Source of the DNA: Escherichia coli
GTDB lineage: Bacteria; Pseudomonadota; Gammaproteobacteria; Enterobacterales; Enterobacteriaceae
Length of the DNA stretch: 64,000 nucleotides
Assembly: GCF_013122565.1 (NCBI RefSeq)
Contig: NZ_CP053258.1
Direction: 5' to 3' (one strand)
Shown here: piece by piece, positions 1 to 64,000 of the stretch
Layout: every line of letters starts with the position of its first letter
How positions within the stretch are numbered: the first letter of the stretch is position 1
The notes under the pieces: model-generated
What the model was told of the DNA's origin: nothing
The model's database searches: none
Seen by the model: only the letters and a program-made list of their open reading frames with translations
Made by a program: the position numbers and the translations under genes

Positions 1-863
<863 letters not shown>

Positions 864-1008
864 CATCTTGTTATCAGGGCTATTTACGCCCTGATTGTCT
901 TTTGTTACTTACGCAACAATTCATTATTTTTATCACTTATCCTATAGCATTCACGAGGATTATCGCTAAACTATGCGGACTTGGAAATTTCCGTCAGTTA
1001 GGGTAATG

Positions 1009-1986
1009 ATGAGAGTAGAAAATAATAATGTTTCTGGGCAAAACCATGACCCGGAACAGATTGATTTGATTGATTTACTAGTGCAGTTGTGGCGTGGCAA
1101 GATGACAATCATCATTTCCGTCATTGTGGCTATTGCCCTGGCTATTGGATATTTGGCAGTAGCGAAGGAGAAATGGACGTCAACAGCAATTATCACTCAG
1201 CCCGACGTGGGGCAAATTGCTGGCTATAACAATGCCATGAATGTTATCTATGGTCAGGCTGCGCCGAAAGTATCGGATTTACAGGAGACGTTGATTGGTC
1301 GCTTTAGTTCTGCCTTCTCTGCATTAGCAGAAACGCTGGATAATCAGGATGAACCAGAAAAACTTACCATCGAACCTTCTGTTAAGAACCAGCAATTACC
1401 ATTGACTGTTTCTTATGTTGGGCAAACTGCAGAGGGCGCACAAATAAAGTTGGCCCAATACATTCAGCAAGTTGACGATAAAGTGAATCAAGAGCTTGAA
1501 AAGGATCTCAAGGACAACATTGCTCTGGGACGCAAAAACTTGCAGGACTCTTTAAGAACCCAGGAAGTAGTCGCGCAGGAGCAGAAAGATCTGCGTATCC
1601 GTCAGATTCAGGAAGCGTTGCAGTATGCGAATCAGGCGCAGGTGACAAAGCCACAGGTTCAGCAGACTGAAGATGTGACGCAAGATACGTTGTTCCTTTT
1701 GGGGAGCGAAGCGCTGGAGTCGATGATTAAGCATGAGGCGACCCGTCCGTTGGTGTTCTCGCCAAACTACTATCAGACTCGTCAAAACCTGCTGGATATC
1801 GAAAGCTTAAAAGTTGATGATCTTGATATTCATGCTTACCGTTATGTGATGAAACCGACGTTACCTATTCGTCGTGATAGCCCGAAAAAGGCAATTACCT
1901 TGATTCTGGCGGTGCTGCTGGGCGGCATGGTTGGCGCGGGGATTGTGCTGGGGCGTAATGCTCTGCGTAATTACAACGCGAAGTAA
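1009..1986 (+). CDS. wzzB: O-antigen chain-length determinant (polysaccharide co-polymerase Wzz)
   Basis: ORF 973..1986; translation from MRVENNNVSGQNHDPEQIDLIDLL matches WzzB/Cld with N- and C-terminal transmembrane segments; start chosen at ATG 1009 with an AGGG Shine-Dalgarno 6 nt upstream. Confidence 0.9.
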   Translation: MRVENNNVSGQNHDPEQIDLIDLLVQLWRGKMTIIISVIVAIALAIGYLAVAKEKWTSTAIITQPDVGQIAGYNNAMNVIYGQAAPKVSDLQETLIGRFSSAFSALAETLDNQDEPEKLTIEPSVKNQQLPLTVSYVGQTAEGAQIKLAQYIQQVDDKVNQELEKDLKDNIALGRKNLQDSLRTQEVVAQEQKDLRIRQIQEALQYANQAQVTKPQVQQTEDVTQDTLFLLGSEALESMIKHEATRPLVFSPNYYQTRQNLLDIESLKVDDLDIHAYRYVMKPTLPIRRDSPKKAITLILAVLLGGMVGAGIVLGRNALRNYNAK

Positions 1987-2040
1987 TCTTTTCGGTTTTA
2001 AAGAAAACGGGCAGGGTGGTGACACCTTGCCCGTTATTTT

Positions 2041-2121
2041 GCCGGATGCGATGCTGGCGCAACTTATCCAGCCTACATGTGCAGAGCGAATAGTAGGCCC
2101 GATAAGCTTGCGCATCGGGCA
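2041..2121. repeat. REP/BIME palindromic units between wzzB and hisI
   Basis: GCCGGATGCG...CTTATCCAGCCTAC followed by inverted GTAGGCCCGATAAGC...GCGCATCGGGCA, the typical REP consensus pair. Confidence 0.7.
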
Positions 2122-2165
2122 ATGGCTCCGGATGTGACAACAACATCACATCCAGCACCAGCAAC

Positions 2166-2770
2166 TCACTGATGCCGTTTACGTAGGTTCTCAATTACCG
2201 TCGTTAAATCCAGCTCCTGATCCTGCAACAGCACCAGCAAGTGATACATCAAGTCGGACGCTTCGTTGGTCAGTTCAAAGCGGTCATGTACCGTCGCGGC
2301 CAGTGCGGTTTCCACCCCTTCTTCGCCCACTTTCTGCGCAATGCGTTTGGTGCCGCTGGCATACAGTTTGGCTGTGTAAGAGGTTTCCGGGTCGGCAGAT
2401 TTACGCTCGGCGAGCAGTTGTTCCAGTTGATACAGGAACAGCCATTGGTGAGCGGTGTCGCCGAAGCAGCTGCTGGTGCCTTTATGGCAGGTTGGTCCGA
2501 TAGGATTCGCCAGCACCAGTAGCGTGTCGTTGTCGCAGTCCGGCGCAATATTTACTACGTTGAGGAAATTGCCTGATGTTTCGCCTTTGGTCCACAGCCG
2601 CTGTTTAGTGCGCGAGAAGAAGGTGACTTTGCCGCTTTCGACGGTTTTGTCCAGAGCTTCCGGGTTCATATAGCCCAGCATTAGCACTTCGCCAGATACC
2701 GCGTGTTGCACAATCACCGGCATAAGTCCGTCGGTTTTTTCCCAGTCCAGTTCGCGACGTTGTTGTTCTG

Positions 2771-2777
<7 letters not shown>
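2166..2777 (-). CDS. hisI: bifunctional phosphoribosyl-AMP cyclohydrolase / phosphoribosyl-ATP pyrophosphatase
   Basis: 203 aa translation matches HisIE; last gene of the his operon; 7 bp overlap with hisF. Confidence 0.97.
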
Positions 2778-4855
<2,078 letters not shown>

Positions 4856-4856
<1 letters not shown>

Positions 4857-5922
4857 TACAGCACTCCTTTCGACGAGGGCAGGGTGTCGCCTTCCACGCG
4901 GATGGCCTGGCGCAGGGTGCGACCAAAGGCTTTAAAGAGACTCTCTACACGGTGATGATCGTTTTTACCTTTGGTTTTCAGGTGCAACGTCACGCCCATG
5001 GTGTAAGAGAGCGAACGGAAGAAGTGCTCGATCATCTCGGTGCTGAGATCGCCCACGCGCTGGTAGGTAAATTCGGCTTTATATTCCAGGTGCGGGCGAC
5101 CAGAGATATCCAGCGCGCAGCGGGCAAGGCATTCGTCCATCGGTAGCACAAAACCAAAGCGACAAATACCGCGTTTATCGCCGAGGGCAATTTTTAACGC
5201 TTCGCCCAGCGCCAGGCCGGTATCTTCGACGGTGTGGTGATCGTCGATATAGAGGTCGCCTTTGACGTTGATTTCCATGCGGAAACCGCCGTGGGTGGCG
5301 ATCTGATCCAGCATATGATCAAAGAAGCCAACGCCGGTGTTAATCTTGCTGCCACCTTCGCGATCCAGCCACACCTGGACGTCAATTTGCGTCTCTTTGG
5401 TGTTGCGCACTACATGGGCGTAACGGTCTCGTTTAGTGAGCTGCTCGCCAATCATCGGCCAGTTCAGGGTTTCGCGGTCGTAGCGTAAACCATTAATGCC
5501 CATGTTTTCCGCCAGTTGAATGTCGGTCGCGCGATCGCCAATCACATAACTGTTAGCTCGATCCATCGCTTGCTCAGCCAGATAACGCTCCACCAGTTTT
5601 ACTTTCGGCTTACGGCAGTCGCACTCATCGGCGGGCAGGTGCGGACAAATCAGCACTTCATCAAACTGTACGCCTTGCGAGGTGAAGATCTGCATCATCA
5701 GGTTGTGCGGGCCATCAAAATCCGCCTGCGGGAAACTTTGTGTTCCCAGACCATCCTGATTAGTGATCATCACCAGCTTGTAGCCCGCTTTTTGCAGCTT
5801 CAGTAGCTCCGGGATCACGCCTGGTTCAAAGGCGAGTTTGTCAAAACGGTCCACCTGAAAATCACTCGGCGGTTCGCTAATCAGGGTTCCATCGCGATCG
5901 ATAAAAAGATACTTCTGACTCA

Positions 5923-5923
<1 letters not shown>
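4856..5923 (-). CDS. hisB: bifunctional histidinol-phosphatase / imidazoleglycerol-phosphate dehydratase
   Basis: 355 aa, HAD-like N-terminal domain (FIDRDGTL) plus IGPD C-terminal domain. Confidence 0.97.
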
Positions 5924-8294
<2,371 letters not shown>

Positions 8295-8299
8295 GGCGA

Positions 8300-9199
8300 T
8301 CACTCCATCATCTTCTCAATCGGCAGGACCAGGATTGAACTGGCACCCAGCGCTTTCAGTTTTTCCATCGTTTCCCAGAACAGGGTTTCGCTACTGACCA
8401 TGTGCATCGCTACGCGCTGTTGGTCACCCGCCAGCGGCAGAATAGTTGGGCGTTCGGCACCTGGCAGCAGGGCGATGACTTCATCCAGACGTTCGGTCGG
8501 TGCGTGCATCATGATGTATTTTGATTCGCGCGCCTGGATCACACCCTGAATACGGGTCAGCAGTTTGTCGATCAGTTGCTGTTTGGATTCTTCCATTTCA
8601 CCATCGCGCTGGATCAGGCAGGCTTTCGAGCGGTAGATAACTTCGACTTCGCGCAGGCCGTTTGCTTCCAGCGTGGCACCGGTGGAAACCAGATCGCAAA
8701 TCGCATCCGCCAGTCCGGCACGCGGGGCGACTTCAACAGAACCGTTCAGTAAGCAGGATTTAAAAGAGATGCCTTTCTGGTCGAGATAACGCTTGAGCAG
8801 GTGAGGATAAGAGGTGGCGATACGTTTACCATTTAAGGAGAGCGGGCCGTCCCAGGCTTCATCAACCGGCGTTGCCAGCGAAAGACGGCAGCCGCCGAAA
8901 TCCAGACGACGCAGGGTAAAGTAGCGTGGATCTTCACCCTGGGCGCGGCGGTTAAGCAGCTCTTCTTCCAGCACGTTTTCGCCGATAATCCCAAGATCTA
9001 CCACGCCGTCCATTACCAGACCGGGAATGTCGTCGTCACGCACGCGCAGAATATCAATCGGCATGTTTTCTGCCATCGCGATCAGGCGCTGGGTGTGAAG
9101 ATTGATTTTAATGCCACAGCGCGCCAGCAATTCGCGTGAGTCATCACTTAAACGGCCGGATTTCTGCATAGCTATGCGTAAACGAGTGTTGTCTGTCAT
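8300..9199 (-). CDS. hisG: ATP phosphoribosyltransferase
   Basis: Translation [25 protein letters not shown]... (299 aa) matches HisG; ORF-track call 8300..9238 carries a 13-codon upstream extension. Confidence 0.96.
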
Positions 9200-9245
9200 T
9201 TTGTTATTCCTCTTTAAACCTGTCTGAACCGTTATCAACCGCGCA

Positions 9246-9285
9246 ATAAAAAAGCCCCCGGAAGGTGATCTTCCGGGGGCTTTCT
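9246..9285 (-). terminator. his attenuator terminator hairpin
   Basis: GCCCCCGGAAG..CTTCCGGGGGC stem followed by a U-run on the minus-strand transcript, between hisL and hisG. Confidence 0.85.
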
Positions 9286-9344
9286 CATGCGTTCATGCAC
9301 CACTGGAAGATCTGAATGTCTTCCAGCACACATCGCCTGAAAGA

Positions 9345-9395
9345 CTAGTCAGGATGATGGTGATGATGGTGGTGTTTAAATTGAACGCGTGTCAT
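9345..9395 (-). CDS. hisL: his operon leader peptide (MTRVQFKHHHHHHHPD)
   Basis: Minus-strand ATG ACA CGC GTT CAA TTT AAA followed by seven consecutive His codons, CCT GAC TAG; read directly from the sequence. Confidence 0.97.
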   Translation of the reverse strand: MTRVQFKHHHHHHHPD

Positions 9396-9620
9396 AAAAG
9401 TCTCTGTGAATGTTTATTCAACTGATGTCTTTTAACCTAAACCACTTTCACGTTAGAAAGCAAGGGCTTTTTTATATATTTTATGGCGATGGATTTGTTT
9501 AATGAATGAGCGGGGAAAGGAGGGTGCCTGGAGTGACTACGTTAGAAAAGAAATCGTGAAAATATGTCTTTAAAACCCTCAAGAACATTGTGTTCTGTAA
9601 CTCAAGTGGGCTTTGTTCCT

Positions 9621-9719
9621 GCCGGATGCGGAGTGAATGCCTTATCTGGTCTACAAATGTTGCGTAAATTCAATATATTGATGTTTTTTGTAGGACTGAT
9701 AAGCGGAGCGCATCAGGCA
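9621..9719. repeat. REP/BIME element upstream of the his promoter
   Basis: GCCGGATGCGGAGTGAATGCCTTATCTGGTCTAC and inverted TGTAGGACTGATAAGCGGAGCGCATCAGGCA. Confidence 0.7.
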
Positions 9720-9822
9720 ATGGTATATTTGCTAACCGTTTCGATTTCATTCATAGAATGAATTGTCAGTTTTGATACGCTAGCGTAGCCTTATAGATCT
9801 AAGGTGTATCAGGAGATAACGG

Positions 9823-10647
9823 ATGAAAAAGGTCGCAATTGTCGGGTTAGGGTGGTTAGGCATGCCGCTGGCGATGTCACTTTCAGCGCGAGGCTGGCAA
9901 GTCACCGGGAGTAAAACCACACAAGATGGTGTCGAAGCGGCCCGAATGAGTGGCATTGATAGCTATCTGCTTCGCATGGAGCCTGAGTTAGTTTGCGATT
10001 CTGACGATCTGGATGCCCTGATGGATGCCGATGCGCTGGTCATTACGCTTCCGGCACGTCGTAGCGGCCCCGGCGATGAGTTCTATTTACAAGCGGTACA
10101 AGAGTTAGTGGATAGCGCGCTGGCTCATCGTATTCCCCGCATTATTTTCACCAGCTCAACATCTGTCTATGGCGATGCGCAAGGCACGGTGAAAGAAACC
10201 ACCCCGCGTAATCCGGTAACCAACAGTGGACGAGTATTAGAAGAACTCGAAGACTGGCTGCACAATTTACCCGGTACTTCGGTCGATATTCTGCGTCTTG
10301 CGGGGCTGGTCGGACCGGGACGTCATCCCGGACGCTTCTTTGCCGGAAAAACTGCGCCTGATGGTGAATATGGTGTTAATTTAGTCCATTTAGAAGATGT
10401 TATTGGCGCTATCACCCTGTTGTTACAGGCACCTAAAGGCGGACACATCTATAATATATGTGCGCCAGCTCACCCTGCGCGTAATGTTTTCTATCCGCAG
10501 ATGGCCCGTTTACTGGGGCTGGAACCTCCGCAGTTCCGAAATAGTCTGGACAGCGGAAAAGGTAAGATTATTGATGGCAGTCGGATTTGTAATGAACTGG
10601 GATTTGAATACCAGTATCCCGATCCGCTGGTAATGCCGCTGGAGTAA
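9823..10647 (+). CDS. yeeZ: NAD(P)-binding Rossmann-fold protein, epimerase/dehydratase-like
   Basis: 274 aa, N-terminal GxxGxxG (IVGLGWLG); matches YeeZ by sequence and by position. Confidence 0.9.
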   Translation: MKKVAIVGLGWLGMPLAMSLSARGWQVTGSKTTQDGVEAARMSGIDSYLLRMEPELVCDSDDLDALMDADALVITLPARRSGPGDEFYLQAVQELVDSALAHRIPRIIFTSSTSVYGDAQGTVKETTPRNPVTNSGRVLEELEDWLHNLPGTSVDILRLAGLVGPGRHPGRFFAGKTAPDGEYGVNLVHLEDVIGAITLLLQAPKGGHIYNICAPAHPARNVFYPQMARLLGLEPPQFRNSLDSGKGKIIDGSRICNELGFEYQYPDPLVMPLE

Positions 10648-10692
10648 ACGATCACGCCAGCAGGACGCCGCATGCACTGCAAGGGGGCGTGT

Positions 10693-11622
10693 ATGAAACC
10701 ACTGCTGGATGTGTTGATGATCCTCGATGCCTTAGAAAAAGAAGGCAGTTTTGCGGCGGCGTCGGCCAAACTCTACAAGACGCCGTCCGCTCTGAGTTAC
10801 ACCGTTCACAAGCTGGAAAGCGACCTTAATATTCAATTGCTTGATCGTAGCGGACACCGCGCTAAATTCACCCGCACCGGAAAAATGTTATTAGAGAAAG
10901 GGCGGGAAGTTCTGCATACCGTGCGGGAACTGGAAAAGCAGGCGATCAAACTGCACGAAGGCTGGGAAAACGAGCTGGTGATTGGCGTGGACGACACGTT
11001 TCCTTTTTCTCTGCTTGCGCCACTCATTGAAGCTTTTTATCAACATCATAGCGTGACGCGCCTGAAGTTTATCAATGGCGTACTCGGTGGTTCCTGGGAT
11101 GCCCTGACTCAGGGGCGAGCGGATATTATTGTTGGCGCGATGCATGAGCCACCATCTTCCAGTGAGTTTGGTTTTTCACGGTTGGGCGATCTGGAACAAG
11201 TCTTTGCGGTCGCGCCTCATCATCCGTTAGCCCAGGAAGAAGAACCGTTAAACCGTCGTATCATTAAGCGATATCGGGCGATTGTGGTGGGGGACACTAC
11301 GCAGGCAGGCGCTTCTACGGCCTCACAACTTCTCGACGAACAAGAAGCCATTACCGTTTTCGATTTTAAAACCAAGCTGGAGCTGCAAATTAGCGGCCTC
11401 GGCTGCGGCTATTTACCCCGTTATCTGGCGCAACGTTTTCTCGATAGTGGCGCGTTAATCGAGAAGAAAGTGGTCGCCCAAACTCTCTTTGAACCCGTCT
11501 GGATTGGCTGGAATGAACAGACCGCAGGACTTGCCAGTGGCTGGTGGCGGGATGAAATTTTAGCAAATAGTGCGATCGCCGGTGTTTATGCAAAATCTGA
11601 TGACGGAAAATCAGCCATTTAA
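10693..11622 (+). CDS. yeeY: LysR-family transcriptional regulator
   Basis: 309 aa from MKPLLDVLMILDALEKEGSFAAAS...; HTH LysR N-terminus; conserved position. Confidence 0.9.
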   Translation: MKPLLDVLMILDALEKEGSFAAASAKLYKTPSALSYTVHKLESDLNIQLLDRSGHRAKFTRTGKMLLEKGREVLHTVRELEKQAIKLHEGWENELVIGVDDTFPFSLLAPLIEAFYQHHSVTRLKFINGVLGGSWDALTQGRADIIVGAMHEPPSSSEFGFSRLGDLEQVFAVAPHHPLAQEEEPLNRRIIKRYRAIVVGDTTQAGASTASQLLDEQEAITVFDFKTKLELQISGLGCGYLPRYLAQRFLDSGALIEKKVVAQTLFEPVWIGWNEQTAGLASGWWRDEILANSAIAGVYAKSDDGKSAI

Positions 11623-11710
11623 AGAAAAATTATTATGACAAGCCTCTCATTCTCTTGTCATTTCCCCCCCATTTAGGCACAATGCGCCGCTGTCAAAAAA
11701 TGACTAAAAA

Positions 11711-11740
11711 CCGACGTTTCATCAGCGTCGGTTATTTTTT
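11711..11740 (+). terminator. rho-independent terminator after yeeY
   Basis: CCGACG-loop-CGTCGG hairpin followed by a T-run. Confidence 0.6.
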
Positions 11741-11888
11741 GCTTCAAACCAATCATTCATACCAAGAGGCCGGGCTTCGTACCGGATAGATATTTACTAA
11801 AAATCGACAGTTGTTGTCGCTGAGGAATCCAAAAAAATGGGGCAATTTTTTGCTTACGCGACGGTTATCACCGTAAAGGAGAATGACC

Positions 11889-13247
11889 ATGTCGCATAAC
11901 GTTACTCCAAACACCTCTCGCGTGGAATTGCGTAAAACGCTTACGTTAGTTCCGGTTGTAATGATGGGTCTTGCCTATATGCAGCCGATGACGCTGTTTG
12001 ATACTTTTGGTATCGTTTCAGGCCTCACGGATGGTCATGTGCCGACAGCCTATGCGTTCGCATTGATTGCGATCCTGTTTACGGCTCTGAGCTACGGGAA
12101 GCTGGTTCGCCGCTATCCTTCTGCTGGCTCTGCATACACTTACGCCCAGAAATCCATTAGCCCGACTGTCGGCTTTATGGTGGGTTGGTCTTCTCTGCTC
12201 GACTATCTGTTCGCGCCGATGATCAACATTCTGCTGGCGAAAATCTATTTTGAAGCTCTGGTGCCTTCCATCCCATCGTGGATGTTTGTGGTGGCGCTGG
12301 TGGCCTTTATGACCGCCTTTAACCTGCGTAGTCTGAAATCCGTAGCGAACTTCAACACTGTAATCGTCGTGTTGCAGGTAGTGCTGATCGCGGTGATTCT
12401 GGGCATGGTTGTTTATGGCGTATTTGAAGGTGAAGGCGCTGGTACGCTGGCGAGCACTCGTCCGTTCTGGTCTGGCGATGCGCATGTTATCCCGATGATT
12501 ACCGGGGCGACAATCCTGTGCTTCTCCTTTACCGGCTTTGACGGCATCAGCAACCTGTCGGAAGAAACCAAAGATGCAGAGCGCGTGATCCCGCGTGCGA
12601 TTTTCCTGACCGCGCTGATTGGCGGCATGATCTTCATCTTTGCAACTTACTTCCTGCAGCTGTACTTCCCGGATATCTCTCGCTTTAAAGATCCGGATGC
12701 GTCACAGCCTGAAATCATGCTGTATGTTGCGGGTAAAGCGTTCCAGGTTGGCGCGCTGATCTTCTCCACCATTACCGTACTGGCGTCCGGTATGGCGGCG
12801 CACGCAGGCGTAGCGCGTCTGATGTACGTAATGGGTCGTGACGGCGTATTCCCGAAAAGCTTCTTCGGTTATGTACACCCGAAATGGCGTACTCCGGCGA
12901 TGAACATCATCCTGGTTGGCGCGATTGCCTTGCTGGCAATCAACTTCGACCTGGTAATGGCTACGGCGCTGATTAACTTTGGTGCGTTGGTGGCGTTCAC
13001 CTTCGTTAACCTGTCGGTCATCTCGCAGTTCTGGATCCGTGAGAAGCGTAATAAGACGCTGAAAGATCACTTCCAGTATCTGTTCCTGCCGATGTGTGGT
13101 GCGCTGACCGTTGGTGCGCTGTGGGTTAACCTGGAAGAAAGCTCAATGGTTCTGGGTCTGATCTGGGCTGCTATCGGTCTGATTTACCTGGCTTGCGTAA
13201 CCAAGAGTTTCCGTAACCCGGTTCCGCAGTACGAAGACGTAGCATAA
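11889..13247 (+). CDS. plaP: amino acid/polyamine permease (putrescine importer PlaP)
   Basis: APC-family permease, multiple transmembrane segments; start [16 protein letters not shown] with AAGGAG Shine-Dalgarno 8 nt upstream. Confidence 0.92.
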
Positions 13248-13285
13248 TCTTACAAGCCGGATGACATCATCATCCGGTAAATCTC

Positions 13286-13318
13286 AAAAAGCCGGAGTTT
13301 GTCGCTCCGGCTTTTTTC
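13286..13318. terminator. bidirectional terminator between convergent plaP and sbcB
   Basis: AAAAAGCCGGAG..CTCCGGCTTTTTT hairpin flanked by A/T runs on both sides. Confidence 0.75.
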
Positions 13319-13320
13319 TT

Positions 13321-14748
13321 TCAGACAATCTCTTCCGCGTACTGCCAAAGCGCTTTTAACAGCGCCACTTTTTCTTTATCGTCGGCATACTGCTGCGCCA
13401 GCATCTGAATCTCTTCTGCATAGCCTTGTAAAAACTCGGGTGTGAATACCTGGCGGCGGTGCTCCAGCCAACGTTGCTGCTCGGCATAATCCAGCGTCCC
13501 TGGGAAGTTGCGCGCCCGATAATTGAACAACAGCTTTTCAATTCGTTTATCAACAAAAGTGATATCCAGTGCCGGTAAATTACGCGGCTCGGTTTCCAGC
13601 ACAATTTTCATTGCTGCACGATCGGCGTCACTGAAAAAGCCGTTATAAAGCTGTGCATCCACGTTATCTGAAGGCGTAAACGGTTCGGCTTCCGCGAATA
13701 TCGCCACCACTTTTTCGCGCACTTGCGGATTTTCACGCAGAATTTTCAGGTTATCGAGGCAATGCTGACGATTAATTCCCAGTCGGTCGGCATCTTCCGG
13801 GCGTAGCGTATTCGCCTGGGCCAGCACCGGACATTTATTGATATGCACCAGCTTAACCGGAACGGCGGCGTTATCGCTAAGATCGGTTTTTGCGGTATAT
13901 AAACGCTCGCGCAATGTGTCGCTATCCAGTTCCAGTAATGGCGAAATGTCTCCTGCCAAATCCACCATAATTACGGCATTGCGATTTTCAGGATGCCACG
14001 CCAGCGGTGCCACCCAGCTGGTATTGCCGCGCCATGCCCCAAACATTCCGGAAACGTGCACCAGGGGTTTCATCTGCGGAACATCAATCAACGCCATCAG
14101 TTTGTGTTTATTACGATGGGTAAAGAGATAATCAAACAGACGTGGCTGACACGTTTTTACCAGTTTCGCCATCGCAATAGTAGCGTACACGTCAGCCATC
14201 GCATCGTGGGCATTGCTATGTTCAATACCATTCGCTTTGGTTAAATGCTCAAGGCGAAAGCTCGGTAGACCGTCATCATTTTCAGGCCAATTTATTCCTT
14301 CCGGGCGCAGGGCATAACAGGCACGCATAACATCCAGTAAATCCCAGCGCGAGTTATCATGCTGCCAGCTCCAGGCGTAAGGATCGTAGAAATTACGATA
14401 AAAAATGTTGCGTGTGACTTCGTCGTCGAAACGCACATTGTTGTAGCCCAGAATACAGGTCTTCGGTACGGTAAAAAGCGAGTGAATACGAGCGGCAAAT
14501 GCGGCTTCGTTTTCTCCTTTCGCCCGAGCTTCCTGCGGGGTAATACCGGTAATTAATACTGCTCCAGGCTGGGGTAAATAGTCATCCGCGGGCTTGCAGT
14601 AAAAGACTTCGGGTTCGCCGATGATATTGAATTCGCTATCGGTGCGAATGGCTGCGAACTGTGCAGGGCGATCTAACGCGGGGTGCGTGCCAAAGGTTTC
14701 GTAATCGTGAAACAAAAAGGTAGATTGTTGCTTACCGTCATTCATCAT
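13321..14748 (-). CDS. sbcB: exodeoxyribonuclease I
   Basis: Translation MMNDGKQQSTFLFHDYETFGTHPALDRPAQFAAIRTD... (475 aa) matches exonuclease I, DEDDh exonuclease domain. Confidence 0.97.
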   Translation of the reverse strand: MMNDGKQQSTFLFHDYETFGTHPALDRPAQFAAIRTDSEFNIIGEPEVFYCKPADDYLPQPGAVLITGITPQEARAKGENEAAFAARIHSLFTVPKTCILGYNNVRFDDEVTRNIFYRNFYDPYAWSWQHDNSRWDLLDVMRACYALRPEGINWPENDDGLPSFRLEHLTKANGIEHSNAHDAMADVYATIAMAKLVKTCQPRLFDYLFTHRNKHKLMALIDVPQMKPLVHVSGMFGAWRGNTSWVAPLAWHPENRNAVIMVDLAGDISPLLELDSDTLRERLYTAKTDLSDNAAVPVKLVHINKCPVLAQANTLRPEDADRLGINRQHCLDNLKILRENPQVREKVVAIFAEAEPFTPSDNVDAQLYNGFFSDADRAAMKIVLETEPRNLPALDITFVDKRIEKLLFNYRARNFPGTLDYAEQQRWLEHRRQVFTPEFLQGYAEEIQMLAQQYADDKEKVALLKALWQYAEEIV

Positions 14749-14956
14749 TAGGTTAAATCCGTTATTTCTGCTGTCTGCCAGAGTATCAAATATCATCGTG
14801 CTAATCAGCTTTAGCGCGACAATTTGACAGCGAGTGGCAACAGATCATGTCAGATGAAAATGAGCGGGTAGTCACATTTTCTTGCACTTTATTCCAGCCA
14901 GTTCATAAGTATTTCCGTAAAAAGAACAGCTATTTGAAACTCCTGAGGGTTTGCTG

Positions 14957-16123
14957 TTGAAACGCCGTCTTATTATTGCTGCTTCTTTGTTCGTTTTTAA
15001 CTTATCGTCTGGTTTTGCGGCGGAAAACGTTCCTTTTTCACCTCAGCCTCCAGAGATTCATGCCGGGTCCTGGGTATTGATGGATTACACCACCGGTCAG
15101 ATCCTCACCGCGGGTAATGAGCATCAACAGCGCAATCCCGCCAGCCTGACAAAGCTGATGACAGGCTATGTCGTGGATCGCGCTATCGATAGTCATCGCA
15201 TTACGCCAGACGATATTGTCACCGTGGGGCGCGATGCGTGGGCGAAAGATAATCCGGTGTTTGTCGGTTCTTCACTGATGTTTTTGAAAGAGGGCGATCG
15301 CGTATCGGTACGTGATTTAAGCCGTGGTTTAATTGTGGATTCCGGAAATGACGCTTGTGTTGCTCTGGCTGACTATATTGCCGGTGGGCAACGGCAGTTT
15401 GTTGAAATGATGAACAACTATGCCGAGAAGCTGCATCTCAAGGATACGCATTTTGAAACAGTGCATGGTCTGGATGCACCAGGCCAGCATAGCTCGGCTT
15501 ATGATTTAGCTGTGCTTTCTCGCGCTATCATCCACGGCGAGCCCGAGTTTTATCATATGTACAGTGAGAAAAGCCTCACCTGGAACGGTATCACCCAGCA
15601 AAACCGTAACGGGTTATTGTGGGATAAAACCATGAATGTTGACGGCCTGAAAACGGGTCATACTTCTGGTGCCGGGTTTAATCTCATTGCTTCGGCTGTC
15701 GATGGGCAGCGTCGTCTCATTGCAGTGGTAATGGGTGCTGACAGCGCAAAAGGTCGTGAGGAAGAGGCAAGAAAATTACTGCGTTGGGGGCAACAAAACT
15801 TTACTACGGTGCAAATTTTGCACCGTGGGAAAAAGGTCGGTACGGAACGCATCTGGTATGGCGATAAAGAAAATATCGCCCTGGGAACAGAACAAGAGTT
15901 CTGGATGGTACTACCGAAAGCCGAAATTCCACATATCAAAGCCAAATATACCCTTGATGGTAAAGAGCTCACCGCGCCAATTAGCGCCCATCAGCGGGTA
16001 GGGGAAATTGAACTTTATGACCGTGATAAACAGGTGGCGCACTGGCCGCTGGTTACCCTGGAATCTGTCGGGGAAGGCAGCATGTTTTCTCGCCTGAGTG
16101 ATTATTTCCACCATAAGGCCTGA
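14957..16123 (+). CDS. dacD: D-alanyl-D-alanine carboxypeptidase (PBP6b)
   Basis: 388 aa; SxxK (SLTKLM), SGN and KTG motifs present; TTG start as in the ORF-track frame. Confidence 0.95.
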   Translation: MKRRLIIAASLFVFNLSSGFAAENVPFSPQPPEIHAGSWVLMDYTTGQILTAGNEHQQRNPASLTKLMTGYVVDRAIDSHRITPDDIVTVGRDAWAKDNPVFVGSSLMFLKEGDRVSVRDLSRGLIVDSGNDACVALADYIAGGQRQFVEMMNNYAEKLHLKDTHFETVHGLDAPGQHSSAYDLAVLSRAIIHGEPEFYHMYSEKSLTWNGITQQNRNGLLWDKTMNVDGLKTGHTSGAGFNLIASAVDGQRRLIAVVMGADSAKGREEEARKLLRWGQQNFTTVQILHRGKKVGTERIWYGDKENIALGTEQEFWMVLPKAEIPHIKAKYTLDGKELTAPISAHQRVGEIELYDRDKQVAHWPLVTLESVGEGSMFSRLSDYFHHKA

Positions 16124-16241
16124 CCTTTCTTTTGCAGCAGACTGGCAGGAGTGCGAGTCTGCTCGCATAATCAACACTCATTCCTTGTGGTTTTAACATT
16201 GCAACTACACTGTATATAAAAACAGTATTAATGGAGGCGTC

Positions 16242-16715
16242 ATGAACTACGAGATTAAGCAGGAAGATAAACGTACCGTTGCAGGTTTCCATCTCGTTGG
16301 CCCGTGGGAACAGACGGTAAAGAAAGGTTTTGAGCAGTTGATGATGTGGGTAGATAGCCAAAATATTGTGCCGAAGGAGTGGGTTGCTGTCTATTACGAC
16401 AATCCAGATGAAACACCCGCCGAAAAATTACGCTGCGACACCGTCGTGACGGTGCCGGGTTACTTTACGCTCCCCGAAAACAGTGAGGGCGTCATTCTGA
16501 CAGAAATTTCAGGTGGTCAGTATGCGGTGGCGGTAGCTCGTGTAGTCGGTGATGATTTTGCTAAACCCTGGTATCAGTTCTTTAATAGCCTCTTGCAGGA
16601 CAGTGCTTATGAAATGTTACCAAAGCCCTGCTTCGAGGTTTATTTGAACAATGGCGCGGAAGATGGGTACTGGGATATCGAAATGTATGTTGCGGTGCAG
16701 CCAAAACATCACTAA
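16242..16715 (+). CDS. sbmC: DNA gyrase inhibitor (GyrI/SbmC)
   Basis: 157 aa [25 protein letters not shown]... matches SbmC. Confidence 0.95.
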
Positions 16716-16913
16716 TTCATCTCAGGGCGGTGTGTTAACGCGATGACCACTCTTTTTTTTGAAAGCGAAAAGAGTAAGATGCGCCTTTCAATTTTTTCGC
16801 TCCTGCCGGGAAATTACACTGTTCCCGGTTTGTCCGTCGGATAATTCAGAGGCGCGCCTTCTGGCCGACAGATGAGTTATGAGCGCTTTTAATCTTCATT
16901 ACGGAGTTTCTGC

Positions 16914-17972
16914 GTGCGTGCCGATAAGTCATTATGCCCGTTTGAAATCCGGGTATACCGCCATTACCGCATTGTGCATGGTACTCGGGTCGCGCTGGCA
17001 TTCCTGCTCACTTTTCTCATTATCCGCCTGTTTACTATCCCGGAAAGCACCTGGCCGCTGGTCACCATGGTGGTGATTATGGGGCCAATCTCGTTCTGGG
17101 GTAACGTTGTCCCTCGCGCCTTCGAACGTATTGGCGGTACGGTGTTGGGTTCGATATTAGGTCTTATCGCTCTGCAACTGGAGTTAATCTCGTTACCGCT
17201 GATGTTAGTCTGGTGCGCGGCGGCTATGTTTCTTTGCGGTTGGCTGGCGCTGGGCAAGAAACCGTATCAAGGATTATTGATTGGGGTGACGCTGGCAATT
17301 GTTGTGGGTTCCCCGACAGGTGAAATTGATACGGCGTTATGGCGAAGCGGTGATGTGATCCTCGGCTCTTTACTGGCAATGTTGTTTACCGGTATCTGGC
17401 CACAACGGGCGTTCATCCACTGGCGCATTCAACTGGCGAAAAGTCTGACCGAGTATAATCGGGTCTATCAATCAGCATTCTCACCGAACTTACTCGAACG
17501 CCCACGTCTTGAAAGCCATCTACAAAAACTCCTGACCGATGCCGTGAAAATGCGTGGGCTGATTGCGCCCGCCAGCAAAGAAACTCGTATTCCAAAATCG
17601 ATATATGAAGGTATCCAGACCATTAACCGCAATCTGGTTTGTATGCTGGAGTTGCAAATCAATGCATACTGGGCCACGCGCCCCAGCCATTTCGTGTTAT
17701 TGAACGCGCAAAAACTTCGTGATACCCAGCACATGATGCAGCAAATACTGCTGAGCCTTGTTCATGCGTTGTACGAAGGTAATCCGCAGCCGGTTTTTGC
17801 CAATACGGAAAAATTGAACGATGCTGTGGAAGAGCTGCGTCAGTTGCTCAATAACCACCATGACCTTAAGGTTGTGGAAACACCAATCTATGGTTATGTG
17901 TGGCTGAACATGGAAACGGCACATCAGCTTGAGTTGCTATCGAATCTGATTTGCCGGGCCTTGCGCAAATAA
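16914..17972 (+). CDS. yeeA: inner membrane protein, FUSC-like
   Basis: 352 aa, GTG start, multiple transmembrane segments; matches YeeA by sequence and position. Confidence 0.9.
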   Translation: MRADKSLCPFEIRVYRHYRIVHGTRVALAFLLTFLIIRLFTIPESTWPLVTMVVIMGPISFWGNVVPRAFERIGGTVLGSILGLIALQLELISLPLMLVWCAAAMFLCGWLALGKKPYQGLLIGVTLAIVVGSPTGEIDTALWRSGDVILGSLLAMLFTGIWPQRAFIHWRIQLAKSLTEYNRVYQSAFSPNLLERPRLESHLQKLLTDAVKMRGLIAPASKETRIPKSIYEGIQTINRNLVCMLELQINAYWATRPSHFVLLNAQKLRDTQHMMQQILLSLVHALYEGNPQPVFANTEKLNDAVEELRQLLNNHHDLKVVETPIYGYVWLNMETAHQLELLSNLICRALRK

Positions 17973-18143
17973 TTCCTGAACTTCAGAATCATCTTGCTGC
18001 TGCTTCGATTCAGCAAGGATAAAGGGTATGATAGTGAAAAGGGATAAAAGCATTGTCATCTGCGGCAGCTATGAGTAATGTTGGCCCTAACGAATAGCGG
18101 TTGCTTAAACGAATCCGACTCTCACATTATCAGGGGTATAAAA

Positions 18144-18473
18144 ATGGAAACTACCAAGCCTTCATTCCAGGACGTACTGGAATTTGTTCGTCTGTTCCGT
18201 CGTAAGAACAAACTGCAACGTGAAATTCAGGACGTTGAGAAAAAGATCCGTGACAACCAGAAGCGCGTCCTGCTGCTGGACAACCTGAGCGATTACATCA
18301 AGCCGGGGATGAGCGTTGAAGCAATCCAGGGCATCATCGCCAGCATGAAAGGTGACTATGAAGATCGCGTTGACGATTACATCATCAAAAATGCCGAGCT
18401 CTCCAAAGAACGCCGCGATATCTCCAAAAAGCTGAAAGCTATGGGCGAAATGAAAAACGGCGAAGCGAAGTAA
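18144..18473 (+). CDS. yeeX: DUF496 family protein
   Basis: 109 aa [30 protein letters not shown]... matches YeeX; ATG 18144. Confidence 0.9.
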
Positions 18474-18487
18474 TTCCTGTTTTATTC

Positions 18488-18513
18488 AATGAGGGTTGCC
18501 CGGCAACCCTCAT
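18488..18513. terminator. bidirectional terminator between convergent yeeX and pduV
   Basis: AATGAGGGTTGCC-GGCAACCCTCATT perfect inverted repeat. Confidence 0.75.
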
Positions 18514-18573
18514 TGCTCATTGATTCTTTTCTGTGTATCACAGTCATCATTCCCATCTGATAACCTATCGAAA

Positions 18574-19017
18574 TTAGCGACAGACATCTTCTGTATGCAG
18601 CAAGGAAAAAAGTTCTGTAACTCCATTGTTATTAACCGCACTGGTTACTAACACGTTCTGCGCTCCAGCTTCCCGTAACCAACATTTCACCAAAGATATT
18701 TGTTCCATGCTGGCTAAATCTGCTTTGGTTACTACTCCAATGACCGGGCGATTCATTGACGAGGTAAAGCCTGGCGAAAAAGGTGACCACGGTGCGTCCG
18801 CATTAAGCACCAGCGCGATAATGTCTGCTTCGCAGGCACTGACCAACAGTGCACTGTAGAGGCTGCGGTTTTCGAGGTATTCGCCTGGTGTATCAATGGT
18901 GGTCGGGGACCAGACGATTGCCTGCGTTTTCTGATAATGAATATTTTCGCCACGCAGACATTGCGTGAGTGACGTTTTTCCGCACTGGCTGGGGCCGATG
19001 AGCATCATACGTTGCAT
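18574..19017 (-). CDS. pduV: EutP/PduV-family small GTPase (microcompartment-associated)
   Basis: 147 aa with P-loop [10 protein letters not shown] and DTPGE motif; final gene of the pdu operon. Confidence 0.9.
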
Positions 19018-19021
19018 AATG

Positions 19022-19372
19022 TCAGGTCCGCGTAATGGGGCAGGCGGTAAAGCGCATCATTTCACCCAGCGTACGGGTAACCTGGCTAAGTGCATATTCA
19101 ATTGCAGAAACATCACCAGTCAGCACTACGGCACCGGTAAAACGATCAAGAAAACCGATCTCTACAGCGCCTGATTTTGTGGCGATATCGCATGCGATGA
19201 TAGATGCTTCGCTGGGGGTAATCGTCAGAATGCCAATAGCAGAAACGGTGTCTGGTAAACCCAATTTCTTAAACAGATCCTTCCCTGGATTGGCGATGAC
19301 ATGTGCCAGCGTGACCTGCTTACCAGGGACATATTCCTGAATCATCCGTTCAGTTGTGTGCTGAGTTGTCAT
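19022..19372 (-). CDS. pduU: microcompartment shell protein PduU (permuted BMC domain)
   Basis: Translation ...[34 protein letters not shown]... matches PduU/EutS type; start taken at the internal Met to give about 116 aa. Confidence 0.88.
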
Positions 19373-19926
19373 TATCCCTCCACCATCTGACGCCACATGG
19401 CTTCATGTGGGCGGGCAATCACCGACCGATAGACCAACAAACCTTTTTCCCCCGCACGCTCGCTGGCGACAGAGACCGCGTTATTAACATCTGAAATATC
19501 GCCAGCAACCACCATGTAGCATTTACCGCCAATGCCAAAAGCCATATGCACGCGAACGAGAATGACATTCGCAGCTTTGACTGCACAATCGGCAGCGTCA
19601 ATGCAGGCGGCGACACTCCAGGTTTCGACTACGCCGACAGCCCGGTGCTGTTCAGCATGGTTAAGTCCGCTGATTGCAGAAAGGATGCTGGGATGAATAT
19701 TCGGCAGGACAAGACTGTCGACCAGCATTTCGCCAGCAAGGGAAGCGCCGCTGTTGATGGCCTGTTGCACCGCGCCCACATCGCCACCGAGCATCAGTAG
19801 AAATTTTCCGGGGCATAGCGTTTTGCTGACCAGTAACTCAACGTTGGCGCTTTTCAGCATGGCATCGCCGGTTTCCATCCCTTTCGCGATACTGCTAAGT
19901 TCTAAAATACCTACCGCTTTCGACAT
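19372..19926 (-). CDS. pduT: microcompartment shell protein PduT (tandem BMC domains, Fe-S)
   Basis: 184 aa, two BMC domains, conserved Cys in LCPGKF. Confidence 0.92.
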
Positions 19927-19928
19927 GG

Positions 19929-21272
19929 TTAACCTCTCACAAGCGTAATCGCGTTTTCTGTCACATCGCTGACCATGCCATCAATGCTGGCATGAATGGG
20001 GGCACCTAATGTGCCGTGTGGAATTTGACCTACACATTGTCCATGAACGACGCGATCGCCTTTTTGTACACACGCAATTGCGCTGGCACCGATGTGTTGG
20101 CGTAACAATAACGTCACTTTTTCGGGCTGAGGCACCTGTTCAGACAATGGCGCATCCTGATACCACGGGGTTAAGCCCAGTCTGGTTACCAGCCGTTTTA
20201 CGGGAATCAGTCGATAATTTGCCATTGGATCTGCAGGATTTAAGGCACCTTCGTAGCGGAGATTTTGTGCGCGTAATTCCTGCTTAAGCAGGCGGTTTAT
20301 GCGCATTGGTGAAATTCCTACCGGACAGGCGATGCTGGCGCAGACGTTGCACTCCGAACAGGTGAGCGCCGTCAGTAACAGTTGTGGCGTAGCGAGCTGT
20401 TGGTAGTTAACCGCACGTACTAATAAATGGGGTGCCAGTTCGTGACCGATTAAATGACGAGGGCAGAGATCGGTACACAAGCGGCATTGCTCACAAACAG
20501 TTTTCGCGACGGCAAGTACGCTGCGGTCATTCTGCATTCGACGTTGGATCAGTGAATGAGAGTTGGGTAAAACCAGCAAGCCGCCAGTGGTTTTGCTGAC
20601 TGGTGTGTCGAGCGATGTGATCAAACTTCCCATCGTCGGCCCGCCATTGATAAAACCAGGAGCATCTACTGTTGCGCCGCCCGCCAGCGCCAGGACTTCA
20701 CGTAAAGACATGCCGATGGGGACGGTTACCGTTATTGGTTTCGCCACTGCACCATTAACGGTGAGTGTGCGGCGCGTCACTGGATACTGTTGCTCGACGG
20801 CTCTGGCAATATTAAGTACGGTTTGAACATTATTGACCACCACACCGACGCTAACGGGTAATGCAGCGGGTGGAACGCGGCGACCAGTTGCCATCCAGAT
20901 GGTCAGCACTTCGTCTCCTGCGGGGTAAACGTCGGGCAAAATATGCAGGCGGATATCCGGTGGTAACAGTGGTGTGAGTGCGTTTATTGCCAGTTGATAT
21001 TTCTCTTTCAGCGCGATGATTCCGCTACTGGCCCCGGTGGCTTTCATCGCATAGTGAACACCGCGAAGCAGGCGGCTGGCTTGCTGCGCCATTAACTGTT
21101 GATCCACTTTCAACATGGGTTCGCATTCCGCCGCATTCACCAGGAAAGTGTCAACACGCGCTTGTAGCTTAATATGGGTTGGAAAACCTGCGCCGCCAGC
21201 ACCCACGACACCTGCTGCCTGTACTCGCTCGCGGATAGTCTGGTCGTCGCAGGAGGTTAATCCGACGTTCAT
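19929..21272 (-). CDS. pduS: cobalamin reductase PduS (RnfC-like Fe-S flavoprotein)
   Basis: 447 aa; two 4Fe-4S motifs [12 protein letters not shown] and [28 protein letters not shown]-binding region. Confidence 0.93.
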
Positions 21273-22381
21273 AACAATTCCTCGAGCAGTTCTGCAATCG
21301 CGGAGGCATCAGCCGCATGCGGGTTGGTACGCAACGTTGCATCCGCCAGCGCCGCCTGAACCATATCTGGTATGCGTATTGACCATTCTGCTTTTTTTTC
21401 TTTCAGCGCATTGGCAAGAGTCGGCAGCGTACAGGTTGTTTTAAGCTGTTCAATATGTTGAATAAGTGCATTCAGGCTGGCGGTGTCATTGGCGTTGTCC
21501 GGGCATAAATGGCACGTTTTCGCCAGCCGGGCGTAGCGTTTGGCTGCGCGCGGATCGCCAGCATTAAAGCGGATAACCGCCGTGAGCAGGAGCGCATTCG
21601 CCAGGCCGTGCGGCAGATGAAACTGTCCGCCGAGTTGATGAGCAATTGCATGGTTTAAACCGAGTCCGGCCTGGCTAAAGGCCACTCCTGCAAGCGTCGA
21701 AGCATTATGCATTTTGCCACGGGTGGCAAGACAATCGCCTTTCTTCACTGCAGTGGGCAGGTATTGAAAAACAATTTGCACGGCTTTTTCGACCAGTGCA
21801 TCCGTGAAGTCGCTGGCGCGGGGAGAAACATAAGCTTCAAGCGCATGGGTTAAAACATCCATCCCGGTATTGGCCGTTATCGCCGGTGGCACGCTGACGA
21901 CCAGAGATGGATCAAGGATCGCGATATCCGGATAAAGTGCATTATCGAAAAGGGGATATTTAATCCCTTTCTCAGGATCGCTGATGACACAAGCACTGGT
22001 CACTTCGGAACCGGTACCGCTGGTGGTAGGAATGGCTACGCAGGTTTCAATTTCAATGCCACACTGGCGACCGAACCAGACAATCGCTTTTGCGGCGTCC
22101 AGGGCAGAACCGCCGCCAAAACCGATAACCACATCCGGGCGTAAAGTCTGCATTTGCGCAATGCCTTTCACCACGATCTGGATAGTTGGGTCAGGCGTTA
22201 TTTCGCTAAAAATACTGAGACGATTACTGTCGGGCAGCGCCTGATGCAACGTGTCAATGAGTGGTGAGCGTGCCAGAAAGGCGTCGCAAATAATCCAGAT
22301 GTGTTTATGAGAGAAACGGCTAAGTACCTTGAGACTTCCCGGTCCGCTGTATAAACGCGTCTGCAGTGAAAAAGTATTCAT
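21269..22381 (-). CDS. pduQ: 1-propanol dehydrogenase (iron-containing alcohol dehydrogenase)
   Basis: 370 aa Fe-ADH family (GGGSALDAAK motif). Confidence 0.93.
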   Translation of the reverse strand: MNTFSLQTRLYSGPGSLKVLSRFSHKHIWIICDAFLARSPLIDTLHQALPDSNRLSIFSEITPDPTIQIVVKGIAQMQTLRPDVVIGFGGGSALDAAKAIVWFGRQCGIEIETCVAIPTTSGTGSEVTSACVISDPEKGIKYPLFDNALYPDIAILDPSLVVSVPPAITANTGMDVLTHALEAYVSPRASDFTDALVEKAVQIVFQYLPTAVKKGDCLATRGKMHNASTLAGVAFSQAGLGLNHAIAHQLGGQFHLPHGLANALLLTAVIRFNAGDPRAAKRYARLAKTCHLCPDNANDTASLNALIQHIEQLKTTCTLPTLANALKEKKAEWSIRIPDMVQAALADATLRTNPHAADASAIAELLEELL

Positions 22382-22391
22382 TTCCGTTTCT

Positions 22392-23777
22392 CTAGCGAAT
22401 TGAAAAGCCGCTGGTTAACACGCAGCGTCGTGAGCGGGCAAAAGTCCGTGCTGACGTTGTCCCTTCTCCGGTCGGTGTTGCAATGGTAAAGGTCGTAAAG
22501 CCTTCGCCGCCGACGCCAATACCCGCCCAGGAGGGGCCGTTTTTGACAAAGATTGAGGTTTGCATAACGCGCGCAGCAAGGTTGAGCCGTGAGACGTTCT
22601 GCGAGTGCATAATTGCCGTGTGGTGCAAGCCGTCTTCCACTTTCAACGCCAGAGTGAGAGCGCTGTCAAAATCGTTGACCTTCACAATGGGCAGCATTGG
22701 CATCAGTTGTTCACAAGTAACCCAACTATCATCGGCGTCAACAACAGCAATCAGTAGGCGCGGCGCTTTTGCGGGCAAAGGGAGGCCCGCTGCTCCCAGC
22801 AAGGCTGATGGGCTTTTCCCAACCAGTTTTTTGTTGGTGCTACCGTCTGGCAGGCAAATTGCACGCAATTTCTCCGTTTGTTCACGGTTAAGAAGAAGTG
22901 CGCCAAAGCTTTGCATCTGCTGAATTAAATAATCTGCCACTGATGCCACGACAATCAGGCTTTTTTCAGCGATACACGGCAGGTTGTAATCAAAAGAAGC
23001 GCCGTTGATGATGTCCTCGGCGGCTTTCACAATATCAGCCGTTTCATCGACGATACACGGAGGGTTACCCGCTCCGGCACCAATCACTTTCTTGCCACTT
23101 TTCATTCCCATGGTGACGATCCCCGGACCGCCGGTAATCGCCAGAACGCTGATTTTAGGGTGCGCCATCATCTGTTCGGTGGCAGCAAAGGTCGGTTCAG
23201 ATACGGTAACGATCAGGTTATGAATGCCACTACAGCGAAACGCGATGTCTTCGATTGTGGTAATCAGTTTTAACGAAACGTATTTGGCTCCCGGGTGTGG
23301 ACTGAAGTAGACGCTATTACCTGCTGCCAGCATGCTGATGCTGTTGTTAATGATGGTTTCCGTGGGGTTGGTGCTTGGCGTGACCGAGCCAATAACCCCA
23401 AACGGAGAGTACTCAAACAAAACCATGCCACCATCACCGGTTAGTGCTGTGGTGGTTAAATCTTCAATTCCTGGCGTGTTATCAAGTGCCGCTTTGTTTT
23501 TTAGGTACTTATCTTCTTTATTTCCCATCCCCGTTTCTTTGGCGCTTTCTTCTGCCAGTTCGGTAAGGCGGGGCATTAATTCTTCGCGAATGGCGCTGAT
23601 AATGGCGCTACGGGTTTTAAGCGGGCACTGTTGAAAGCGTAAAAAGGCCTGGTGTGCTGCGCAGACCGCTTCATCGACAGTCTGGAAAATAGCGTTTCTT
23701 TGCGTTCGTGGTGTAGCGGGGACAAGTTGCTCACGCAGAATAATGCGGATCAGTGTTTCTAATTCAGAGTTATTCAT
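22392..23777 (-). CDS. pduP: CoA-acylating propionaldehyde dehydrogenase
   Basis: 461 aa aldehyde dehydrogenase family with N-terminal encapsulation-like helix (MNNSELETLIRIILREQL). Confidence 0.93.
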   Translation of the reverse strand: MNNSELETLIRIILREQLVPATPRTQRNAIFQTVDEAVCAAHQAFLRFQQCPLKTRSAIISAIREELMPRLTELAEESAKETGMGNKEDKYLKNKAALDNTPGIEDLTTTALTGDGGMVLFEYSPFGVIGSVTPSTNPTETIINNSISMLAAGNSVYFSPHPGAKYVSLKLITTIEDIAFRCSGIHNLIVTVSEPTFAATEQMMAHPKISVLAITGGPGIVTMGMKSGKKVIGAGAGNPPCIVDETADIVKAAEDIINGASFDYNLPCIAEKSLIVVASVADYLIQQMQSFGALLLNREQTEKLRAICLPDGSTNKKLVGKSPSALLGAAGLPLPAKAPRLLIAVVDADDSWVTCEQLMPMLPIVKVNDFDSALTLALKVEDGLHHTAIMHSQNVSRLNLAARVMQTSIFVKNGPSWAGIGVGGEGFTTFTIATPTGEGTTSARTFARSRRCVLTSGFSIR

Positions 23778-24781
23778 TGGTTTACTCCCACGTTAATTGC
23801 CGCCATTGCGCTTTGGGCAATATCCATGTCTTGTTCAACGCTACCGCCGCTGATGCCAAGCCCGCCAAGCAATTTTCCGTCACGCCAGAGGGGGAAGCCG
23901 CCACCAAAAGTGACGACTTTTCCTTGCATATGGCTTTCGAGCCCGTAAAGCGGCGCGCCGGGTTGCACGGTATCAGCAAGCTTGTGGGTTGCCGTTTTCA
24001 TCGCCACGGCGGTCCAGGCTTTTTTCGGTGCCAGTTCACTGCTGACCAACAGGGCATCAGGCATCCGCCAGGTAACACTTTCTGTTCCGTTGGCATCAAC
24101 AATGCTGATGACAACGGGAATATGCAGTTCATCTGCGCGCATTGCCGCACTACGAATGAGTTGGTGAAGATCCTGAAAAGTGAGCGGCATTGTGCGTTCC
24201 TTCATTGCTGGTGTGTGGTTGGCTTCGTGATAACGTTTTGTGATTTCCTGAATTATCAGATTTTGATGAGCAACGTTGTCTTCCACGCGGGCGAGGGCAT
24301 ACAGGCAATCGGAAAGTCGGTTGATATAGTGCAGCAAAACATTCCGGACGGTGGTTTCCGTTGTCAGTTCAACCAGCCGTCTTTCAGCCCGTCGAGCCAC
24401 CGTGCGGGCGAAATGCATGCGGCTTGCGGCTTCACATCGACCAGGCAGAATGAAGCTGTGAACTGGGGGGACGGCGTTCATTGCACTATCGATCGCGTTT
24501 TCCAGCACGGCAATTTCTTCCGTACCGACGTAACGCTGCTGCGCTGACGGCTGTTCGCTTTCACTGGCGAGTTCGGCGCTAAACCAAAATATCTGTTGTT
24601 GAATGGCTTCCAGTAAGATGCGATGGCTTTCAATGGAGGTGGCGCAATAACACAGACTAAGTGTCGCGTTCAGTTCATCCAGCGTGCCATAGGTTTCGAC
24701 ACGTAGATGAGTTTTGCTTACGCGCTGTCCGGTAAATAAAGACGTACTTCCTGAATCACCTGTTCGGGTATAAATTGCCAT
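23774..24781 (-). CDS. pduO: ATP:cob(I)alamin adenosyltransferase PduO (plus C-terminal DUF336 domain)
   Basis: 335 aa; N-terminal MAIYTRTGDSGSTSLFTGQRVSK is the PduO-type adenosyltransferase signature. Confidence 0.93.
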   Translation of the reverse strand: MAIYTRTGDSGSTSLFTGQRVSKTHLRVETYGTLDELNATLSLCYCATSIESHRILLEAIQQQIFWFSAELASESEQPSAQQRYVGTEEIAVLENAIDSAMNAVPPVHSFILPGRCEAASRMHFARTVARRAERRLVELTTETTVRNVLLHYINRLSDCLYALARVEDNVAHQNLIIQEITKRYHEANHTPAMKERTMPLTFQDLHQLIRSAAMRADELHIPVVISIVDANGTESVTWRMPDALLVSSELAPKKAWTAVAMKTATHKLADTVQPGAPLYGLESHMQGKVVTFGGGFPLWRDGKLLGGLGISGGSVEQDMDIAQSAMAAINVGVNQ

Positions 24782-24792
24782 CTTTCAGCTCC

Positions 24793-25068
24793 TTAGCGCG
24801 AAAGCGTATCGACAATGCCGACCACTGCCAGGTCGATGGCCTCGTTAGGGCCGGAAAACACATGTCTGGCGCTGGAACCACTGCTGAGGAGTACCAACTC
24901 ACCAACGCCTGCGCCGACTGAATCAACGGCAACTTCGTCGCCGGTTAAAGGCGTGAGAGGCAGTTCGCCGTCAGCACTGACCCGGCGAACCAGCAGTAGT
25001 TTTTTCCCGATCAGAGAAGGTGATTTTTGCGTGGATACTACCGCGCCAGTGACTCGAGCCAGATGCAT
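24793..25068 (-). CDS. pduN: microcompartment vertex (pentamer) protein PduN
   Basis: 91 aa EutN/CcmL family ([15 protein letters not shown]...). Confidence 0.9.
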
Positions 25069-25071
25069 AGG

Positions 25072-25563
25072 TTACTCCTGCCTGATTAACTGAATATTTC
25101 GGGTAATTGCCGCTTCACGAGCCAGTGCGGTCACACAACATTTCCGCTGTAACACCAGTATTCCAGAGCTTAACTGCGCAATATCGGCATAACTTAAAAG
25201 TCGATCACGATGAAGGTAGATCGGTTGCCCTTGCTCGTCGCACCAGCTTAGCGGTAGACGGGCGAGAGTCTTCAATTCAATGGCGTTCAGGAAATGATGC
25301 TGCAACGACAATTGAATGTGCATTCCCCAGGCTAACGCTTCGTGTATCTGGATTGCTGCTCGATCTGACGTTTCGTTCTCCGCAAGTTGTCGCAGCAGCG
25401 GCAGATCGACATATCGGATTTGTAATGACGCATACTGATGAACGCTCTCTTGAACGCTGGCGTCTCGCAGTTGAAAAACAGTCAGCACGAGTGTTTTTCC
25501 CGCACGTTGTTTAAGGCGAAAAACCACTTCGTCAACAATACGTTGCATCAGCATGTTATTCAT
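25072..25563 (-). CDS. pduM: microcompartment structural protein PduM
   Basis: 163 aa; position between pduL and pduN; PduM-like. Confidence 0.85.
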   Translation of the reverse strand: MNNMLMQRIVDEVVFRLKQRAGKTLVLTVFQLRDASVQESVHQYASLQIRYVDLPLLRQLAENETSDRAAIQIHEALAWGMHIQLSLQHHFLNAIELKTLARLPLSWCDEQGQPIYLHRDRLLSYADIAQLSSGILVLQRKCCVTALAREAAITRNIQLIRQE

Positions 25564-26192
25564 GGCACTGACACCAGTGTGGCAAAAACGTCAGGGCTAT
25601 CAGCGCCTGCGGCGTTGGCCTCATCGGTATCAATATGCATTTCAAGACGCATATCCGGAGAGACGCGAACAGCGACGTTTTCGAATATCAGTCGTCGCTC
25701 ATCACCTTCAATGGAAACCGCCACTTTATCGCCATGCGTAACGCCATAAATCAGGGCATCCAGCGGAGACATATGAATATGCCGTTGCGCGACAATAACG
25801 CCAGATGTGATCTCCAGTTCCGCAAATGGGCTTATCAAACGAATCCCCGGAGTGCCGCTGAGATCGCCTGACATGCGTAGCGGGGCGGTGATCCCTAACG
25901 TTCTGGCGTCCGTACGGGAAATTTCCACCTGGCTTGCATTGCGTAGCGGCCCCAACAAGCGAACGTTGTGCAATTTACCTTTTGGTCCCTCCAACGTAAC
26001 AACCTGTTCAGCCGCGAATTGGCCAGGCTGCATTAACGGCTTTTTCTCGCTAATCGGTTGTTCAGGAAAAAGACGCAAATAATCCGCTGTTGAAAGATGA
26101 ATATGACGACTGGAAACACCCAGAGGGATAGGGCGCTCGCGCATCTCATCCAGAATCTGACTCACTGTTTCCTGCAAGGTTTGTTTATCCAC
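25560..26192 (-). CDS. pduL: phosphate propanoyltransferase PduL
   Basis: 210 aa PduL/EutD-type phosphotransacylase. Confidence 0.9.
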   Translation of the reverse strand: MDKQTLQETVSQILDEMRERPIPLGVSSRHIHLSTADYLRLFPEQPISEKKPLMQPGQFAAEQVVTLEGPKGKLHNVRLLGPLRNASQVEISRTDARTLGITAPLRMSGDLSGTPGIRLISPFAELEITSGVIVAQRHIHMSPLDALIYGVTHGDKVAVSIEGDERRLIFENVAVRVSPDMRLEMHIDTDEANAAGADSPDVFATLVSVP

Positions 26193-26194
26193 TG

Positions 26195-26617
26195 CTACTC
26201 CCCTCGCTTATTGGCGTGCAGGCAAAGTGAGCGGGGCTCGCCTTTTTGCCGCTGACATGCCGGGTCAAGACACAAATTACAACTGATAATCTCTGAGGTG
26301 ACGGTTGTTGCTGGTGTTTCGCTTGTTTCAACCGTCACAGTCAATGCTTCAGTTGTGTGGGGCAGGATGCCCTCTCCCGGGCGGGCAATCACTTTGTGTG
26401 CGACAAGGCCATTTCGCTGTCCGGCGAAACTGGCTCCCGTCGCGATCGCCGCATTAACCGAGGCGACGTCACCGTTGATTTTGATGAGCGTCCAGCCTGA
26501 GCCATTGGTCTTCTCAAGGCCAACCAGCGTGATGGACGCGGCTTTTGCCATAGCGTCTGCGCAACTGATGGCGAGTGCCAGACCACTGACTTCAAGTAAT
26601 CCCAGTGATTGCTTCAC
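26195..26617 (-). CDS. pduK: microcompartment shell protein PduK (BMC domain plus Cys-rich C-terminal tail)
   Basis: N-terminal BMC domain (LGLLEVSGLALAISCADAMAKAA) and C-terminal tail with C-x2-C-x4-C...C. Confidence 0.88.
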   Translation of the reverse strand: MKQSLGLLEVSGLALAISCADAMAKAASITLVGLEKTNGSGWTLIKINGDVASVNAAIATGASFAGQRNGLVAHKVIARPGEGILPHTTEALTVTVETSETPATTVTSEIISCNLCLDPACQRQKGEPRSLCLHANKRGE

Positions 26618-26640
26618 GCTGTGCTCCTTAGCAAATGGGG

Positions 26641-26916
26641 TTATGCCGATTTAGGTAAAATAGCCTCAACATCACTGTGTGGACGCGGGATGACATGGCA
26701 GGATTTCACTTCGCCAACGGCGCTTGCCGCAGCGCTACCCGCATCAACGGCGGCCTTTACTGCGCCAACATCACCGCGGACCATAACCGTAATCAGACCC
26801 GAACCAATCTTTTCATAGCCAACCAGCTGCACGTTGGCGGATTTAACCATGGCATCTGCAGCTTCAATTGCGCCAACTAACCCTTTTGTTTCAACCAGTC
26901 CTAGTGCGTTGTTCAT
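26641..26916 (-). CDS. pduJ: microcompartment shell protein PduJ (BMC hexamer)
   Basis: 91 aa, close paralogue of PduA ([29 protein letters not shown]...). Confidence 0.93.
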
Positions 26917-26935
26917 ACAGCGTTTCTCCTGTGGA

Positions 26936-27286
26936 TTATGAGTGGCATTCCCTGAAGGGAATGCCTTTTACCAGGCGGGCAGCGTTATTGCCGATGCTGC
27001 GCCGGGCATGGTTATCTTGTTGATACATCAGCGTAAACAGTGGCGCTGATGCCGGTAAGTTTTTGTAATGCACAATCAGCTTTTCCCGGTCGCAGGCTAT
27101 GCCAACCAACAGGGGGGACTGACGAGCAGCCTGCCAGGCGCTATCGATGACTTCACCTGACGGGATATGTTGAATGCGAAAGGGGATGCCTTCCTCTTCA
27201 ATGCCAAGAAGCACCTCATTCCATGTACTGATACAGTCACCTATTTCCGTAACGACAATAGCGGGCGTATGTTCTTTACTTTCCAT
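26936..27286 (-). CDS. pduH: diol dehydratase reactivase small subunit
   Basis: 116 aa; follows pduG; overlapping start/stop. Confidence 0.9.
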
Positions 27287-29108
27287 GAGCCAACTCCCTG
27301 TGCCAGGAAATCAGTAGCCCGGTAGCTACCGCATTGCGCGGGCCTTCACTACCACGGATATTCCCCCGTCCGGCGACCAATCGATAATGCGCCAATGCAT
27401 CGGTGACTAACTGCGGGACTTCGAAATCCAGGGAAGAACCGCCCACCAGAACGACGAACGGAATATCGCGAATATTTCCGCCTGGACTTACCTGACGTAG
27501 CGCGCGCAGGGCATTGGTTACGAAGACGCGCTCTTTCGCACTGCGGCGAACAGCGCGTACTTTTTCCAGTGTTAAATCGCCGGGAATAGGCACCAGTTCG
27601 TCAGGTTTCACCACACAAACGCGGGCAAATACATGAGGGGACAGCGGAGTAGGGAAGAACTGAACGCTGCCGTCTTCATGGCGTAAATGGAACAGGCTTT
27701 CTACTTTTGCCAACGGGTATTTTTTGATTTCTTCTGCCAGATAACGATCATTTAAGCCCAGTTCCCTGGCAATAATCATCGTCACCATGTCGCCCGCTCC
27801 CGCAAGGTGAGTAGCTATCATTTCCCCTTTCTGATTGATGATGGAGGCATCGGTAGAGCCTGCACCTAAGTCCAGAATAGCCAGTGGACGTGTGGTTCCA
27901 GGGGTAGTCAAGGCCCCCTGAATGGCGGCTTCTGCTTCTGCGCCTCCGACCTGAACATCAACATGCAGTTTTTGCTTAATTTCACTGGCGATCATCGCCA
28001 TTTGCAGACGGTCGGATTTCACCATAGAGGCAATACCCACAGCCTGTTCCAGTGAAAATTCACCTGCCAGACCACCGGTTACGCTGACGGGGACAGAGGT
28101 ATCTATCGCCAGCAAATCCTGAATAAAAATTTCGTGGCTGGGTTTATTGGTCAGCTCCGCCATGGTCTGGCGAACATGTTCCAGCATACCGCCGATGTTG
28201 GTGCCTGGTTCTCCCGTCACGTTTTCCAGTTTTGGGCACTCACCGACCGCTTTCATAATGGCATCGGCACCAGCAGCTACATCAACGCGCGTTGTGCGCC
28301 CGGCAGAAAGCAGTTCGATATTTCCGGCGGGTATCGAACGGGCTTTAACGTCGCCAGAAGGCGTTTTCACTACCACTGCTGAACGGTTGCCGATTAGCGC
28401 CCGCGCGACAGGAACAATATTTTTAGTCTCTTCAGCATTGAGGGCGAAAACGGTGGCAATCCCATACGGGTTAGACAGGGTTTCGATAACTTTCCCGGGA
28501 ACGGCAACTTCAATTGCAGCCAGCATGCCGAGCGGAATACGATCGATGTAGAGGACTTCATCGACAATAGGTAGAGGAATTTCCAGACGGTTATTGACCA
28601 GTACGCCATCGTCGCGTTGCAGAATAACGCCAGTTAGCTGATATCCGGCGCGTACGGAGGCGTTCATCATCGTCGCGATATCGGCAAAATCAAATGCCGA
28701 TGACACCACCAGGATGTAAGGTGTGTCCGCCGGGCGTGTTAATAACTCTTGCGGAGTGATGGTGAGCCCTACGCCCAGCCCCACTCCGCCCGGAGTTTTC
28801 GGGTTGTGACCGATCATGGTTGATTCGGTGATGATAGTTTCAGTGATGGTTTCCATCGCCACATCACCAATGACCGGAGTTGCTTCGTTGATACGAATAA
28901 GCGAAATATCGCTAACATTGATGCCGACTTTTTTCGTTGCCTGTGCGAGCGCCTTCTGAATACCATGGACGTTACGCAACGTACCTTTGATTCCGGTGGT
29001 TTCCGCCAGGGCGCTACTCACGAACGATAACTCTCCAGATGCACTGAGCGTTGCCAGCGCTACCTCTGTCGATGAGTTGCCGATATCAATGCCTGCTATA
29101 TATCGCAT
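27276..29108 (-). CDS. pduG: diol dehydratase reactivase large subunit
   Basis: 610 aa, ATPase of the DhaF/PduG family (MRYIAGIDIGNSSTEVALA). Confidence 0.93.
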   Translation of the reverse strand: MRYIAGIDIGNSSTEVALATLSASGELSFVSSALAETTGIKGTLRNVHGIQKALAQATKKVGINVSDISLIRINEATPVIGDVAMETITETIITESTMIGHNPKTPGGVGLGVGLTITPQELLTRPADTPYILVVSSAFDFADIATMMNASVRAGYQLTGVILQRDDGVLVNNRLEIPLPIVDEVLYIDRIPLGMLAAIEVAVPGKVIETLSNPYGIATVFALNAEETKNIVPVARALIGNRSAVVVKTPSGDVKARSIPAGNIELLSAGRTTRVDVAAGADAIMKAVGECPKLENVTGEPGTNIGGMLEHVRQTMAELTNKPSHEIFIQDLLAIDTSVPVSVTGGLAGEFSLEQAVGIASMVKSDRLQMAMIASEIKQKLHVDVQVGGAEAEAAIQGALTTPGTTRPLAILDLGAGSTDASIINQKGEMIATHLAGAGDMVTMIIARELGLNDRYLAEEIKKYPLAKVESLFHLRHEDGSVQFFPTPLSPHVFARVCVVKPDELVPIPGDLTLEKVRAVRRSAKERVFVTNALRALRQVSPGGNIRDIPFVVLVGGSSLDFEVPQLVTDALAHYRLVAGRGNIRGSEGPRNAVATGLLISWHRELAHGK

Positions 29109-29117
29109 AGTTCGTCC

Positions 29118-29636
29118 TTAATCGTCGCCTTTCAGTTTTTTGCGCTCGACATAAAGTTCCGCAGCTTCACGGACAAATGCAGCACAAATTTGGGCCTGAT
29201 AACGCCGTTCAAGATCGTCAGCAATGGCAATAAGTTCTTGCTTAGTTGAACGATAAGGGCGTAACGCATTGTAGATTTCGAGGATGCGATCATCCGGTAC
29301 TGAGGTAAGCTCAGCGGCGCGTTCAAAATTCATCGCCAGACGATCGCGACCAGCATCTCTGGCAATCGCGGCCTGAATACGCAATGTTTCAGGGGTAATG
29401 CGCATATCCTGGGCGGTGACGTTATCGCTTAGCACATTTTCCAGAGTGAAATCGTCGAGCGTTTTATTGGTTGCTGTTTTAACCCATTCCGGATGTTTAT
29501 TTGCCAGCGGATAATCCGTCACTTTGGCGCTCTGTATTGACGCGCTGGGGACCGCAGAAACAGGAGCTGCATCCTGTAAACTGTTCATGCGGTTCAACAC
29601 GTCCCTGACCATCGACTCAATTGCATCGGTATTCAT
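29118..29636 (-). CDS. pduE: propanediol dehydratase small (gamma) subunit
   Basis: 172 aa; order C-D-E conserved. Confidence 0.93.
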   Translation of the reverse strand: MNTDAIESMVRDVLNRMNSLQDAAPVSAVPSASIQSAKVTDYPLANKHPEWVKTATNKTLDDFTLENVLSDNVTAQDMRITPETLRIQAAIARDAGRDRLAMNFERAAELTSVPDDRILEIYNALRPYRSTKQELIAIADDLERRYQAQICAAFVREAAELYVERKKLKGDD

Positions 29637-29650
29637 GAAGGTTTCCTTTG

Positions 29651-30319
29651 TTAAAACGTCACGCGCAGTTCTTGCGGTTTTTTGCCAGTGACCACGTACT
29701 TCGTCTCTTTAATATGCAAAATGGCAGATTTGGCTTGGTATTTCGGCCGCGCCATTTGATCGTTGAGGGTCGGCACTGGTTGTGGAGACTCACGCTTCGC
29801 ATAACGCGCGGCGTTTTTGCCAATCTGACGATAAGTATCCAGCGTCAACAAAGGCGCTTGTGGGAAAAGTTCCAGGTTAGACAAGGGAGGAAGCCCCTGC
29901 TGGTGGATAACCGTTGTGCCTTTCGACTGAATACCGATAGCAATACCTGAACCACTAAGACGATCGCCTTCGACTGCTACGAATGCGACATCGGACGATT
30001 TAAAGCAGCGAATCACACGGGCTTTAATACCTTCTTCTTCGATACCGGCAATTACTTCGCGCAAGATGTTTTTATGCGGAATACCGATGATATTGACGGT
30101 TTGCGCCAGGCCGAACGCCGGTCCTACAGCAATAATGACTTCATCTTGCTGAGTGCCTTGTTGGGCTTCGCCAATTTCGGTCAGAAAATTTCCGGTATCT
30201 GGCGCGAAAGAGGCAGTTGCAGAGACAGGTGCGCGAAATGAAACGGACTTGTCGCTGGTTTGCATTTCTGCCAGCACGTCTTCGATAATCTGACGCAGTA
30301 ATTTTTCGTTAATTTCCAT
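29651..30319 (-). CDS. pduD: propanediol dehydratase medium (beta) subunit
   Basis: 222 aa; N-terminal encapsulation helix ([19 protein letters not shown]). Confidence 0.93.
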
Positions 30320-30328
30320 TTCTCACCC

Positions 30329-31993
30329 TTAGTCAATTTCGTTGGGATCAAGTGCACCGGGAATATTTTTGATCTCTTCCCAGCGTTCCCCTTGCAGGCG
30401 GTAACCTGTAGCCGGTCCGGCGTAATCATTGACGTCATTGACCGCAGAGAGCACTTGTCCGTCATCGACGATGATGGCTGAGGTATGGAGATAATCGCCG
30501 GTCAGTTTTGCTTTTTGCATGTTGAGCATGTCCTGGGCGACATCGGTAAAACCGCCTTGCGCCAGGGCTTTCACCACTTCCAGGCTGTTACGGTTTTTAT
30601 TGATAATTTCCTGGGCGAACTTAATGTCTTCTACGATGTTGCGCTCTGGCATATCTTTCGAACCGTGGGCATAGGTCGCCGCTTCGACTTCTTCATCGGT
30701 AATAGGCGGTAGCCCCATACCGGCAAAGACAGCCTGTAAAGCGCGAGCGGCTTTATTGCGGATAGCGATAACATCTTCTTCGCGTACTGGTCGCAGCCCG
30801 CCATCAACCTTCAGGTCACGCTGAATGACGTTGTAATCATCGAAGTCTTCAGCATCTTCGTTTGAACCAGCAAACATGTTGTCGTAGTTCGGCACAGCGG
30901 AAAAACCGGAAGAGATAAAGTCGGTACCAGGCAGAAACTGCATCAGGAAACGTGCGGTACGGCGCATATCCGAGTGGGTAAAGGTCTGGTCATTACTGGA
31001 GGCGCATTCCAGATCCAGCGATGAGCAAATTAAGTTTTCCGCTAATACTGCGCGGATGCCTGATGGCACAGCTGATGGAACACCGATGCAGCTTACCGAA
31101 CCATTCTGCAGGCCCTGAACGCCTGCGGCTTTGGTGATGTAAATGCAACGAGCCTCGAGATAAAGCATTGATTTGCCTTCCGCGTAACCCATCTGTACTT
31201 CAGAGCCGGAGCCGGAAGTAAAGCGCATTTTTAAGCCGCGAGACGCATAGGATGACGCGAGAAATCCTTTTGACCACGGGGTGTCATCGCCATCGGTGAA
31301 AACAGGTTCTGTACCATAGACAGAAATTGTTTCGGCGTAACAGGTGTGGCCTAACATACCGAGTTTCAGTTCGGTGGCTTCTTCCAGTGAACACTGGGTC
31401 AAGACGCCCGGACGTCCCACCTGTGAGCCGACCAGCAGGGCGATGGCGTTGAACGGGGCATAGCGAGCAACGGCAACGGTGGTTTCCTGTTCATCAAACC
31501 CGCGCCATGCGCCTTCAGCTGCGTCGGCGGCAATTTGTACCGGGTTATCTTTGACGTTGGTGACGTGAGCCTGTTGTGATGGTGTTCGACGGGCGCGCAT
31601 TTTCTGCATCGCCATCATCATCTCTACCACGTTCATCTGCGAAACAACTTCGACGATTTTTGCAGGCGTCATTGCTGTGGTAAGGGGAACGATATCGCTA
31701 CGTTTGACATTTGGATCGCACAACATATTGGCAAGTTTTACCGAATCCATCGCGATGACTTCTTCTGCGCGCGCGAGATTGATGCCGTAGCGGGCGATAA
31801 AGTGGTCGATCAGGTCAAACTGGCTGGCGGGTTTTCCATCCAGTTCGGTAACGACGCTGTTAACAATTTTGATTGACGGTTTAGGATCGTTCGGGCTTTC
31901 CATCGCAATGAAGCCTTCTTCAATCCACTCTTTAACGAAACCGTCCTGGTTGACCGGGCGTTTTGCCAGTGCTTCAAATCTTTTCGATCTCAT
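30329..31993 (-). CDS. pduC: B12-dependent propanediol dehydratase large (alpha) subunit
   Basis: 554 aa; diol/glycerol dehydratase large subunit family. Confidence 0.95.
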   Translation of the reverse strand: MRSKRFEALAKRPVNQDGFVKEWIEEGFIAMESPNDPKPSIKIVNSVVTELDGKPASQFDLIDHFIARYGINLARAEEVIAMDSVKLANMLCDPNVKRSDIVPLTTAMTPAKIVEVVSQMNVVEMMMAMQKMRARRTPSQQAHVTNVKDNPVQIAADAAEGAWRGFDEQETTVAVARYAPFNAIALLVGSQVGRPGVLTQCSLEEATELKLGMLGHTCYAETISVYGTEPVFTDGDDTPWSKGFLASSYASRGLKMRFTSGSGSEVQMGYAEGKSMLYLEARCIYITKAAGVQGLQNGSVSCIGVPSAVPSGIRAVLAENLICSSLDLECASSNDQTFTHSDMRRTARFLMQFLPGTDFISSGFSAVPNYDNMFAGSNEDAEDFDDYNVIQRDLKVDGGLRPVREEDVIAIRNKAARALQAVFAGMGLPPITDEEVEAATYAHGSKDMPERNIVEDIKFAQEIINKNRNSLEVVKALAQGGFTDVAQDMLNMQKAKLTGDYLHTSAIIVDDGQVLSAVNDVNDYAGPATGYRLQGERWEEIKNIPGALDPNEID

Positions 31994-32011
31994 AAATCTG
32001 CCTCAGAGAAT

Positions 32012-32824
32012 TCAGATGTAGGAAGGGCGATCGTTTTTCGGTGTATCGCCAAGAGTCGAAAGCACGGTTTTACCGATTTCGCGTGCGGAGATGACCGCCT
32101 GGCGGACTGCGCCGGAGTCACCCGAGATAATCAGAATGACTTCATTGCTGTAGCTGGTGCCTTGAGCGGGGGAGCTGTATGCCACAACATCCACATTGGC
32201 GGACTTCAGCGCGGTGTCGGCCATCAGAACACCCACAGCAGCCGGAGCGCCGACAATAACGCCGCAAGCCCGTCCCAATGGTGCACCAAACGCTTTTTCC
32301 AGTGCATAGCTGGCGCGGGCGGTATATTGCAGCTCAAGATGTCCGGCTTCGTTGGCATAGACATCGCCAAAGGTCCGATCGAGTTCTTTCAGGGCGACTT
32401 CAATACCGCGTTTCACGTCGGAAACATCGTTGCCACCTAAGAGGATCAATGAGCCATGCCCGGCACCGCCTTTAGTATCGCGAGGAAGTTCAATGCTAAT
32501 AACTTCAGTGTTGGTGGCTTTTACCGCTTCATCAGCGGCCATAATGTGTGGCCCTGCGCCAATACGCGCACCCAGAATGCCAATGGAACGATAGCGTTTT
32601 TCAAGTTTCATCGCGTCCAACAGGGCGCTATCAACGTTCGCAATGACCAGACCTACAGTGTCGCCAATAGCGGTGCCAACAAATTCTGTTAACGTGCAGC
32701 TTTTTTCTGCCATAGCCGTCTCTCGTATTTGATGAGTGGTTTTCGGGAGAACCTCATGCTCTGGCGTCGCTACGCGAGCGATGACCTGCGCCATGATCTG
32801 TTCGACCAGTTCATTGCTGCTCAT
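32012..32824 (-). CDS. pduB: microcompartment shell protein PduB (tandem BMC)
   Basis: 270 aa; tandem BMC domains. Confidence 0.93.
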
Positions 32825-33105
32825 GGGTTAATTCCCTTTGGTAAGATTTTTTCGACATCGGTATGTGGTCGGGGAATAACGTGTACGGCTTTTACTTCGC
32901 CGACGTTACGCGCAGCTGCGGCACCTGCGTCTGTTGCCGCTTTTACCGCCCCGACATCACCACGAACGATGACGGTCACCAGCCCGGAACCTATTTTTTC
33001 GTAGCCGACCAGCAAAACATTTGCTGACTTCACCATGGCGTCTGCGGCCTCTATGGCGGCAGTTAAGCCTTTGGTTTCTACCATTCCTAACGCTTCTTGT
33101 TGCAT
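32821..33105 (-). CDS. pduA: microcompartment shell protein PduA (BMC hexamer)
   Basis: 94 aa [30 protein letters not shown]...; first gene of the operon. Confidence 0.95.
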
Positions 33106-33617
33106 AAAGACCTCGTCTGGATTTTTTTGACGATATGACTATAAAAAAAAGCGAGGAAAAAGAATGGCTGACTTAATCGGCTAATGAGAAAAATTAATAG
33201 AGGGCAAATATTATAAAATTGCTTTTATGAACTATATGTTGTTAATTTATTAGTTGTTTTGTGGATATTTCAATGTGAATTAATTGCGTTGGCTGAGGAG
33301 GTTAATCGCGGATAAAATTTCGTTGGGTTTGGTTCGCGGAAGGGAATTGTGATATTTGTTTAAATTTTATTATATCATGATGACAATTTTTTATTGTAAA
33401 AGCTTGGCGGTAATTATTACTTTCAACACTGATTAACGCTGTGTTGCATGATTCTGCAATGACAATAATTTGTTATCTTAGCACGATTTTTACACGAGTC
33501 TGTCATGCATGTTGGCAATATTTTCTGCAGAGCAATTTTTTATAGTTGCGCTCGGTATACACAACAATCAGCGCATAGTTGGCTGATAAAGAAAAACTCC
33601 GTAAAGAAGGTGTCACT
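33106..33617. promoter_or_regulatory. AT-rich divergent control region between pduA and pduF (pdu and pduF-pocR promoters, presumed PocR sites)
   Basis: 512 bp non-coding, strongly AT-rich, separating the divergently transcribed pduA and pduF; individual promoter elements not resolved. Confidence 0.6.
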
Positions 33618-34427
33618 ATGAATGATTCACTCAAGGCGCAATGCGTTGCCGAGTTTTTGGGCACTGGACTGTTCCTCTTTTTTGGCATTGGTTGTTTGTG
33701 CGCCCTGAAAGTTGCCGGGGCAAGTCTGGGACTGTGGGAAATTTGTATCATTTGGGGGTTAGGGATTTCGCTTGCTGTTTACCTTACGGCAGGTATTTCC
33801 GGCGCTCATCTTAACCCGGCTGTTACCATTGCTCTGTGGCTGTTTGCCTCTTTCCCAGCCCGTAAAGTGCTGCCATTTTGTGTGGCGCAATTAGCGGGTG
33901 CCTTTGGTGGTGCGGTTCTGGCATATTCTCTATACAGCAATTTGTTTATCGATTTTGAATCTGCTCACAATATGGTGCGTGGTAGTGCAGAAAGTTTACA
34001 ACTCGCCAGTATCTTCAGTACTTATCCGGCAGCGGCGATTAATGTATGGCAAGCTGCGTTGGTCGAAGTGGTCATAACGTCCATGTTAATGGGGTTGATT
34101 ATGGCGTTGACCGATGACGGTAATGGCGTACCCAAAGGACCGCTTGCGCCTTTACTTATTGGTATTCTGGTTGCTGTTATTGGTGCTTCTACCGGACCAT
34201 TAACCGGTTTTGCCATGAATCCAGCGCGTGATTTTGGACCTAAGATTTTCACCTGGCTTGCGGGGTGGGGGGAAATTGCGATGACTGGTGGACGCAATAT
34301 TCCTTATTTCATTGTACCCATTATTGCACCGATCATTGGGGCATGTGTTGGTGCGGCGATTTATCGCTATCTCATTGCAAAGAATTTACCTGTCAATAGT
34401 GTAACGCCTAAAGAAATTAGCGAATAA
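33618..34427 (+). CDS. pduF: propanediol diffusion facilitator (aquaporin/GlpF family)
   Basis: Translation MNDSLKAQCVAEFLGTGLFLFFG... with two NPA motifs (HLNPAVT and NPARD). Confidence 0.93.
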   Translation: MNDSLKAQCVAEFLGTGLFLFFGIGCLCALKVAGASLGLWEICIIWGLGISLAVYLTAGISGAHLNPAVTIALWLFASFPARKVLPFCVAQLAGAFGGAVLAYSLYSNLFIDFESAHNMVRGSAESLQLASIFSTYPAAAINVWQAALVEVVITSMLMGLIMALTDDGNGVPKGPLAPLLIGILVAVIGASTGPLTGFAMNPARDFGPKIFTWLAGWGEIAMTGGRNIPYFIVPIIAPIIGACVGAAIYRYLIAKNLPVNSVTPKEISE

Positions 34428-34629
34428 CGAAATACTCTGGCAGTTATAAACGTTTATTTTTTTACTGTTTGTGATCTGCTTTCCGAACTTATTAAAAAGT
34501 CTCCCGCTTCACGGAGGCTTTTGTTATTGTCCTTTGTGCTTCTCGTCAGTAAATCATCAGGGATGATGTGAAGATTAAATGTAAAACAATTGTTTTGCTA
34601 TAACAATAAATTAACTGGGAGGTTTTATC

Positions 34630-35544
34630 ATGATTTCTGCGGCGACACTTAATTCAGAACTCATTAATAAAATCGCGCAGGATTTTGCGCAGGCGACCAG
34701 CCTTGCGGTTGTCGTGGTCAATATTCACGGCGATGAAATTTCCGAGCTGTTTAACTTCACTCCATTTTGTCAGATGATGCGGCAACACCCTCAGCTAAGC
34801 ACTCGATGTCGCATGAGTGATCGTTGTGGGGGCCTGGAAGCCTCTAAGTCCGATCAGCCTTGTATTTATCGCTGTCATGCCGGATTAACCGATTTCTCTA
34901 TTCCTCTGGTAATCGCCGGACATTTAGTTGGTTTTGTATTGTGCGGGCAAGTTCGTCTGCGTAATGATGATGTCGATTTGGTTGATATTCTGAATGTCGA
35001 TGATTGCTGGCAGGCAGATCCCGAATTACTTAATGAATTCCGCAAAGTCCCTGAGATGGATTACTCAAGAGTTATGGCCTCTGCTGATTTGTTGAAGTTG
35101 ATTGTGGAAAATTGCCTCAAAAAACAACTCAATTTTGTGGTTATTAAAGAAAACAAATCTCAGTCAGATTCGGTGCGCCAGACTCGTGCGCCTAATCCCC
35201 ACGACAATAAAATGAAAAAAGCTTTACGCTATATTGATGCACATTTATCAGACGATTTGCGTCTGGAGGATGTCGCCTCACATGTTTACCTAAGCCCTTA
35301 TTATTTCAGTAAGTTATTTAAGAAATACCATGGAATCGGGTTTAATGCGTGGGTAAACCAACAACGGATGGCCAGCGCTCGTGAGTTACTGTGCCATAGC
35401 GACTGGAGCATCGCCAGCATTGCGCGTAATTTAGGTTTTTCCCAAACCAGTTATTTTTGCAAAGTTTTCCGTCAGACTTATCAGGTTACGCCGCAGGTGT
35501 ATCGGCAGCAAGTGAATGAAAATGCGGCGATGGAAATGGTATAG
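34630..35544 (+). CDS. pocR: AraC-family regulator of pdu/cob (PocR)
   Basis: 304 aa; N-terminal PocR sensory domain and C-terminal AraC-type HTH. Confidence 0.93.
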   Translation: MISAATLNSELINKIAQDFAQATSLAVVVVNIHGDEISELFNFTPFCQMMRQHPQLSTRCRMSDRCGGLEASKSDQPCIYRCHAGLTDFSIPLVIAGHLVGFVLCGQVRLRNDDVDLVDILNVDDCWQADPELLNEFRKVPEMDYSRVMASADLLKLIVENCLKKQLNFVVIKENKSQSDSVRQTRAPNPHDNKMKKALRYIDAHLSDDLRLEDVASHVYLSPYYFSKLFKKYHGIGFNAWVNQQRMASARELLCHSDWSIASIARNLGFSQTSYFCKVFRQTYQVTPQVYRQQVNENAAMEMV

Positions 35545-35654
35545 AGTAAATGCCCCAAAAAAAGAGGACGGTTTAAATAAACTCTGGAATGAATAATTAA
35601 CGTTATTTACCTGTTATGGGAAAAGTAAAATCAGCTCATAACATACGCTGACAG

Positions 35655-35905
35655 GTGTGGCACATTTGTGCCTGGGAAGAGGGTGAAAATCCCTCGCAGC
35701 CCCCGCTGCTGTAATGCTGACAAACCCGAAAATGCCACTGATCGCGAGATTGGGAAGGTCGGGAGAGGATGACGCTAAGCCAGAAGACCAGTCTGTCAGT
35801 CAATACCAACAACTTCGGTGGGAAGTGGGTTGCCCGGAAGCGTTCGGTAGAGTACAGGCGCGTCTTTATACCCCTACCACCCTGAAAGGATCAGGGTATG
35901 GCGGC
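35655..35905 (+). promoter_or_regulatory. cobalamin (AdoCbl) riboswitch
   Basis: Conserved elements read directly: GGGAAGAGGGTGAAAATCCCTCGCAGCCCCCGCTGCTGTAA, GCCACTG...GGGAAGGTCGGG, and B12 box AAGCCAGAAGACCAGTC. Confidence 0.75.
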
Positions 35906-36028
35906 ATCATTTAGTTCTTTCATCGCAGTGCCGACAGGCACCAGGGATGCATTCAAGGTGTGGCAATATTGTTTCATGGCTTATCAACCAGAGCGCCATT
36001 ACAGGAAATTAAGTGGAGGGCGAGAGGC

Positions 36029-36466
36029 ATGAAAACGATAAAACCCGAATCGATAGCTCTTTTTTGCCTCTTATCTGGAGATGTGGATCTGGCGAAACAT
36101 CTGGCGGAAATATTGCCAATAACCTGTTTTGTTGGTGAGGACTGGCAGCAAGATTTCCAGCCTCTTAACGGTGGGCCTGTGCAATCGTTATCAGATGCGT
36201 ATAGCGATTATTCAGTGCTGCTATTGATAGCAGCTGAAAGCGAGATATCCGTACCAGAATGGCTCGCTCATTCTGAGGGAACGACGGTAATTTTGATTGC
36301 AGAACACAATGCCCGTTTACTGACTGGTCCGGCTGGTGGGGCTGTAGCATTAATCCATTATCTGAATGAAATCTGTCATTCCAGAGAAACCGCTGTCAAT
36401 GACGCATTTTGTCATACGTTAACACGAGGAAGTCGGGCTATTCCACAATGCCATCTTCTTTCGTAA
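36029..36466 (+). CDS. hypothetical protein downstream of the B12 riboswitch (ORF may extend to GTG 35960)
   Basis: ORF 35960..36466; internal ATG at 36029 is preceded by a GGAGGG Shine-Dalgarno; no family recognised by eye; sits where the cbi genes would be. Confidence 0.4.
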   Translation: MKTIKPESIALFCLLSGDVDLAKHLAEILPITCFVGEDWQQDFQPLNGGPVQSLSDAYSDYSVLLLIAAESEISVPEWLAHSEGTTVILIAEHNARLLTGPAGGAVALIHYLNEICHSRETAVNDAFCHTLTRGSRAIPQCHLLS

Positions 36467-36599
36467 TGGATTGAGAATGCTGGATTTTTAATTATATTAC
36501 GCGCAGTATTAATCGTGTAAATGTTTTGCGGTCAGCAACGGTGGGGGATCCATTGTTCTGTTCAATGAATACCATCATACAATTGAATCAGGAGTCGGT

Positions 36600-37145
36600 A
36601 TGATGATTTTGGTGACGGGGGGCGCACGGAGCGGGAAGAGTCGCCACGCAGAGGCGCTTATTGGGAACTCTTCACAGGTTCTGTATATCGCCACCTCGCA
36701 AATCCTTGATGATGAGATGGCTGCACGGATAGAACATCATCGGCAAGGCCGTCCGGCGCATTGGCGCACGGTGGAGCGTTGGCAACATCTTGATGAATTA
36801 ATTCATGTAGACATTAACCCGCATGAAGCTGTGTTGCTGGAATGCGTTACCACAATGGTGACTAATCTGTTGTTTGATTATGGCGGCGATAAAGACCCTG
36901 ATGAATGGGATTATCAGGCGATGGAACAGGCGATTAATGCTGAGATTCAGTCGTTGATTGCCGCCTGCCAACGTTGCCCCGCAAAGGTTGTATTAGTGAC
37001 TAACGAAGTGGGAATGGGGATTGTGCCGGAGAGTCGTCTGGCACGACATTTTCGTGATATTGCCGGGCGGGTAAATCAGCAGCTGGCCGCTGCGGCAAAT
37101 GAAGTATGGCTGGTGGTTTCGGGTATTGGAGTAAAAATCAAATGA
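36600..37145 (+). CDS. cobU: adenosylcobinamide kinase / adenosylcobinamide-phosphate guanylyltransferase
   Basis: 181 aa with P-loop GGARSGKS; matches CobU. Confidence 0.95.
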
Positions 37146-37885
37146 GTAAATTATTTTGGGCGATGCTCTCATTTATTACGCGTCTGCCTGTACCGCGTCG
37201 CTGGTCCCAGGGACTGGATTTCGAGCATTATTCTCGCGGTATTATTACTTTTCCTTTAATTGGATTATTGCTTGGCGCGATTAGCGGGCTGGTCTTCACG
37301 GTGCTGCAGGCATGGTGTGGCGTACCACTGGCGGCACTGTTTAGCGTGCTTGTGCTGGCGCTGATGACCGGGGGATTCCACCTGGACGGCCTCGCCGATA
37401 CCTGTGATGGCGTATTTTCTGCACGTAGCCGCGATCGCATGTTGGAAATCATGCGTGATAGCCGTTTAGGCACCCACGGCGGTCTGGCATTGATTTTTGT
37501 TGTACTGGCAAAGATTCTGGTGTTAAGCGAGTTGGCTCTGCGTGGCGAACCGATCCTTGCATCGCTGGCGGCAGCATGTGCGGTCAGCCGCGGGACTGCC
37601 GCATTATTGATGTATCGTCATCGTTATGCCCGGGAAGAAGGGCTTGGCAATGTGTTCATTGGCAAAATTGATGGGCGACAAACCTGCGTCACACTCGGCT
37701 TAGCCGCTATTTTTGCTGCCGTATTATTGCCGGGTATGCATGGTGTGGCTGCTATGGTGGTGACGGTGGTGGCGATTTTCATCCTCGGTCAGCTTCTCAA
37801 ACGTACGCTGGGCGGGCAAACCGGCGATACGCTGGGAGCTGCTATAGAGCTTGGTGAACTGGTCTTCCTGCTGGCACTGCTATAA
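37142..37885 (+). CDS. cobS: cobalamin 5'-phosphate synthase
   Basis: Translation [21 protein letters not shown]..., polytopic membrane protein; start overlaps the cobU stop (ATGA). Confidence 0.93.
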
Positions 37886-37896
37886 AGAGACGTGAC

Positions 37897-38976
37897 ATGC
37901 AAACACTTGCCGATTTACTGAATACGATCCCTGCTATCGATCCTGCCGCTATGTCGCGTGCACAACGGCATATTGACGGGTTACTCAAACCTGTTGGTAG
38001 CCTTGGAAGGCTGGAGGCGCTTGCCATACAACTGGCAGGAATGCCGGGGTTGAATGGCATACCGTATGTGGGCAAAAAAGCGGTACTGGTTATGTGTGCC
38101 GATCACGGCGTCTGGGAGGAAGGGGTCGCTATTTCCCCAAAAGAAGTGACAGCCATTCAGGCTGAAAATATGACCCGCGGAACAACCGGCGTGTGTGTGC
38201 TGGCAGCACAAGCGGGCGCTAACGTCCACGTAATTGATGTTGGTATTGATACTGTTGAACCTATCCCCGGGCTTATCAACATGCGTGTCGCACGAGGTAG
38301 CGGCAATATTGCTTCAGCTCCGGCAATGAGTCGCCGTCAGGCTGAAAAGTTGCTTTTGGACGTCATATGTTATACGCGGGAGCTGGCAAAAAACGGTGTC
38401 ACGCTGTTTGGTGTAGGTGAACTGGGGATGGCAAACACGACACCGGCAGCGGCAATAGTCAGCACAATCACTGGCCGGGATCCTGAAGAAGTGGTTGGGA
38501 TTGGCGCAAACCTGCCGACAGATAAACTGGCTAATAAAATTGATGTTGTGCGCCGGGCGATTACGTTGAATCAACCAAATCCGCAGGATGGCGTTGATGT
38601 TCTGGCAAAAGTGGGGGGATTTGATTTGGTCGGAATGGCTGGCGTGATGTTAGGCGCTGCTTCCTGCGGTTTACCCGTGTTGCTGGATGGATTTCTTTCT
38701 TATGCTGCTGCGCTCGCAGCCTGCCAGATGTCTCCTGCAATCAAACCGTATCTCATTCCTTCTCACCTGTCGGCAGAAAAAGGGGCGCGTATAGCGCTGT
38801 CGCATTTGGGGCTGGAGCCTTATCTCAATATGGATATGCGTTTAGGTGAGGGGAGTGGCGCAGCTCTGGCGATGCCCATCATCGAAGCTGCTTGTGCGAT
38901 ATACAACAACATGGGCGAACTTGCTGCCAGTAATATTGTTCTACCGGGGAAAACGTCTTCTGATTTGAACAGTTAA
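37897..38976 (+). CDS. cobT: nicotinate-nucleotide--dimethylbenzimidazole phosphoribosyltransferase
   Basis: 359 aa; matches CobT. Confidence 0.95.
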
Positions 38977-39037
38977 AAACGAAAAGTCTGATAAAAGCTA
39001 TACTTAACGAACAGCTTTCGCGACTTAGGAAAGGGAC

Positions 39038-39964
39038 ATGATGCGTCGTGTAAATATTCTTTGCTCATTTGCTCTGCTTTTTGCCAGCCATACTAGCCTG
39101 GCGGTAACCTATCCATTACCTCCAGAGGGTAGCCGTTTAGTGGGGCAGTCGCTTACTGTAACTGTTCCTGATCACAATACCCAGCCGCTGGAGACTTTTG
39201 CCGCACAATACGGGCAAGGGTTAAGTAACATGCTTGAAGCGAACCCGGGCGCTGATGTTTTTTTGCCGAAGTCTGGCTCGCAACTCACCATTCCGCAGCA
39301 ACTGATTTTGCCCGCCACTGTTCGTAAAGGGATTGTGGTTAACGTCGCTGAGATGCGTCTTTATTACTACCCGCCAGACAGTAATACTGTGGAAGTCTTT
39401 CCTATTGGTATCGGCCAGGCTGGGCGAGAAACCCCGCGTAACTGGGTGACTACCGTTGAACGTAAACAAGAAGCACCAACCTGGACGCCAACGCCGAACA
39501 CTCGGCGCGAATATGCGAAACGAGGGGAGAGTTTGCCCGCATTTGTTCCTGCGGGGCCCGATAATCCCATGGGGCTGTACGCGATTTATATTGGCAGGTT
39601 GTATGCCATCCATGGTACCAATGCCAATTTTGGTATTGGACTTCGGGTAAGTCAGGGCTGTATTCGTCTGCGCAATGACGATATCAAGTATCTGTTTGAT
39701 AATGTTCCTGTAGGTACTCGTGTGCAAATTATCGACCAGCCAGTAAAATACACCACTGAACCAGATGGCTCGAACTGGCTGGAAGTTCATGAGCCGCTGT
39801 CGCGCAATCGTGCAGAATATGAGTCTGACCGAAAAGTGCCATTGCCTGTAACCCCATCTTTGCGGGCGTTTATCAACGGGCAAGAAGTTGATGTGAATCG
39901 CGCAAATGCTGCGTTGCAACGACGATCGGGAATGCCTGTGAATATCAACCGTAACGGATTTTGA
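39038..39964 (+). CDS. ldtA: L,D-transpeptidase (YkuD domain), LdtA/ErfK
   Basis: Signal peptide plus YkuD catalytic motif [24 protein letters not shown]. Confidence 0.93.
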
Positions 39965-40137
39965 CATTCAAAACGTCTGGTTTTTCGGTCTGAGTAAGCA
40001 TTACGTCATGCAGAACAGGTTGTTTCGAATCATACAAATCATAATTTTCTTCTCATATGCGCATCTCTTATGAGCATAATCGTTATACTCTTCTGATTTA
40101 TACATGTTTGCTGATGACATGATCAATGGAAAAGAGA

Positions 40138-41103
40138 ATGACGAAACAGAAAAAAAACAGCCGCTGGCAGGGTTACGATCCTCGCTACATATACTCGCTC
40201 GTGGTCAGACGTTATTTTGCGGATATGAAAACCAAGATTGAGATTGCAGAGGAGCTTGGCGTTTCCCGCTTTAAAGTTGCCAGATTGATCGATGAGGCGA
40301 TCGAACAGGATTACGTGAGGTTTATCTTCCCTAAGCAGCAAGCGATGGATGAAGAAATCGCCAATAATCTACGGAAAAAATTTCATCTGGAAGATGCAAT
40401 TGTTCTTTCAGTTGCTGAATCCTGGACGACGCAAGAAGAACTCAATCACAAATTGGGTGAAGTCACCGCTGAATATCTTATGCAATCTCTTCATGAAGGT
40501 ATGAAAGTGGGGATCGCCTGGGGACGTGTATTATCAAGCACGGTCAGTAAGTTGAGCAAGTTGCCTCCTTTAGACGTTGTGCAGTTATCTGGCGTACATC
40601 CGGGGATAGAGTTTAGTCAAGGGCCAATAGATCTTATTCATAAGATCGCTGCCATTTCGCAGGGAAAAGCGCACCCAATGTACGTGCCGATGTGGGTCGA
40701 TGACGAAGAGCTTGCTGCCAGACTGGCAGGTGATCCTGCGGTATTAGATACACAGCAATATTACTCACAGTTGGATGTGGTTATCACCGGGATAGGTGAC
40801 TGGAAATCAGGTTCTTCAAGCTTGTATAAAATATTTCCGGATACCTGGTGCGAAGCTTTGTTTCAACAAGATATCGCTGCGGATGTGTGTATCTCGTTGG
40901 TCAACAGGGAAGGGAAGATTCTTCATAGTCCTATTGAACGTCTGGGATTTGGCATTTCGACGGATCAACTACAAAAAGCCAAAAAAGTGATTGGTGTCGC
41001 TGGAGGAGAAGAAAAATATGAAGGCATTCTTGCTTCGCTGAAATCCGGACTTTTGAATGTCTTAATTACTGATTTTGATACGGCCATTAAACTTCTGGAT
41101 TAA
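40138..41103 (+). CDS. SorC/DeoR(Bsu)-family transcriptional regulator with sugar-phosphate-binding domain
   Basis: N-terminal HTH (KIEIAEELGVSRFKVARLI) and C-terminal SorC-type sugar-binding domain; ATG 40138 preceded by AAGAGA; first gene of the island. Confidence 0.8.
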   Translation: MTKQKKNSRWQGYDPRYIYSLVVRRYFADMKTKIEIAEELGVSRFKVARLIDEAIEQDYVRFIFPKQQAMDEEIANNLRKKFHLEDAIVLSVAESWTTQEELNHKLGEVTAEYLMQSLHEGMKVGIAWGRVLSSTVSKLSKLPPLDVVQLSGVHPGIEFSQGPIDLIHKIAAISQGKAHPMYVPMWVDDEELAARLAGDPAVLDTQQYYSQLDVVITGIGDWKSGSSSLYKIFPDTWCEALFQQDIAADVCISLVNREGKILHSPIERLGFGISTDQLQKAKKVIGVAGGEEKYEGILASLKSGLLNVLITDFDTAIKLLD

Positions 41104-41154
41104 TAGCCATATCAGTGAAGAAAGGGCAGTACCGCTGATTCTGCCCTTTTAATT

Positions 41155-41613
41155 TCAGGATGCTGCGAGCGTATCCTCTACATATTTAGCCACGTGCGTT
41201 GCAGGTAAATTGCGGCAAGTCTCAACAAAGGCGTTATCCTGAAACAGTGTGAATAAACGACGCAATATCGACATATGTTGATCACTGGTGGCAAATGCCA
41301 GGTTAAACATAATGCTACAATCAACTGTTAAATCAGCATCTTCCATTTGCCCGAAAGTGACATCATTGGCGAAACGAACAATACTGATACTGTTTACATT
41401 TACCAGCGTGTAATCGGCATGGGGAATGGCGATACCCTGACCGTTTGCCATCATTAGTCCTGTCGGATAGCTTTTTTCACGTTCCAGGCAGGCGTCAATG
41501 TATTCTGCAGTGATGTAGCCTTTTTCCAATAATTGCGTACCGGCAAAGGTGATCGCAGTTTGATAGTCACTGATGCTGTTATCAACATCATTCACCAGAA
41601 TTTCAAGTTTCAT
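41155..41613 (-). CDS. PTS enzyme IIA component (PTS_EIIA_2, fructose/mannitol/galactitol type)
   Basis: 152 aa with phospho-His motif GIAIPHA. Confidence 0.85.
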   Translation of the reverse strand: MKLEILVNDVDNSISDYQTAITFAGTQLLEKGYITAEYIDACLEREKSYPTGLMMANGQGIAIPHADYTLVNVNSISIVRFANDVTFGQMEDADLTVDCSIMFNLAFATSDQHMSILRRLFTLFQDNAFVETCRNLPATHVAKYVEDTLAAS

Positions 41614-41623
41614 TGCACACCTG

Positions 41624-41908
41624 TTATTTCAACATCTCTTCTTTAACTGCAGCGAAAATCTCATCTTCGCCCAGACCTGTCAGTAATCCAGCGCCAACGA
41701 TGACACGAGTAGTAATGGCCGGGTTATCGAGTTTGGTCGATGAAACCACCAGGTCATAGCTGTTGAAGGTATCGCTGGTGCATGCCATTAACGAAGATTT
41801 ATCGACTTGCGCTTCAATTTTCTCTTCTTTCAGGAAGTCCTGCAGTACAGAGACCATGATGGAAGATGAGGCAATTCCGTTTCCGCAAACTACTAAGATT
41901 TTTTTCAT
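41624..41908 (-). CDS. PTS enzyme IIB component (galactitol/ascorbate type)
   Basis: 94 aa; N-terminal KILVVCGNGIASS with phospho-Cys. Confidence 0.85.
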   Translation of the reverse strand: MKKILVVCGNGIASSSIMVSVLQDFLKEEKIEAQVDKSSLMACTSDTFNSYDLVVSSTKLDNPAITTRVIVGAGLLTGLGEDEIFAAVKEEMLK

Positions 41909-41931
41909 TTGATTATTCCTCTGTAAAAGAT

Positions 41932-43302
41932 TTAAAGCGCTTTTTCCAAATCCGTTTCAATCTGGCGACGTGATTTTTGTTTAATTAAGTATCCAATAGA
42001 TAACAAAAGGATACCTGCCATCAAATAGCCAATGATTCCAACATGGCTCAGGGCGGCAAACAGACCAGTAAATGGATTCGCTGACGGGTTAAGTGAAGAG
42101 TACATTACGCTGGCATCCGGGTTTGTACCAAATTTCTGGAAGACTTCGTTGGTAGCCGGTGCCATCCACGACGCAATATACAGACCACCACCGAACAAAA
42201 TGATCGAGGTCACCCAGGTGCGAATAATGTTGCCATTAAAAACAGGTACCATGCAGGCAATAAAAAACACAAACTGAGAGAGGTCACCCAGTGGCATAAC
42301 GCGGTTGCCGGGCAAGATCACGGCGAGGATCACAATGACCGGGATCAGTAATAATGCAGGGGCGATAACTGATGGATGACCCACAATCAGAGCAGTGTCC
42401 ATACCAACAGTGATTTGACGATCCGGGAACCGTTTGACCAGTTTTTTGCGTGCTACGTTGGAAAGCGGAACAAGTCCTTCCATCATGATAGAGGTCATAC
42501 GTGGTAACAGAAGCATGACCGCAGCCAGATACATCCCTAACTGTAGGCTGGCGATTATGGTGTGGTATGGGGATTTCCAGCCATAACCACAAAAGCCCAA
42601 CAAAATACCAATAATAAAACCAACCATAGTTGGATCGCCGAGAATGCCAAACCGTTTTTGAATAGTTTCGGCGGTCACATTCAGATTACGGAAGCCTGGG
42701 ATGCGATCATAAATCCAGTTGAATGGATAAGCGAAAAGTAAGTAGGTATTGGCAACCGGGTGAGAGATCGCAACACCTTTTGGCAGGTTAAAGAATTTTT
42801 CGTTATTTTTAGCACCAAGATCGGCAGCGATCAGCGCCCAGACATGGAATAGCGCGGCGGTCAATGCGCCATACAGGAAACTACCAGAATAGACGCCAAC
42901 AATTGCCCCCATTGACGCATTTTGATGAAGGTTGAAAACATCAACGTTAACACAGTCAGTCAGGCGGGCGACCAGCATTGCAATATTTACCGCAACACAG
43001 AGGGGAATAATGATAGCGCCCATGCTGGAGCCAAATCCCATAACCGCAGTCGCTGCGCCACCAACATCGATGGCACTGAGCGAGGAACCTGTTGCTTCTG
43101 CTAATCCGGTGACTGCCGGTTGCATTTTTTCCAGCATCAGTTTGATGGTCATGGTTAGCGCAATGAAACCAATGCCTACTTTGATGGCAGACGAGATACA
43201 TTCAGAAAGAGGACGGCCAAGTATCTTCATCAGTACCAGGAAGATGACCGGGATAAATATAAAATTTCCCAGATCGTTTATAAATTGCGTGATCAGTTCC
43301 AT
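41932..43302 (-). CDS. PTS enzyme IIC permease (galactitol-class)
   Basis: 456 aa polytopic membrane protein; GatC/SgcC-like. Confidence 0.85.
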   Translation of the reverse strand: MELITQFINDLGNFIFIPVIFLVLMKILGRPLSECISSAIKVGIGFIALTMTIKLMLEKMQPAVTGLAEATGSSLSAIDVGGAATAVMGFGSSMGAIIIPLCVAVNIAMLVARLTDCVNVDVFNLHQNASMGAIVGVYSGSFLYGALTAALFHVWALIAADLGAKNNEKFFNLPKGVAISHPVANTYLLFAYPFNWIYDRIPGFRNLNVTAETIQKRFGILGDPTMVGFIIGILLGFCGYGWKSPYHTIIASLQLGMYLAAVMLLLPRMTSIMMEGLVPLSNVARKKLVKRFPDRQITVGMDTALIVGHPSVIAPALLLIPVIVILAVILPGNRVMPLGDLSQFVFFIACMVPVFNGNIIRTWVTSIILFGGGLYIASWMAPATNEVFQKFGTNPDASVMYSSLNPSANPFTGLFAALSHVGIIGYLMAGILLLSIGYLIKQKSRRQIETDLEKAL

Positions 43303-43305
43303 ACA

Positions 43306-43842
43306 TTAACCCTCAGATTTTTCATCATCTGGTCGGAAACCCATATTCCAGCGTACATCAGCGGGCTTAACCAGCAATGCATTATCGTTACGTTCAGCTT
43401 CTAGTAAGTTCTTTTTAGAATTTTCTCTGGCGGTGGTGAAGTCGAATGGGTTATCCAACCATGCATCGACAATCATTTTGCTGTATTCGAGATCGTTGAC
43501 CCGGCAACCCAGTCCAATAACTTGTGCGTTATTGCTGAGTCGCGCCCGCTTTGCGGAGTAGGGGTTAGTAACCGCAACGGCTCTTATGCCCCAGTGTTTG
43601 TTGATCTGACAAGTAAAGCCAATGCCAGTCCCACAAATGTAAATTCCCAGACGGCACTCATCGCGTTGAATAATGCCTGCCATTTCGTCGGCCAGACGCG
43701 CGAAGTTATTGACACCTTGTTCCTTACATGTGACGGGATCGTACACGATCTCCATGTTTTTCTCTTCTATGAGGTATTTTTTTATCTCCTCTTTACGTGC
43801 AAAACCTACATCATCGCTTGCGATAGCAATCTTTGTTTTCAT
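43306..43842 (-). CDS. RpiB/LacA/LacB-family sugar-phosphate isomerase
   Basis: 178 aa; KIAIASDDVGF start and active-site CGTGIG motif; first gene of the minus-strand PTS operon. Confidence 0.8.
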   Translation of the reverse strand: MKTKIAIASDDVGFARKEEIKKYLIEEKNMEIVYDPVTCKEQGVNNFARLADEMAGIIQRDECRLGIYICGTGIGFTCQINKHWGIRAVAVTNPYSAKRARLSNNAQVIGLGCRVNDLEYSKMIVDAWLDNPFDFTTARENSKKNLLEAERNDNALLVKPADVRWNMGFRPDDEKSEG

Positions 43843-44190
43843 TTCATTTTGCCTGTCGTTAAGTAACTAAAGCCAAGTATGCTGTTGGTAAATATTGGTT
43901 GTCAATTGAGATCTAAATCACAAAATTTATAACTGATTGATTTTTAATGAATTAAAAACCAATAAAAACAAATAAAAAATAAATTAAGCCAATTAAAACA
44001 AAGTAGGCTTGCACAAGCACTTTGCAATTAATAATAAAAACACATTAAATATCAATCATATATATGAATTGCCAAACATTGTCTTTATTGGGCTTATTTG
44101 TACTTTCTACAGTTAGTGTTTGTTTTTGTTTGCATCATCTGTGCTATGCTTGGCGTTTTCTAAGATGGGCAATAGATTTCAGGAGGAAGG

Positions 44191-44946
44191 ATGTATCTGG
44201 TTGATGAAAGGCGAAAGTTAATACTTGAAGACTTAATGTCGGCAGGTACGGTCTATGTCAGTGATCTTGCACGAAAGTATGAAGTAACGTATGAGACCAT
44301 CAGGAAAGATTTGACCCATCTTGAACAAAAAGGGCTGCTGATCAAAAGCCATGGTGGGGCGACTTTAAAGCAAAGGGCCATAGAGCATCCCTTTCAGGTC
44401 AGGGAAAAAGAAAATAACTCTTATAAGAAGGCGATAGCTCGTAAAGCGCTTGATTTCATTCCGCCTAATAGTTCGATGATTATCGGTACGGGCAGTACCA
44501 CTTTTGAGCTGGCTAACCTGTTATGTATGAAGTCTGGGTTTAAAATCTTCACAGATTCGCTCCCCGTTGCCAGTGTGTTGATTGAATCTGACAATCAGGT
44601 TTTTCTCTTTGGCGGCGAACTGCGTAGAAAGAGTTCCTCAGTGTTTGGGGGGTGGGCGGTATCTATGATCAACGATATACATGTTGATCTCTGTTTCATT
44701 GGAACCGACGGCTTTAGTAACATGACTGGTCCATCGACGCCTTCTTCTTCTGATGCGTTTTTGGATCGCACGATAATTTCGCACTCAGACAAAAAATATA
44801 TCCTCGGTGATTACACCAAGTTTGAGCGCAGCAGTTTGTTTAAGATCTGCGACTGGTCGGAGATCACCGCCCTTATTACCAACGATCATGCCGACAAAGA
44901 GGGGATTGCCGAAGTCGCAAAATACACGTCAGTAATAACCTGTTAG
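44191..44946 (+). CDS. DeoR-family transcriptional regulator
   Basis: 251 aa; N-terminal DeoR HTH (RRKLILEDLMSAGTVYVSDLARKYEVTYETIRKDL) and C-terminal DeoR-C sensor domain; AGGAGG Shine-Dalgarno. Confidence 0.85.
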   Translation: MYLVDERRKLILEDLMSAGTVYVSDLARKYEVTYETIRKDLTHLEQKGLLIKSHGGATLKQRAIEHPFQVREKENNSYKKAIARKALDFIPPNSSMIIGTGSTTFELANLLCMKSGFKIFTDSLPVASVLIESDNQVFLFGGELRRKSSSVFGGWAVSMINDIHVDLCFIGTDGFSNMTGPSTPSSSDAFLDRTIISHSDKKYILGDYTKFERSSLFKICDWSEITALITNDHADKEGIAEVAKYTSVITC

Positions 44947-45123
44947 AACTCCCTACAACACGCCTTCTCCCTTCGAATCAGCTTTGCCAAATGTAATCAT
45001 TTCCAAATTATCAAGTGAGCATCCATGGTGATGCTTGCTTAGCGCCCTTTATTGAATGCATCCTCTGCATATTGCCAGTTGCACCTCATTTTTTGCGAAG
45101 AAATCATTTTTTGAATCACGGTT

Positions 45124-45262
45124 TGCTCATATGAGCATAAATGCTGTCGCCATTATGTGCTTTTTTGTGATCTGGATTTAATTTCTCAGATCTCGTCATT
45201 TATCCACAGGATCGTTGTGCTATAACTGCTCATATGAATATTGTTCAATGCTCATGTGAGCA
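45124..45262. promoter_or_regulatory. three copies of a TGCTCATATGAGCA-type palindromic operator upstream of the second PTS operon
   Basis: TGCTCATATGAGCA at 45124..45137 (perfect 14-bp palindrome), TGCTCATATGAATA at 45227..45240, TGCTCATGTGAGCA at 45249..45262. Confidence 0.6.
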
Positions 45263-45284
45263 TTGTGGGGTGAGGGGGAAGGAT

Positions 45285-45728
45285 ATGATATCGATCAGTG
45301 TTGCCGATGGTGCGGGACTACAGAACTACGATGCCGTGCTTGAACATATTTATAACACGCATCGTGAAACGAATACGGTGAAAGAGAGCTGGCTCAATGC
45401 TATGCGTAAACGCGAAGCGGAATATCCGACAGGAATAGAACTGGAAGGTTATTCTATCGCTATACCACACTGTGATAGTGAACATGCGAATCAACCGGCT
45501 ATTTATATCATCCGTCTGCCAGACGCAATACCTGTGAACAGGGCTGATGAAGATGGAATATTGTGGGTCAGACTCGTCGTTAATCTTATTGTTACGGATC
45601 CTGCTGACCAGCTTCGATTGTTAAAGTCATTATTTAACCATCTCCAAAATGAAGAATTTTACCAAAACTTACTGACACTTCCCGTCGATGATGCAAAAGC
45701 ACTTTTTGTGTCCAAAATAATCCAATAG
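45285..45728 (+). CDS. PTS enzyme IIA component (PTS_EIIA_2)
   Basis: Phospho-His motif SIAIPHC; ATG 45285 preceded by a GGGGGAAGGA ribosome-binding site; ORF-track start 45234 is probably an upstream extension. Confidence 0.85.
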   Translation: MISISVADGAGLQNYDAVLEHIYNTHRETNTVKESWLNAMRKREAEYPTGIELEGYSIAIPHCDSEHANQPAIYIIRLPDAIPVNRADEDGILWVRLVVNLIVTDPADQLRLLKSLFNHLQNEEFYQNLLTLPVDDAKALFVSKIIQ

Positions 45729-45746
45729 TAAAAACTGGAGTTTATT

Positions 45747-46040
45747 ATGATTAATATTCTTGTTGCTTGTGGTAGCGGTGTCGCTACATCTACGCTTGCT
45801 GCTGATGAAGTGAAGTCAGTATGTGCTGAATATGGTATTACGGCATTTAAAATCAACAAATGCAGTATGGCTGAACTTTCTTCTGAGATGGCTCATGCAG
45901 ATATTGTACTCACAACTAATAACTATAAAGGTGATATTGGGAAACCACATATGAGTGTTGCAGGTTTTGTAACGGGTATTAATGAAGGAGCATTACGCAA
46001 GAAATTAGGAGAGTTATTAACTGAATTAGCAAATAGCTAA
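45747..46040 (+). CDS. PTS enzyme IIB component (galactitol type)
   Basis: 97 aa; INILVACGSGVATS phospho-Cys motif. Confidence 0.85.
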   Translation: MINILVACGSGVATSTLAADEVKSVCAEYGITAFKINKCSMAELSSEMAHADIVLTTNNYKGDIGKPHMSVAGFVTGINEGALRKKLGELLTELANS

Positions 46041-46060
46041 ACCTGACAGGAATAATAAAA

Positions 46061-47314
46061 ATGGAAATGTTGAAAAATTTAATGGAAACCATCACCGGAA
46101 TGGGGGCAACTGCAATACTGCCGCTGGTGATATTTATTTTAGGTCTGGTGTTCAGAATGAAACCAGGTGCCGCGATCAAGTCGGGCATCACAGTCGGTAT
46201 TGGTTTTATTGGTTTAGGTTTGGTTGTTGGTTTATTAAATAGTTCATTACAGCCAGCTATTGAGTATTACTCAAAAGTAGGTAGTGGTTTTACGGTTGCA
46301 GATATTGGTTGGCCAGCAGTCGGTGCTGCTGCATGGGTAGCACCTTTTGCCGCATTAGTGATACCAGTTGGCATCGTACTTAACCTGATACTGGTGCGCC
46401 TGAAATTAACCAAAACGTTAAATGTTGATATCTGGAACTATATGCATTTTTTAGTTCCGGGCGCTCTGGCATATTTTGTGTTCGACAGTTTTATCATCGG
46501 CTTCTCTGTCGCGGTGGCTTTGAGTATTGCGGCTCTGTTTATTGGCGATTTGATTGCGCCCAGATGGCAAAAATATTATGGACTCGAGGGAACAACCTGT
46601 ACCACGATGATTCATATCGGCTGGACTCTACCGTTCGCCTGGGTAGTAAATAAAATCATTGATTACATCCCAGGGTTAAATAAGTTAGATGTTGATTTAA
46701 ACAGCGTGCAAAAACGCCTGGGTGTCTTTGGTGAACCTGCAATTATCGGTGTTATCGTTGGCGCATTACTCGGAGTTTTAACGAAACAGGCAATTACCAC
46801 AATTGTTCCCATGGCGATGGGGGTTGCTGGCGTAATGGTATTATTGCCTAAAGTGGTCGGTGTGCTGATGGAAGGTCTTAACCCGATTGGGAAAAGTGCT
46901 AAAGAAATCATGCAAAAACAGATGGGTAAAGATGCAGAATTAAACATCGGTATGGATTGTGCACTGGCGTTGGGGGATCCGGCTACGGTCACCGTGACAG
47001 TAATTACCATTCCTTTAACCATGCTATGTGCTCTGGTATTACCTGATATTAAGATCTTCCCAATCGGCGTATTGATGTCAATTATTTATATGACCACCAT
47101 GACCGTAATGGCGAGCAACGGTAACGTGATTCGTTCGATTATCTCGACCTTGTTATTCTGCGTTGTAGTGATGTATTTAGGCGGTTATGTCGCACCAGGG
47201 GCAACGCAATTTTTAGCTGGAGCCGGTGTAGGCTTGCAAGGACAAGGTACTGATTTTGTATTAACCGGCCCGTGGGAAATTTTAACCTATTGGTTGAGTA
47301 CCGTATTACATTGA
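46061..47314 (+). CDS. PTS enzyme IIC permease (galactitol-class)
   Basis: 417 aa polytopic membrane protein; GatC-like. Confidence 0.85.
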   Translation: MEMLKNLMETITGMGATAILPLVIFILGLVFRMKPGAAIKSGITVGIGFIGLGLVVGLLNSSLQPAIEYYSKVGSGFTVADIGWPAVGAAAWVAPFAALVIPVGIVLNLILVRLKLTKTLNVDIWNYMHFLVPGALAYFVFDSFIIGFSVAVALSIAALFIGDLIAPRWQKYYGLEGTTCTTMIHIGWTLPFAWVVNKIIDYIPGLNKLDVDLNSVQKRLGVFGEPAIIGVIVGALLGVLTKQAITTIVPMAMGVAGVMVLLPKVVGVLMEGLNPIGKSAKEIMQKQMGKDAELNIGMDCALALGDPATVTVTVITIPLTMLCALVLPDIKIFPIGVLMSIIYMTTMTVMASNGNVIRSIISTLLFCVVVMYLGGYVAPGATQFLAGAGVGLQGQGTDFVLTGPWEILTYWLSTVLH

Positions 47315-47336
47315 TTTAATAATCTGGAGTTTTAAC

Positions 47337-47981
47337 ATGGCAAAAATATTACCTTCTATATTTGGCGCGGATATTTTACGCCTGAAAGATGAAATTCATT
47401 TTCTGGAAGAGGAACAAACCGAAATATTGCACGTTGATTTAATGGATGGCACTTATGTCAGTAATATTGCCTTTGGCCCAAATCAAATAGCAGCAATGAA
47501 AAAAGCCAGTTCGATGATCTTTGATGTGCACATGATGCTGGCAAATCCTGAGCGACATATTGATGATGTAATCAATACCGGGGCGGAGATGATTTCTGTA
47601 CATTATGAATCGACGCCACATGTACATTATATTATTCAAAAAATCAAAAAAGCGGGTCGCAAAGCAGGTGTTGTGCTTAATCCTGGGACACCTGAATCTG
47701 TCATCGAGTATTTATTAGATGATATTGATTATATATTGTTAATGACAATTAACCCAGGGCAACCAGGCCAGACATTTATTCATAAAAGTCTGGAGAAAAT
47801 CCGTAATACCAAAAAAATGATATCTGGCAGAGATATTCAAATTGAAGTGGATGGTGGCGTTAATCTTGATAATGTAAAACAAGTTAAAGAAGCAGGGGCT
47901 GACCTTATTGTTGTTGGTGGTGCCTTATTTAACAAACAGCCTCGTGAAAGTTATCAGGCATTGAAAATCGCTATTCAGTGA
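47337..47981 (+). CDS. ribulose-phosphate 3-epimerase family protein (Rpe/AlsE/SgcE-like)
   Basis: 214 aa TIM-barrel epimerase; HVDLMDG and IEVDGG motifs. Confidence 0.85.
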   Translation: MAKILPSIFGADILRLKDEIHFLEEEQTEILHVDLMDGTYVSNIAFGPNQIAAMKKASSMIFDVHMMLANPERHIDDVINTGAEMISVHYESTPHVHYIIQKIKKAGRKAGVVLNPGTPESVIEYLLDDIDYILLMTINPGQPGQTFIHKSLEKIRNTKKMISGRDIQIEVDGGVNLDNVKQVKEAGADLIVVGGALFNKQPRESYQALKIAIQ

Positions 47982-48078
47982 TCACAATCTAAAAATTTCA
48001 CATCCAGTTAAGTGAGGTTTTCGATTTCATATCGGGAGGAAAACCTCAGCTAAAAAATGTCTTTAATGGAGAAAAGTA

Positions 48079-48831
48079 ATGAGTAATTTTGCAGGTAAAG
48101 TGGTTTTAGTTACCGGAGGTGCTCACGGTATTGGCAAAGGGATAGCTAAACAATTTGCTGATCGTGGTGCACATACTGTTATTGTTGACTATAACGAAGA
48201 GAACGGCAAGGCCACTGCAGCAGAGTTAACTTTTGGCGATGTTAAATCGCTGTTTGTTAAAACAGATGTCTCTGATCCACAGGCATTAGTGGATGTACGG
48301 GAAAAAGTATTTGCTACCTTTGGTCGTATTGATGTGTTGATATTAAATGCCGGTGTGGCATTTGCCAATAAAGTTAACAATATTTCTTTTGAGGAATGGA
48401 ATAAGACTATCGCAATTAATTTATCGGGATTATTTAATACCGTTAAGGCGTTTTATGATGATTTCCTGACAAATAAGGGATCTATTGTTTATATCTCATC
48501 GGGATCAGCACTTTCGGGGACTGGAGGCGGTGTGAGTTATCCAGCCAGTAAAGCGGGAGGCGAAGGGTTGATTCGCGGTCTGGCGAAGGAGTTAGGACCA
48601 AAAGGCGTCAATGTTAATGCGATTGCTCCCCGCTTAATAGACACCGGAGAGATGATGCGGGTCAACTATCCGACACAAGCCGATTTAGACGCTGTCCTGG
48701 AAAAAATACCCGTCCGTCGTCTGGGAACTATCGATGATGTGGCTAACCTGGCAATATTTTTGGCAGATAAAGATAACTCTTATATTCAGGGACAAACCAT
48801 TTTAATGGATGGTGGCCGGACTATTGCTTAA
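48079..48831 (+). CDS. short-chain dehydrogenase/reductase (SDR)
   Basis: 250 aa; TGGAHGIGKGIA Rossmann motif and YPASK catalytic Tyr-x3-Lys. Confidence 0.85.
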   Translation: MSNFAGKVVLVTGGAHGIGKGIAKQFADRGAHTVIVDYNEENGKATAAELTFGDVKSLFVKTDVSDPQALVDVREKVFATFGRIDVLILNAGVAFANKVNNISFEEWNKTIAINLSGLFNTVKAFYDDFLTNKGSIVYISSGSALSGTGGGVSYPASKAGGEGLIRGLAKELGPKGVNVNAIAPRLIDTGEMMRVNYPTQADLDAVLEKIPVRRLGTIDDVANLAIFLADKDNSYIQGQTILMDGGRTIA

Positions 48832-48846
48832 AAAGGGAGAGAAAAA

Positions 48847-49407
48847 ATGAGTGTTCAGGAAAATACTATTAATATTCTGCATGAATTAGAGAGTAATGCG
48901 CTGAAGATTGACGATGCTCAGGCTTCACAGTTCATTTCGCAAATCAGAAATGCCCGGCATATTTTTTTGCAGGGAGCTGGTCGCAGTGGCATTGCTATTC
49001 GCGCTTTTGCTAATCGCTTGCTGCATTTAGGTTTTTCAGTAAGCGTTGTGGGAGAAATATCATCACCGCATACTCAACCTGGAGATCTATTAATTATTGG
49101 GTCAGGCAGTGGTGAAACTACCAGTTTGAAAAGTCTGGCACAAAAAGCAGTTGATAGCGGAGTAAACGTCGCTCTGGTAACTATGAAAGCTGATTCAACG
49201 ATCGGTAAATTAGCTCAATCTGTGTTGGTACTACCAGGAAGTGTGAAAGACGATAACAATCGTGTTGCAGGCGCTTTCGCGCAACCAATGGGCTCAGCTT
49301 TTGAGCAACTCTGCTTTATTACTTATGATGCAATTGTTCTGGAGTTGATGTCTGAACTGGGTGAAAGCAGTGCCACAATGTTTACCCGACACGCTGATCT
49401 GGAATGA
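48847..49407 (+). CDS. SIS-domain sugar-phosphate isomerase (6-phospho-3-hexuloisomerase-like)
   Basis: 186 aa single SIS domain (LQGAGRSGIAIRAF...IGSGSGET). Confidence 0.75.
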   Translation: MSVQENTINILHELESNALKIDDAQASQFISQIRNARHIFLQGAGRSGIAIRAFANRLLHLGFSVSVVGEISSPHTQPGDLLIIGSGSGETTSLKSLAQKAVDSGVNVALVTMKADSTIGKLAQSVLVLPGSVKDDNNRVAGAFAQPMGSAFEQLCFITYDAIVLELMSELGESSATMFTRHADLE

Positions 49408-49425
49408 CTAAAAAGTTGGTAATTA

Positions 49426-49462
49426 GAAAGCAAAAAGCCTGCTAGAAAGCAGGCTTTTTTGA
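49426..49462. terminator. bidirectional terminator between the island operon and asnV
   Basis: AAAAAGCCTGCTAGAAAGCAGGCTTTTTT hairpin. Confidence 0.75.
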
Positions 49463-49465
49463 ATT

Positions 49466-49541
49466 TGGCTCCTCTGACTGGACTCGAACCAGTGACATAC
49501 GGATTAACAGTCCGCCGTTCTACCGACTGAACTACAGAGGA
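49466..49541 (-). tRNA. asnV: tRNA-Asn (GUU)
   Basis: 76-nt reverse complement of TCCTCTGTAGTTCAGTCGGTAGAACGGCGGACTGTTAATCCGTATGTCACTGGTTCGAGTCCAGTCAGAGGAGCCA; anticodon loop CTGTTAA. Confidence 0.95.
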
Positions 49542-49559
49542 ATCGTGTGAACGGGGCGC

Positions 49560-49588
49560 ATATTAATGGCAGTGCATGGTGATGTCAA
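49560..49588 (-). promoter_or_regulatory. sigma-70 promoter of asnV
   Basis: Minus strand TTGACA, 17 bp spacer, TAATAT, about 20 bp upstream of the tRNA 5' end. Confidence 0.6.
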
Positions 49589-49795
49589 AGGGTGAAATGC
49601 ATTTTTTTGTTTGTTTGCTGTCAATTTCAACAAAGTGATGAGATTTCAATCTTATTGGTTATGAACCATCGTGGTGCATACTCTCCTTTTATGGGGCAGG
49701 GGAACGCGATTGCTGATAAAAAGAACCAATGACGAATCTATCATAATCTCTTATTTGACAGTTGGTTAGCTTGTACATCAACGCCAAAATAAAAC

Positions 49796-49811
49796 TGGCA
49801 AGCATCTTGCA
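49796..49811 (+). promoter_or_regulatory. sigma-54 promoter of nac
   Basis: TGGCAAGCATCTTGCA matches the -24/-12 consensus TGGCAC-N5-TTGCA; nac is known to be sigma-54/NtrC dependent. Confidence 0.7.
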
Positions 49812-49866
49812 ATCTGGTTGTAAGTAATGGCGGCACTTGGGCCGATTCTTAAAAACCGGAGGCAAC

Positions 49867-50784
49867 ATGAACTTCAGACGCCTGAAATACTTCGTAAAAA
49901 TTGTAGATATTGGTAGCCTGACGCAGGCTGCTGAAGTATTGCATATCGCACAACCAGCGCTCAGCCAGCAGGTTGCCACACTCGAAGGTGAGTTAAATCA
50001 ACAACTTTTGATTCGCACAAAACGGGGCGTTACGCCAACAGACGCCGGAAAAATTCTCTATACCCATGCGCGGGCCATTTTACGTCAGTGTGAGCAGGCC
50101 CAACTGGCGGTGCATAACGTTGGTCAGGCATTATCGGGGCAAGTCTCGATTGGCTTTGCGCCAGGAACCGCTGCGTCATCCATCACCATGCCCTTATTAC
50201 AGGCGGTTCGCGCTGAATTCCCGGAGATCGTTATCTATCTTCATGAAAATAGCGGTGCAGTGCTTAACGAAAAACTGATAAATCACCAACTCGATATGGC
50301 GGTAATTTATGAGCATTCCCCTGTGGCTGGGGTATCCAGTCAGGCTTTGCTGAAAGAAGATCTTTTCCTGGTAGGAACTCAAGATTGCCCGGGGCAAAGC
50401 GTCGATGTTAATGCTATTGCGCAAATGAACCTCTTTCTCCCCAGTGATTACAGTGCTGTTAGACTTCGTGTTGATGAGGCTTTTTCCCTACGGCGGCTCA
50501 CGGCAAAAGTCATTGGTGAAATTGAGTCTATTGCCACGCTTACCGCAGCGATTGCCAGCGGCATGGGCGTTGCAGTATTACCCGAATCGGCCGCGCGTTC
50601 GTTATGTGGCGCAGTAAATGGGTGGATGTCACGCATTACCACGCCTTCCATGAGTCTCTCTTTGTCATTAAATTTACCCGCCAGAGCGAACTTATCGCCA
50701 CAGGCACAGGCAGTGAAAGAGTTGTTAATGTCAGTGATTAGTTCCCCAGTGATGGAAAAAAGGCAGTGGCAATTGGTGAGCTAA
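49867..50784 (+). CDS. nac: nitrogen assimilation control protein (LysR family)
   Basis: Translation MNFRRLKYFVKIVDIGSLTQAAEVLHIAQPALSQQV... (305 aa). Confidence 0.95.
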   Translation: MNFRRLKYFVKIVDIGSLTQAAEVLHIAQPALSQQVATLEGELNQQLLIRTKRGVTPTDAGKILYTHARAILRQCEQAQLAVHNVGQALSGQVSIGFAPGTAASSITMPLLQAVRAEFPEIVIYLHENSGAVLNEKLINHQLDMAVIYEHSPVAGVSSQALLKEDLFLVGTQDCPGQSVDVNAIAQMNLFLPSDYSAVRLRVDEAFSLRRLTAKVIGEIESIATLTAAIASGMGVAVLPESAARSLCGAVNGWMSRITTPSMSLSLSLNLPARANLSPQAQAVKELLMSVISSPVMEKRQWQLVS

Positions 50785-50885
50785 GCGTTATATCGGGATG
50801 GAATAAGATGCGGGTTTTTATTATTTGTTATGCCGGGCATTAGACTTTAACAATAACGGGAAATCTGAACTGCCCGGAGTTTACC

Positions 50886-51836
50886 GTGAATTTCCAACAA
50901 CTAAAGATAATCCGCGAGGCTGCACGTCAGGATTACAACCTGACAGAGGTTGCGAATATGCTTTTTACCTCACAGTCAGGCGTCAGCCGTCATATTCGAG
51001 AACTGGAGGATGAACTTGGCATCGAAATATTTGTTCGACGAGGTAAGCGACTGCTGGGCATGACTGAACCGGGCAAAGCATTACTGGTCATTGCAGAACG
51101 TATTCTGAATGAAGCCAGTAATGTTCGTCGGCTTGCAGACCTGTTTACCAACGATACGTCTGGCGTTCTCACTATTGCAACGACGCATACTCAGGCACGT
51201 TATAGCCTGCCAGAGGTTATTAAAGCTTTTCGCGAACTTTTCCCGGAGGTTCGGCTCGAGCTAATCCAGGGGACGCCACAGGAAATTGCGACGTTGTTGC
51301 AAAATGGTGAAGCTGATATTGGTATCGCCAGCGAGCGTTTGAGTAATGACCCGCAGCTCGTCGCCTTCCCGTGGTTTCGTTGGCACCATAGTTTGCTTGT
51401 TCCACTCGATCATCCCTTGACGCAAATTACACCATTGACGCTGGAATCAATAGCGAAGTGGCCATTAATCACTTACCGACAGGGTATTACGGGGCGCTCA
51501 CGCATTGATGACGCATTTGCCCGCAAAGGTTTGCTGGCAGATATTGTATTAAGTGCGCAGGATTCTGATGTCATTAAAACCTATGTTGCTCTTGGGCTGG
51601 GGATCGGATTAGTTGCCGAACAATCCAGCGGTGAACAAGAGGAAAAGAATTTAATCCGCCTGGATACGCGGCATCTTTTCGATGCTAATACTGTCTGGTT
51701 GGGACTCAAGCGAGGACAACTTCAGCGTAACTATGTCTGGCGCTTTCTGGAACTTTGTAATGCAGGACTTTCAGTTGAGGATATCAAGCGGCAGGTGATG
51801 GAAAACAGTGAAGAGGAAATTGATTATCAGATATAG
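50886..51836 (+). CDS. cbl: CysB-like LysR-family regulator Cbl
   Basis: 316 aa MNFQQLKIIREAARQDYNLTEVANMLFTSQSGVSRHI...; GTG start. Confidence 0.95.
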   Translation: MNFQQLKIIREAARQDYNLTEVANMLFTSQSGVSRHIRELEDELGIEIFVRRGKRLLGMTEPGKALLVIAERILNEASNVRRLADLFTNDTSGVLTIATTHTQARYSLPEVIKAFRELFPEVRLELIQGTPQEIATLLQNGEADIGIASERLSNDPQLVAFPWFRWHHSLLVPLDHPLTQITPLTLESIAKWPLITYRQGITGRSRIDDAFARKGLLADIVLSAQDSDVIKTYVALGLGIGLVAEQSSGEQEEKNLIRLDTRHLFDANTVWLGLKRGQLQRNYVWRFLELCNAGLSVEDIKRQVMENSEEEIDYQI

Positions 51837-51837
51837 C

Positions 51838-51868
51838 AAAAAGCCCGCTATAAAAGCGGGCTTTTCAG
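51838..51868. terminator. bidirectional terminator between cbl and asnU
   Basis: AAGCCCGCTATAAAAGCGGGCTTTT hairpin. Confidence 0.75.
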
Positions 51869-51873
51869 AAATT

Positions 51874-51949
51874 TGGCTCCTCTGACTGGACTCGAACCAG
51901 TGACATACGGATTAACAGTCCGCCGTTCTACCGACTGAACTACAGAGGA
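51874..51949 (-). tRNA. asnU: tRNA-Asn (GUU)
   Basis: Identical 76-nt sequence to the copy at 49466..49541. Confidence 0.95.
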
Positions 51950-51965
51950 ATCGCTGTTGAGGCAC

Positions 51966-51993
51966 ATCTTAACGGCGAAAAATCTTTTGTCAA
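51966..51993 (-). promoter_or_regulatory. sigma-70 promoter of asnU
   Basis: Minus strand TTGACA, 16 bp spacer, TAAGAT. Confidence 0.5.
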
Positions 51994-52109
51994 ACCCGAT
52001 TTTTAAATTTCCCAACTGTTTGCCGTTTCTATCAACAGTTTGTTGCATTTGCAGACAATTTGTTGGCGAAAATCTTTGCAGCTTTGCTGATTCTCCCTCA
52101 TTATTTGAA

Positions 52110-53597
52110 ATGTGGTTTCACTTTCTGCAATTAAGGTCGGCTTTGAATATCTCCTCTGCTTTACGCCAGGTTGTTCACGGCACTCGCTGGCACGCTAAAC
52201 GCAAGAGCTACAAAGTGTTGTTCTGGCGCGAGATAACCCCGCTTGCTGTTCCTATCTTCATGGAGAATGCCTGTGTCCTGTTGATGGGGGTTCTGAGCAC
52301 TTTTCTGGTCAGCTGGCTGGGAAAAGATGCGATGGCCGGCGTGGGATTGGCGGACAGCTTCAATATGGTCATTATGGCTTTTTTTGCAGCTATCGATCTT
52401 GGTACTACTGTCGTTGTGGCATTTAGTCTCGGTAAGCGGGATCGACGACGAGCGAGGGTGGCGACGCGGCAGTCATTGGTGATCATGACGTTGTTTGCCG
52501 TACTGTTGGCAACGCTTATTCATCATTTTGGCGAACAAATTATTGATTTCGTCGCGGGTGATGCCACGACAGAAGTTAAAGCACTGGCGTTGACTTATCT
52601 GGAGCTGACGGTACTCAGTTATCCAGCAGCTGCCATCACTCTTATTGGTAGCGGGGCACTTCGTGGTGCAGGGAATACGAAAATACCGCTATTGATTAAC
52701 GGTAGCCTGAATATTCTTAATATTATTATTAGCGGCATATTGATTTACGGCCTTTTCTCCTGGCCGGGACTGGGATTTGTCGGGGCTGGGTTGGGTTTAA
52801 CCATTTCTCGTTATATTGGCGCAGTTGCAATTTTGTGGGTGCTGGCGATTGGTTTTAATCCTGCGCTAAGGATTTCGTTAAAGAGCTATTTTAAACCGCT
52901 GAATTTTAGCATTATCTGGGAAGTCATGGGGATTGGTATTCCAGCAAGTGTCGAATCAGTATTATTTACCAGTGGTCGGTTATTAACCCAAATGTTCGTT
53001 GCCGGGATGGGAACCAGTGTTATTGCCGGAAATTTTATCGCGTTTTCAATTGCGGCTCTTATCAACTTACCCGGAAGTGCGCTCGGCTCTGCTTCTACGA
53101 TCATTACAGGCCGAAGGTTGGGAGTAGGGCAGATAGCTCAAGCAGAGATTCAGTTGCGGCATGTGTTCTGGCTGTCTACTCTTGGATTAACGGCCATCGC
53201 CTGGCTAACGGCTCCCTTTGCCGGGGTTATGGCATCGTTTTACACCCAGGATCCACAGGTTAAACATGTCGTTGTGATTCTGATTTGGCTAAATGCTTTA
53301 TTTATGCCTATTTGGTCCGCCTCATGGGTGCTACCCGCTGGATTTAAAGGTGCTCGTGATGCCCGTTACGCCATGTGGGTTTCGATGTTGAGCATGTGGG
53401 GTTGTCGGGTTGTAGTCGGTTATGTGCTGGGCATCATGCTTGGCTGGGGTGTGGTTGGTGTCTGGATGGGAATGTTTGCCGACTGGGCTGTGCGGGCCGT
53501 GCTGTTTTACTGGCGAATGGTTACTGGACGTTGGCTATGGAAATACCCTCGATCCGAGCCGCAAAAGTGTGAAAAAAAGCCAGTTGTGTCGGAATAA
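52110..53597 (+). CDS. yeeO: MATE-family multidrug/flavin efflux transporter
   Basis: 495 aa from MWFHFLQLRSALNISS...; 12 transmembrane segments; the ORF-track start 51957 would overlap the tRNA and is rejected. Confidence 0.9.
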   Translation: MWFHFLQLRSALNISSALRQVVHGTRWHAKRKSYKVLFWREITPLAVPIFMENACVLLMGVLSTFLVSWLGKDAMAGVGLADSFNMVIMAFFAAIDLGTTVVVAFSLGKRDRRRARVATRQSLVIMTLFAVLLATLIHHFGEQIIDFVAGDATTEVKALALTYLELTVLSYPAAAITLIGSGALRGAGNTKIPLLINGSLNILNIIISGILIYGLFSWPGLGFVGAGLGLTISRYIGAVAILWVLAIGFNPALRISLKSYFKPLNFSIIWEVMGIGIPASVESVLFTSGRLLTQMFVAGMGTSVIAGNFIAFSIAALINLPGSALGSASTIITGRRLGVGQIAQAEIQLRHVFWLSTLGLTAIAWLTAPFAGVMASFYTQDPQVKHVVVILIWLNALFMPIWSASWVLPAGFKGARDARYAMWVSMLSMWGCRVVVGYVLGIMLGWGVVGVWMGMFADWAVRAVLFYWRMVTGRWLWKYPRSEPQKCEKKPVVSE

Positions 53598-53650
53598 ACG
53601 ACAAAATGCAGATTATTTCAGCAAACGATTTCAAATTTAAAAAACAGGCT

Positions 53651-53679
53651 TTGACATTGTGGGTGGGCATCGCTAATAT
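53651..53679 (+). promoter_or_regulatory. sigma-70 promoter of asnW
   Basis: TTGACA (53651..53656), 17 bp spacer, TAATAT (53674..53679), 19 bp upstream of the tRNA. Confidence 0.65.
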
Positions 53680-53697
53680 TCGCCTCGTTCTCACGAT

Positions 53698-53773
53698 TCC
53701 TCTGTAGTTCAGTCGGTAGAACGGCGGACTGTTAATCCGTATGTCACTGGTTCGAGTCCAGTCAGAGGAGCCA
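53698..53773 (+). tRNA. asnW: tRNA-Asn (GUU)
   Basis: TCCTCTGTAGTTCAGTCGGTAGAACGGCGGACTGTTAATCCGTATGTCACTGGTTCGAGTCCAGTCAGAGGAGCCA ending in CCA. Confidence 0.95.
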
Positions 53774-53834
53774 AATTTTAGTTTTGAGACATCTCTATGA
53801 GTCTCAAGGCAGTTAAAAAATAAAAATTATTTTT

Positions 53835-53872
53835 ACCCGGTTAGCTTGTAAAAAAGTGACCGGGTTTTTTGA
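53835..53872 (+). terminator. rho-independent terminator downstream of asnW
   Basis: ACCCGGT...GACCGGGTTTTTT hairpin with T-run. Confidence 0.65.
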
Positions 53873-54223
53873 TTTCTGTGTTTCGTGCGCTTAATCGAGT
53901 CTCATGTTTCATTGAGCAAATTGCCCCCAACAGACATCACGATTCGCAAGTTCAAAAACTTCGTTCCGTGAAGTACCGTACAAAGATAAAGAAAAAATAC
54001 CTTACGCGGGATGTCGCTGTCGCGTCTTTATCGGGAAACTATACGTAATTGCCACTTTGTCTTCGGTAATCAGAAAAAGAAGACCTGCCATATTAATAAA
54101 TATTATTTCTCTGGGGACGGAGATTTTTTATAAGCAATATGACGAGTTAAACATTATATTTTTTATAAGGATTATATGAGATTAAAGAAATCTGCCATAA
54201 AAACAGATTTCTTTAAAATATAA

Positions 54224-54940
54224 TTAGAGATTTGCGACGTTATGATAAACTTTTTGTACATCGTCGTCATCTTCAAGGGCATCAACAAGCCCTTCAAAGA
54301 TTTCTAAATCTTCTGGGGAAAGCTCAACTTCTGATTGAGCAATCATTTCTAATTCTGTTGTTGAGAACTCAGTGATTCCAGCTGCTTTTAGAGCCGCGAT
54401 TCCTTTATGAAGGTCAGTAGGTTCAGTATAAATAACAATGTTACCTTCTTCTTCAGTCACATCACGAACATCAACTTCAGCTTCAAGTAAAATTTCAAAA
54501 ATATGGTCAGGGTCTGTTCCTTTAAATACAATCACACCCGTATTGTCAAACATATAGCTGACAGAACCTGCCGCTCCGATATTGCCGCCTTTTTTATTGA
54601 AAATTGTGCGAACGTTAGCAATCGTACGGTTAACATTTGAAGTCAATGTCTCGGCGATAATCATTGAGCCATTAGGACCAAAGCCTTCATAACGGCCCTG
54701 CACGAACGTTTCATCTCCGCCGCCTTTGGCTTTATCAATTGCTTTATCAATAACGTGTTTTGGAACTTGTGCCTGCTTTGCACGTTCAATAACGAATTTT
54801 AAAGATGTGTTTAATTCTGGATCGGGTTCACCTTGTTTAGCAGCAGCATAGATTTCTACACCGAATTTTGCATAAATTTTAGACGTTGCACCGTCTTTAG
54901 CCGTTTTTTTAGCAACAATATTGGCCCATTTACGTCCCAC
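54224..54940 (-). CDS. yeeN: YebC/PmpR-family transcriptional regulator
   Basis: 238 aa [27 protein letters not shown]...; matches YeeN. Confidence 0.93.
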
Positions 54941-55282
54941 TGGAATGATCTCCTCGAAAATTTATTTACATTACTGGTAAATCGTTAACATGTGTTAATT
55001 CGGCATATTATATCATAACAGGAAAAATCTCGTCTATTAGAAATAAAAATATTCTAAAGTCATAATCTTATATTTAATTTTATAAAAACTTATAATGTTG
55101 GTGGGGTTTTTTATAATTGTGTTTTGAAAGCATACTTGCTTTTAATATGTGGAAATCATTAAGACGATAATAAAACTCGTATCCGCCCAAGGAAGCAAAC
55201 AGCCCGCGTTTATTGCGGGCTATTTGCCAGATGTCTTACTTAATCCTTCACATCTATTTTTGATAAGAAGGTTCAGAACTTA

Positions 55283-56737
55283 TTATCGGAACGGCGGCTC
55301 ATTAAAGGTTCGTAATTTACGTGAATGCAGTCGGTCGCCTTCTGCGCGCAGCAAATCGATTGCCCGAATGCCAATTTGCAGGTGTTCGGAAATAGCGCCT
55401 TCATAAAAACGGTTAGCCTGGCCGGGAAGTTTAATCTCGCCATGCAACGGTTTATCTGAAACACACAGTAGTGTCCCGTATGGCACGCGGAAACGATATC
55501 CTTGCGCGGCAATGGTTGCACTTTCCATATCAATTGCCACGGCCCGGCTTAAGTTAAAACGAAGTGCAGAAGCTGAGTAACGTAATTCCCAGTTCCTGTC
55601 ATCTGTGGTTACCACAGTGCCAGTACGTAGCCGCTGTTTGACTTCCTCACCGGGTCTGCCGCTCACCAGCTTGGTGGCGTCATAAAGCGCACGTTGCACT
55701 TCAGCAATGCTCGGAATAGGAATATCGGGCGGCAGAACCGCATCAAGAACGTGGTCATCGCGTAAATAAGCGTGTGCAAGTACATAATCGCCAATGGCCT
55801 GACTTTCACGTAATCCGCCACAGTGACCAATCATCAACCAGACATCCGGGCGTAGCACTGCCAGATGATCGCAGATGGTTTTAGCATTTGACGGTCCCAC
55901 GCCAATATTCACCAGAGTAATACCCTGACCATCGGCGGTAATTAAATGCCATGCTGGCATCTGGTGTTTTTTCCATGCAAGGTCGGAAATGGCTTCTTCT
56001 GGCGCTTCGGTTTCGGCGGTGATCCAGTTCCCGCCAGCACAAGAAAGGGCAATGTAGGGACTATCAGGATCGAGGATCTGGCTGCATCCCCAACGAACGA
56101 ATTCATCCACATAACGTGTATAGTTGGTAAACAAGACGAACGGCTGAAAATGTTCAACTGGCGTACCGGTATAATGGCGCAACCGTGCGAGGGAAAAATC
56201 GACGCGGCGCGCATCAAAATGCGATAGCGGGGAGAATTCAGTTGGATGATAAATGCCGTCTGCAGTTTCATCGCCAATTTGCGCCAGTTCTGTTGTCGGG
56301 AAATAGCGAGTTAACCCAGCGCTCATTGAGCGATCAAGTGTCAATTCAGAGCCATCGATGACATAAGGATAAGGGATTTCATGCTGCGAGGGTTGCACAG
56401 AGATATGCGCACCATAATCCTGATACAGCAACGTAAGTTGTTCATTAAGATACGAACGAAAGAGAGTAGGGCGAGTAATCGTGGTGGTGTAGCTGCCTGC
56501 GTGAGTAAAACGACCAAATGCGCGCGTTTTGGGGGGATTTGTTGTGCCACCGTCCCAGGTTACGGTCAGTGATGGATAGACAAAAAGACCTTGTTTGCGG
56601 GCGTTTTCATCAGGTAATTCGCCACTTGTAATATAGTTGCCAATGGCGTTGCGTAATGCGACTACAGATTGCTCATACAGCGCGTCGAGTTTATCCAGTG
56701 CCTGAGCTGGGGTCAGACCGGAGCCCTTATTATTCAT
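55283..56737 (-). CDS. amn: AMP nucleosidase
   Basis: 484 aa from MNNKGSGLTPAQALDKLDALYEQ...; the ORF-track 5' extension to 56893 is rejected. Confidence 0.95.
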   Translation of the reverse strand: MNNKGSGLTPAQALDKLDALYEQSVVALRNAIGNYITSGELPDENARKQGLFVYPSLTVTWDGGTTNPPKTRAFGRFTHAGSYTTTITRPTLFRSYLNEQLTLLYQDYGAHISVQPSQHEIPYPYVIDGSELTLDRSMSAGLTRYFPTTELAQIGDETADGIYHPTEFSPLSHFDARRVDFSLARLRHYTGTPVEHFQPFVLFTNYTRYVDEFVRWGCSQILDPDSPYIALSCAGGNWITAETEAPEEAISDLAWKKHQMPAWHLITADGQGITLVNIGVGPSNAKTICDHLAVLRPDVWLMIGHCGGLRESQAIGDYVLAHAYLRDDHVLDAVLPPDIPIPSIAEVQRALYDATKLVSGRPGEEVKQRLRTGTVVTTDDRNWELRYSASALRFNLSRAVAIDMESATIAAQGYRFRVPYGTLLCVSDKPLHGEIKLPGQANRFYEGAISEHLQIGIRAIDLLRAEGDRLHSRKLRTFNEPPFR

Positions 56738-56838
56738 GTGTGTCTCCTGTTCCATACAATTACCGCACATCCGATAGTATGTCACAGGAATGTGAAACAA
56801 AAGTGTAAGGCGAAGATCGGATGATCTTCGCCAGGCTA

Positions 56839-58155
56839 TCAAGCGCGTTGATTGTCTTTCATCAACAAAGCGGTTATTGCGGAAATCAGGCATCCAGCCA
56901 GCAAATAAATGGCGACGCTATGCCAGTTCCCGGCAAAGTAAGTGATGAGTGCAGCGGCAATAAAAGGTGTAAATCCACCACCAACCACACTGGCAACCTG
57001 ATAACCGACTCCAGCGCCACTATAGCGATAACTGGCACCAAACATTTCGGTAAACATCGGTTGTTGCACACACACCACCATGTCATGCGCAATGTTTGCC
57101 AGCATTATGGAGAAGAAAACTATCCAGAAAATAGATTGTGCTTCAAGCGCCATAAAGAAAGGAAATGCGCTCAACGTTCCGATTAACGCACCTGTGATAT
57201 AAACCCTGCGGCGACCAAAACGATCGGCAAGCCAGGCAAAACAGGGAATTGTCAGGCAGCTTAATCCACCTACCAGCAAACCAATATTAAGGAAAAGTTC
57301 GCGCGGTAACCCCATATTCTGGGTTGAATAATTAAGTGCAAAGGCGGTAACGATGTACATCGTCAGCAACTCGCACAGCCGTAGCGCAATAATCTTCAGG
57401 AAAGCACCGGGATGTCGTAACAGAGCTTCGATAACCGGGATGCGTTTTTTCGCGGCCGCTTGATTATGTTGCTGTTGTTCAAATTCCGCAGACTCCTCCA
57501 TGCCATTGCGCACCCACAATGCTCCCAGTACCAGTACGATGCTAAACAGGAAAGGAATGCGCCAGCCCCAGCTTAAAAACTGTTCGTCAGTCGTCATCAT
57601 ACTGATCAATGAAACCAGTCCGGTTGAAAGCAGTAAACCTACACCGTAGCCAACTTGTACACCGCTACTGTAAAAGGCTTTTTTATTTTTCGGTGCACTT
57701 TCAACGGAAAGCAACGCCGCGCCTCCCCATTCGCCGCCGACGGCAAATCCCTGAATGGCACGCAGCGTCACCAGTAAAATAGGTGCCCACCACCCAATGG
57801 TCGAGAATGAAGGAAGAATACCAATCAAGGCTGTCGCGATGCCCATCATCCAGACGGTCAGCATTAACATGCGCTTACGTCCCAGTCGGTCGCCAAAGTG
57901 ACCGAAAATGACACCGCCGAGCGGACGGAAAAGGAATCCGACGCCAAAGGTGGCAAATGCGGCGAGCGTTCCCATCGCCGGGCTTACTTGCGGGAAAAAC
58001 TCGCGATTAAACACCAGTGCGGCGGTGATGCCATAGAGTAAAAAATCATACCAGTCGACGACGGCACCAGCGAAACTGCCTAACGCAGCTCGTCGGGCGC
58101 GACTTAACGAAAGCGTCCCTTCATCGGGACGAGTGGAGATGAGCGTGGAGTCCAT
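56839..58155 (-). CDS. shiA: shikimate/dehydroshikimate:H+ symporter (MFS)
   Basis: 438 aa MFS transporter; matches ShiA. Confidence 0.93.
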   Translation of the reverse strand: MDSTLISTRPDEGTLSLSRARRAALGSFAGAVVDWYDFLLYGITAALVFNREFFPQVSPAMGTLAAFATFGVGFLFRPLGGVIFGHFGDRLGRKRMLMLTVWMMGIATALIGILPSFSTIGWWAPILLVTLRAIQGFAVGGEWGGAALLSVESAPKNKKAFYSSGVQVGYGVGLLLSTGLVSLISMMTTDEQFLSWGWRIPFLFSIVLVLGALWVRNGMEESAEFEQQQHNQAAAKKRIPVIEALLRHPGAFLKIIALRLCELLTMYIVTAFALNYSTQNMGLPRELFLNIGLLVGGLSCLTIPCFAWLADRFGRRRVYITGALIGTLSAFPFFMALEAQSIFWIVFFSIMLANIAHDMVVCVQQPMFTEMFGASYRYSGAGVGYQVASVVGGGFTPFIAAALITYFAGNWHSVAIYLLAGCLISAITALLMKDNQRA

Positions 58156-58469
58156 AATGATCCTGTTTGTACTGTCTTTTTATAATTAGTATGGAAAAGG
58201 TAACTCACATTGCCGTCGATCTATAAACGAACCTTATGAGACTACCTCGACAGAGCGCATCTGCAAATGATTTTATGGCTGATTAGCGGCAACATGAAAA
58301 ATTCGCTGGAAGATGAAAGCGCGGGAGTTGCTGGTGTTGTTTAAGGATTAAGCAGAGGACCCACAGGTTCGAGATATGAAACATAAAAGTCCGCATATGC
58401 ACAAAATGGCACCCTGATGAGTCTGATAGACTGCATTGCATTATAACCAGTAGGGAGGCGAGGTTAGGT

Positions 58470-64000: not shown

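Follow-up and report, generated by a model that had tools for sequence, protein, structure and literature searches.

A two-operon Gat-family PTS island beside tRNA-Asn in Escherichia coli, its relatives in other genera and its uneven synonymous-site composition

Gene content and insertion site

The 64-kb window of E. coli DNA analysed here carries an accessory island of 9,474 bp (39941..49414), which was delimited by blastn against the K-12 locus, a repeat search and annotation of empty and filled sites. The island is missing from K-12, where the site is empty and 37 bp are exchanged for it. Its left edge is situated in the 3′ end of the ldtA gene; its right edge lies 51 bp past the 3′ end of tRNA-Asn (asnV; 49466..49541, minus strand), beyond the asnV terminator, so that this right-hand neighbour is left intact. 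Among 5,426 complete genomes of E. coli, 225 (4%) contained the full-length island, on the chromosome in all cases and at one place per genome, and the partial islands in E. coli genomes were IS or deletion products. Because its presence varies at a conserved chromosomal site and its composition is atypical, the island counts as accessory, horizontally acquired DNA.

In E. coli, the asn tRNA genes are a known hot spot for tRNA-linked genomic islands, among them HPI, which lies at asnT, and the pks island, which lies at asnW; the present island occupies this hot spot too. The island resembles these in adjoining tRNA-Asn, in being variably present and in its atypical composition, but it differs from them in having neither an integrase nor a tRNA 3′-end repeat. 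All of its 12 ORFs encode regulators, PTS components or sugar-phosphate enzymes, and neither a repeat of at least 8 bp of the tRNA-proximal sequence nor a direct repeat of the tRNA end occurs at the left junction. As the insertion also lies outside the tRNA 3′ end, classification as an integrase-mediated tRNA-linked island was rejected. In some strains, a separate integrase-bearing element inserts at asnV and then erodes the island.

The leftmost gene encodes a SorC-type (sugar-binding domain) transcriptional regulator (sorC; 40126..41103, plus strand) whose NCBIfam hits include B. subtilis-type DeoR and LsrR. The first operon, op1, lies on the minus strand and comprises a RpiB/LacAB-family sugar-phosphate isomerase as its first gene (rpiB; 43306..43842), a Gat-family PTS EIIC (IIC1; 41932..43302), an EIIB (IIB1; 41624..41908) and an EIIA (IIA1; 41155..41613). 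A divergent spacer (43843..44190) separates rpiB from a DeoR/GlpR (AgaR-like) repressor gene (deoR; 44191..44946, plus strand). The second operon, op2, is preceded by its own control region (44947..45284) and encodes, all on the plus strand, a second EIIA (IIA2; 45285..45728, with the longest ORF beginning at 45234), EIIB (IIB2; 45747..46040) and Gat-family EIIC (IIC2; 46061..47314), followed by a ribulose-phosphate 3-epimerase family enzyme (47337..47981; TIGR01163, 235 bits, over the cut-off), an SDR-family NAD(P)-dependent dehydrogenase (48079..48831) and an HxlB-type 6-phospho-3-hexuloisomerase with a SIS domain (48847..49407; TIGR03127, 209.6 bits, over the cut-off).

Both transporters belong to the Gat family of PTS (TC 4.A.5), each combining an EIIC-GAT profile match (TIGR00827; E=1e-104 for IIC1 and 4e-96 for IIC2) with separate EIIA and EIIB proteins; IIC1 is 29% identical to IIC2 and 81–82% identical to its Enterococcus orthologues, and homologues of both carry Pfam PF03611. 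Although the galactitol IIA and IIB models do hit the corresponding island proteins, assignment to the galactitol-specific GatABC equivalogs was rejected, as the scores fell under the NCBIfam curated cut-offs for EIIC (350.6 for IIC1 and 322.5 for IIC2 against 542.2), IIA (136.1 for IIA2 and 81.6 for IIA1 against 139) and IIB (50.7 for IIB2 against 95); the substrate is therefore probably something other than galactitol. The sgc and gat clusters of K-12 likewise pair a DeoR-family repressor with a Gat-family PTS, and sgc includes a ribulose-phosphate-3-epimerase-like gene. The island shares with them the transporter superfamily, the DeoR/GlpR-type repressor and, in the case of sgc, the epimerase-like gene, but the enzyme sets differ and the island EIICs lie far under the galactitol equivalog cut-off.

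One report (PMC6685057) covers Gat-family PTS polyol clusters in Firmicutes, such as the D-arabitol cluster atlABCD of Bacillus methanolicus and the pentitol PTS pathways that it cites for Listeria monocytogenes and Enterococcus avium; such clusters are labelled ‘galactitol’ in annotation though their substrate is another polyol. These clusters are like the island: they comprise separate EIIA and EIIB, a Gat-type EIIC and then a polyol-phosphate dehydrogenase, and they lead into the pentose-phosphate pathway. The Enterococcus relatives of the island also use a BglG/PRD-type regulator, as such clusters do; in Enterobacterales, by contrast, a SorC-type regulator stands in place of the PRD regulator, and the island differs further in that its dehydrogenase is an SDR and in its additional enzymes, an Rpe-type epimerase and an isomerase of HxlB type.

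Control regions of the two operons

The 348-bp spacer between rpiB and deoR is extremely AT-rich, as the initial annotation had stated (29.0% G+C, among the lowest 0.2% of 348-bp windows), and it was found together with the annotated ORFs as described. Across six genera, about 150 bp near rpiB and about 90 bp near deoR are kept, and the middle is variable. The conserved block near rpiB holds a predicted sigma-70-like promoter for op1 (TTGACA-18-CATACT; 43876..43905, minus strand; 10/12 consensus matches). A predicted CRP-like site, TGAGATCTAAATCACA (43909..43924), resembles the consensus TGTGA-N6-TCACA at 9 of 10 positions, and its TGAGAT and TCACA halves are invariant across the six genera. 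The A-rich string quoted in the initial annotation was located at 43961, within a block of A5, A5, A6 and A4 tracts (43954..43998, plus strand; at 43954, 43964 and 43974, plus 43995) that is mostly conserved across genera. The phasing described for these tracts holds locally, with a spacing of 10–10.5 bp, but no significant 10–11 bp periodicity extends over the whole spacer (p=0.25). Spacer G+C is 26–34% in every host, including Enterococcus, which has no H-NS, indicating that this composition is inherited and constrained rather than a mark of silencing. The arrangement of deoR divergent from rpiB-IIC1-IIB1-IIA1 also occurs in Enterococcus and on an op1-only Klebsiella plasmid, and DeoR probably controls op1 as a divergent regulator. 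Judged by its conservation, the spacer is a divergent promoter region and not a seam.

In the op2 control region, the last ~200 bp are conserved whether or not deoR lies upstream. This region contains palindromes upstream of IIA2 at 45125–45136 (perfect), 45228–45239 and 45250–45261, a TGTGATC half-site (45166–45172) and an extended −10 element (TGcTATAAC; 45218–45226). In the whole window, matches to the GCTCATATGAGC motif were found upstream of IIA2 and sorC only; the two copies before sorC are weak (2 mismatches each; 40051..40075, plus strand, 50–75 bp upstream) and may represent a candidate autoregulatory operator. The palindrome GCTCAyrTGAGC recurs at fixed positions, about −45, −168 and −288 from IIA2, in every examined locus with sorC and op2 (14 of 14 outside the window, plus the window itself), and it is absent from the loci lacking sorC, namely the Firmicute loci and the op1-only plasmid. 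In the loci that we term architecture A, sorC lies directly upstream of IIA2. Because this palindrome and the SorC-type regulator occur together, the regulator probably controls the op2 structural genes, with the GCTCATATGAGC sites as candidate operators, and DeoR probably controls op1.

Base composition along the island

The initial annotation described a host-like op1, at about 50–57% G+C, and an AT-rich unit running from DeoR to the SIS protein. Computed G+C was 45.3% for op1 (RpiB-IIC-IIB-IIA, 41155–43842) and 41.7% for the op2 unit so defined (44191–49407), whereas his reached 54.9% and pdu 52.1%. Op1 thus lacks a host-like composition, lying 7–10 points under his and pdu (60-bp lines, p=4e-12 and p=4e-8, respectively); the two op1 lines that had been quoted (50% and 56.7%) fall at the 82nd and 98th percentiles of op1. 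On the same grid of 60-bp lines, op1 averaged 0.455 (s.d. 0.068) and op2 0.417 (s.d. 0.067; Mann–Whitney p=0.003), but a 3.6-point difference in bulk G+C is nothing unusual here, as 32% of same-geometry segment pairs in the window differ as much. Stretches of 100 bp with at least 70% A+T occur, outside the spacer, in both op2 (45981–46100 and 48341–48500) and op1 (41891–42000).

A real contrast between the operons was seen only at synonymous sites (GC3 about 0.47 versus 0.35). GC3s was 0.447 in op1, 0.354 in op2 and 0.510 in core genes (op1 versus op2, p=1e-5), and codon-usage heterogeneity relative to core genes reached a G/df of 1.65 for op1 and 5.84 for op2, with op1 codon usage indistinguishable from that of pdu. 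Codon usage, one of the checks that had been proposed, thus does separate op1 from op2, and the region is indeed an accessory island in which synonymous sites are richer in A+T in the genes on the right than in those on the left. The boundary, however, does not lie at the rpiB/deoR spacer. The best GC3 change-point was 45398 (support interval 44907–45581, LLR 38.8 against 11.2 for 95% of the null), and its interval takes in the op2 control region and corresponds to the deoR|IIA2 junction; the rpiB|deoR boundary (LLR 20.0) falls outside it. Therefore deoR (GC3 0.49) groups with op1, as it does by synteny, and not with the DeoR-IIA-IIB-IIC-epimerase-SDR-SIS unit. The GC3 of IIB2 is 0.22.

The left-minus-right GC3 gap was 0.122 in the window. 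Six further copies from Enterobacteriaceae had gaps of 0.035–0.079, the Providencia copy one of 0.015, and the Enterococcus copies −0.047 and 0.015. That the op2 structural genes are still more AT-rich is thus a synonymous-site effect, which is confined to higher-G+C hosts and is greatest in the E. coli lineage. Three observations are counterpoints to the explanation favoured below: the gap is largest in E. coli, although other hosts are higher in G+C, which is not an obvious prediction of unequal amelioration; the abrupt change-point adjoins the divergent IIA2 and could mark an old recombination junction; and sorC, at a GC3 of 0.44, sides in composition with op1 and not with op2, its proposed partner.

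The composite in other hosts and the origin of the compositional step

At least six other genera proved to carry the composite of both operons with its genes in identical order. It occupies other chromosomal sites in Citrobacter, K. oxytoca, Enterobacter, Entomohabitans and Providencia, it is carried on IncF plasmids of Klebsiella and Enterobacter, and in Salmonella it adjoins a phage-type integrase. Enterococcus raffinosus and Enterococcus sp. CU9D have both modules next to each other, with deoR divergent from rpiB-IIC1-IIB1-IIA1-hxlB′, followed by a PRD/EIIA regulator and then by IIA-IIB2-IIC2-rpe-sdr-hxlB. Brenneria, which is without op1, retains the 3′ end of deoR (blastx E=2e-9), and the op1-only Klebsiella plasmid, which has lost op2, retains a decayed 3′ end of sorC; such remnants of the other part indicate that these single-module variants are deletions of the composite. 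No remnants of the missing part were found in the architecture A loci of Pantoea, Erwinia, Izhakiella, Pseudocitrobacter and UBA5654, which may be either ancestral or deleted forms, and op2-only loci are present in several Firmicutes.

Trees of the op1 cassette and of op2 were identical in topology and hence congruent. The window is 92.3% identical to Citrobacter in op1 and 89.5% in op2, the op2/op1 divergence ratio is about 1.4 among enterobacterial pairs, and pS is 0.7–0.9 in both halves against every relative outside E. coli, indicating that synonymous sites are saturated. IIC2 is 90–94% identical to other Enterobacterales versions, 73–77% to those of Streptococcus, Enterococcus and Breznakia and 69% to that of Enterococcus sp. 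CU9D; in its tree the Enterobacterales are monophyletic (196/200 bootstraps) and nested in a Firmicute grade (192/200). The IIC1 family forms a Firmicute-dominated continuum at 68–82% identity. Both modules lie nested within Firmicute homologues. We infer that transfer ran from Firmicutes to Enterobacterales.

On balance we consider it probable, if far from certain, that the locus is one ~9.5-kb accessory catabolic island that was assembled before its arrival in Escherichia, moves as a unit, is of Firmicute derivation and has been unequally ameliorated. It would consist of two interlocking functional pairs: an outer one, made up of the SorC-type regulator at the far left and IIA2-IIB2-IIC2 with the 3-epimerase, the SDR dehydrogenase and the HxlB-type isomerase, op2 having its own promoter flanked by GCTCATATGAGC palindromes; and an inner one, made up of the DeoR repressor and the divergent rpiB-IIC1-IIB1-IIA1, with the AT-rich 348-bp control region in common. 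Both pairs would derive from Firmicute polyol or ketose PTS clusters, and this descent would explain why the whole island is AT-rich relative to its host. The additional AT-richness of op2 would reflect a single arrival after which the two parts drifted unequally towards the composition of the host, which fits a GC3 gap seen only in higher-G+C hosts and most strongly in E. coli.

An unlikely alternative is that the composite was acquired whole and that a segment of about IIA2–hxlB (or, conversely, sorC–deoR) was later exchanged in the E. coli lineage, through homologous recombination, for that of a diverged copy originating in a low-G+C host, leaving an abrupt step at deoR|IIA2. The change-point is indeed abrupt and narrowly placed, the E. 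coli GC3 gap is roughly double the gap in any other host, and the E. coli-type IIA2 at the step is isolated, with 59–68% identity to all other versions, at most 68% to any non-E. coli protein, and the non-E. coli versions much closer to one another. However, dN and protein identities from IIB2 to hxlB parallel those of op1 against each relative, op2 of the window is no nearer to low-G+C Providencia (85.8%) than to Citrobacter, and no candidate donor was found among 5.8 billion proteins. Moreover, sorC is also unusually divergent (71–81%), so fast-evolving end genes may simply characterise the E. coli lineage.

In E. coli and Salmonella, horizontally acquired DNA that is AT-rich is a preferred target of H-NS, and a silenced op2 might have drifted to, or stayed at, low GC3 under AT-biased mutation, with H-NS nucleating on the spacer and on AT-rich patches of op2. 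The spacer, at 71% A+T and with its locally phased A-tracts, and the further AT-rich stretches nearby would suit this account, which we nevertheless regard as improbable: the high-affinity motif TCGATAAATT has no match within 2 mismatches in the spacer, the Enterococcus spacer is equally AT-rich, and at 41–45% G+C both operons, not op2 alone, would be expected H-NS targets. Binding of the island by H-NS in E. coli is a reasonable expectation and its silencing plausible, and the island is AT-richer than the host genome. Our literature search found no H-NS ChIP study of, or expression data for, an island-carrying strain. The island is like xenogeneic, H-NS-silenced DNA in being acquired, in its 41–45% G+C against about 51–55% for the host region and in its 29% promoter region, but it differs in that the AT-richness of this promoter region predates entry into H-NS-bearing hosts.

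The suggestion that the two PTS modules were acquired separately in E. coli, op1 arriving earlier or from a donor resembling the host and the DeoR-to-SIS unit following later from one rich in A+T, with the spacer as seam, might draw on the differing GC3s and codon usage, on the pdu-like codon usage of op1 and on modules found singly elsewhere (architecture A in Pantoea and Erwinia, op2-only Firmicute loci), but it is strongly disfavoured and highly improbable, being contradicted by the same-order composite in other genera, on plasmids and in the Salmonella island, by deletion remnants and the IS or deletion origin of partial E. coli islands, by congruent trees, a constant divergence ratio and equally saturated synonymous sites, by a change-point at deoR|IIA2, by a conserved regulatory spacer common to Enterococcus and by the low G+C of op1.

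We therefore retain a single island with unequal amelioration as the likely cause of the GC3 gap. Its pathway would begin with a polyol or ketose being taken up and phosphorylated by the PTS, followed by oxidation by the SDR dehydrogenase, after which the epimerase and isomerase steps would feed fructose-6-P or the pentose-phosphate pathway. The compositional observation of the initial annotation is partly confirmed but acquires a different meaning: both halves probably came together as a ready-made unit, and the island is therefore an ordinary case of horizontal transfer.

Island layout and position of the compositional step

The chromosome is of the E. coli type, its his operon being at most 97.3% identical to complete E. 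coli genomes, and the local order is cobU-cobS-cobT-ldtA, the island, tRNA-Asn (asnV), nac, cbl, tRNA-Asn, yeeO, tRNA-Asn and yeeN. When its limits were set against the empty K-12 site, the island occupied 39941-49414 (9,474 bp), with the left edge within the last codons of ldtA and the right edge 51 bp past the asnV 3' end, after the asnV terminator; no integrase was found in the island, and no tRNA-end direct repeat was found at the left junction. Its 12 genes are a SorC-type sugar-binding regulator (sorC, 40126-41103, plus strand); a minus-strand operon (op1) running from 43842 down to 41155 and encoding an rpiB/lacAB-family isomerase, IIC1, IIB1 and IIA1; a DeoR/GlpR repressor (deoR, 44191-44946, plus strand); and the plus-strand genes of op2 (45285-49407) for IIA2, IIB2, IIC2, a ribulose-phosphate-3-epimerase-family enzyme (rpe), an SDR dehydrogenase and an HxlB-type 6-phospho-3-hexuloisomerase. 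Between the two PTS sets, which are ancient paralogues, identity is approximately 28%. The left boundary falls in the 3' end of ldtA (39941-39964), where the LdtA C-terminus differs, giving 308 aa in island-bearing strains versus 311 aa in K-12. Elsewhere in the window, a complete-looking propanediol utilisation (pdu) operon with pduF and pocR lies at 19372-36466, and in place of the large cbi/cob biosynthetic operon expected between pocR and cobU there is only a 168-aa open reading frame; annotations of related E. coli show a cobalamin riboswitch and a hypothetical protein at this position.

G+C content was 45.3% for op1, 41.7% for the genes from deoR to hxlB (44191-49407), 29.0% for the 348-bp rpiB-deoR spacer (43843-44190), 54.9% for his, 52.1% for pdu and 48.5% for the whole window. 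The initial annotation had contrasted an AT-rich op2, deoR included, with a host-like op1 at 50-57% G+C, but the two lines quoted for op1 lie at the 82nd and 98th percentiles of its 60-bp lines, the mean of which is 0.455 (op2, 0.417), and op1 lines differ from both his and pdu (p<1e-7). The 3.6-point bulk gap between the operons was matched or exceeded by 32% of equally spaced segment pairs and is therefore not unusual in the window. At synonymous sites, GC3s was 0.447 in op1, 0.354 in op2, 0.510 in core genes and 0.503 in pdu; codon usage relative to the core was strongly atypical in op2 (G/df 5.84) and mildly atypical in op1 (1.65), the latter being indistinguishable from pdu. The two-part composition thus stands as a contrast in GC3s and codon usage, but not as an unusual gap in bulk G+C.

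A single G+C change-point in the raw sequence (43754; LLR 15.1 versus a null maximum of 14.7) was rejected because it was dominated by the AT-rich spacer, and third positions were used instead. These placed the step at 45398 (support interval 44907-45581; LLR 38.8, null 95% = 11.2), corresponding to the deoR|IIA2 junction, whereas the spacer, where the boundary had been drawn, gave an LLR of 20.0 and fell outside the support interval. Because of this position, deoR (GC3 0.49) groups with sorC and op1 rather than with the genes downstream. Other stretches of at least 70% A+T occur at 33121-33480, 54061-54280, 54941-55180 and 58461-58730; these fall in the pduF/pduA control region, flank yeeN (GC3 0.27) and coincide with the start of a glycosyltransferase-family-9 gene (58470-59522, G+C 38.7%).

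The spacer and control of the two operons

The spacer is as AT-rich as had been claimed, ranking among the lowest 0.2% of 348-bp windows. The A-tract phasing described for it held locally, with three or four tracts spaced 10-10.5 bp apart and the quoted A-rich string located at 43961, but not across the whole spacer, where 10-11 bp AA/TT periodicity was not significant (p=0.25). The rpiB-proximal ~150 bp, which are conserved across six genera, hold the A-tract block, a promoter-like TTGACA-18-CATACT and a CRP-like TGAGATCTAAATCACA; approximately 90 bp beside deoR are also conserved, and spacer G+C is 26-34% in every host, Enterococcus included. The low G+C of the spacer is inherited as part of a divergent control region and marks no acquisition seam. 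In E. coli, H-NS is expected to be drawn to DNA of the island's composition, which would involve both operons and not op2 alone. Even when two mismatches were allowed, the spacer contained no match to TCGATAAATT, the high-affinity motif of H-NS, and literature searches for the cluster, the asnV island or H-NS ChIP in carrier strains returned nothing specific.

Approximately 200 bp upstream of IIA2 are conserved whether deoR or sorC precedes them, and this stretch includes an extended -10 element (TGcTATAAC, 45218-45226). The palindrome GCTCATATGAGC occurs at about -45, -168 and -288 from IIA2 and was found in every locus with sorC and op2; neither the Firmicute loci, where a PRD regulator is present and sorC is lacking, nor an op1-only plasmid contained it. 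Its matches in the 64-kb window lie upstream of IIA2 (45125, 45228 and 45250) and, more weakly, of sorC (40051 and 40064), and nowhere else. Because of this distribution, and because deoR is paired divergently with rpiB in Enterococcus and on the op1-only plasmid, op2 is probably controlled by the distant SorC-type protein through this candidate operator, and the same comparison suggests control of op1 by DeoR from the shared spacer. The genes from deoR to the SIS-domain gene, which had been read as one unit, are therefore probably not a single regulatory unit. Assigning deoR to the divergent RpiB operon, where it probably belongs, changes the working annotation, which is relevant to inducing the genes or finding substrates in strains such as LF82 and ATCC 8739.

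Evidence for a shared history of the two halves

Full-length islands were present in 225 of 5,426 complete E. coli genomes, among them ATCC 8739, LF82 and G3/10, every copy being chromosomal and at the ldtA/asnV site. Apparent partial forms in E. coli are secondary: H2/EC12, a candidate op2-only genome, has IS66 copies inserted in rpiB and still carries op1, and approximately 50 truncated islands, considered as single-module ancestors, are nested right-hand deletions beside IS1 and an integrase-bearing asnV element. This element, which encodes a tyrosine integrase, is present at asnV in approximately 50 complete genomes (the 49415-49541 side of the island). The IS1-associated deletions remove the island from the right to varying depth, with the left end kept in all (island lengths kept: 5725, 3543, 3388, 2740, 2367, 1949, 1260, 954, 397 and 185 bp). 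CP088875.1, a 393-kb E. coli entry designated a plasmid, carries the island at 97.5% identity; since every other E. coli copy is on the chromosome, this entry may be a chromosomal fragment with the wrong label or a very large replicon derived from the chromosome.

Outside E. coli, one genome per species was scanned with IIC2, and two architectures were found. The composite arrangement seen in the window occurs in Citrobacter, K. oxytoca, Enterobacter wuhouensis, Entomohabitans and Providencia, always at other chromosomal sites, as well as on IncF plasmids of Klebsiella and Enterobacter and, beside a phage-type integrase, in a Salmonella assembly. The second is shorter, with IIA2 to hxlB placed directly after sorC and no op1 between them, and was seen in Pantoea, Erwinia, Izhakiella, Brenneria, Pseudocitrobacter and UBA5654. 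Further variants of the op2-type cluster, more distant, were seen in Rouxiella silvae (a LysR-type gene upstream and sorC downstream of rpe) and Enterobacter sp. EA-1 (a degraded-looking composite; IIC1 38% and IIC2 68% identity). A second hxlB-like gene follows IIA1 in Citrobacter, K. oxytoca, the Klebsiella plasmids and Enterococcus; in the window the sorC-IIA1 gap is only 51 bp (41104-41154), so the E. coli lineage has lost this gene cleanly, as have Enterobacter wuhouensis, Entomohabitans, Providencia and the Salmonella assembly.

The initial annotation had proposed that the two PTS modules were acquired separately, for which separate phylogenies would be expected to disagree. Trees built from concatenated proteins of the op1 cassette and of op2, with an Enterococcus root, instead returned one topology, (Providencia,(window,(Entomohabitans,(Citrobacter, K. 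oxytoca, Enterobacter)))). The op2/op1 divergence ratio was approximately 1.4 among enterobacterial pairs, and pS between the window and every non-E. coli copy was 0.7-0.9 in both halves alike; at this saturation of synonymous sites, dS-based dating of the halves yielded no date. Brenneria, which lacks op1, is nested within the composite clade and keeps the last ~35 deoR codons between sorC and IIA2, and the op1-only Klebsiella plasmid, which has lost op2, keeps a decayed sorC 3' end on a backbone shared with a composite-bearing plasmid. Wherever remnants exist, the composite is older than the single-module form; in the five other loci without op1, no op1 or deoR remnants were found above noise. 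The congruent trees, the saturation in both halves, the deletion remnants and the composites in other genera all contradict separate acquisition by this host, and show that the two halves travelled together.

Probable source, possible unequal assimilation and proposed function

Proteins from Streptococcus cuniculi, several Enterococcus species and Breznakia share 73-77% identity with IIC2 (69% in Enterococcus sp. CU9D); those from bacilli, lactobacilli, clostridia and Negativicutes share 49-64%. A tree with IIC1 as its root recovered the Enterobacterales as monophyletic in 196 of 200 bootstraps and nested in a Firmicute grade in 192 of 200; the IIC1 family is a Firmicute-dominated continuum (68-82% identity). 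Both modules lie side by side in Enterococcus raffinosus and Enterococcus sp. CU9D, in the order deoR<>rpiB-IIC1-IIB1-IIA1-hxlB', a 687-residue PRD/EIIA-domain regulator and IIA-IIB2-IIC2-rpe-sdr-hxlB. A Firmicute origin for both modules is the simplest reading, and would account for the low G+C across the whole island.

The island copies of E. coli form an isolated lineage: when 5.8 billion proteins were searched with IIA2 for a closer donor of the right half, none fell between 94% and 68% identity. E. coli-type IIA2 (45285-45728) and sorC are 59-68% and 71-81% identical, respectively, to other Enterobacterales copies, whereas the genes between them are far less divergent (85-95%); Providencia appears to lack IIA2. 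The SDR gene (48079-48831) is 92% identical to that of Enterococcus sp. CU9D (L020 12030-12800), the flanking genes being only 68-74% identical, and the CU9D gene has a GC3 of 0.44, above most of its neighbours, which suggests that this single gene was recently exchanged across phyla, possibly back into Enterococcus.

The GC3 gap, taken as left (op1 and deoR) minus right (IIB2 to hxlB), was 0.122 in the window, 0.035-0.079 in six other Enterobacteriaceae copies, 0.015 in Providencia, and -0.047 and 0.015 in two Enterococcus species. Because the gap is absent in low-G+C hosts and present in higher-G+C hosts, the pattern fits unequal movement of the halves toward host composition rather than different arrival times. 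Such movement does not readily account for the largest gap falling in E. coli. A viable alternative is that old recombination replaced one part in the E. coli lineage; the abruptness of the GC3 step at deoR|IIA2 and the strong divergence of the adjacent IIA2 hint at this.

Import and phosphorylation of a polyol or rare ketose is the probable role of each module, judging from analogous Gat-family polyol systems of Firmicutes (PMC6685057). The SDR enzyme of op2 would oxidise the phosphorylated substrate, and the epimerase and HxlB-type isomerase would turn the product into fructose-6-P or pentose phosphates; op1 would contribute its RpiB-family isomerase. Galactitol is an unlikely substrate, since the proteins score well below galactitol-specific cut-offs.

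The observation that opened this analysis was therefore partly right and its interpretation mostly wrong. The G+C step and very AT-rich spacer resemble the seam of two acquisitions, a tempting misreading, but comparative data identify the spacer as a conserved promoter region. What remains is an ordinary carbohydrate island that was acquired horizontally, and the useful points are its corrected module boundaries, the candidate operator and a small compositional asymmetry. We regard a fuller scenario as tentative and on balance improbable: in a cross-phylum import, two Firmicute PTS cassettes would have become interlocked, the DeoR/op1 pair coming to lie between a newly recruited SorC-type regulator and its op2 genes; the Firmicute PRD activator and its EIIA would have been exchanged for enterobacterial-style parts; and the interlocked units would have ameliorated at measurably different rates in the same genomes, or one would have been replaced by recombination in E. 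coli. If true, the island would serve as a natural model for the factors that govern how fast acquired DNA assimilates in composition, among which H-NS silencing and expression level are candidates.

Follow-up and report, generated by a model that had tools for sequence, protein, structure and literature searches.

An accessory island of about 9.5 kb, located between ldtA and a tRNA-Asn gene of Escherichia coli, carries two Gat-family PTS gene sets together with two regulator genes of different families, and a 14-bp palindrome is repeated just upstream of the second PTS operon. The preliminary description of this locus took the palindrome for a candidate operator through which a single regulator, either the SorC- or the DeoR-family protein, would control the whole island and its own gene. 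Are these palindromes operators, to which of the two proteins do they belong, and how much of the island would that protein control? We address these questions using the window (the whole 64-kb stretch of DNA that was analysed) and related loci from other bacteria.

The island was found in 225 of 5,426 complete E. coli genomes (about 4%) and also in Klebsiella, Citrobacter, Enterobacter, Erwinia, Pantoea and others; complete E. coli genomes match the pdu/cob/ldtA flank of the window at about 98.3% identity. The genes of the island are the following:

40126/40138-41103, plus strand: SorC-family regulator gene (sorC), with a PF04198 sugar-binding domain and an N-terminal helix-turn-helix
41155-43842, minus strand: Gat-family PTS IIA, IIB and IIC and an RpiB-type isomerase (rpiB)
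44191-44946, plus strand: DeoR/GlpR-family regulator gene (deoR), closest to AgaR
45285-45728, plus strand: second Gat-family PTS IIA
45747-46040, plus strand: second Gat-family PTS IIB
46061-47314, plus strand: second Gat-family PTS IIC
47337-47981, plus strand: ribulose-phosphate 3-epimerase (rpe)
48079-48831, plus strand: SDR dehydrogenase
48847-49407, plus strand: 6-phospho-3-hexuloisomerase (hxlB)
45285-49407, plus strand: proposed target operon, PTS IIABC-rpe-SDR-hxlB, with the same gene order next to sorC in other loci

The true start of sorC is probably the ATG at 40138, which gives a protein of 321 aa, the length of its homologues; the RefSeq annotation starts at the second ATG. A set of genes comprising a Gat-family PTS, an SDR or zinc dehydrogenase, rpe and hxlB points to a polyol as the substrate of the pathway.

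Copies of the palindrome in the island

The three copies originally described upstream of the second PTS operon, here called O1, O2 and O3, were found exactly where they had been placed, starting at 45124, 45227 and 45249. The related variants reported upstream of the SorC-regulator gene were also confirmed, as two overlapping sites (A and B) with two and three mismatches, and additional weaker sites were recognized in both regions:

45124-45137, no strand: O1, perfect 14-bp palindrome TGCTCATATGAGCA (0 mismatches, 26.0 bits); predicted upstream auxiliary operator
45227-45240, no strand: O2, TGCTCATATGAATA (2 mismatches, 13.2 bits); half-conserved, with the left half kept and the right half degenerate
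45249-45262, no strand: O3, full palindrome TGCTCATGTGAGCA (1 mismatch, 23.7 bits); between the inferred promoter and the ribosome-binding site
45147-45160, no strand: O1', weak additional site TCGCCATTATGTGC, offset by 23-24 bp from where O1 starts; it may serve as a partner half-operator
45008-45021, no strand: O4 remnant, TTATCAAGTGAGCA (4 mismatches, 9.9 bits); degenerate copy of a distal fourth palindrome
40050-40063, no strand: sorC-promoter site A, TTCTCATATGCGCA (2 mismatches, 12.1 bits)
40063-40076, no strand: sorC-promoter site B, ATCTCTTATGAGCA (3 mismatches, 10.7 bits); overlaps site A
40086-40099, no strand: sorC-promoter site C, TACTCTTCTGATTT; O2-like, 23 bp after site B

These copies exceed what chance would provide. 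With at most two mismatches the palindrome has four matches in the 64-kb window against 0.26 expected, a number that none of 100 shuffles reached, and with at most three mismatches all five matches of the window fall inside two intergenic regions, one upstream of sorC and the other upstream of the second PTS operon. A weight matrix trained on 34 sites, taken only from other species to avoid circularity, gave its six highest scores in the window to O1, O3, O2, site A, site B and the O4 remnant, in that order, with the values listed above; the best background match in the window reached 8.2 bits, below both sorC-promoter sites A and B. From start to start, O2 and O3 are separated by 22 bp, and O1 and O2 by 103 bp (about ten helical turns).

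The motif had been said to occur at all three promoter regions of the island and nowhere else in the window. Its presence at two of them and its absence elsewhere in the window hold, but the third promoter, that of the minus-strand PTS operon, has to be removed from the list. The half-site TCATATATATGA that represented it is present at 44056-44067, one base off the coordinates first claimed; however, it lacks the GCTC/GAGC arms, its place in the rpiB-deoR intergenic alignment (six species) is the central, unconserved stretch, and it is not among the 25 best matrix matches of the window, none of which lies in 43843-44190 even though the lowest of those listed scores as little as 1.2 bits. For these reasons it was rejected as a member of the family. 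The rpiB/deoR divergent region has its own, different conserved boxes, which accompany the DeoR gene, and a CRP-like element at 43907-43922 that is separate from the palindromes.

Conservation and layout of the region upstream of the second PTS operon

Relatives of the SorC protein were sought in one genome per species, which yielded 12 loci with 57-81% protein identity, and in all 12, from other Enterobacterales, the palindrome lies upstream of the orthologous IIA gene. When the ~200 bp preceding the start codon were aligned from 13 species of Enterobacterales, the intergenic DNA averaged only 66% identity, and the invariant columns were gathered in discrete blocks, one of which is the ribosome-binding site. 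The palindrome arms GCTCA/TGAGC are invariant in the 13 species, while their centre and flanks vary, the central 2-4 bases freely so (ATAT, ACAT, ATGT, ATTT, CTTG, TAAT). What is kept differs from site to site. For O1 it is the right half, TGAGC, and for O3 both halves, GCTC and TGAGCA. O2 has the form TGCTCAYRTGAtt, 20-22 bp before O3, and only its left half is conserved. Invariant columns also make up a GC...ATG element that lies between O1 and the TGTGATC block considered below, 24 bp from the first base of O1; this element corresponds to O1', whose consensus across species is tGCGCttATGtGAtt and whose matrix score is low, and it is possibly a partner half-operator of O1.

The fourth palindrome, O4, lies about 120 bp (120-122 bp) upstream of O1 in most other genera, E. 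coli having only the degenerate remnant. An intact copy (TGCTCATAAGAGCA-type), at about -289 from the start codon, is present in most of the loci L002, L004, L006 and L009-L013, the copy of L009 being merely half-conserved. Among E. coli strains the intergenic region is unusually variable, with 80-99% identity across 216 genomes; in five divergent alleles O1, O2 and O3 are unchanged save at central or degenerate positions, and O1 is invariant.

The combination of fixed arms with a free centre fits the pattern of a protein contacting the arms, and it differs from what would be expected of an RNA stem with compensatory changes. This bears on the proposal that the palindromes are not operators of a linked regulator at all and represent instead a REP-like dispersed repeat, the site of an unlinked global factor or a leader RNA hairpin. 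O3 would be transcribed and can form a hairpin of 4-5 bp, the E. coli leader folds better than its shuffles (z = -3.0), and some of the metagenome loci found by the motif alone (see the following section) have no SorC gene. However, the E. coli fold, which pairs the left half of O3 with the ribosome-binding region, is not kept in other genera; the fold of the alignment is reduced to the 4-bp stem of the palindrome, with zero covariation, and the leader had no Rfam match. On these grounds a leader RNA element was rejected, and O1 and O4 lie, moreover, upstream of the promoter. A dispersed repeat (REP/ERIC-like) was also rejected, as no copies occur outside the island in the 64-kb window and none of at least 16 bits occurs off target in the 433 kb of DNA obtained from related loci through protein similarity, where 38 of 38 matrix matches at or above this threshold lie upstream of a SorC-linked operon, a count that is partly circular for the training sites and informative on absence elsewhere. 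Regarding a global factor, TGCTCA-N2-TGAGCA does not fit the CRP consensus TGTGA-N6-TCACA (16-bp core), and the palindromes were discarded as CRP sites. Taken together, we consider an explanation of this kind highly improbable. The preliminary reading of the palindromes as candidate operators is in turn supported by their conservation in the 13 Enterobacterales and beside SorC relatives of 40-62% identity, described below.

Two additional conserved elements indicate how the operators would be placed with respect to a promoter:

45218-45226, plus strand: inferred extended -10 element of the PTS operon, TGcTATAAC, directly abutting O2
45166-45186, plus strand: conserved block TGTGATCTGGATTTAATTTCT, TGTGATC followed by an A/T-rich stretch

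The first of them, as TGnTATAA(A/C), is nearly invariant in the 13 species. A simple consensus promoter scan listed no promoter at 45218-45226, and no good -35 is found there. From the position of this element we infer a transcription start near 45233, with respect to which O1 would span approximately -109 to -96 (centre about -102), O2 approximately -6 to +8 and O3 approximately +17 to +30. The TGTGATC of the second element is invariant in the 13 species, and the block would be centred at about -59.5, a typical CRP position. It is a candidate CRP half-site or UP-like element outside the palindrome family, with the CRP role read from the CRP consensus only; the CRP-like element itself covers 45166-45181 and is separate from the palindromes.

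Co-occurrence of the palindrome with the SorC and DeoR genes

The distribution of the palindrome among related loci distinguishes between the two regulators. It was found in 17 of the 17 sorC-bearing loci retrieved by protein similarity. In seven genomes (Izhakiella, Erwinia typographi, Erwinia sp. OLFS4, Pseudocitrobacter, Brenneria and two Pantoea) sorC is followed by the palindromes and by IIA-IIB-IIC-rpe-SDR-hxlB, with neither a DeoR gene nor the rpiB-PTS cassette, and in E. coli, Entomohabitans, Klebsiella oxytoca, Citrobacter and two Enterobacter the cassette has been inserted downstream of sorC and before O4. The association survives rearrangement: in Glaesserella (62% SorC identity) sorC is convergent with the operon and O2 plus O3 precede IIA, and in Rouxiella (60%) sorC lies within the operon and O2 plus O3 are at the operon promoter. 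It also survives a change of target genes, since the motif is retained beside sorC in L018 (46%), a Stellaceae genome bin (42%) and L020 (40%); in these three loci sorC adjoins an operon encoding a SIS isomerase, an FGGY kinase, an ABC transporter and an epimerase, with no PTS, and CGCTCATATGAGCG-type sites occur in the intergenic DNA adjacent to sorC. O2-like half-sites accompany the full palindrome in Glaesserella, in Rouxiella and in two of these three loci, L018 and L019, at about 20 bp from the full site in the last two.

Conversely, three loci with the DeoR cassette and no sorC, those of Enterococcus faecalis (DeoR 73% identical), Cedecea neteri (78%) and Gilliamella (74%), showed no palindrome in their intergenic DNA. 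In Gilliamella the PTS2, rpe, SDR and SIS genes are all present, placed downstream of the DeoR-controlled promoter in a fused operon, and no palindrome is left.

The DeoR/AgaR-like protein (44191-44946) could nevertheless be thought to bind the palindromes and to control the operon downstream of its own gene: deoR is adjacent, ending 178 bp before O1, and repressors of the DeoR/GlpR family commonly control neighbouring PTS operons. Against this, the motif persists where the DeoR gene is missing (in the seven genomes and in the more distant relatives), it is missing from the intergenic DNA of the three loci where close DeoR orthologues (73-78% identical) occur without sorC, and it is also missing from the rpiB/deoR divergent region, whose own boxes go with DeoR. 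We consequently rejected the palindromes as a DeoR/GlpR (AgaR-like) operator, an assignment that we regard as highly improbable. Because the palindrome accompanies SorC even without DeoR and is absent with DeoR alone, of the two candidates originally named it is the SorC-family protein that emerges as the regulator. The palindromes are thus most likely the operator sites of this protein, a member of the helix-turn-helix branch that comprises Bacillus DeoR, Klebsiella SorC and LsrR.

The same data bear on the claim that one regulator governs the whole locus. In favour of a single regulator acting on all three promoter regions through the palindrome, the motif is at two of them, and the two PTS modules appear functionally linked, being fused into one operon in Gilliamella. 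However, the region 43843-44190 has no site among the 25 best matches, with TCATATATATGA lying in an unconserved stretch, and elsewhere the DeoR cassette stands alone, with its own regulator and no palindrome. Control of the entire island by one protein is therefore very unlikely, and that part of the preliminary description is not upheld: the rpiB/deoR promoter lacks a site and has its own DeoR-linked elements. The island would therefore be made of two nested regulons, not one. The DeoR/AgaR-like regulator and the divergent rpiB-PTS cassette (41155-44946) are a separate module with its own control sites, placed between sorC and the SorC operator.

The control of sorC by its own product, also proposed earlier, is plausible given the related sites at its promoter, and those at 40050-40076 are its probable autoregulatory operator; but this is less secure because the sites are weak and the palindromes only partly conserved. 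The TGAGC half of site B is invariant in 12 species and site A occurs in a subset only, so that the elements conserved across species at the sorC promoter are just this half-site and TACTCTTTTGA, the counterpart of site C in other species, in which T.TACTC.T.TGA is invariant in the 12 species. Site C overlaps a TATACT -10-like hexamer at 40084-40089, and operator and promoter roles are inseparable there by sequence.

We also searched in the opposite direction, scanning metagenome contigs for TGCTCAYRTGA-N10-12-GCTCAYNTGAGC with no reference to genes. This motif-first scan returned 66 loci. The enterobacterial island accounts for 39 of them, and SorC was found in all 11 of those that reach far enough. 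Nine others are high-GC contigs with two full palindromes 21-22 bp apart, in which a distant gene of the SorC/DeoR subfamily (26-32% identical) begins 20-100 bp from the pair; in one of the loci, L034, a ribulokinase-like kinase and a dihydroxyacetone-kinase-like protein are among the products of the divergent genes. The remaining 18 have no SorC gene within the sequence covered, many of them being short. In one family of very high-GC contigs Pfam identified an XRE-type helix-turn-helix ORF beside the pair, and NCBIfam was uninformative on the neighbours of the motif-first loci without SorC. The palindrome is not, then, exclusive to SorC proteins in all bacteria.

An alignment of ten motif-linked regulators, some as low as 26% identical to that of the island, has only 18 invariant columns. 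Four of these, S43, R44, F45 and R49, lie in the predicted recognition helix and define the signature SRF(K/R)xxR, present in 10 of 10; other members of the family carry YRTTISR (Klebsiella SorC), TRLKVSR (LsrR) or SRPTVSR (B. subtilis DeoR) at the same place. Such a correlation would be expected if the SRF(K/R)xxR helix read the GCTCA arms. We know of no report that the operators of Klebsiella SorC or LsrR match the palindrome.

Proposed control and comparison with known systems

These observations suggest a model in which, without inducer, a tetramer of the SorC-family regulator (a dimer of dimers) would occupy the composite operator formed by O2 (half) and O3 (full). As the pair covers the predicted transcription start and early leader of the PTS-IIABC/rpe/SDR/hxlB operon, initiation or early elongation would be blocked. 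O1 and the weak O1' might form a second pair similar to O2 and O3, and O1, together with O4 in other genera, could bind further regulator, strengthening the repression and possibly looping the DNA around the promoter and the CRP-like site; looping is a conjecture from spacing alone (103 bp between O1 and O2, and 120-122 bp between O4 and O1 in other genera). The inducer that frees the DNA of the repressor would probably be a phosphorylated pathway intermediate, by analogy with the SorC family, and the weaker related sites at the sorC promoter would allow autoregulation.

The SorC-family protein could act instead as an activator, or as a dual regulator, through the upstream sites O1/O1' (approximately -109 to -72). 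Klebsiella SorC, which is reported to act as both activator and repressor, is the closest solved relative by sequence (2w48), the position of O1 is typical of upstream activators, and the inferred promoter, without a good -35, may need one. On the other hand, O2 and O3 are the best conserved of the sites and occupy a repressing position, across the inferred start and beyond it in the downstream direction, and activation could be supplied by the conserved CRP-like TGTGATC block. Among the relatives, LsrR is a repressor. B. subtilis DeoR and CggR, both characterized, are repressors as well (PMC11229326). We regard activation through O1/O1' as unlikely and favour repression from O2 and O3.

A broader reading can be put forward only tentatively, and we would not give it even chances: that the palindrome GCTCAYRTGAGC is the shared operator of an undescribed, widespread clade of the SorC/DeoR subfamily with the SRF(K/R)xxR helix. 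Its members would be found in Enterobacterales, Pasteurellaceae, an alphaproteobacterial bin and unassigned high-GC metagenome contigs, and would govern sugar-phosphate pathways of several kinds with an epimerase and a SIS-type isomerase at their core. In its enterobacterial form, three to four operators 103-122 bp apart would loop a CRP-dependent promoter, and a PTS cassette of foreign origin under DeoR control, with 73% identity at the protein level to Enterococcus faecalis, would have been inserted between the regulator gene and the operator, leaving control undisturbed.

The operator proposed here is an ordinary kind of control element, and its sequence has not been described before in the literature searched. 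A full-text search with the motif string gave a single match, on an unrelated subject (extradiol dioxygenases), and nothing specific was found on the locus, its regulation or a SorC regulon in a literature of which coverage was incomplete. Our work provides a concrete, testable operator sequence and a regulator assignment for an uncharacterized accessory sugar-utilization island, and links a recognition-helix signature (SRFK) to a DNA motif in the SorC family, where few operators have been defined. Its uses are modest, as a guide to reporter or induction screens for the substrate or as a compact repressor-operator pair. The understanding of SorC-family regulators as a class is left unchanged; the only mildly unusual points are that one regulon would be nested in another and that the motif-plus-helix signature reaches so widely.

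As judged from its sequence, the regulator has the features of the SorC/DeoR subfamily that were looked for, namely the effector domain, the helix-turn-helix, a two-part operator and linkage to the operon. PF04198 covers residues 76-324 (E 1.5e-50) and is also present in all the homologues listed. The Pfam helix-turn-helix matches are weak (E 0.02), and alignments that include residues 20-70 to 2w48, 8r7y/7bhy and 4l5i point to a helix-turn-helix of the DeoR/SorC/LsrR type; CggR, of the winged-helix type, matches in the effector domain only. The predicted two-part operator is represented by O2 and O3, which in the 13 Enterobacterales are spaced by 20-22 bp (about two helical turns), and by similar pairs in four more distant relatives. 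By sequence comparison, none of the three proteins B. subtilis DeoR, LsrR and Klebsiella SorC is orthologous to the regulator.

The nearest characterized counterpart is B. subtilis DeoR, whose gene adjoins the dra-nupC-pdp operon that it regulates. A 2024 structural study described it as a tetramer (dimer of dimers) on a 39-bp operator consisting of one full palindrome and a site with one conserved half, neither half-operator being bound alone (PMC11229326). Both proteins have the same domain plan and full-length homology (NCBIfam NF053881, E 2e-38; PDB 8r7y), and the O2 (half) plus O3 (full) arrangement is the mirror image of that full-plus-half plan. The sequences recognized differ, being ATTGAA-N6-TTCAAT in B. 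subtilis and GCTCA-N2-4-TGAGC within a compact 14 bp here. As the half-sites of B. subtilis DeoR (TTGAA-N6-TTCAA) are farther apart, compared with arm centres only ~7 bp apart in our palindrome, the docking geometry must differ or is not yet understood. The recognition helix is SRPTVSR in B. subtilis DeoR and SRFKVAR here; the B. subtilis sites are at -60 to -21, whereas the main sites of the island lie over and downstream of the inferred start, and the island system has extra distant palindromes (O1, O4) 103-122 bp away. With a score of 132 bits against the NF053881 cut-off of 420, and given the different operator and helix, orthology with B. subtilis DeoR was rejected.

The sorbose regulator SorC of Klebsiella pneumoniae (2w48) is the best match among solved structures (E 7e-23, residues 20-324) and, like the regulator studied here, is an enterobacterial regulator of a PTS sugar operon. 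Similarity is low, however, its helix is YRTTISR, and its target is a mannose-family sorbose PTS, in contrast to the Gat-family PTS with rpe/SDR/hxlB of the island; no described operator of Klebsiella SorC was found for comparison. E. coli LsrR, the repressor of autoinducer-2 uptake, belongs to the same subfamily with full-length homology (PDB 4l5i; NF011947). It is tetrameric, a phosphorylated sugar-like ligand releases it, and its targets are a divergent operon and the lsrR gene itself. Its helix (TRLKVSR), target genes and operator sequence differ from ours, and with 82 bits against an equivalog cut-off of 486 it was rejected as an orthologue.

Finally, in the arrangement of its sites the island resembles the looping repressors of E. 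coli, DeoR, GalR and LacI. These belong to unrelated protein families, yet they share with the regulator proposed here a plan of operators at the promoter and others at least ~100 bp upstream, with a CRP-like site between them.

The DeoR cassette as a separate module

The genes lying between the SorC-family regulator gene (sorC) and the SorC operator behave as a separate mobile module that was inserted at this point:

41155-44946, DeoR cassette: IIA1, IIB1, IIC1 and RpiB genes on the minus strand, with the DeoR-family gene at 44191-44946 on the plus strand

Enterococcus faecalis, Cedecea neteri and Gilliamella carry this cassette on its own. The DeoR protein of the window shares 73% identity with that of E. 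faecalis, which suggests transfer between Firmicutes and Enterobacterales. The cassette has a terminal SIS/HxlB-like gene of its own in K. oxytoca, Citrobacter, E. faecalis and Cedecea; in L011 and L012, where identity was measured, this gene product is around 50% identical to the HxlB encoded in the SorC-controlled operon.

Cassette-end SIS/HxlB-like genes in loci from other genomes
L011, 5251-5778
L012, 11000-11527
L021, 3457-3996
L022, 4417-4941

Such a gene is missing from the corresponding interval of the E. coli window (41103-41155), so the first PTS module may rely on hxlB from the SorC-controlled operon.

Candidate sites in the cassette and the SorC-controlled operon

The divergent region between rpiB and deoR has conserved elements of its own, at 43870-43993 and 44118-44148. 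These comprise repeated CCAAT/ATTGG boxes and an element close to deoR. A CRP-type site also lies in this region.

Elements of the rpiB/deoR region
43872, GCCAAG box
43884, GTTGGT box
43894, ATTGGTT box
43957, AACCAAT box
43988, GCCAAT box
43907-43922, near-consensus CRP-type site, TGAGATCTAAATCACA
close to deoR, conserved element, GTTTGTTTTTGTTTGCATCATCTGTGCTATG

Similar CCAAT/ATTGG boxes are also present in the DeoR-only loci, and the boxes, together with the element close to deoR, are candidate binding sites for the DeoR/AgaR-like regulator. The CRP-type site adjoins the minus-strand promoter of the rpiB-PTS operon (TTGACA/CATACT); at the equivalent place Cedecea has TGTGATTTAAATCACA, and Gilliamella a perfect TGTGATCAAGATCACA. 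Upstream of the SorC-controlled operon, 13 species share an invariant TGTGATC with an A/T-rich block after it (45166-45186), located between palindrome O1 and the inferred -10 element. It may be a class I CRP site whose right half is poor, or else an UP-like element.

A half-site-like sequence, CC(A/G/C)CATATGAG(C/T)G, also occurs at about 45944, within the IIB2 coding sequence (45747-46040), and recurs at the same place in several genera with scores of 5-10.6 bits.

IIB2-internal element in other loci
L002, 15952
L003, 12140
L005, 7370
L006, 12156
L023, 4767

This recurrence probably reflects coding constraint, while a weak internal operator is a conceivable reading of the same element.

The inferred E. 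coli leader RNA of the operon (45233-45290) folds better than its shuffled versions (-14 kcal/mol, z = -3.0), pairing the left half of palindrome O3 with the GUGAGGGGG ribosome-binding region; other genera do not conserve this pairing.

Variation within E. coli and the start of sorC

Across 216 E. coli genomes the deoR-IIA2 intergenic region (44947-45123; L024-L026) was unusually diverse (80-99% identity), with changes clustered between the degenerate O4 remnant and O1; strain 1506 carries a 12-bp deletion immediately upstream of O1. The ORF of sorC begins at ATG 40126 and has a second ATG at 40138, the latter being favoured as the start on the basis of the RefSeq annotation and of homologue lengths (321 aa). 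The flank at 30000-39900 holds pocR, cobUST and the pdu genes for propanediol utilisation. Across this flank the best match among complete E. coli genomes reached 98.4% identity and none attained 99%, so the source strain is somewhat divergent from the sequenced E. coli set.

The palindrome in distant loci

Palindrome pairs (e.g. TGCTCATATGAGCATGTATATTGCTCATATGAGC) without a SorC gene on the retrieved DNA were found in L038, L042, L053, L059, L068 and L085 (GC 0.70-0.74) and in 12 more metagenome loci; in L038 the divergent neighbour of the pair, an ORF at 3261-3737 on the minus strand, is of the XRE helix-turn-helix type. Other metagenome contigs encode distant regulators of the SorC/DeoR subfamily (26-32% identical); at a distance of 20-100 bp from these genes lie two full GCTCAYRTGAGC palindromes with a spacing of 22 bp.

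Distant SorC-linked metagenome contigs (GC 58-66%)
L034, L037, L041, L046, L056, L058, L067, L084, L090

The neighbours in L034 are ribulokinase-like, DhaK-like and LsrB/RhaS-like genes. As distant regulators of the SorC/DeoR subfamily stand beside palindrome pairs, both the palindrome motif and the recognition helix SRF(K/R) reach well past this island.

Follow-up and report, generated by a model that had tools for sequence, protein, structure and literature searches.

Three copies of one tRNA-Asn gene lie in mixed orientation around the regulator genes nac and cbl and the exporter gene yeeO of Escherichia coli, and an accessory sugar cassette adjoins one of these copies in the 64-kb window (the whole stretch of DNA that was analysed, 64,000 nucleotides). 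The locus raises the question of whether the repeated genes exchange with each other in natural genomes, and whether the cassette is an island that entered through a tRNA gene. It is very likely that the identical asn tRNA genes, each with its own promoter and terminator, are subject to homologous exchange and that the cassette was not inserted by an integrase. The tRNA cluster, its role as a recombination substrate and its role as an integration hotspot are already known. Our census of genomes added two small variants, an inversion of yeeO alone and a deletion of nac-cbl, for which no report was found in the literature searched.

Identity and arrangement of the tRNA-Asn genes

Exactly three tRNA genes were detected in the window by ARAGORN, all of them tRNA-Asn(GTT) with the GTT anticodon at position 34, and each matched the Rfam family RF00005 over its full length with 72.6 bits, where the gathering score is 29. 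Alignment showed that the 76 nt of asnV, asnU and asnW were identical and that their flanks differed directly outside, the exact shared run between the copies being 84-86 bp. The 25-mer of the tRNA 3' end occurred 3 times in the window, against 0.00 expected in shuffled sequences. The copies of K-12 are mutually identical, and those of the window matched them at 100% over 85 bp. These genes are three of the four identical paralogous tRNA-Asn(GUU) genes of E. coli; the fourth, asnT, lies just past the end of the window. An earlier note on this DNA, made from the letters alone, had placed three identical tRNA-Asn genes here under the names asnV, asnU and asnW; ARAGORN and Rfam agreed with their positions, the alignment with their identity and the synteny of K-12 with their names.

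The counterpart of the window in E. coli K-12 lies at 2.04-2.07 Mb, and the part from 49415 to 63674 was colinear with it over 14.3 kb, with about 97% of the nucleotides identical. As in K-12, asnV adjoins nac, asnU lies between cbl and yeeO, and asnW lies between yeeO and yeeN, with the same spacings from each tRNA gene to its neighbours. The gene order amn-yeeN-asnW-yeeO-asnU-cbl-nac-asnV-ldtA, the orientations and the 76-nt tRNA sequence were shared between the two loci, whereas in the window an additional 9,474 bp separate ldtA from asnV and LdtA has another C-terminus. The annotation agreed with the earlier description of a direct pair (asnV and asnU) bracketing nac-cbl and an inverted pair (asnU and asnW) bracketing yeeO, and the colinearity and equal spacings bore out the statement that asnU and asnW are unoccupied.

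Each of the three tRNA genes appears to be a monocistronic unit with its own predicted sigma-70-type promoter and intrinsic terminator, as had been proposed from a TTGACA promoter and a hairpin at each copy. These promoters and terminators are predictions from consensus scanning or from folding. The automatic scan, which applies rules for stem, loop and tail, overlooked the terminators of asnU and asnW, and folding revealed both. Of the two hairpins downstream of asnW, the second one (about 53835-53865, followed by U6) is the likely terminator in the folded model. The coordinates of all features are listed in Table 1.

Table 1. Features of the asn tRNA region and of the adjoining cassette, in window coordinates
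Feature	Coordinates	Strand	Basis and remarks
ldtA with cassette-specific C-terminus (K-12 end ...MPVQISSGSRQMF, then stop)	39038..39964	+	Comparison with K-12
Accessory sugar-utilisation cassette, 9,474 bp	39941..49414		K-12 alignment; between ldtA and the asnV terminator
asnV terminator, hairpin and U tract (predicted)	49432..49459	-	Scan and fold, -18 kcal/mol, z -5.3; between tRNA and cassette boundary
asnV, tRNA-Asn(GTT), 76 nt	49466..49541	-	ARAGORN, Rfam RF00005, K-12-like position relative to nac and ldtA
Segment deleted by asnV x asnU (nac-cbl and one tRNA copy)	49542..51949		Intact in the window
4.2-kb block inverted by asnV x asnW	49542..53697		Orientation in the window K-12-like
asnV promoter-like site, TTGACA-17-TAATAT (predicted)	49560..49588	-	Consensus scan, 10/12 matches
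nac, LysR-type nitrogen assimilation regulator	49867..50784	+	RefSeq annotation of 98% identical locus, K-12; ATG at 49867
cbl, LysR-type regulator	50886..51836	+	ORF; annotation of 98% identical RefSeq locus and K-12
asnU terminator, hairpin and U tract (predicted)	51838..51866	-	Fold, -19.5 kcal/mol, z -5.0
asnU, tRNA-Asn(GTT)	51874..51949	-	ARAGORN, Rfam RF00005; same sequence and same orientation as asnV
Segment inverted by asnU x asnW	51950..53697		Window in the common orientation
asnU promoter-like site, TTGACA-16-TAAGAT (predicted)	51966..51993	-	Consensus scan; within the asnU/asnW invertible segment
yeeO, MATE-family exporter (FMN/FAD exporter in K-12 annotation)	52110..53597	+	Annotation of 98% identical RefSeq locus and K-12; sequence
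asnW promoter-like site, TTGACA-17-TAATAT (predicted)	53651..53679	+	Consensus scan; within the invertible segment
asnW, tRNA-Asn(GTT)	53698..53773	+	ARAGORN, Rfam RF00005; identical to asnU and asnV, inverted relative to both
Two hairpins 3' of asnW	53781..53871	+	Fold, -33.9 kcal/mol, z -5.1

Recombination between the tRNA copies in E. coli genomes

The earlier note had regarded the copies as substrates for inversion or deletion, and 5,426 complete E. coli genomes were searched for the junctions that such exchanges predict. The native cbl-asnU-yeeO junction was found in 5,177 of the 5,426 genomes, and a second native-junction query gave 4,977. All of the predicted recombinant junctions were observed as well: that of the yeeO-only inversion (asnU x asnW) in 32 genomes (0.6%), that of the nac-cbl deletion (asnV x asnU) in 35, and that of the asnV x asnW inversion in 265, Nissle 1917 included, when queried from the yeeN side. 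Examples of each rearrangement were confirmed on annotated loci, with the repeats retained at the junctions. A rearrangement at exactly the predicted asn tRNA exchange junctions is thus present in about 6% of the complete E. coli genomes, and the comparison of gene order between strains that the earlier note had suggested revealed both the yeeO-only and the asnV x asnW inversions. The numbers 32, 35 and 265 refer to genomes and not to independent events; among the 265 and also among the 35, many genomes are probably clonal. Three annotation-verified strains with inverted yeeO diverged by 1.5-2.0% over 12.9 kb and therefore represent different backgrounds.

A query for the asnV x asnW inversion from the ldtA side (ldtA-tRNA-yeeO 3') matched SE15 only. 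This count was set aside as an undercount because the island of pks-positive strains is placed at the yeeO-adjacent tRNA gene, asnW (PMC8209727), and inversion of the block would, as we infer, move it to the side of ldtA.

Inversion between asnW and asnV has been described for UTI89 and CFT073 and validated by PCR (PMC6458436), and the 4,309-bp asnW-asnU-asnV region was reported to be inverted in pks-positive B2 strains (PMC8209727). The published event involves the same repeats and is of the same type as that in the 265 genomes of the census, whereas the window is non-inverted. The yeeO-only inversion and the nac-cbl deletion are obvious variants of it.

Repeated sequences are a classic source of misassembly, and the rearranged junctions could in principle be assembly artefacts generated by the repeated tRNA sequence. 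This explanation is almost certainly wrong, since the repeat is only 84-86 bp long and the same junctions recurred in dozens of genomes that differ in background and in the laboratory of origin. Ordinary short reads are longer than such a repeat, and the long reads of complete genomes span it easily. The PCR validation of the asnW/asnV inversion also argues against an artefact (PMC6458436).

With perfect identity over 84-86 bp, the tRNA copies very probably act as passive substrates for general homologous recombination, presumably dependent on RecA. Exchange between the inverted pairs, asnU/asnW and asnV/asnW, would flip the intervening DNA, and exchange between the direct pair, asnV/asnU, would lead to the loss of nac-cbl. 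The crossover is expected to fall within the identical tRNA sequence, where the sameness of the copies prevents an exact mapping. Since the predicted promoters belong to the segments and the terminators do not, every product would keep intact, promoter-driven tRNA genes. An inversion would turn yeeO around, alone or together with cbl-nac, and change nothing else; it would probably be functionally neutral, while the deletion would cost one tRNA copy and two regulators.

An enzymatic route to the same junctions has also been weighed, in which the P4-type tyrosine integrases of HPI-, pks- and ICEEc1-like islands catalyse the inversions at attB cores in the tRNA 3' ends. The same attB sequence is present in all asn copies, and the asn tRNA genes are the integration sites of HPI and pks (PMC8209727). 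The asnV/asnW inversion was reported to be confined to B2 strains that are pks-positive and have pks at asnW, and it was suggested to be concurrent with pks insertion (PMC8209727), and UTI89, in which the inversion was seen in culture, has both islands (PMC6458436, PMC8209727). Against these observations, no integrase or island was present at any of the four asn tRNA genes in the three independent strains with inverted yeeO, and one of two strains with a clean nac-cbl deletion had no island nearby. The copies share considerably more identity than the minimum that RecA-mediated exchange requires, and recombination of attB with attB is, to our knowledge, not a normal integrase reaction. Integrase catalysis is therefore a very unlikely general explanation, although an integrase may have had a role in the asnV/asnW event specifically, given the link with pks acquisition drawn by Auvray et al.

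Homologous exchange is also preferred to a programmed invertible switch controlling the expression of yeeO or of tRNA-Asn. The yeeO segment is short, contains promoters and lies between inverted repeats, and the related inversion is dynamic in culture (PMC6458436), where it was found to be Fim-independent in UTI89. In fimS/hin-type switches a recombinase lies nearby and the inversion switches a promoter; at the yeeO segment, neither ORFs nor annotation revealed a recombinase gene within or beside it, and yeeO and both tRNA promoters travel with the segment, together with their own genes or with identical partners, so that no promoter is joined to or cut from a gene. The rarity of the inverted state among the genomes points in the same direction, and a switch of this kind is extremely unlikely.

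It is improbable, in our estimate, that the yeeO-only inversion and the nac-cbl deletion are undescribed recurrent polymorphisms with a phenotypic effect, kept by selection and not only neutral noise. If they were, the deletion would define natural nac/cbl double-null lineages with changed nitrogen and sulfur scavenging, and a flipped yeeO could have altered expression or suffer replication-transcription conflict. As natural regulator knockouts, the nac-cbl deletion lineages may be of interest to physiologists.

The sugar cassette beside asnV

Work on HPI and pks agrees with the description of asn tRNA loci as integration hotspots (PMC8209727); the asn genes are not named in Touchon 2009, and nothing relevant on a PTS cassette on the side of asnV was found in the literature searched. 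The earlier note was right in placing accessory DNA on the 3' side of asnV, and its implied reading of this DNA as a tRNA-targeted island found no support in the structure of the locus. K-12 homology extends 51 bp past the tRNA gene, and the cassette junction lies there, distal to the predicted terminator and not within the asnV 3' end. The other end of the cassette replaces the last 11 codons (33 nt) of ldtA. RefSeq annotation of the homologous locus showed no integrase or other mobility gene in the cassette, nor did NCBIfam scans of the 10 cassette proteins reveal one. Partial tRNA-3'-end direct repeats, which the earlier note had proposed to look for, were absent from the 64 kb: a 16-mer and a 25-mer of this end, with as many as 3 mismatches allowed, matched nothing but the three tRNA genes, and therefore no island of the integrase type has its boundaries in the window.

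These features bear on the possibility that the cassette is a decayed island that once entered the asnV 3' end by means of an integrase, which then disappeared together with the att repeats. The cassette does vary between strains and differ in base composition, as is typical of islands: it was present in 281 of the 5,426 genomes, and its GC content was 38-47%, as compared with 50-53% in cobST-ldtA. The 3' side of this tRNA family is a documented integration hotspot (PMC8209727), and integrase-bearing elements abut truncated copies of the cassette in some strains. Decay is nevertheless very unlikely, since mobility genes and 3'-end remnants are lacking, even with 3 mismatches allowed in 16 nt, and since the junctions lie beyond the terminator on one side and within the ldtA coding sequence on the other. 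Moreover, the 10 genes of the cassette are found in synteny, in unrelated surroundings, in Enterobacter, Citrobacter, Entomohabitans and also Providencia. When loci of other species were examined for an ancestral arrangement beside tRNA-Asn, tRNA-Asn, ldtA, nac or cbl lay near the cassette in none of 13 Enterobacterales loci. The cassette is thus best regarded as a horizontally acquired sugar-PTS catabolic module that probably entered by a route other than integrase insertion into a tRNA gene. Accessory DNA near a tRNA gene is no proof of tRNA-targeted integration, and none of the mechanistic hallmarks of such integration is present in the cassette at asnV.

Truncated copies, retaining 53%, 31%, 22% and 11% of the cassette, were considered as the end-point of a site-specific deletion near asnV. 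This was ruled out; the copies end at differing points, at junctions with IS1, IS5 or integrase-bearing elements.

The cassette shares its adjacency to asn tRNA genes, strain variability and low GC content with HPI, pks and ICEEc1/ICEKp-type elements, but it lacks a P4-type integrase and flanking direct repeats derived from the tRNA 3' end, its junction lies outside the tRNA gene, and its cargo is catabolic, as opposed to siderophore, genotoxin or conjugation genes. It consists of a SorC-type regulator, PTS IIA-IIB-IIC, an RpiB/LacAB isomerase, a DeoR regulator, a second PTS IIA-IIB-IIC, Rpe, an SDR and HxlB, with hxlB being the gene that adjoins asnV. The NCBIfam scans of the 10 proteins assigned both PTS systems to the galactitol family, with all PTS components below the equivalog cut-offs, and identified sugar-phosphate enzymes among the others. 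The gat and sgc loci are galactitol-family PTS sugar clusters of E. coli. Clusters of this type have galactitol-family EIIA, EIIB and EIIC, a DeoR-type regulator and an Rpe-like epimerase in common with the cassette, whereas the cassette differs from them in its duplicated PTS set and in the addition of HxlB (6-phospho-3-hexuloisomerase), the SDR and the RpiB/LacAB isomerase.

The three tRNA-Asn genes and their locus

Exactly three tRNA genes were called by ARAGORN in the 64-kb window, all of them tRNA-Asn, and each matched the Rfam tRNA model at 72.6 bits (gathering score 29). Alignment with 100-nt flanks showed that the 76 nt are identical across asnV, asnU, and asnW and that similarity drops just beyond, with exact identical runs of 84 bp (asnV/asnU), 86 bp (asnV/asnW), and 85 bp (asnU/asnW). 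The earlier note's observation of three identical genes was confirmed, as ARAGORN, Rfam, and the alignment agreed in every detail. Its claim that each copy has its own promoter and hairpin terminator also agreed with the predictions. Near-consensus sigma-70-type sites were predicted 5' of asnV (TTGACA-17-TAATAT), asnU (TTGACA-16-TAAGAT), and asnW (TTGACA-17-TAATAT), while folding predicted a stable hairpin with a U tract 3' of asnV (-18 kcal/mol) and asnU (-19.5 kcal/mol) and two hairpins 3' of asnW, with U6 after the second; the hairpin z was about -5 for all three genes.

The window corresponds, in mirror orientation, to 2.04-2.07 Mb of E. coli K-12 MG1655, where the order is amn, yeeN, asnW(-), yeeO(-), asnU(+), cbl(-), nac(-), asnV(+), ldtA(-), cobTSU. 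Positions 49415-63674 were colinear with K-12 (97.0% over 14.3 kb), and 36295-39940 aligned with cobU-ldtA; the gene names in the earlier note are therefore right. The window does not reach the fourth copy, asnT, which is located past yeeJ. Since the spacings from asnU to cbl (37 bp) and from asnW to yeeN (~450 bp) were the same as in K-12, asnU and asnW are unoccupied, as had been claimed. The sugar-utilisation cassette and the unoccupied asnU and asnW were contiguous in only 127 of 5,426 genomes, and the top genome match to 47000-56000 reached only 98.4% identity.

Positions of the features in the window
Feature	Position	Strand	Source
His operon leader	9246-9369		Rfam
STnc240, enterobacterial sRNA, upstream of plaP	11668-11742	+	Rfam, above gathering score
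Insert with pdu operon	18748-36415		comparison with PapM-32-1
STnc230, enterobacterial sRNA, between pduF and pocR	34486-34569	-	Rfam, above gathering score
Cobalamin riboswitch	35636-35810		
Sugar cassette	39941-49414		comparison with K-12
asnV, tRNA-Asn, anticodon GTT	49466-49541	-	ARAGORN
asnU, tRNA-Asn, anticodon GTT	51874-51949	-	ARAGORN
asnW, tRNA-Asn, anticodon GTT	53698-53773	+	ARAGORN
ORF at yeeL position	58470-59522		

Rearrangements between the tRNA-Asn copies

Native and hypothetical junction queries of ~900 bp were compared with 5,426 complete E. coli genomes, a genome being counted if at least 80% of the query lay in one place. The native cbl-asnU-yeeO 5' and yeeO 3'-asnW-yeeN side junctions were present in 5,177 and 4,977 genomes. 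The cbl-tRNA-yeeO 3' junction of an asnU-asnW inversion was found in 32, the ldtA-tRNA-yeeO 5' junction of an asnV-asnU deletion in 35, and the nac 5'-tRNA-yeeN side junction of an asnV-asnW inversion in 265 (Nissle 1917 among them). Altogether, rearrangements with exactly the predicted junctions occurred in ~6% of the genomes, counted as genomes rather than events. Together with annotated loci, these junctions bear out the proposal that the copies are substrates for inversion or deletion, and the suggested comparison of asn gene order and orientation between strains revealed inversions as well as nac-cbl deletion.

On annotation, yeeO was inverted in PigCaeca_1, PSJ-36, and O157:H16 Santai, with its strand flipped and the tRNAs and all flanks as before; these strains differed mutually by 1.5-2.0% over 12.9 kb and thus represent different backgrounds. 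Strains 2016C-3878 and MEI3O-23 had cleanly lost nac-cbl and one tRNA copy. The ldtA-side junction of the asnV-asnW inversion was found in SE15 only, where the nac-cbl-asnU-yeeO block is inverted (locus L007, 8401-13853). SE15 also carries an additional frameshifted 3' fragment of yeeO beside asnW, and duplication therefore accompanied or preceded its inversion. In pks-positive strains the pks island is at the yeeO-adjacent tRNA, asnW (PMC8209727), and we infer that the pks-bearing asnW lies on the ldtA side after block inversion.

Relative to the repeats, the three predicted promoters are internal and the three predicted terminators external, so a crossover inside the identical tRNA bodies would swap promoters between identical genes and leave all tRNA genes intact. 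The inversions should be near-neutral, as they also carry the region upstream of yeeO along with the gene; with the asnV-asnU deletion, one copy of tRNA-Asn and two regulators of the LysR type are lost. General homologous recombination between the copies is the simplest explanation. Catalysis by P4-type integrases of asn-targeting islands is weakened as an alternative, because in the three verified yeeO-inverted strains all four asn tRNA genes were free of integrases and islands, although an integrase could have acted in the asnV-asnW inversion, which is pks-associated (PMC8209727).

The recombination hypothesis is right, and the biology is already known. An asnW/asnV inversion in UTI89 was PCR-validated and independent of Fim recombinases, with the opposite orientation in CFT073 according to the authors (PMC6458436). 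Insertion of pks is documented at asnW, asnU, or asnV and of HPI at asnT, in keeping with asn tRNAs as island integration sites (PMC8209727). The general idea of recombination between asn copies is therefore known. For the yeeO-only inversion and the nac-cbl deletion no report was found in an incomplete literature search; each is an obvious variation on the known process.

The sugar cassette beside asnV

Relative to K-12, 37 bp, comprising the last 11 codons of ldtA and 4 bp (GAGC) past the stop codon, were replaced by 9,474 bp, and the K-12 LdtA C-terminus (...MPVQISSGSRQMF) gave way to a different 10-residue ending. The cassette encodes a SorC/DeoR-type regulator, two sets of galactitol-family PTS IIA-IIB-IIC, an RpiB/LacAB isomerase, a DeoR/AgaR-like regulator, and an SDR (annotation/NCBIfam), as well as a ribulose-phosphate 3-epimerase and HxlB, a 6-phospho-3-hexuloisomerase (above the TIGR01163 and TIGR03127 cut-offs). 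Its GC content was 38-47%, versus 50-53% for cobST-ldtA.

An island had been placed on the 3' side of asnV. Accessory DNA is indeed there, but tRNA integration did not hold up: annotation and NCBIfam scans found no integrase in the cassette, and the junction lies 51 bp past asnV, distal to its predicted terminator hairpin. The tRNA 3'-end 25-mer occurred three times (0.00 expected from shuffles), and searches of the 64-kb window for direct repeats of this end, as a 16-mer and a 25-mer with up to 3 mismatches allowed, returned only the three genes themselves. We conclude that the cassette is not a tRNA-integrated island and that asnV is occupied only positionally; a decayed island of that kind is a minor and quite improbable reading.

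The cassette was found in 281 of 5,426 genomes (nearly complete in 225), chromosomal in every case, and shorter versions were junctions of the cassette with IS1, IS5, or integrase-bearing elements. In several strains such elements were located at asnW or abutted a truncated cassette (2016C-3878, 9225-12683; loci L010 and L011). The 10-gene block was syntenic in Enterobacter wuhouensis, a Citrobacter sp., Entomohabitans, and Providencia vermicola, and a 6-gene form was present in Pseudocitrobacter, Erwinia, Brenneria, and Pantoea; in the other genera examined, tRNA-Asn, ldtA, nac, or cbl never lay beside it. The conclusion is that the cassette is a catabolic module, shared horizontally and next to asnV by chance in some E. 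coli strains. In Brenneria roseae (L020, 10558-10971) a short cassette ends ~340 bp from an opposite-strand tRNA-Thr(CGT), a geometry like that of hxlB and asnV, possibly by coincidence.

Other features of the window and related records

Compared with strain PapM-32-1, the window has a 17.7-kb insert with a minus-strand pdu (propanediol-utilisation) microcompartment operon, whose NCBIfam matches included PduV, RnfC-like PduS, aldehyde dehydrogenase, PduG, dehydratase large subunit, and PduB; the plus strand carries pduF and pocR. The cbi genes for cobalamin synthesis are apparently missing, and between the riboswitch and cobUST there is only a 168-aa ORF that matched no family. The plaP-sbcB gap is ~70 bp, versus 1.5 kb with tsuA and tsuB in PapM-32-1, and these thiosulfate uptake genes (yeeE/yeeD) are missing at 13249-13321. 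The yeeL position, a pseudogene in K-12, holds an intact 350-aa ORF with no NCBIfam match at E <= 1e-20, annotated in related strains as a family 9 glycosyltransferase. Matches to tRNA-Asn with ~14 bp of flank on each side also occurred in a few plasmid records, in NZ_CP196293.1 (5,969 bp) and at 12 further plasmid locations; these could be asn-adjacent DNA that was excised or mobilised, or else contigs that were misassigned.
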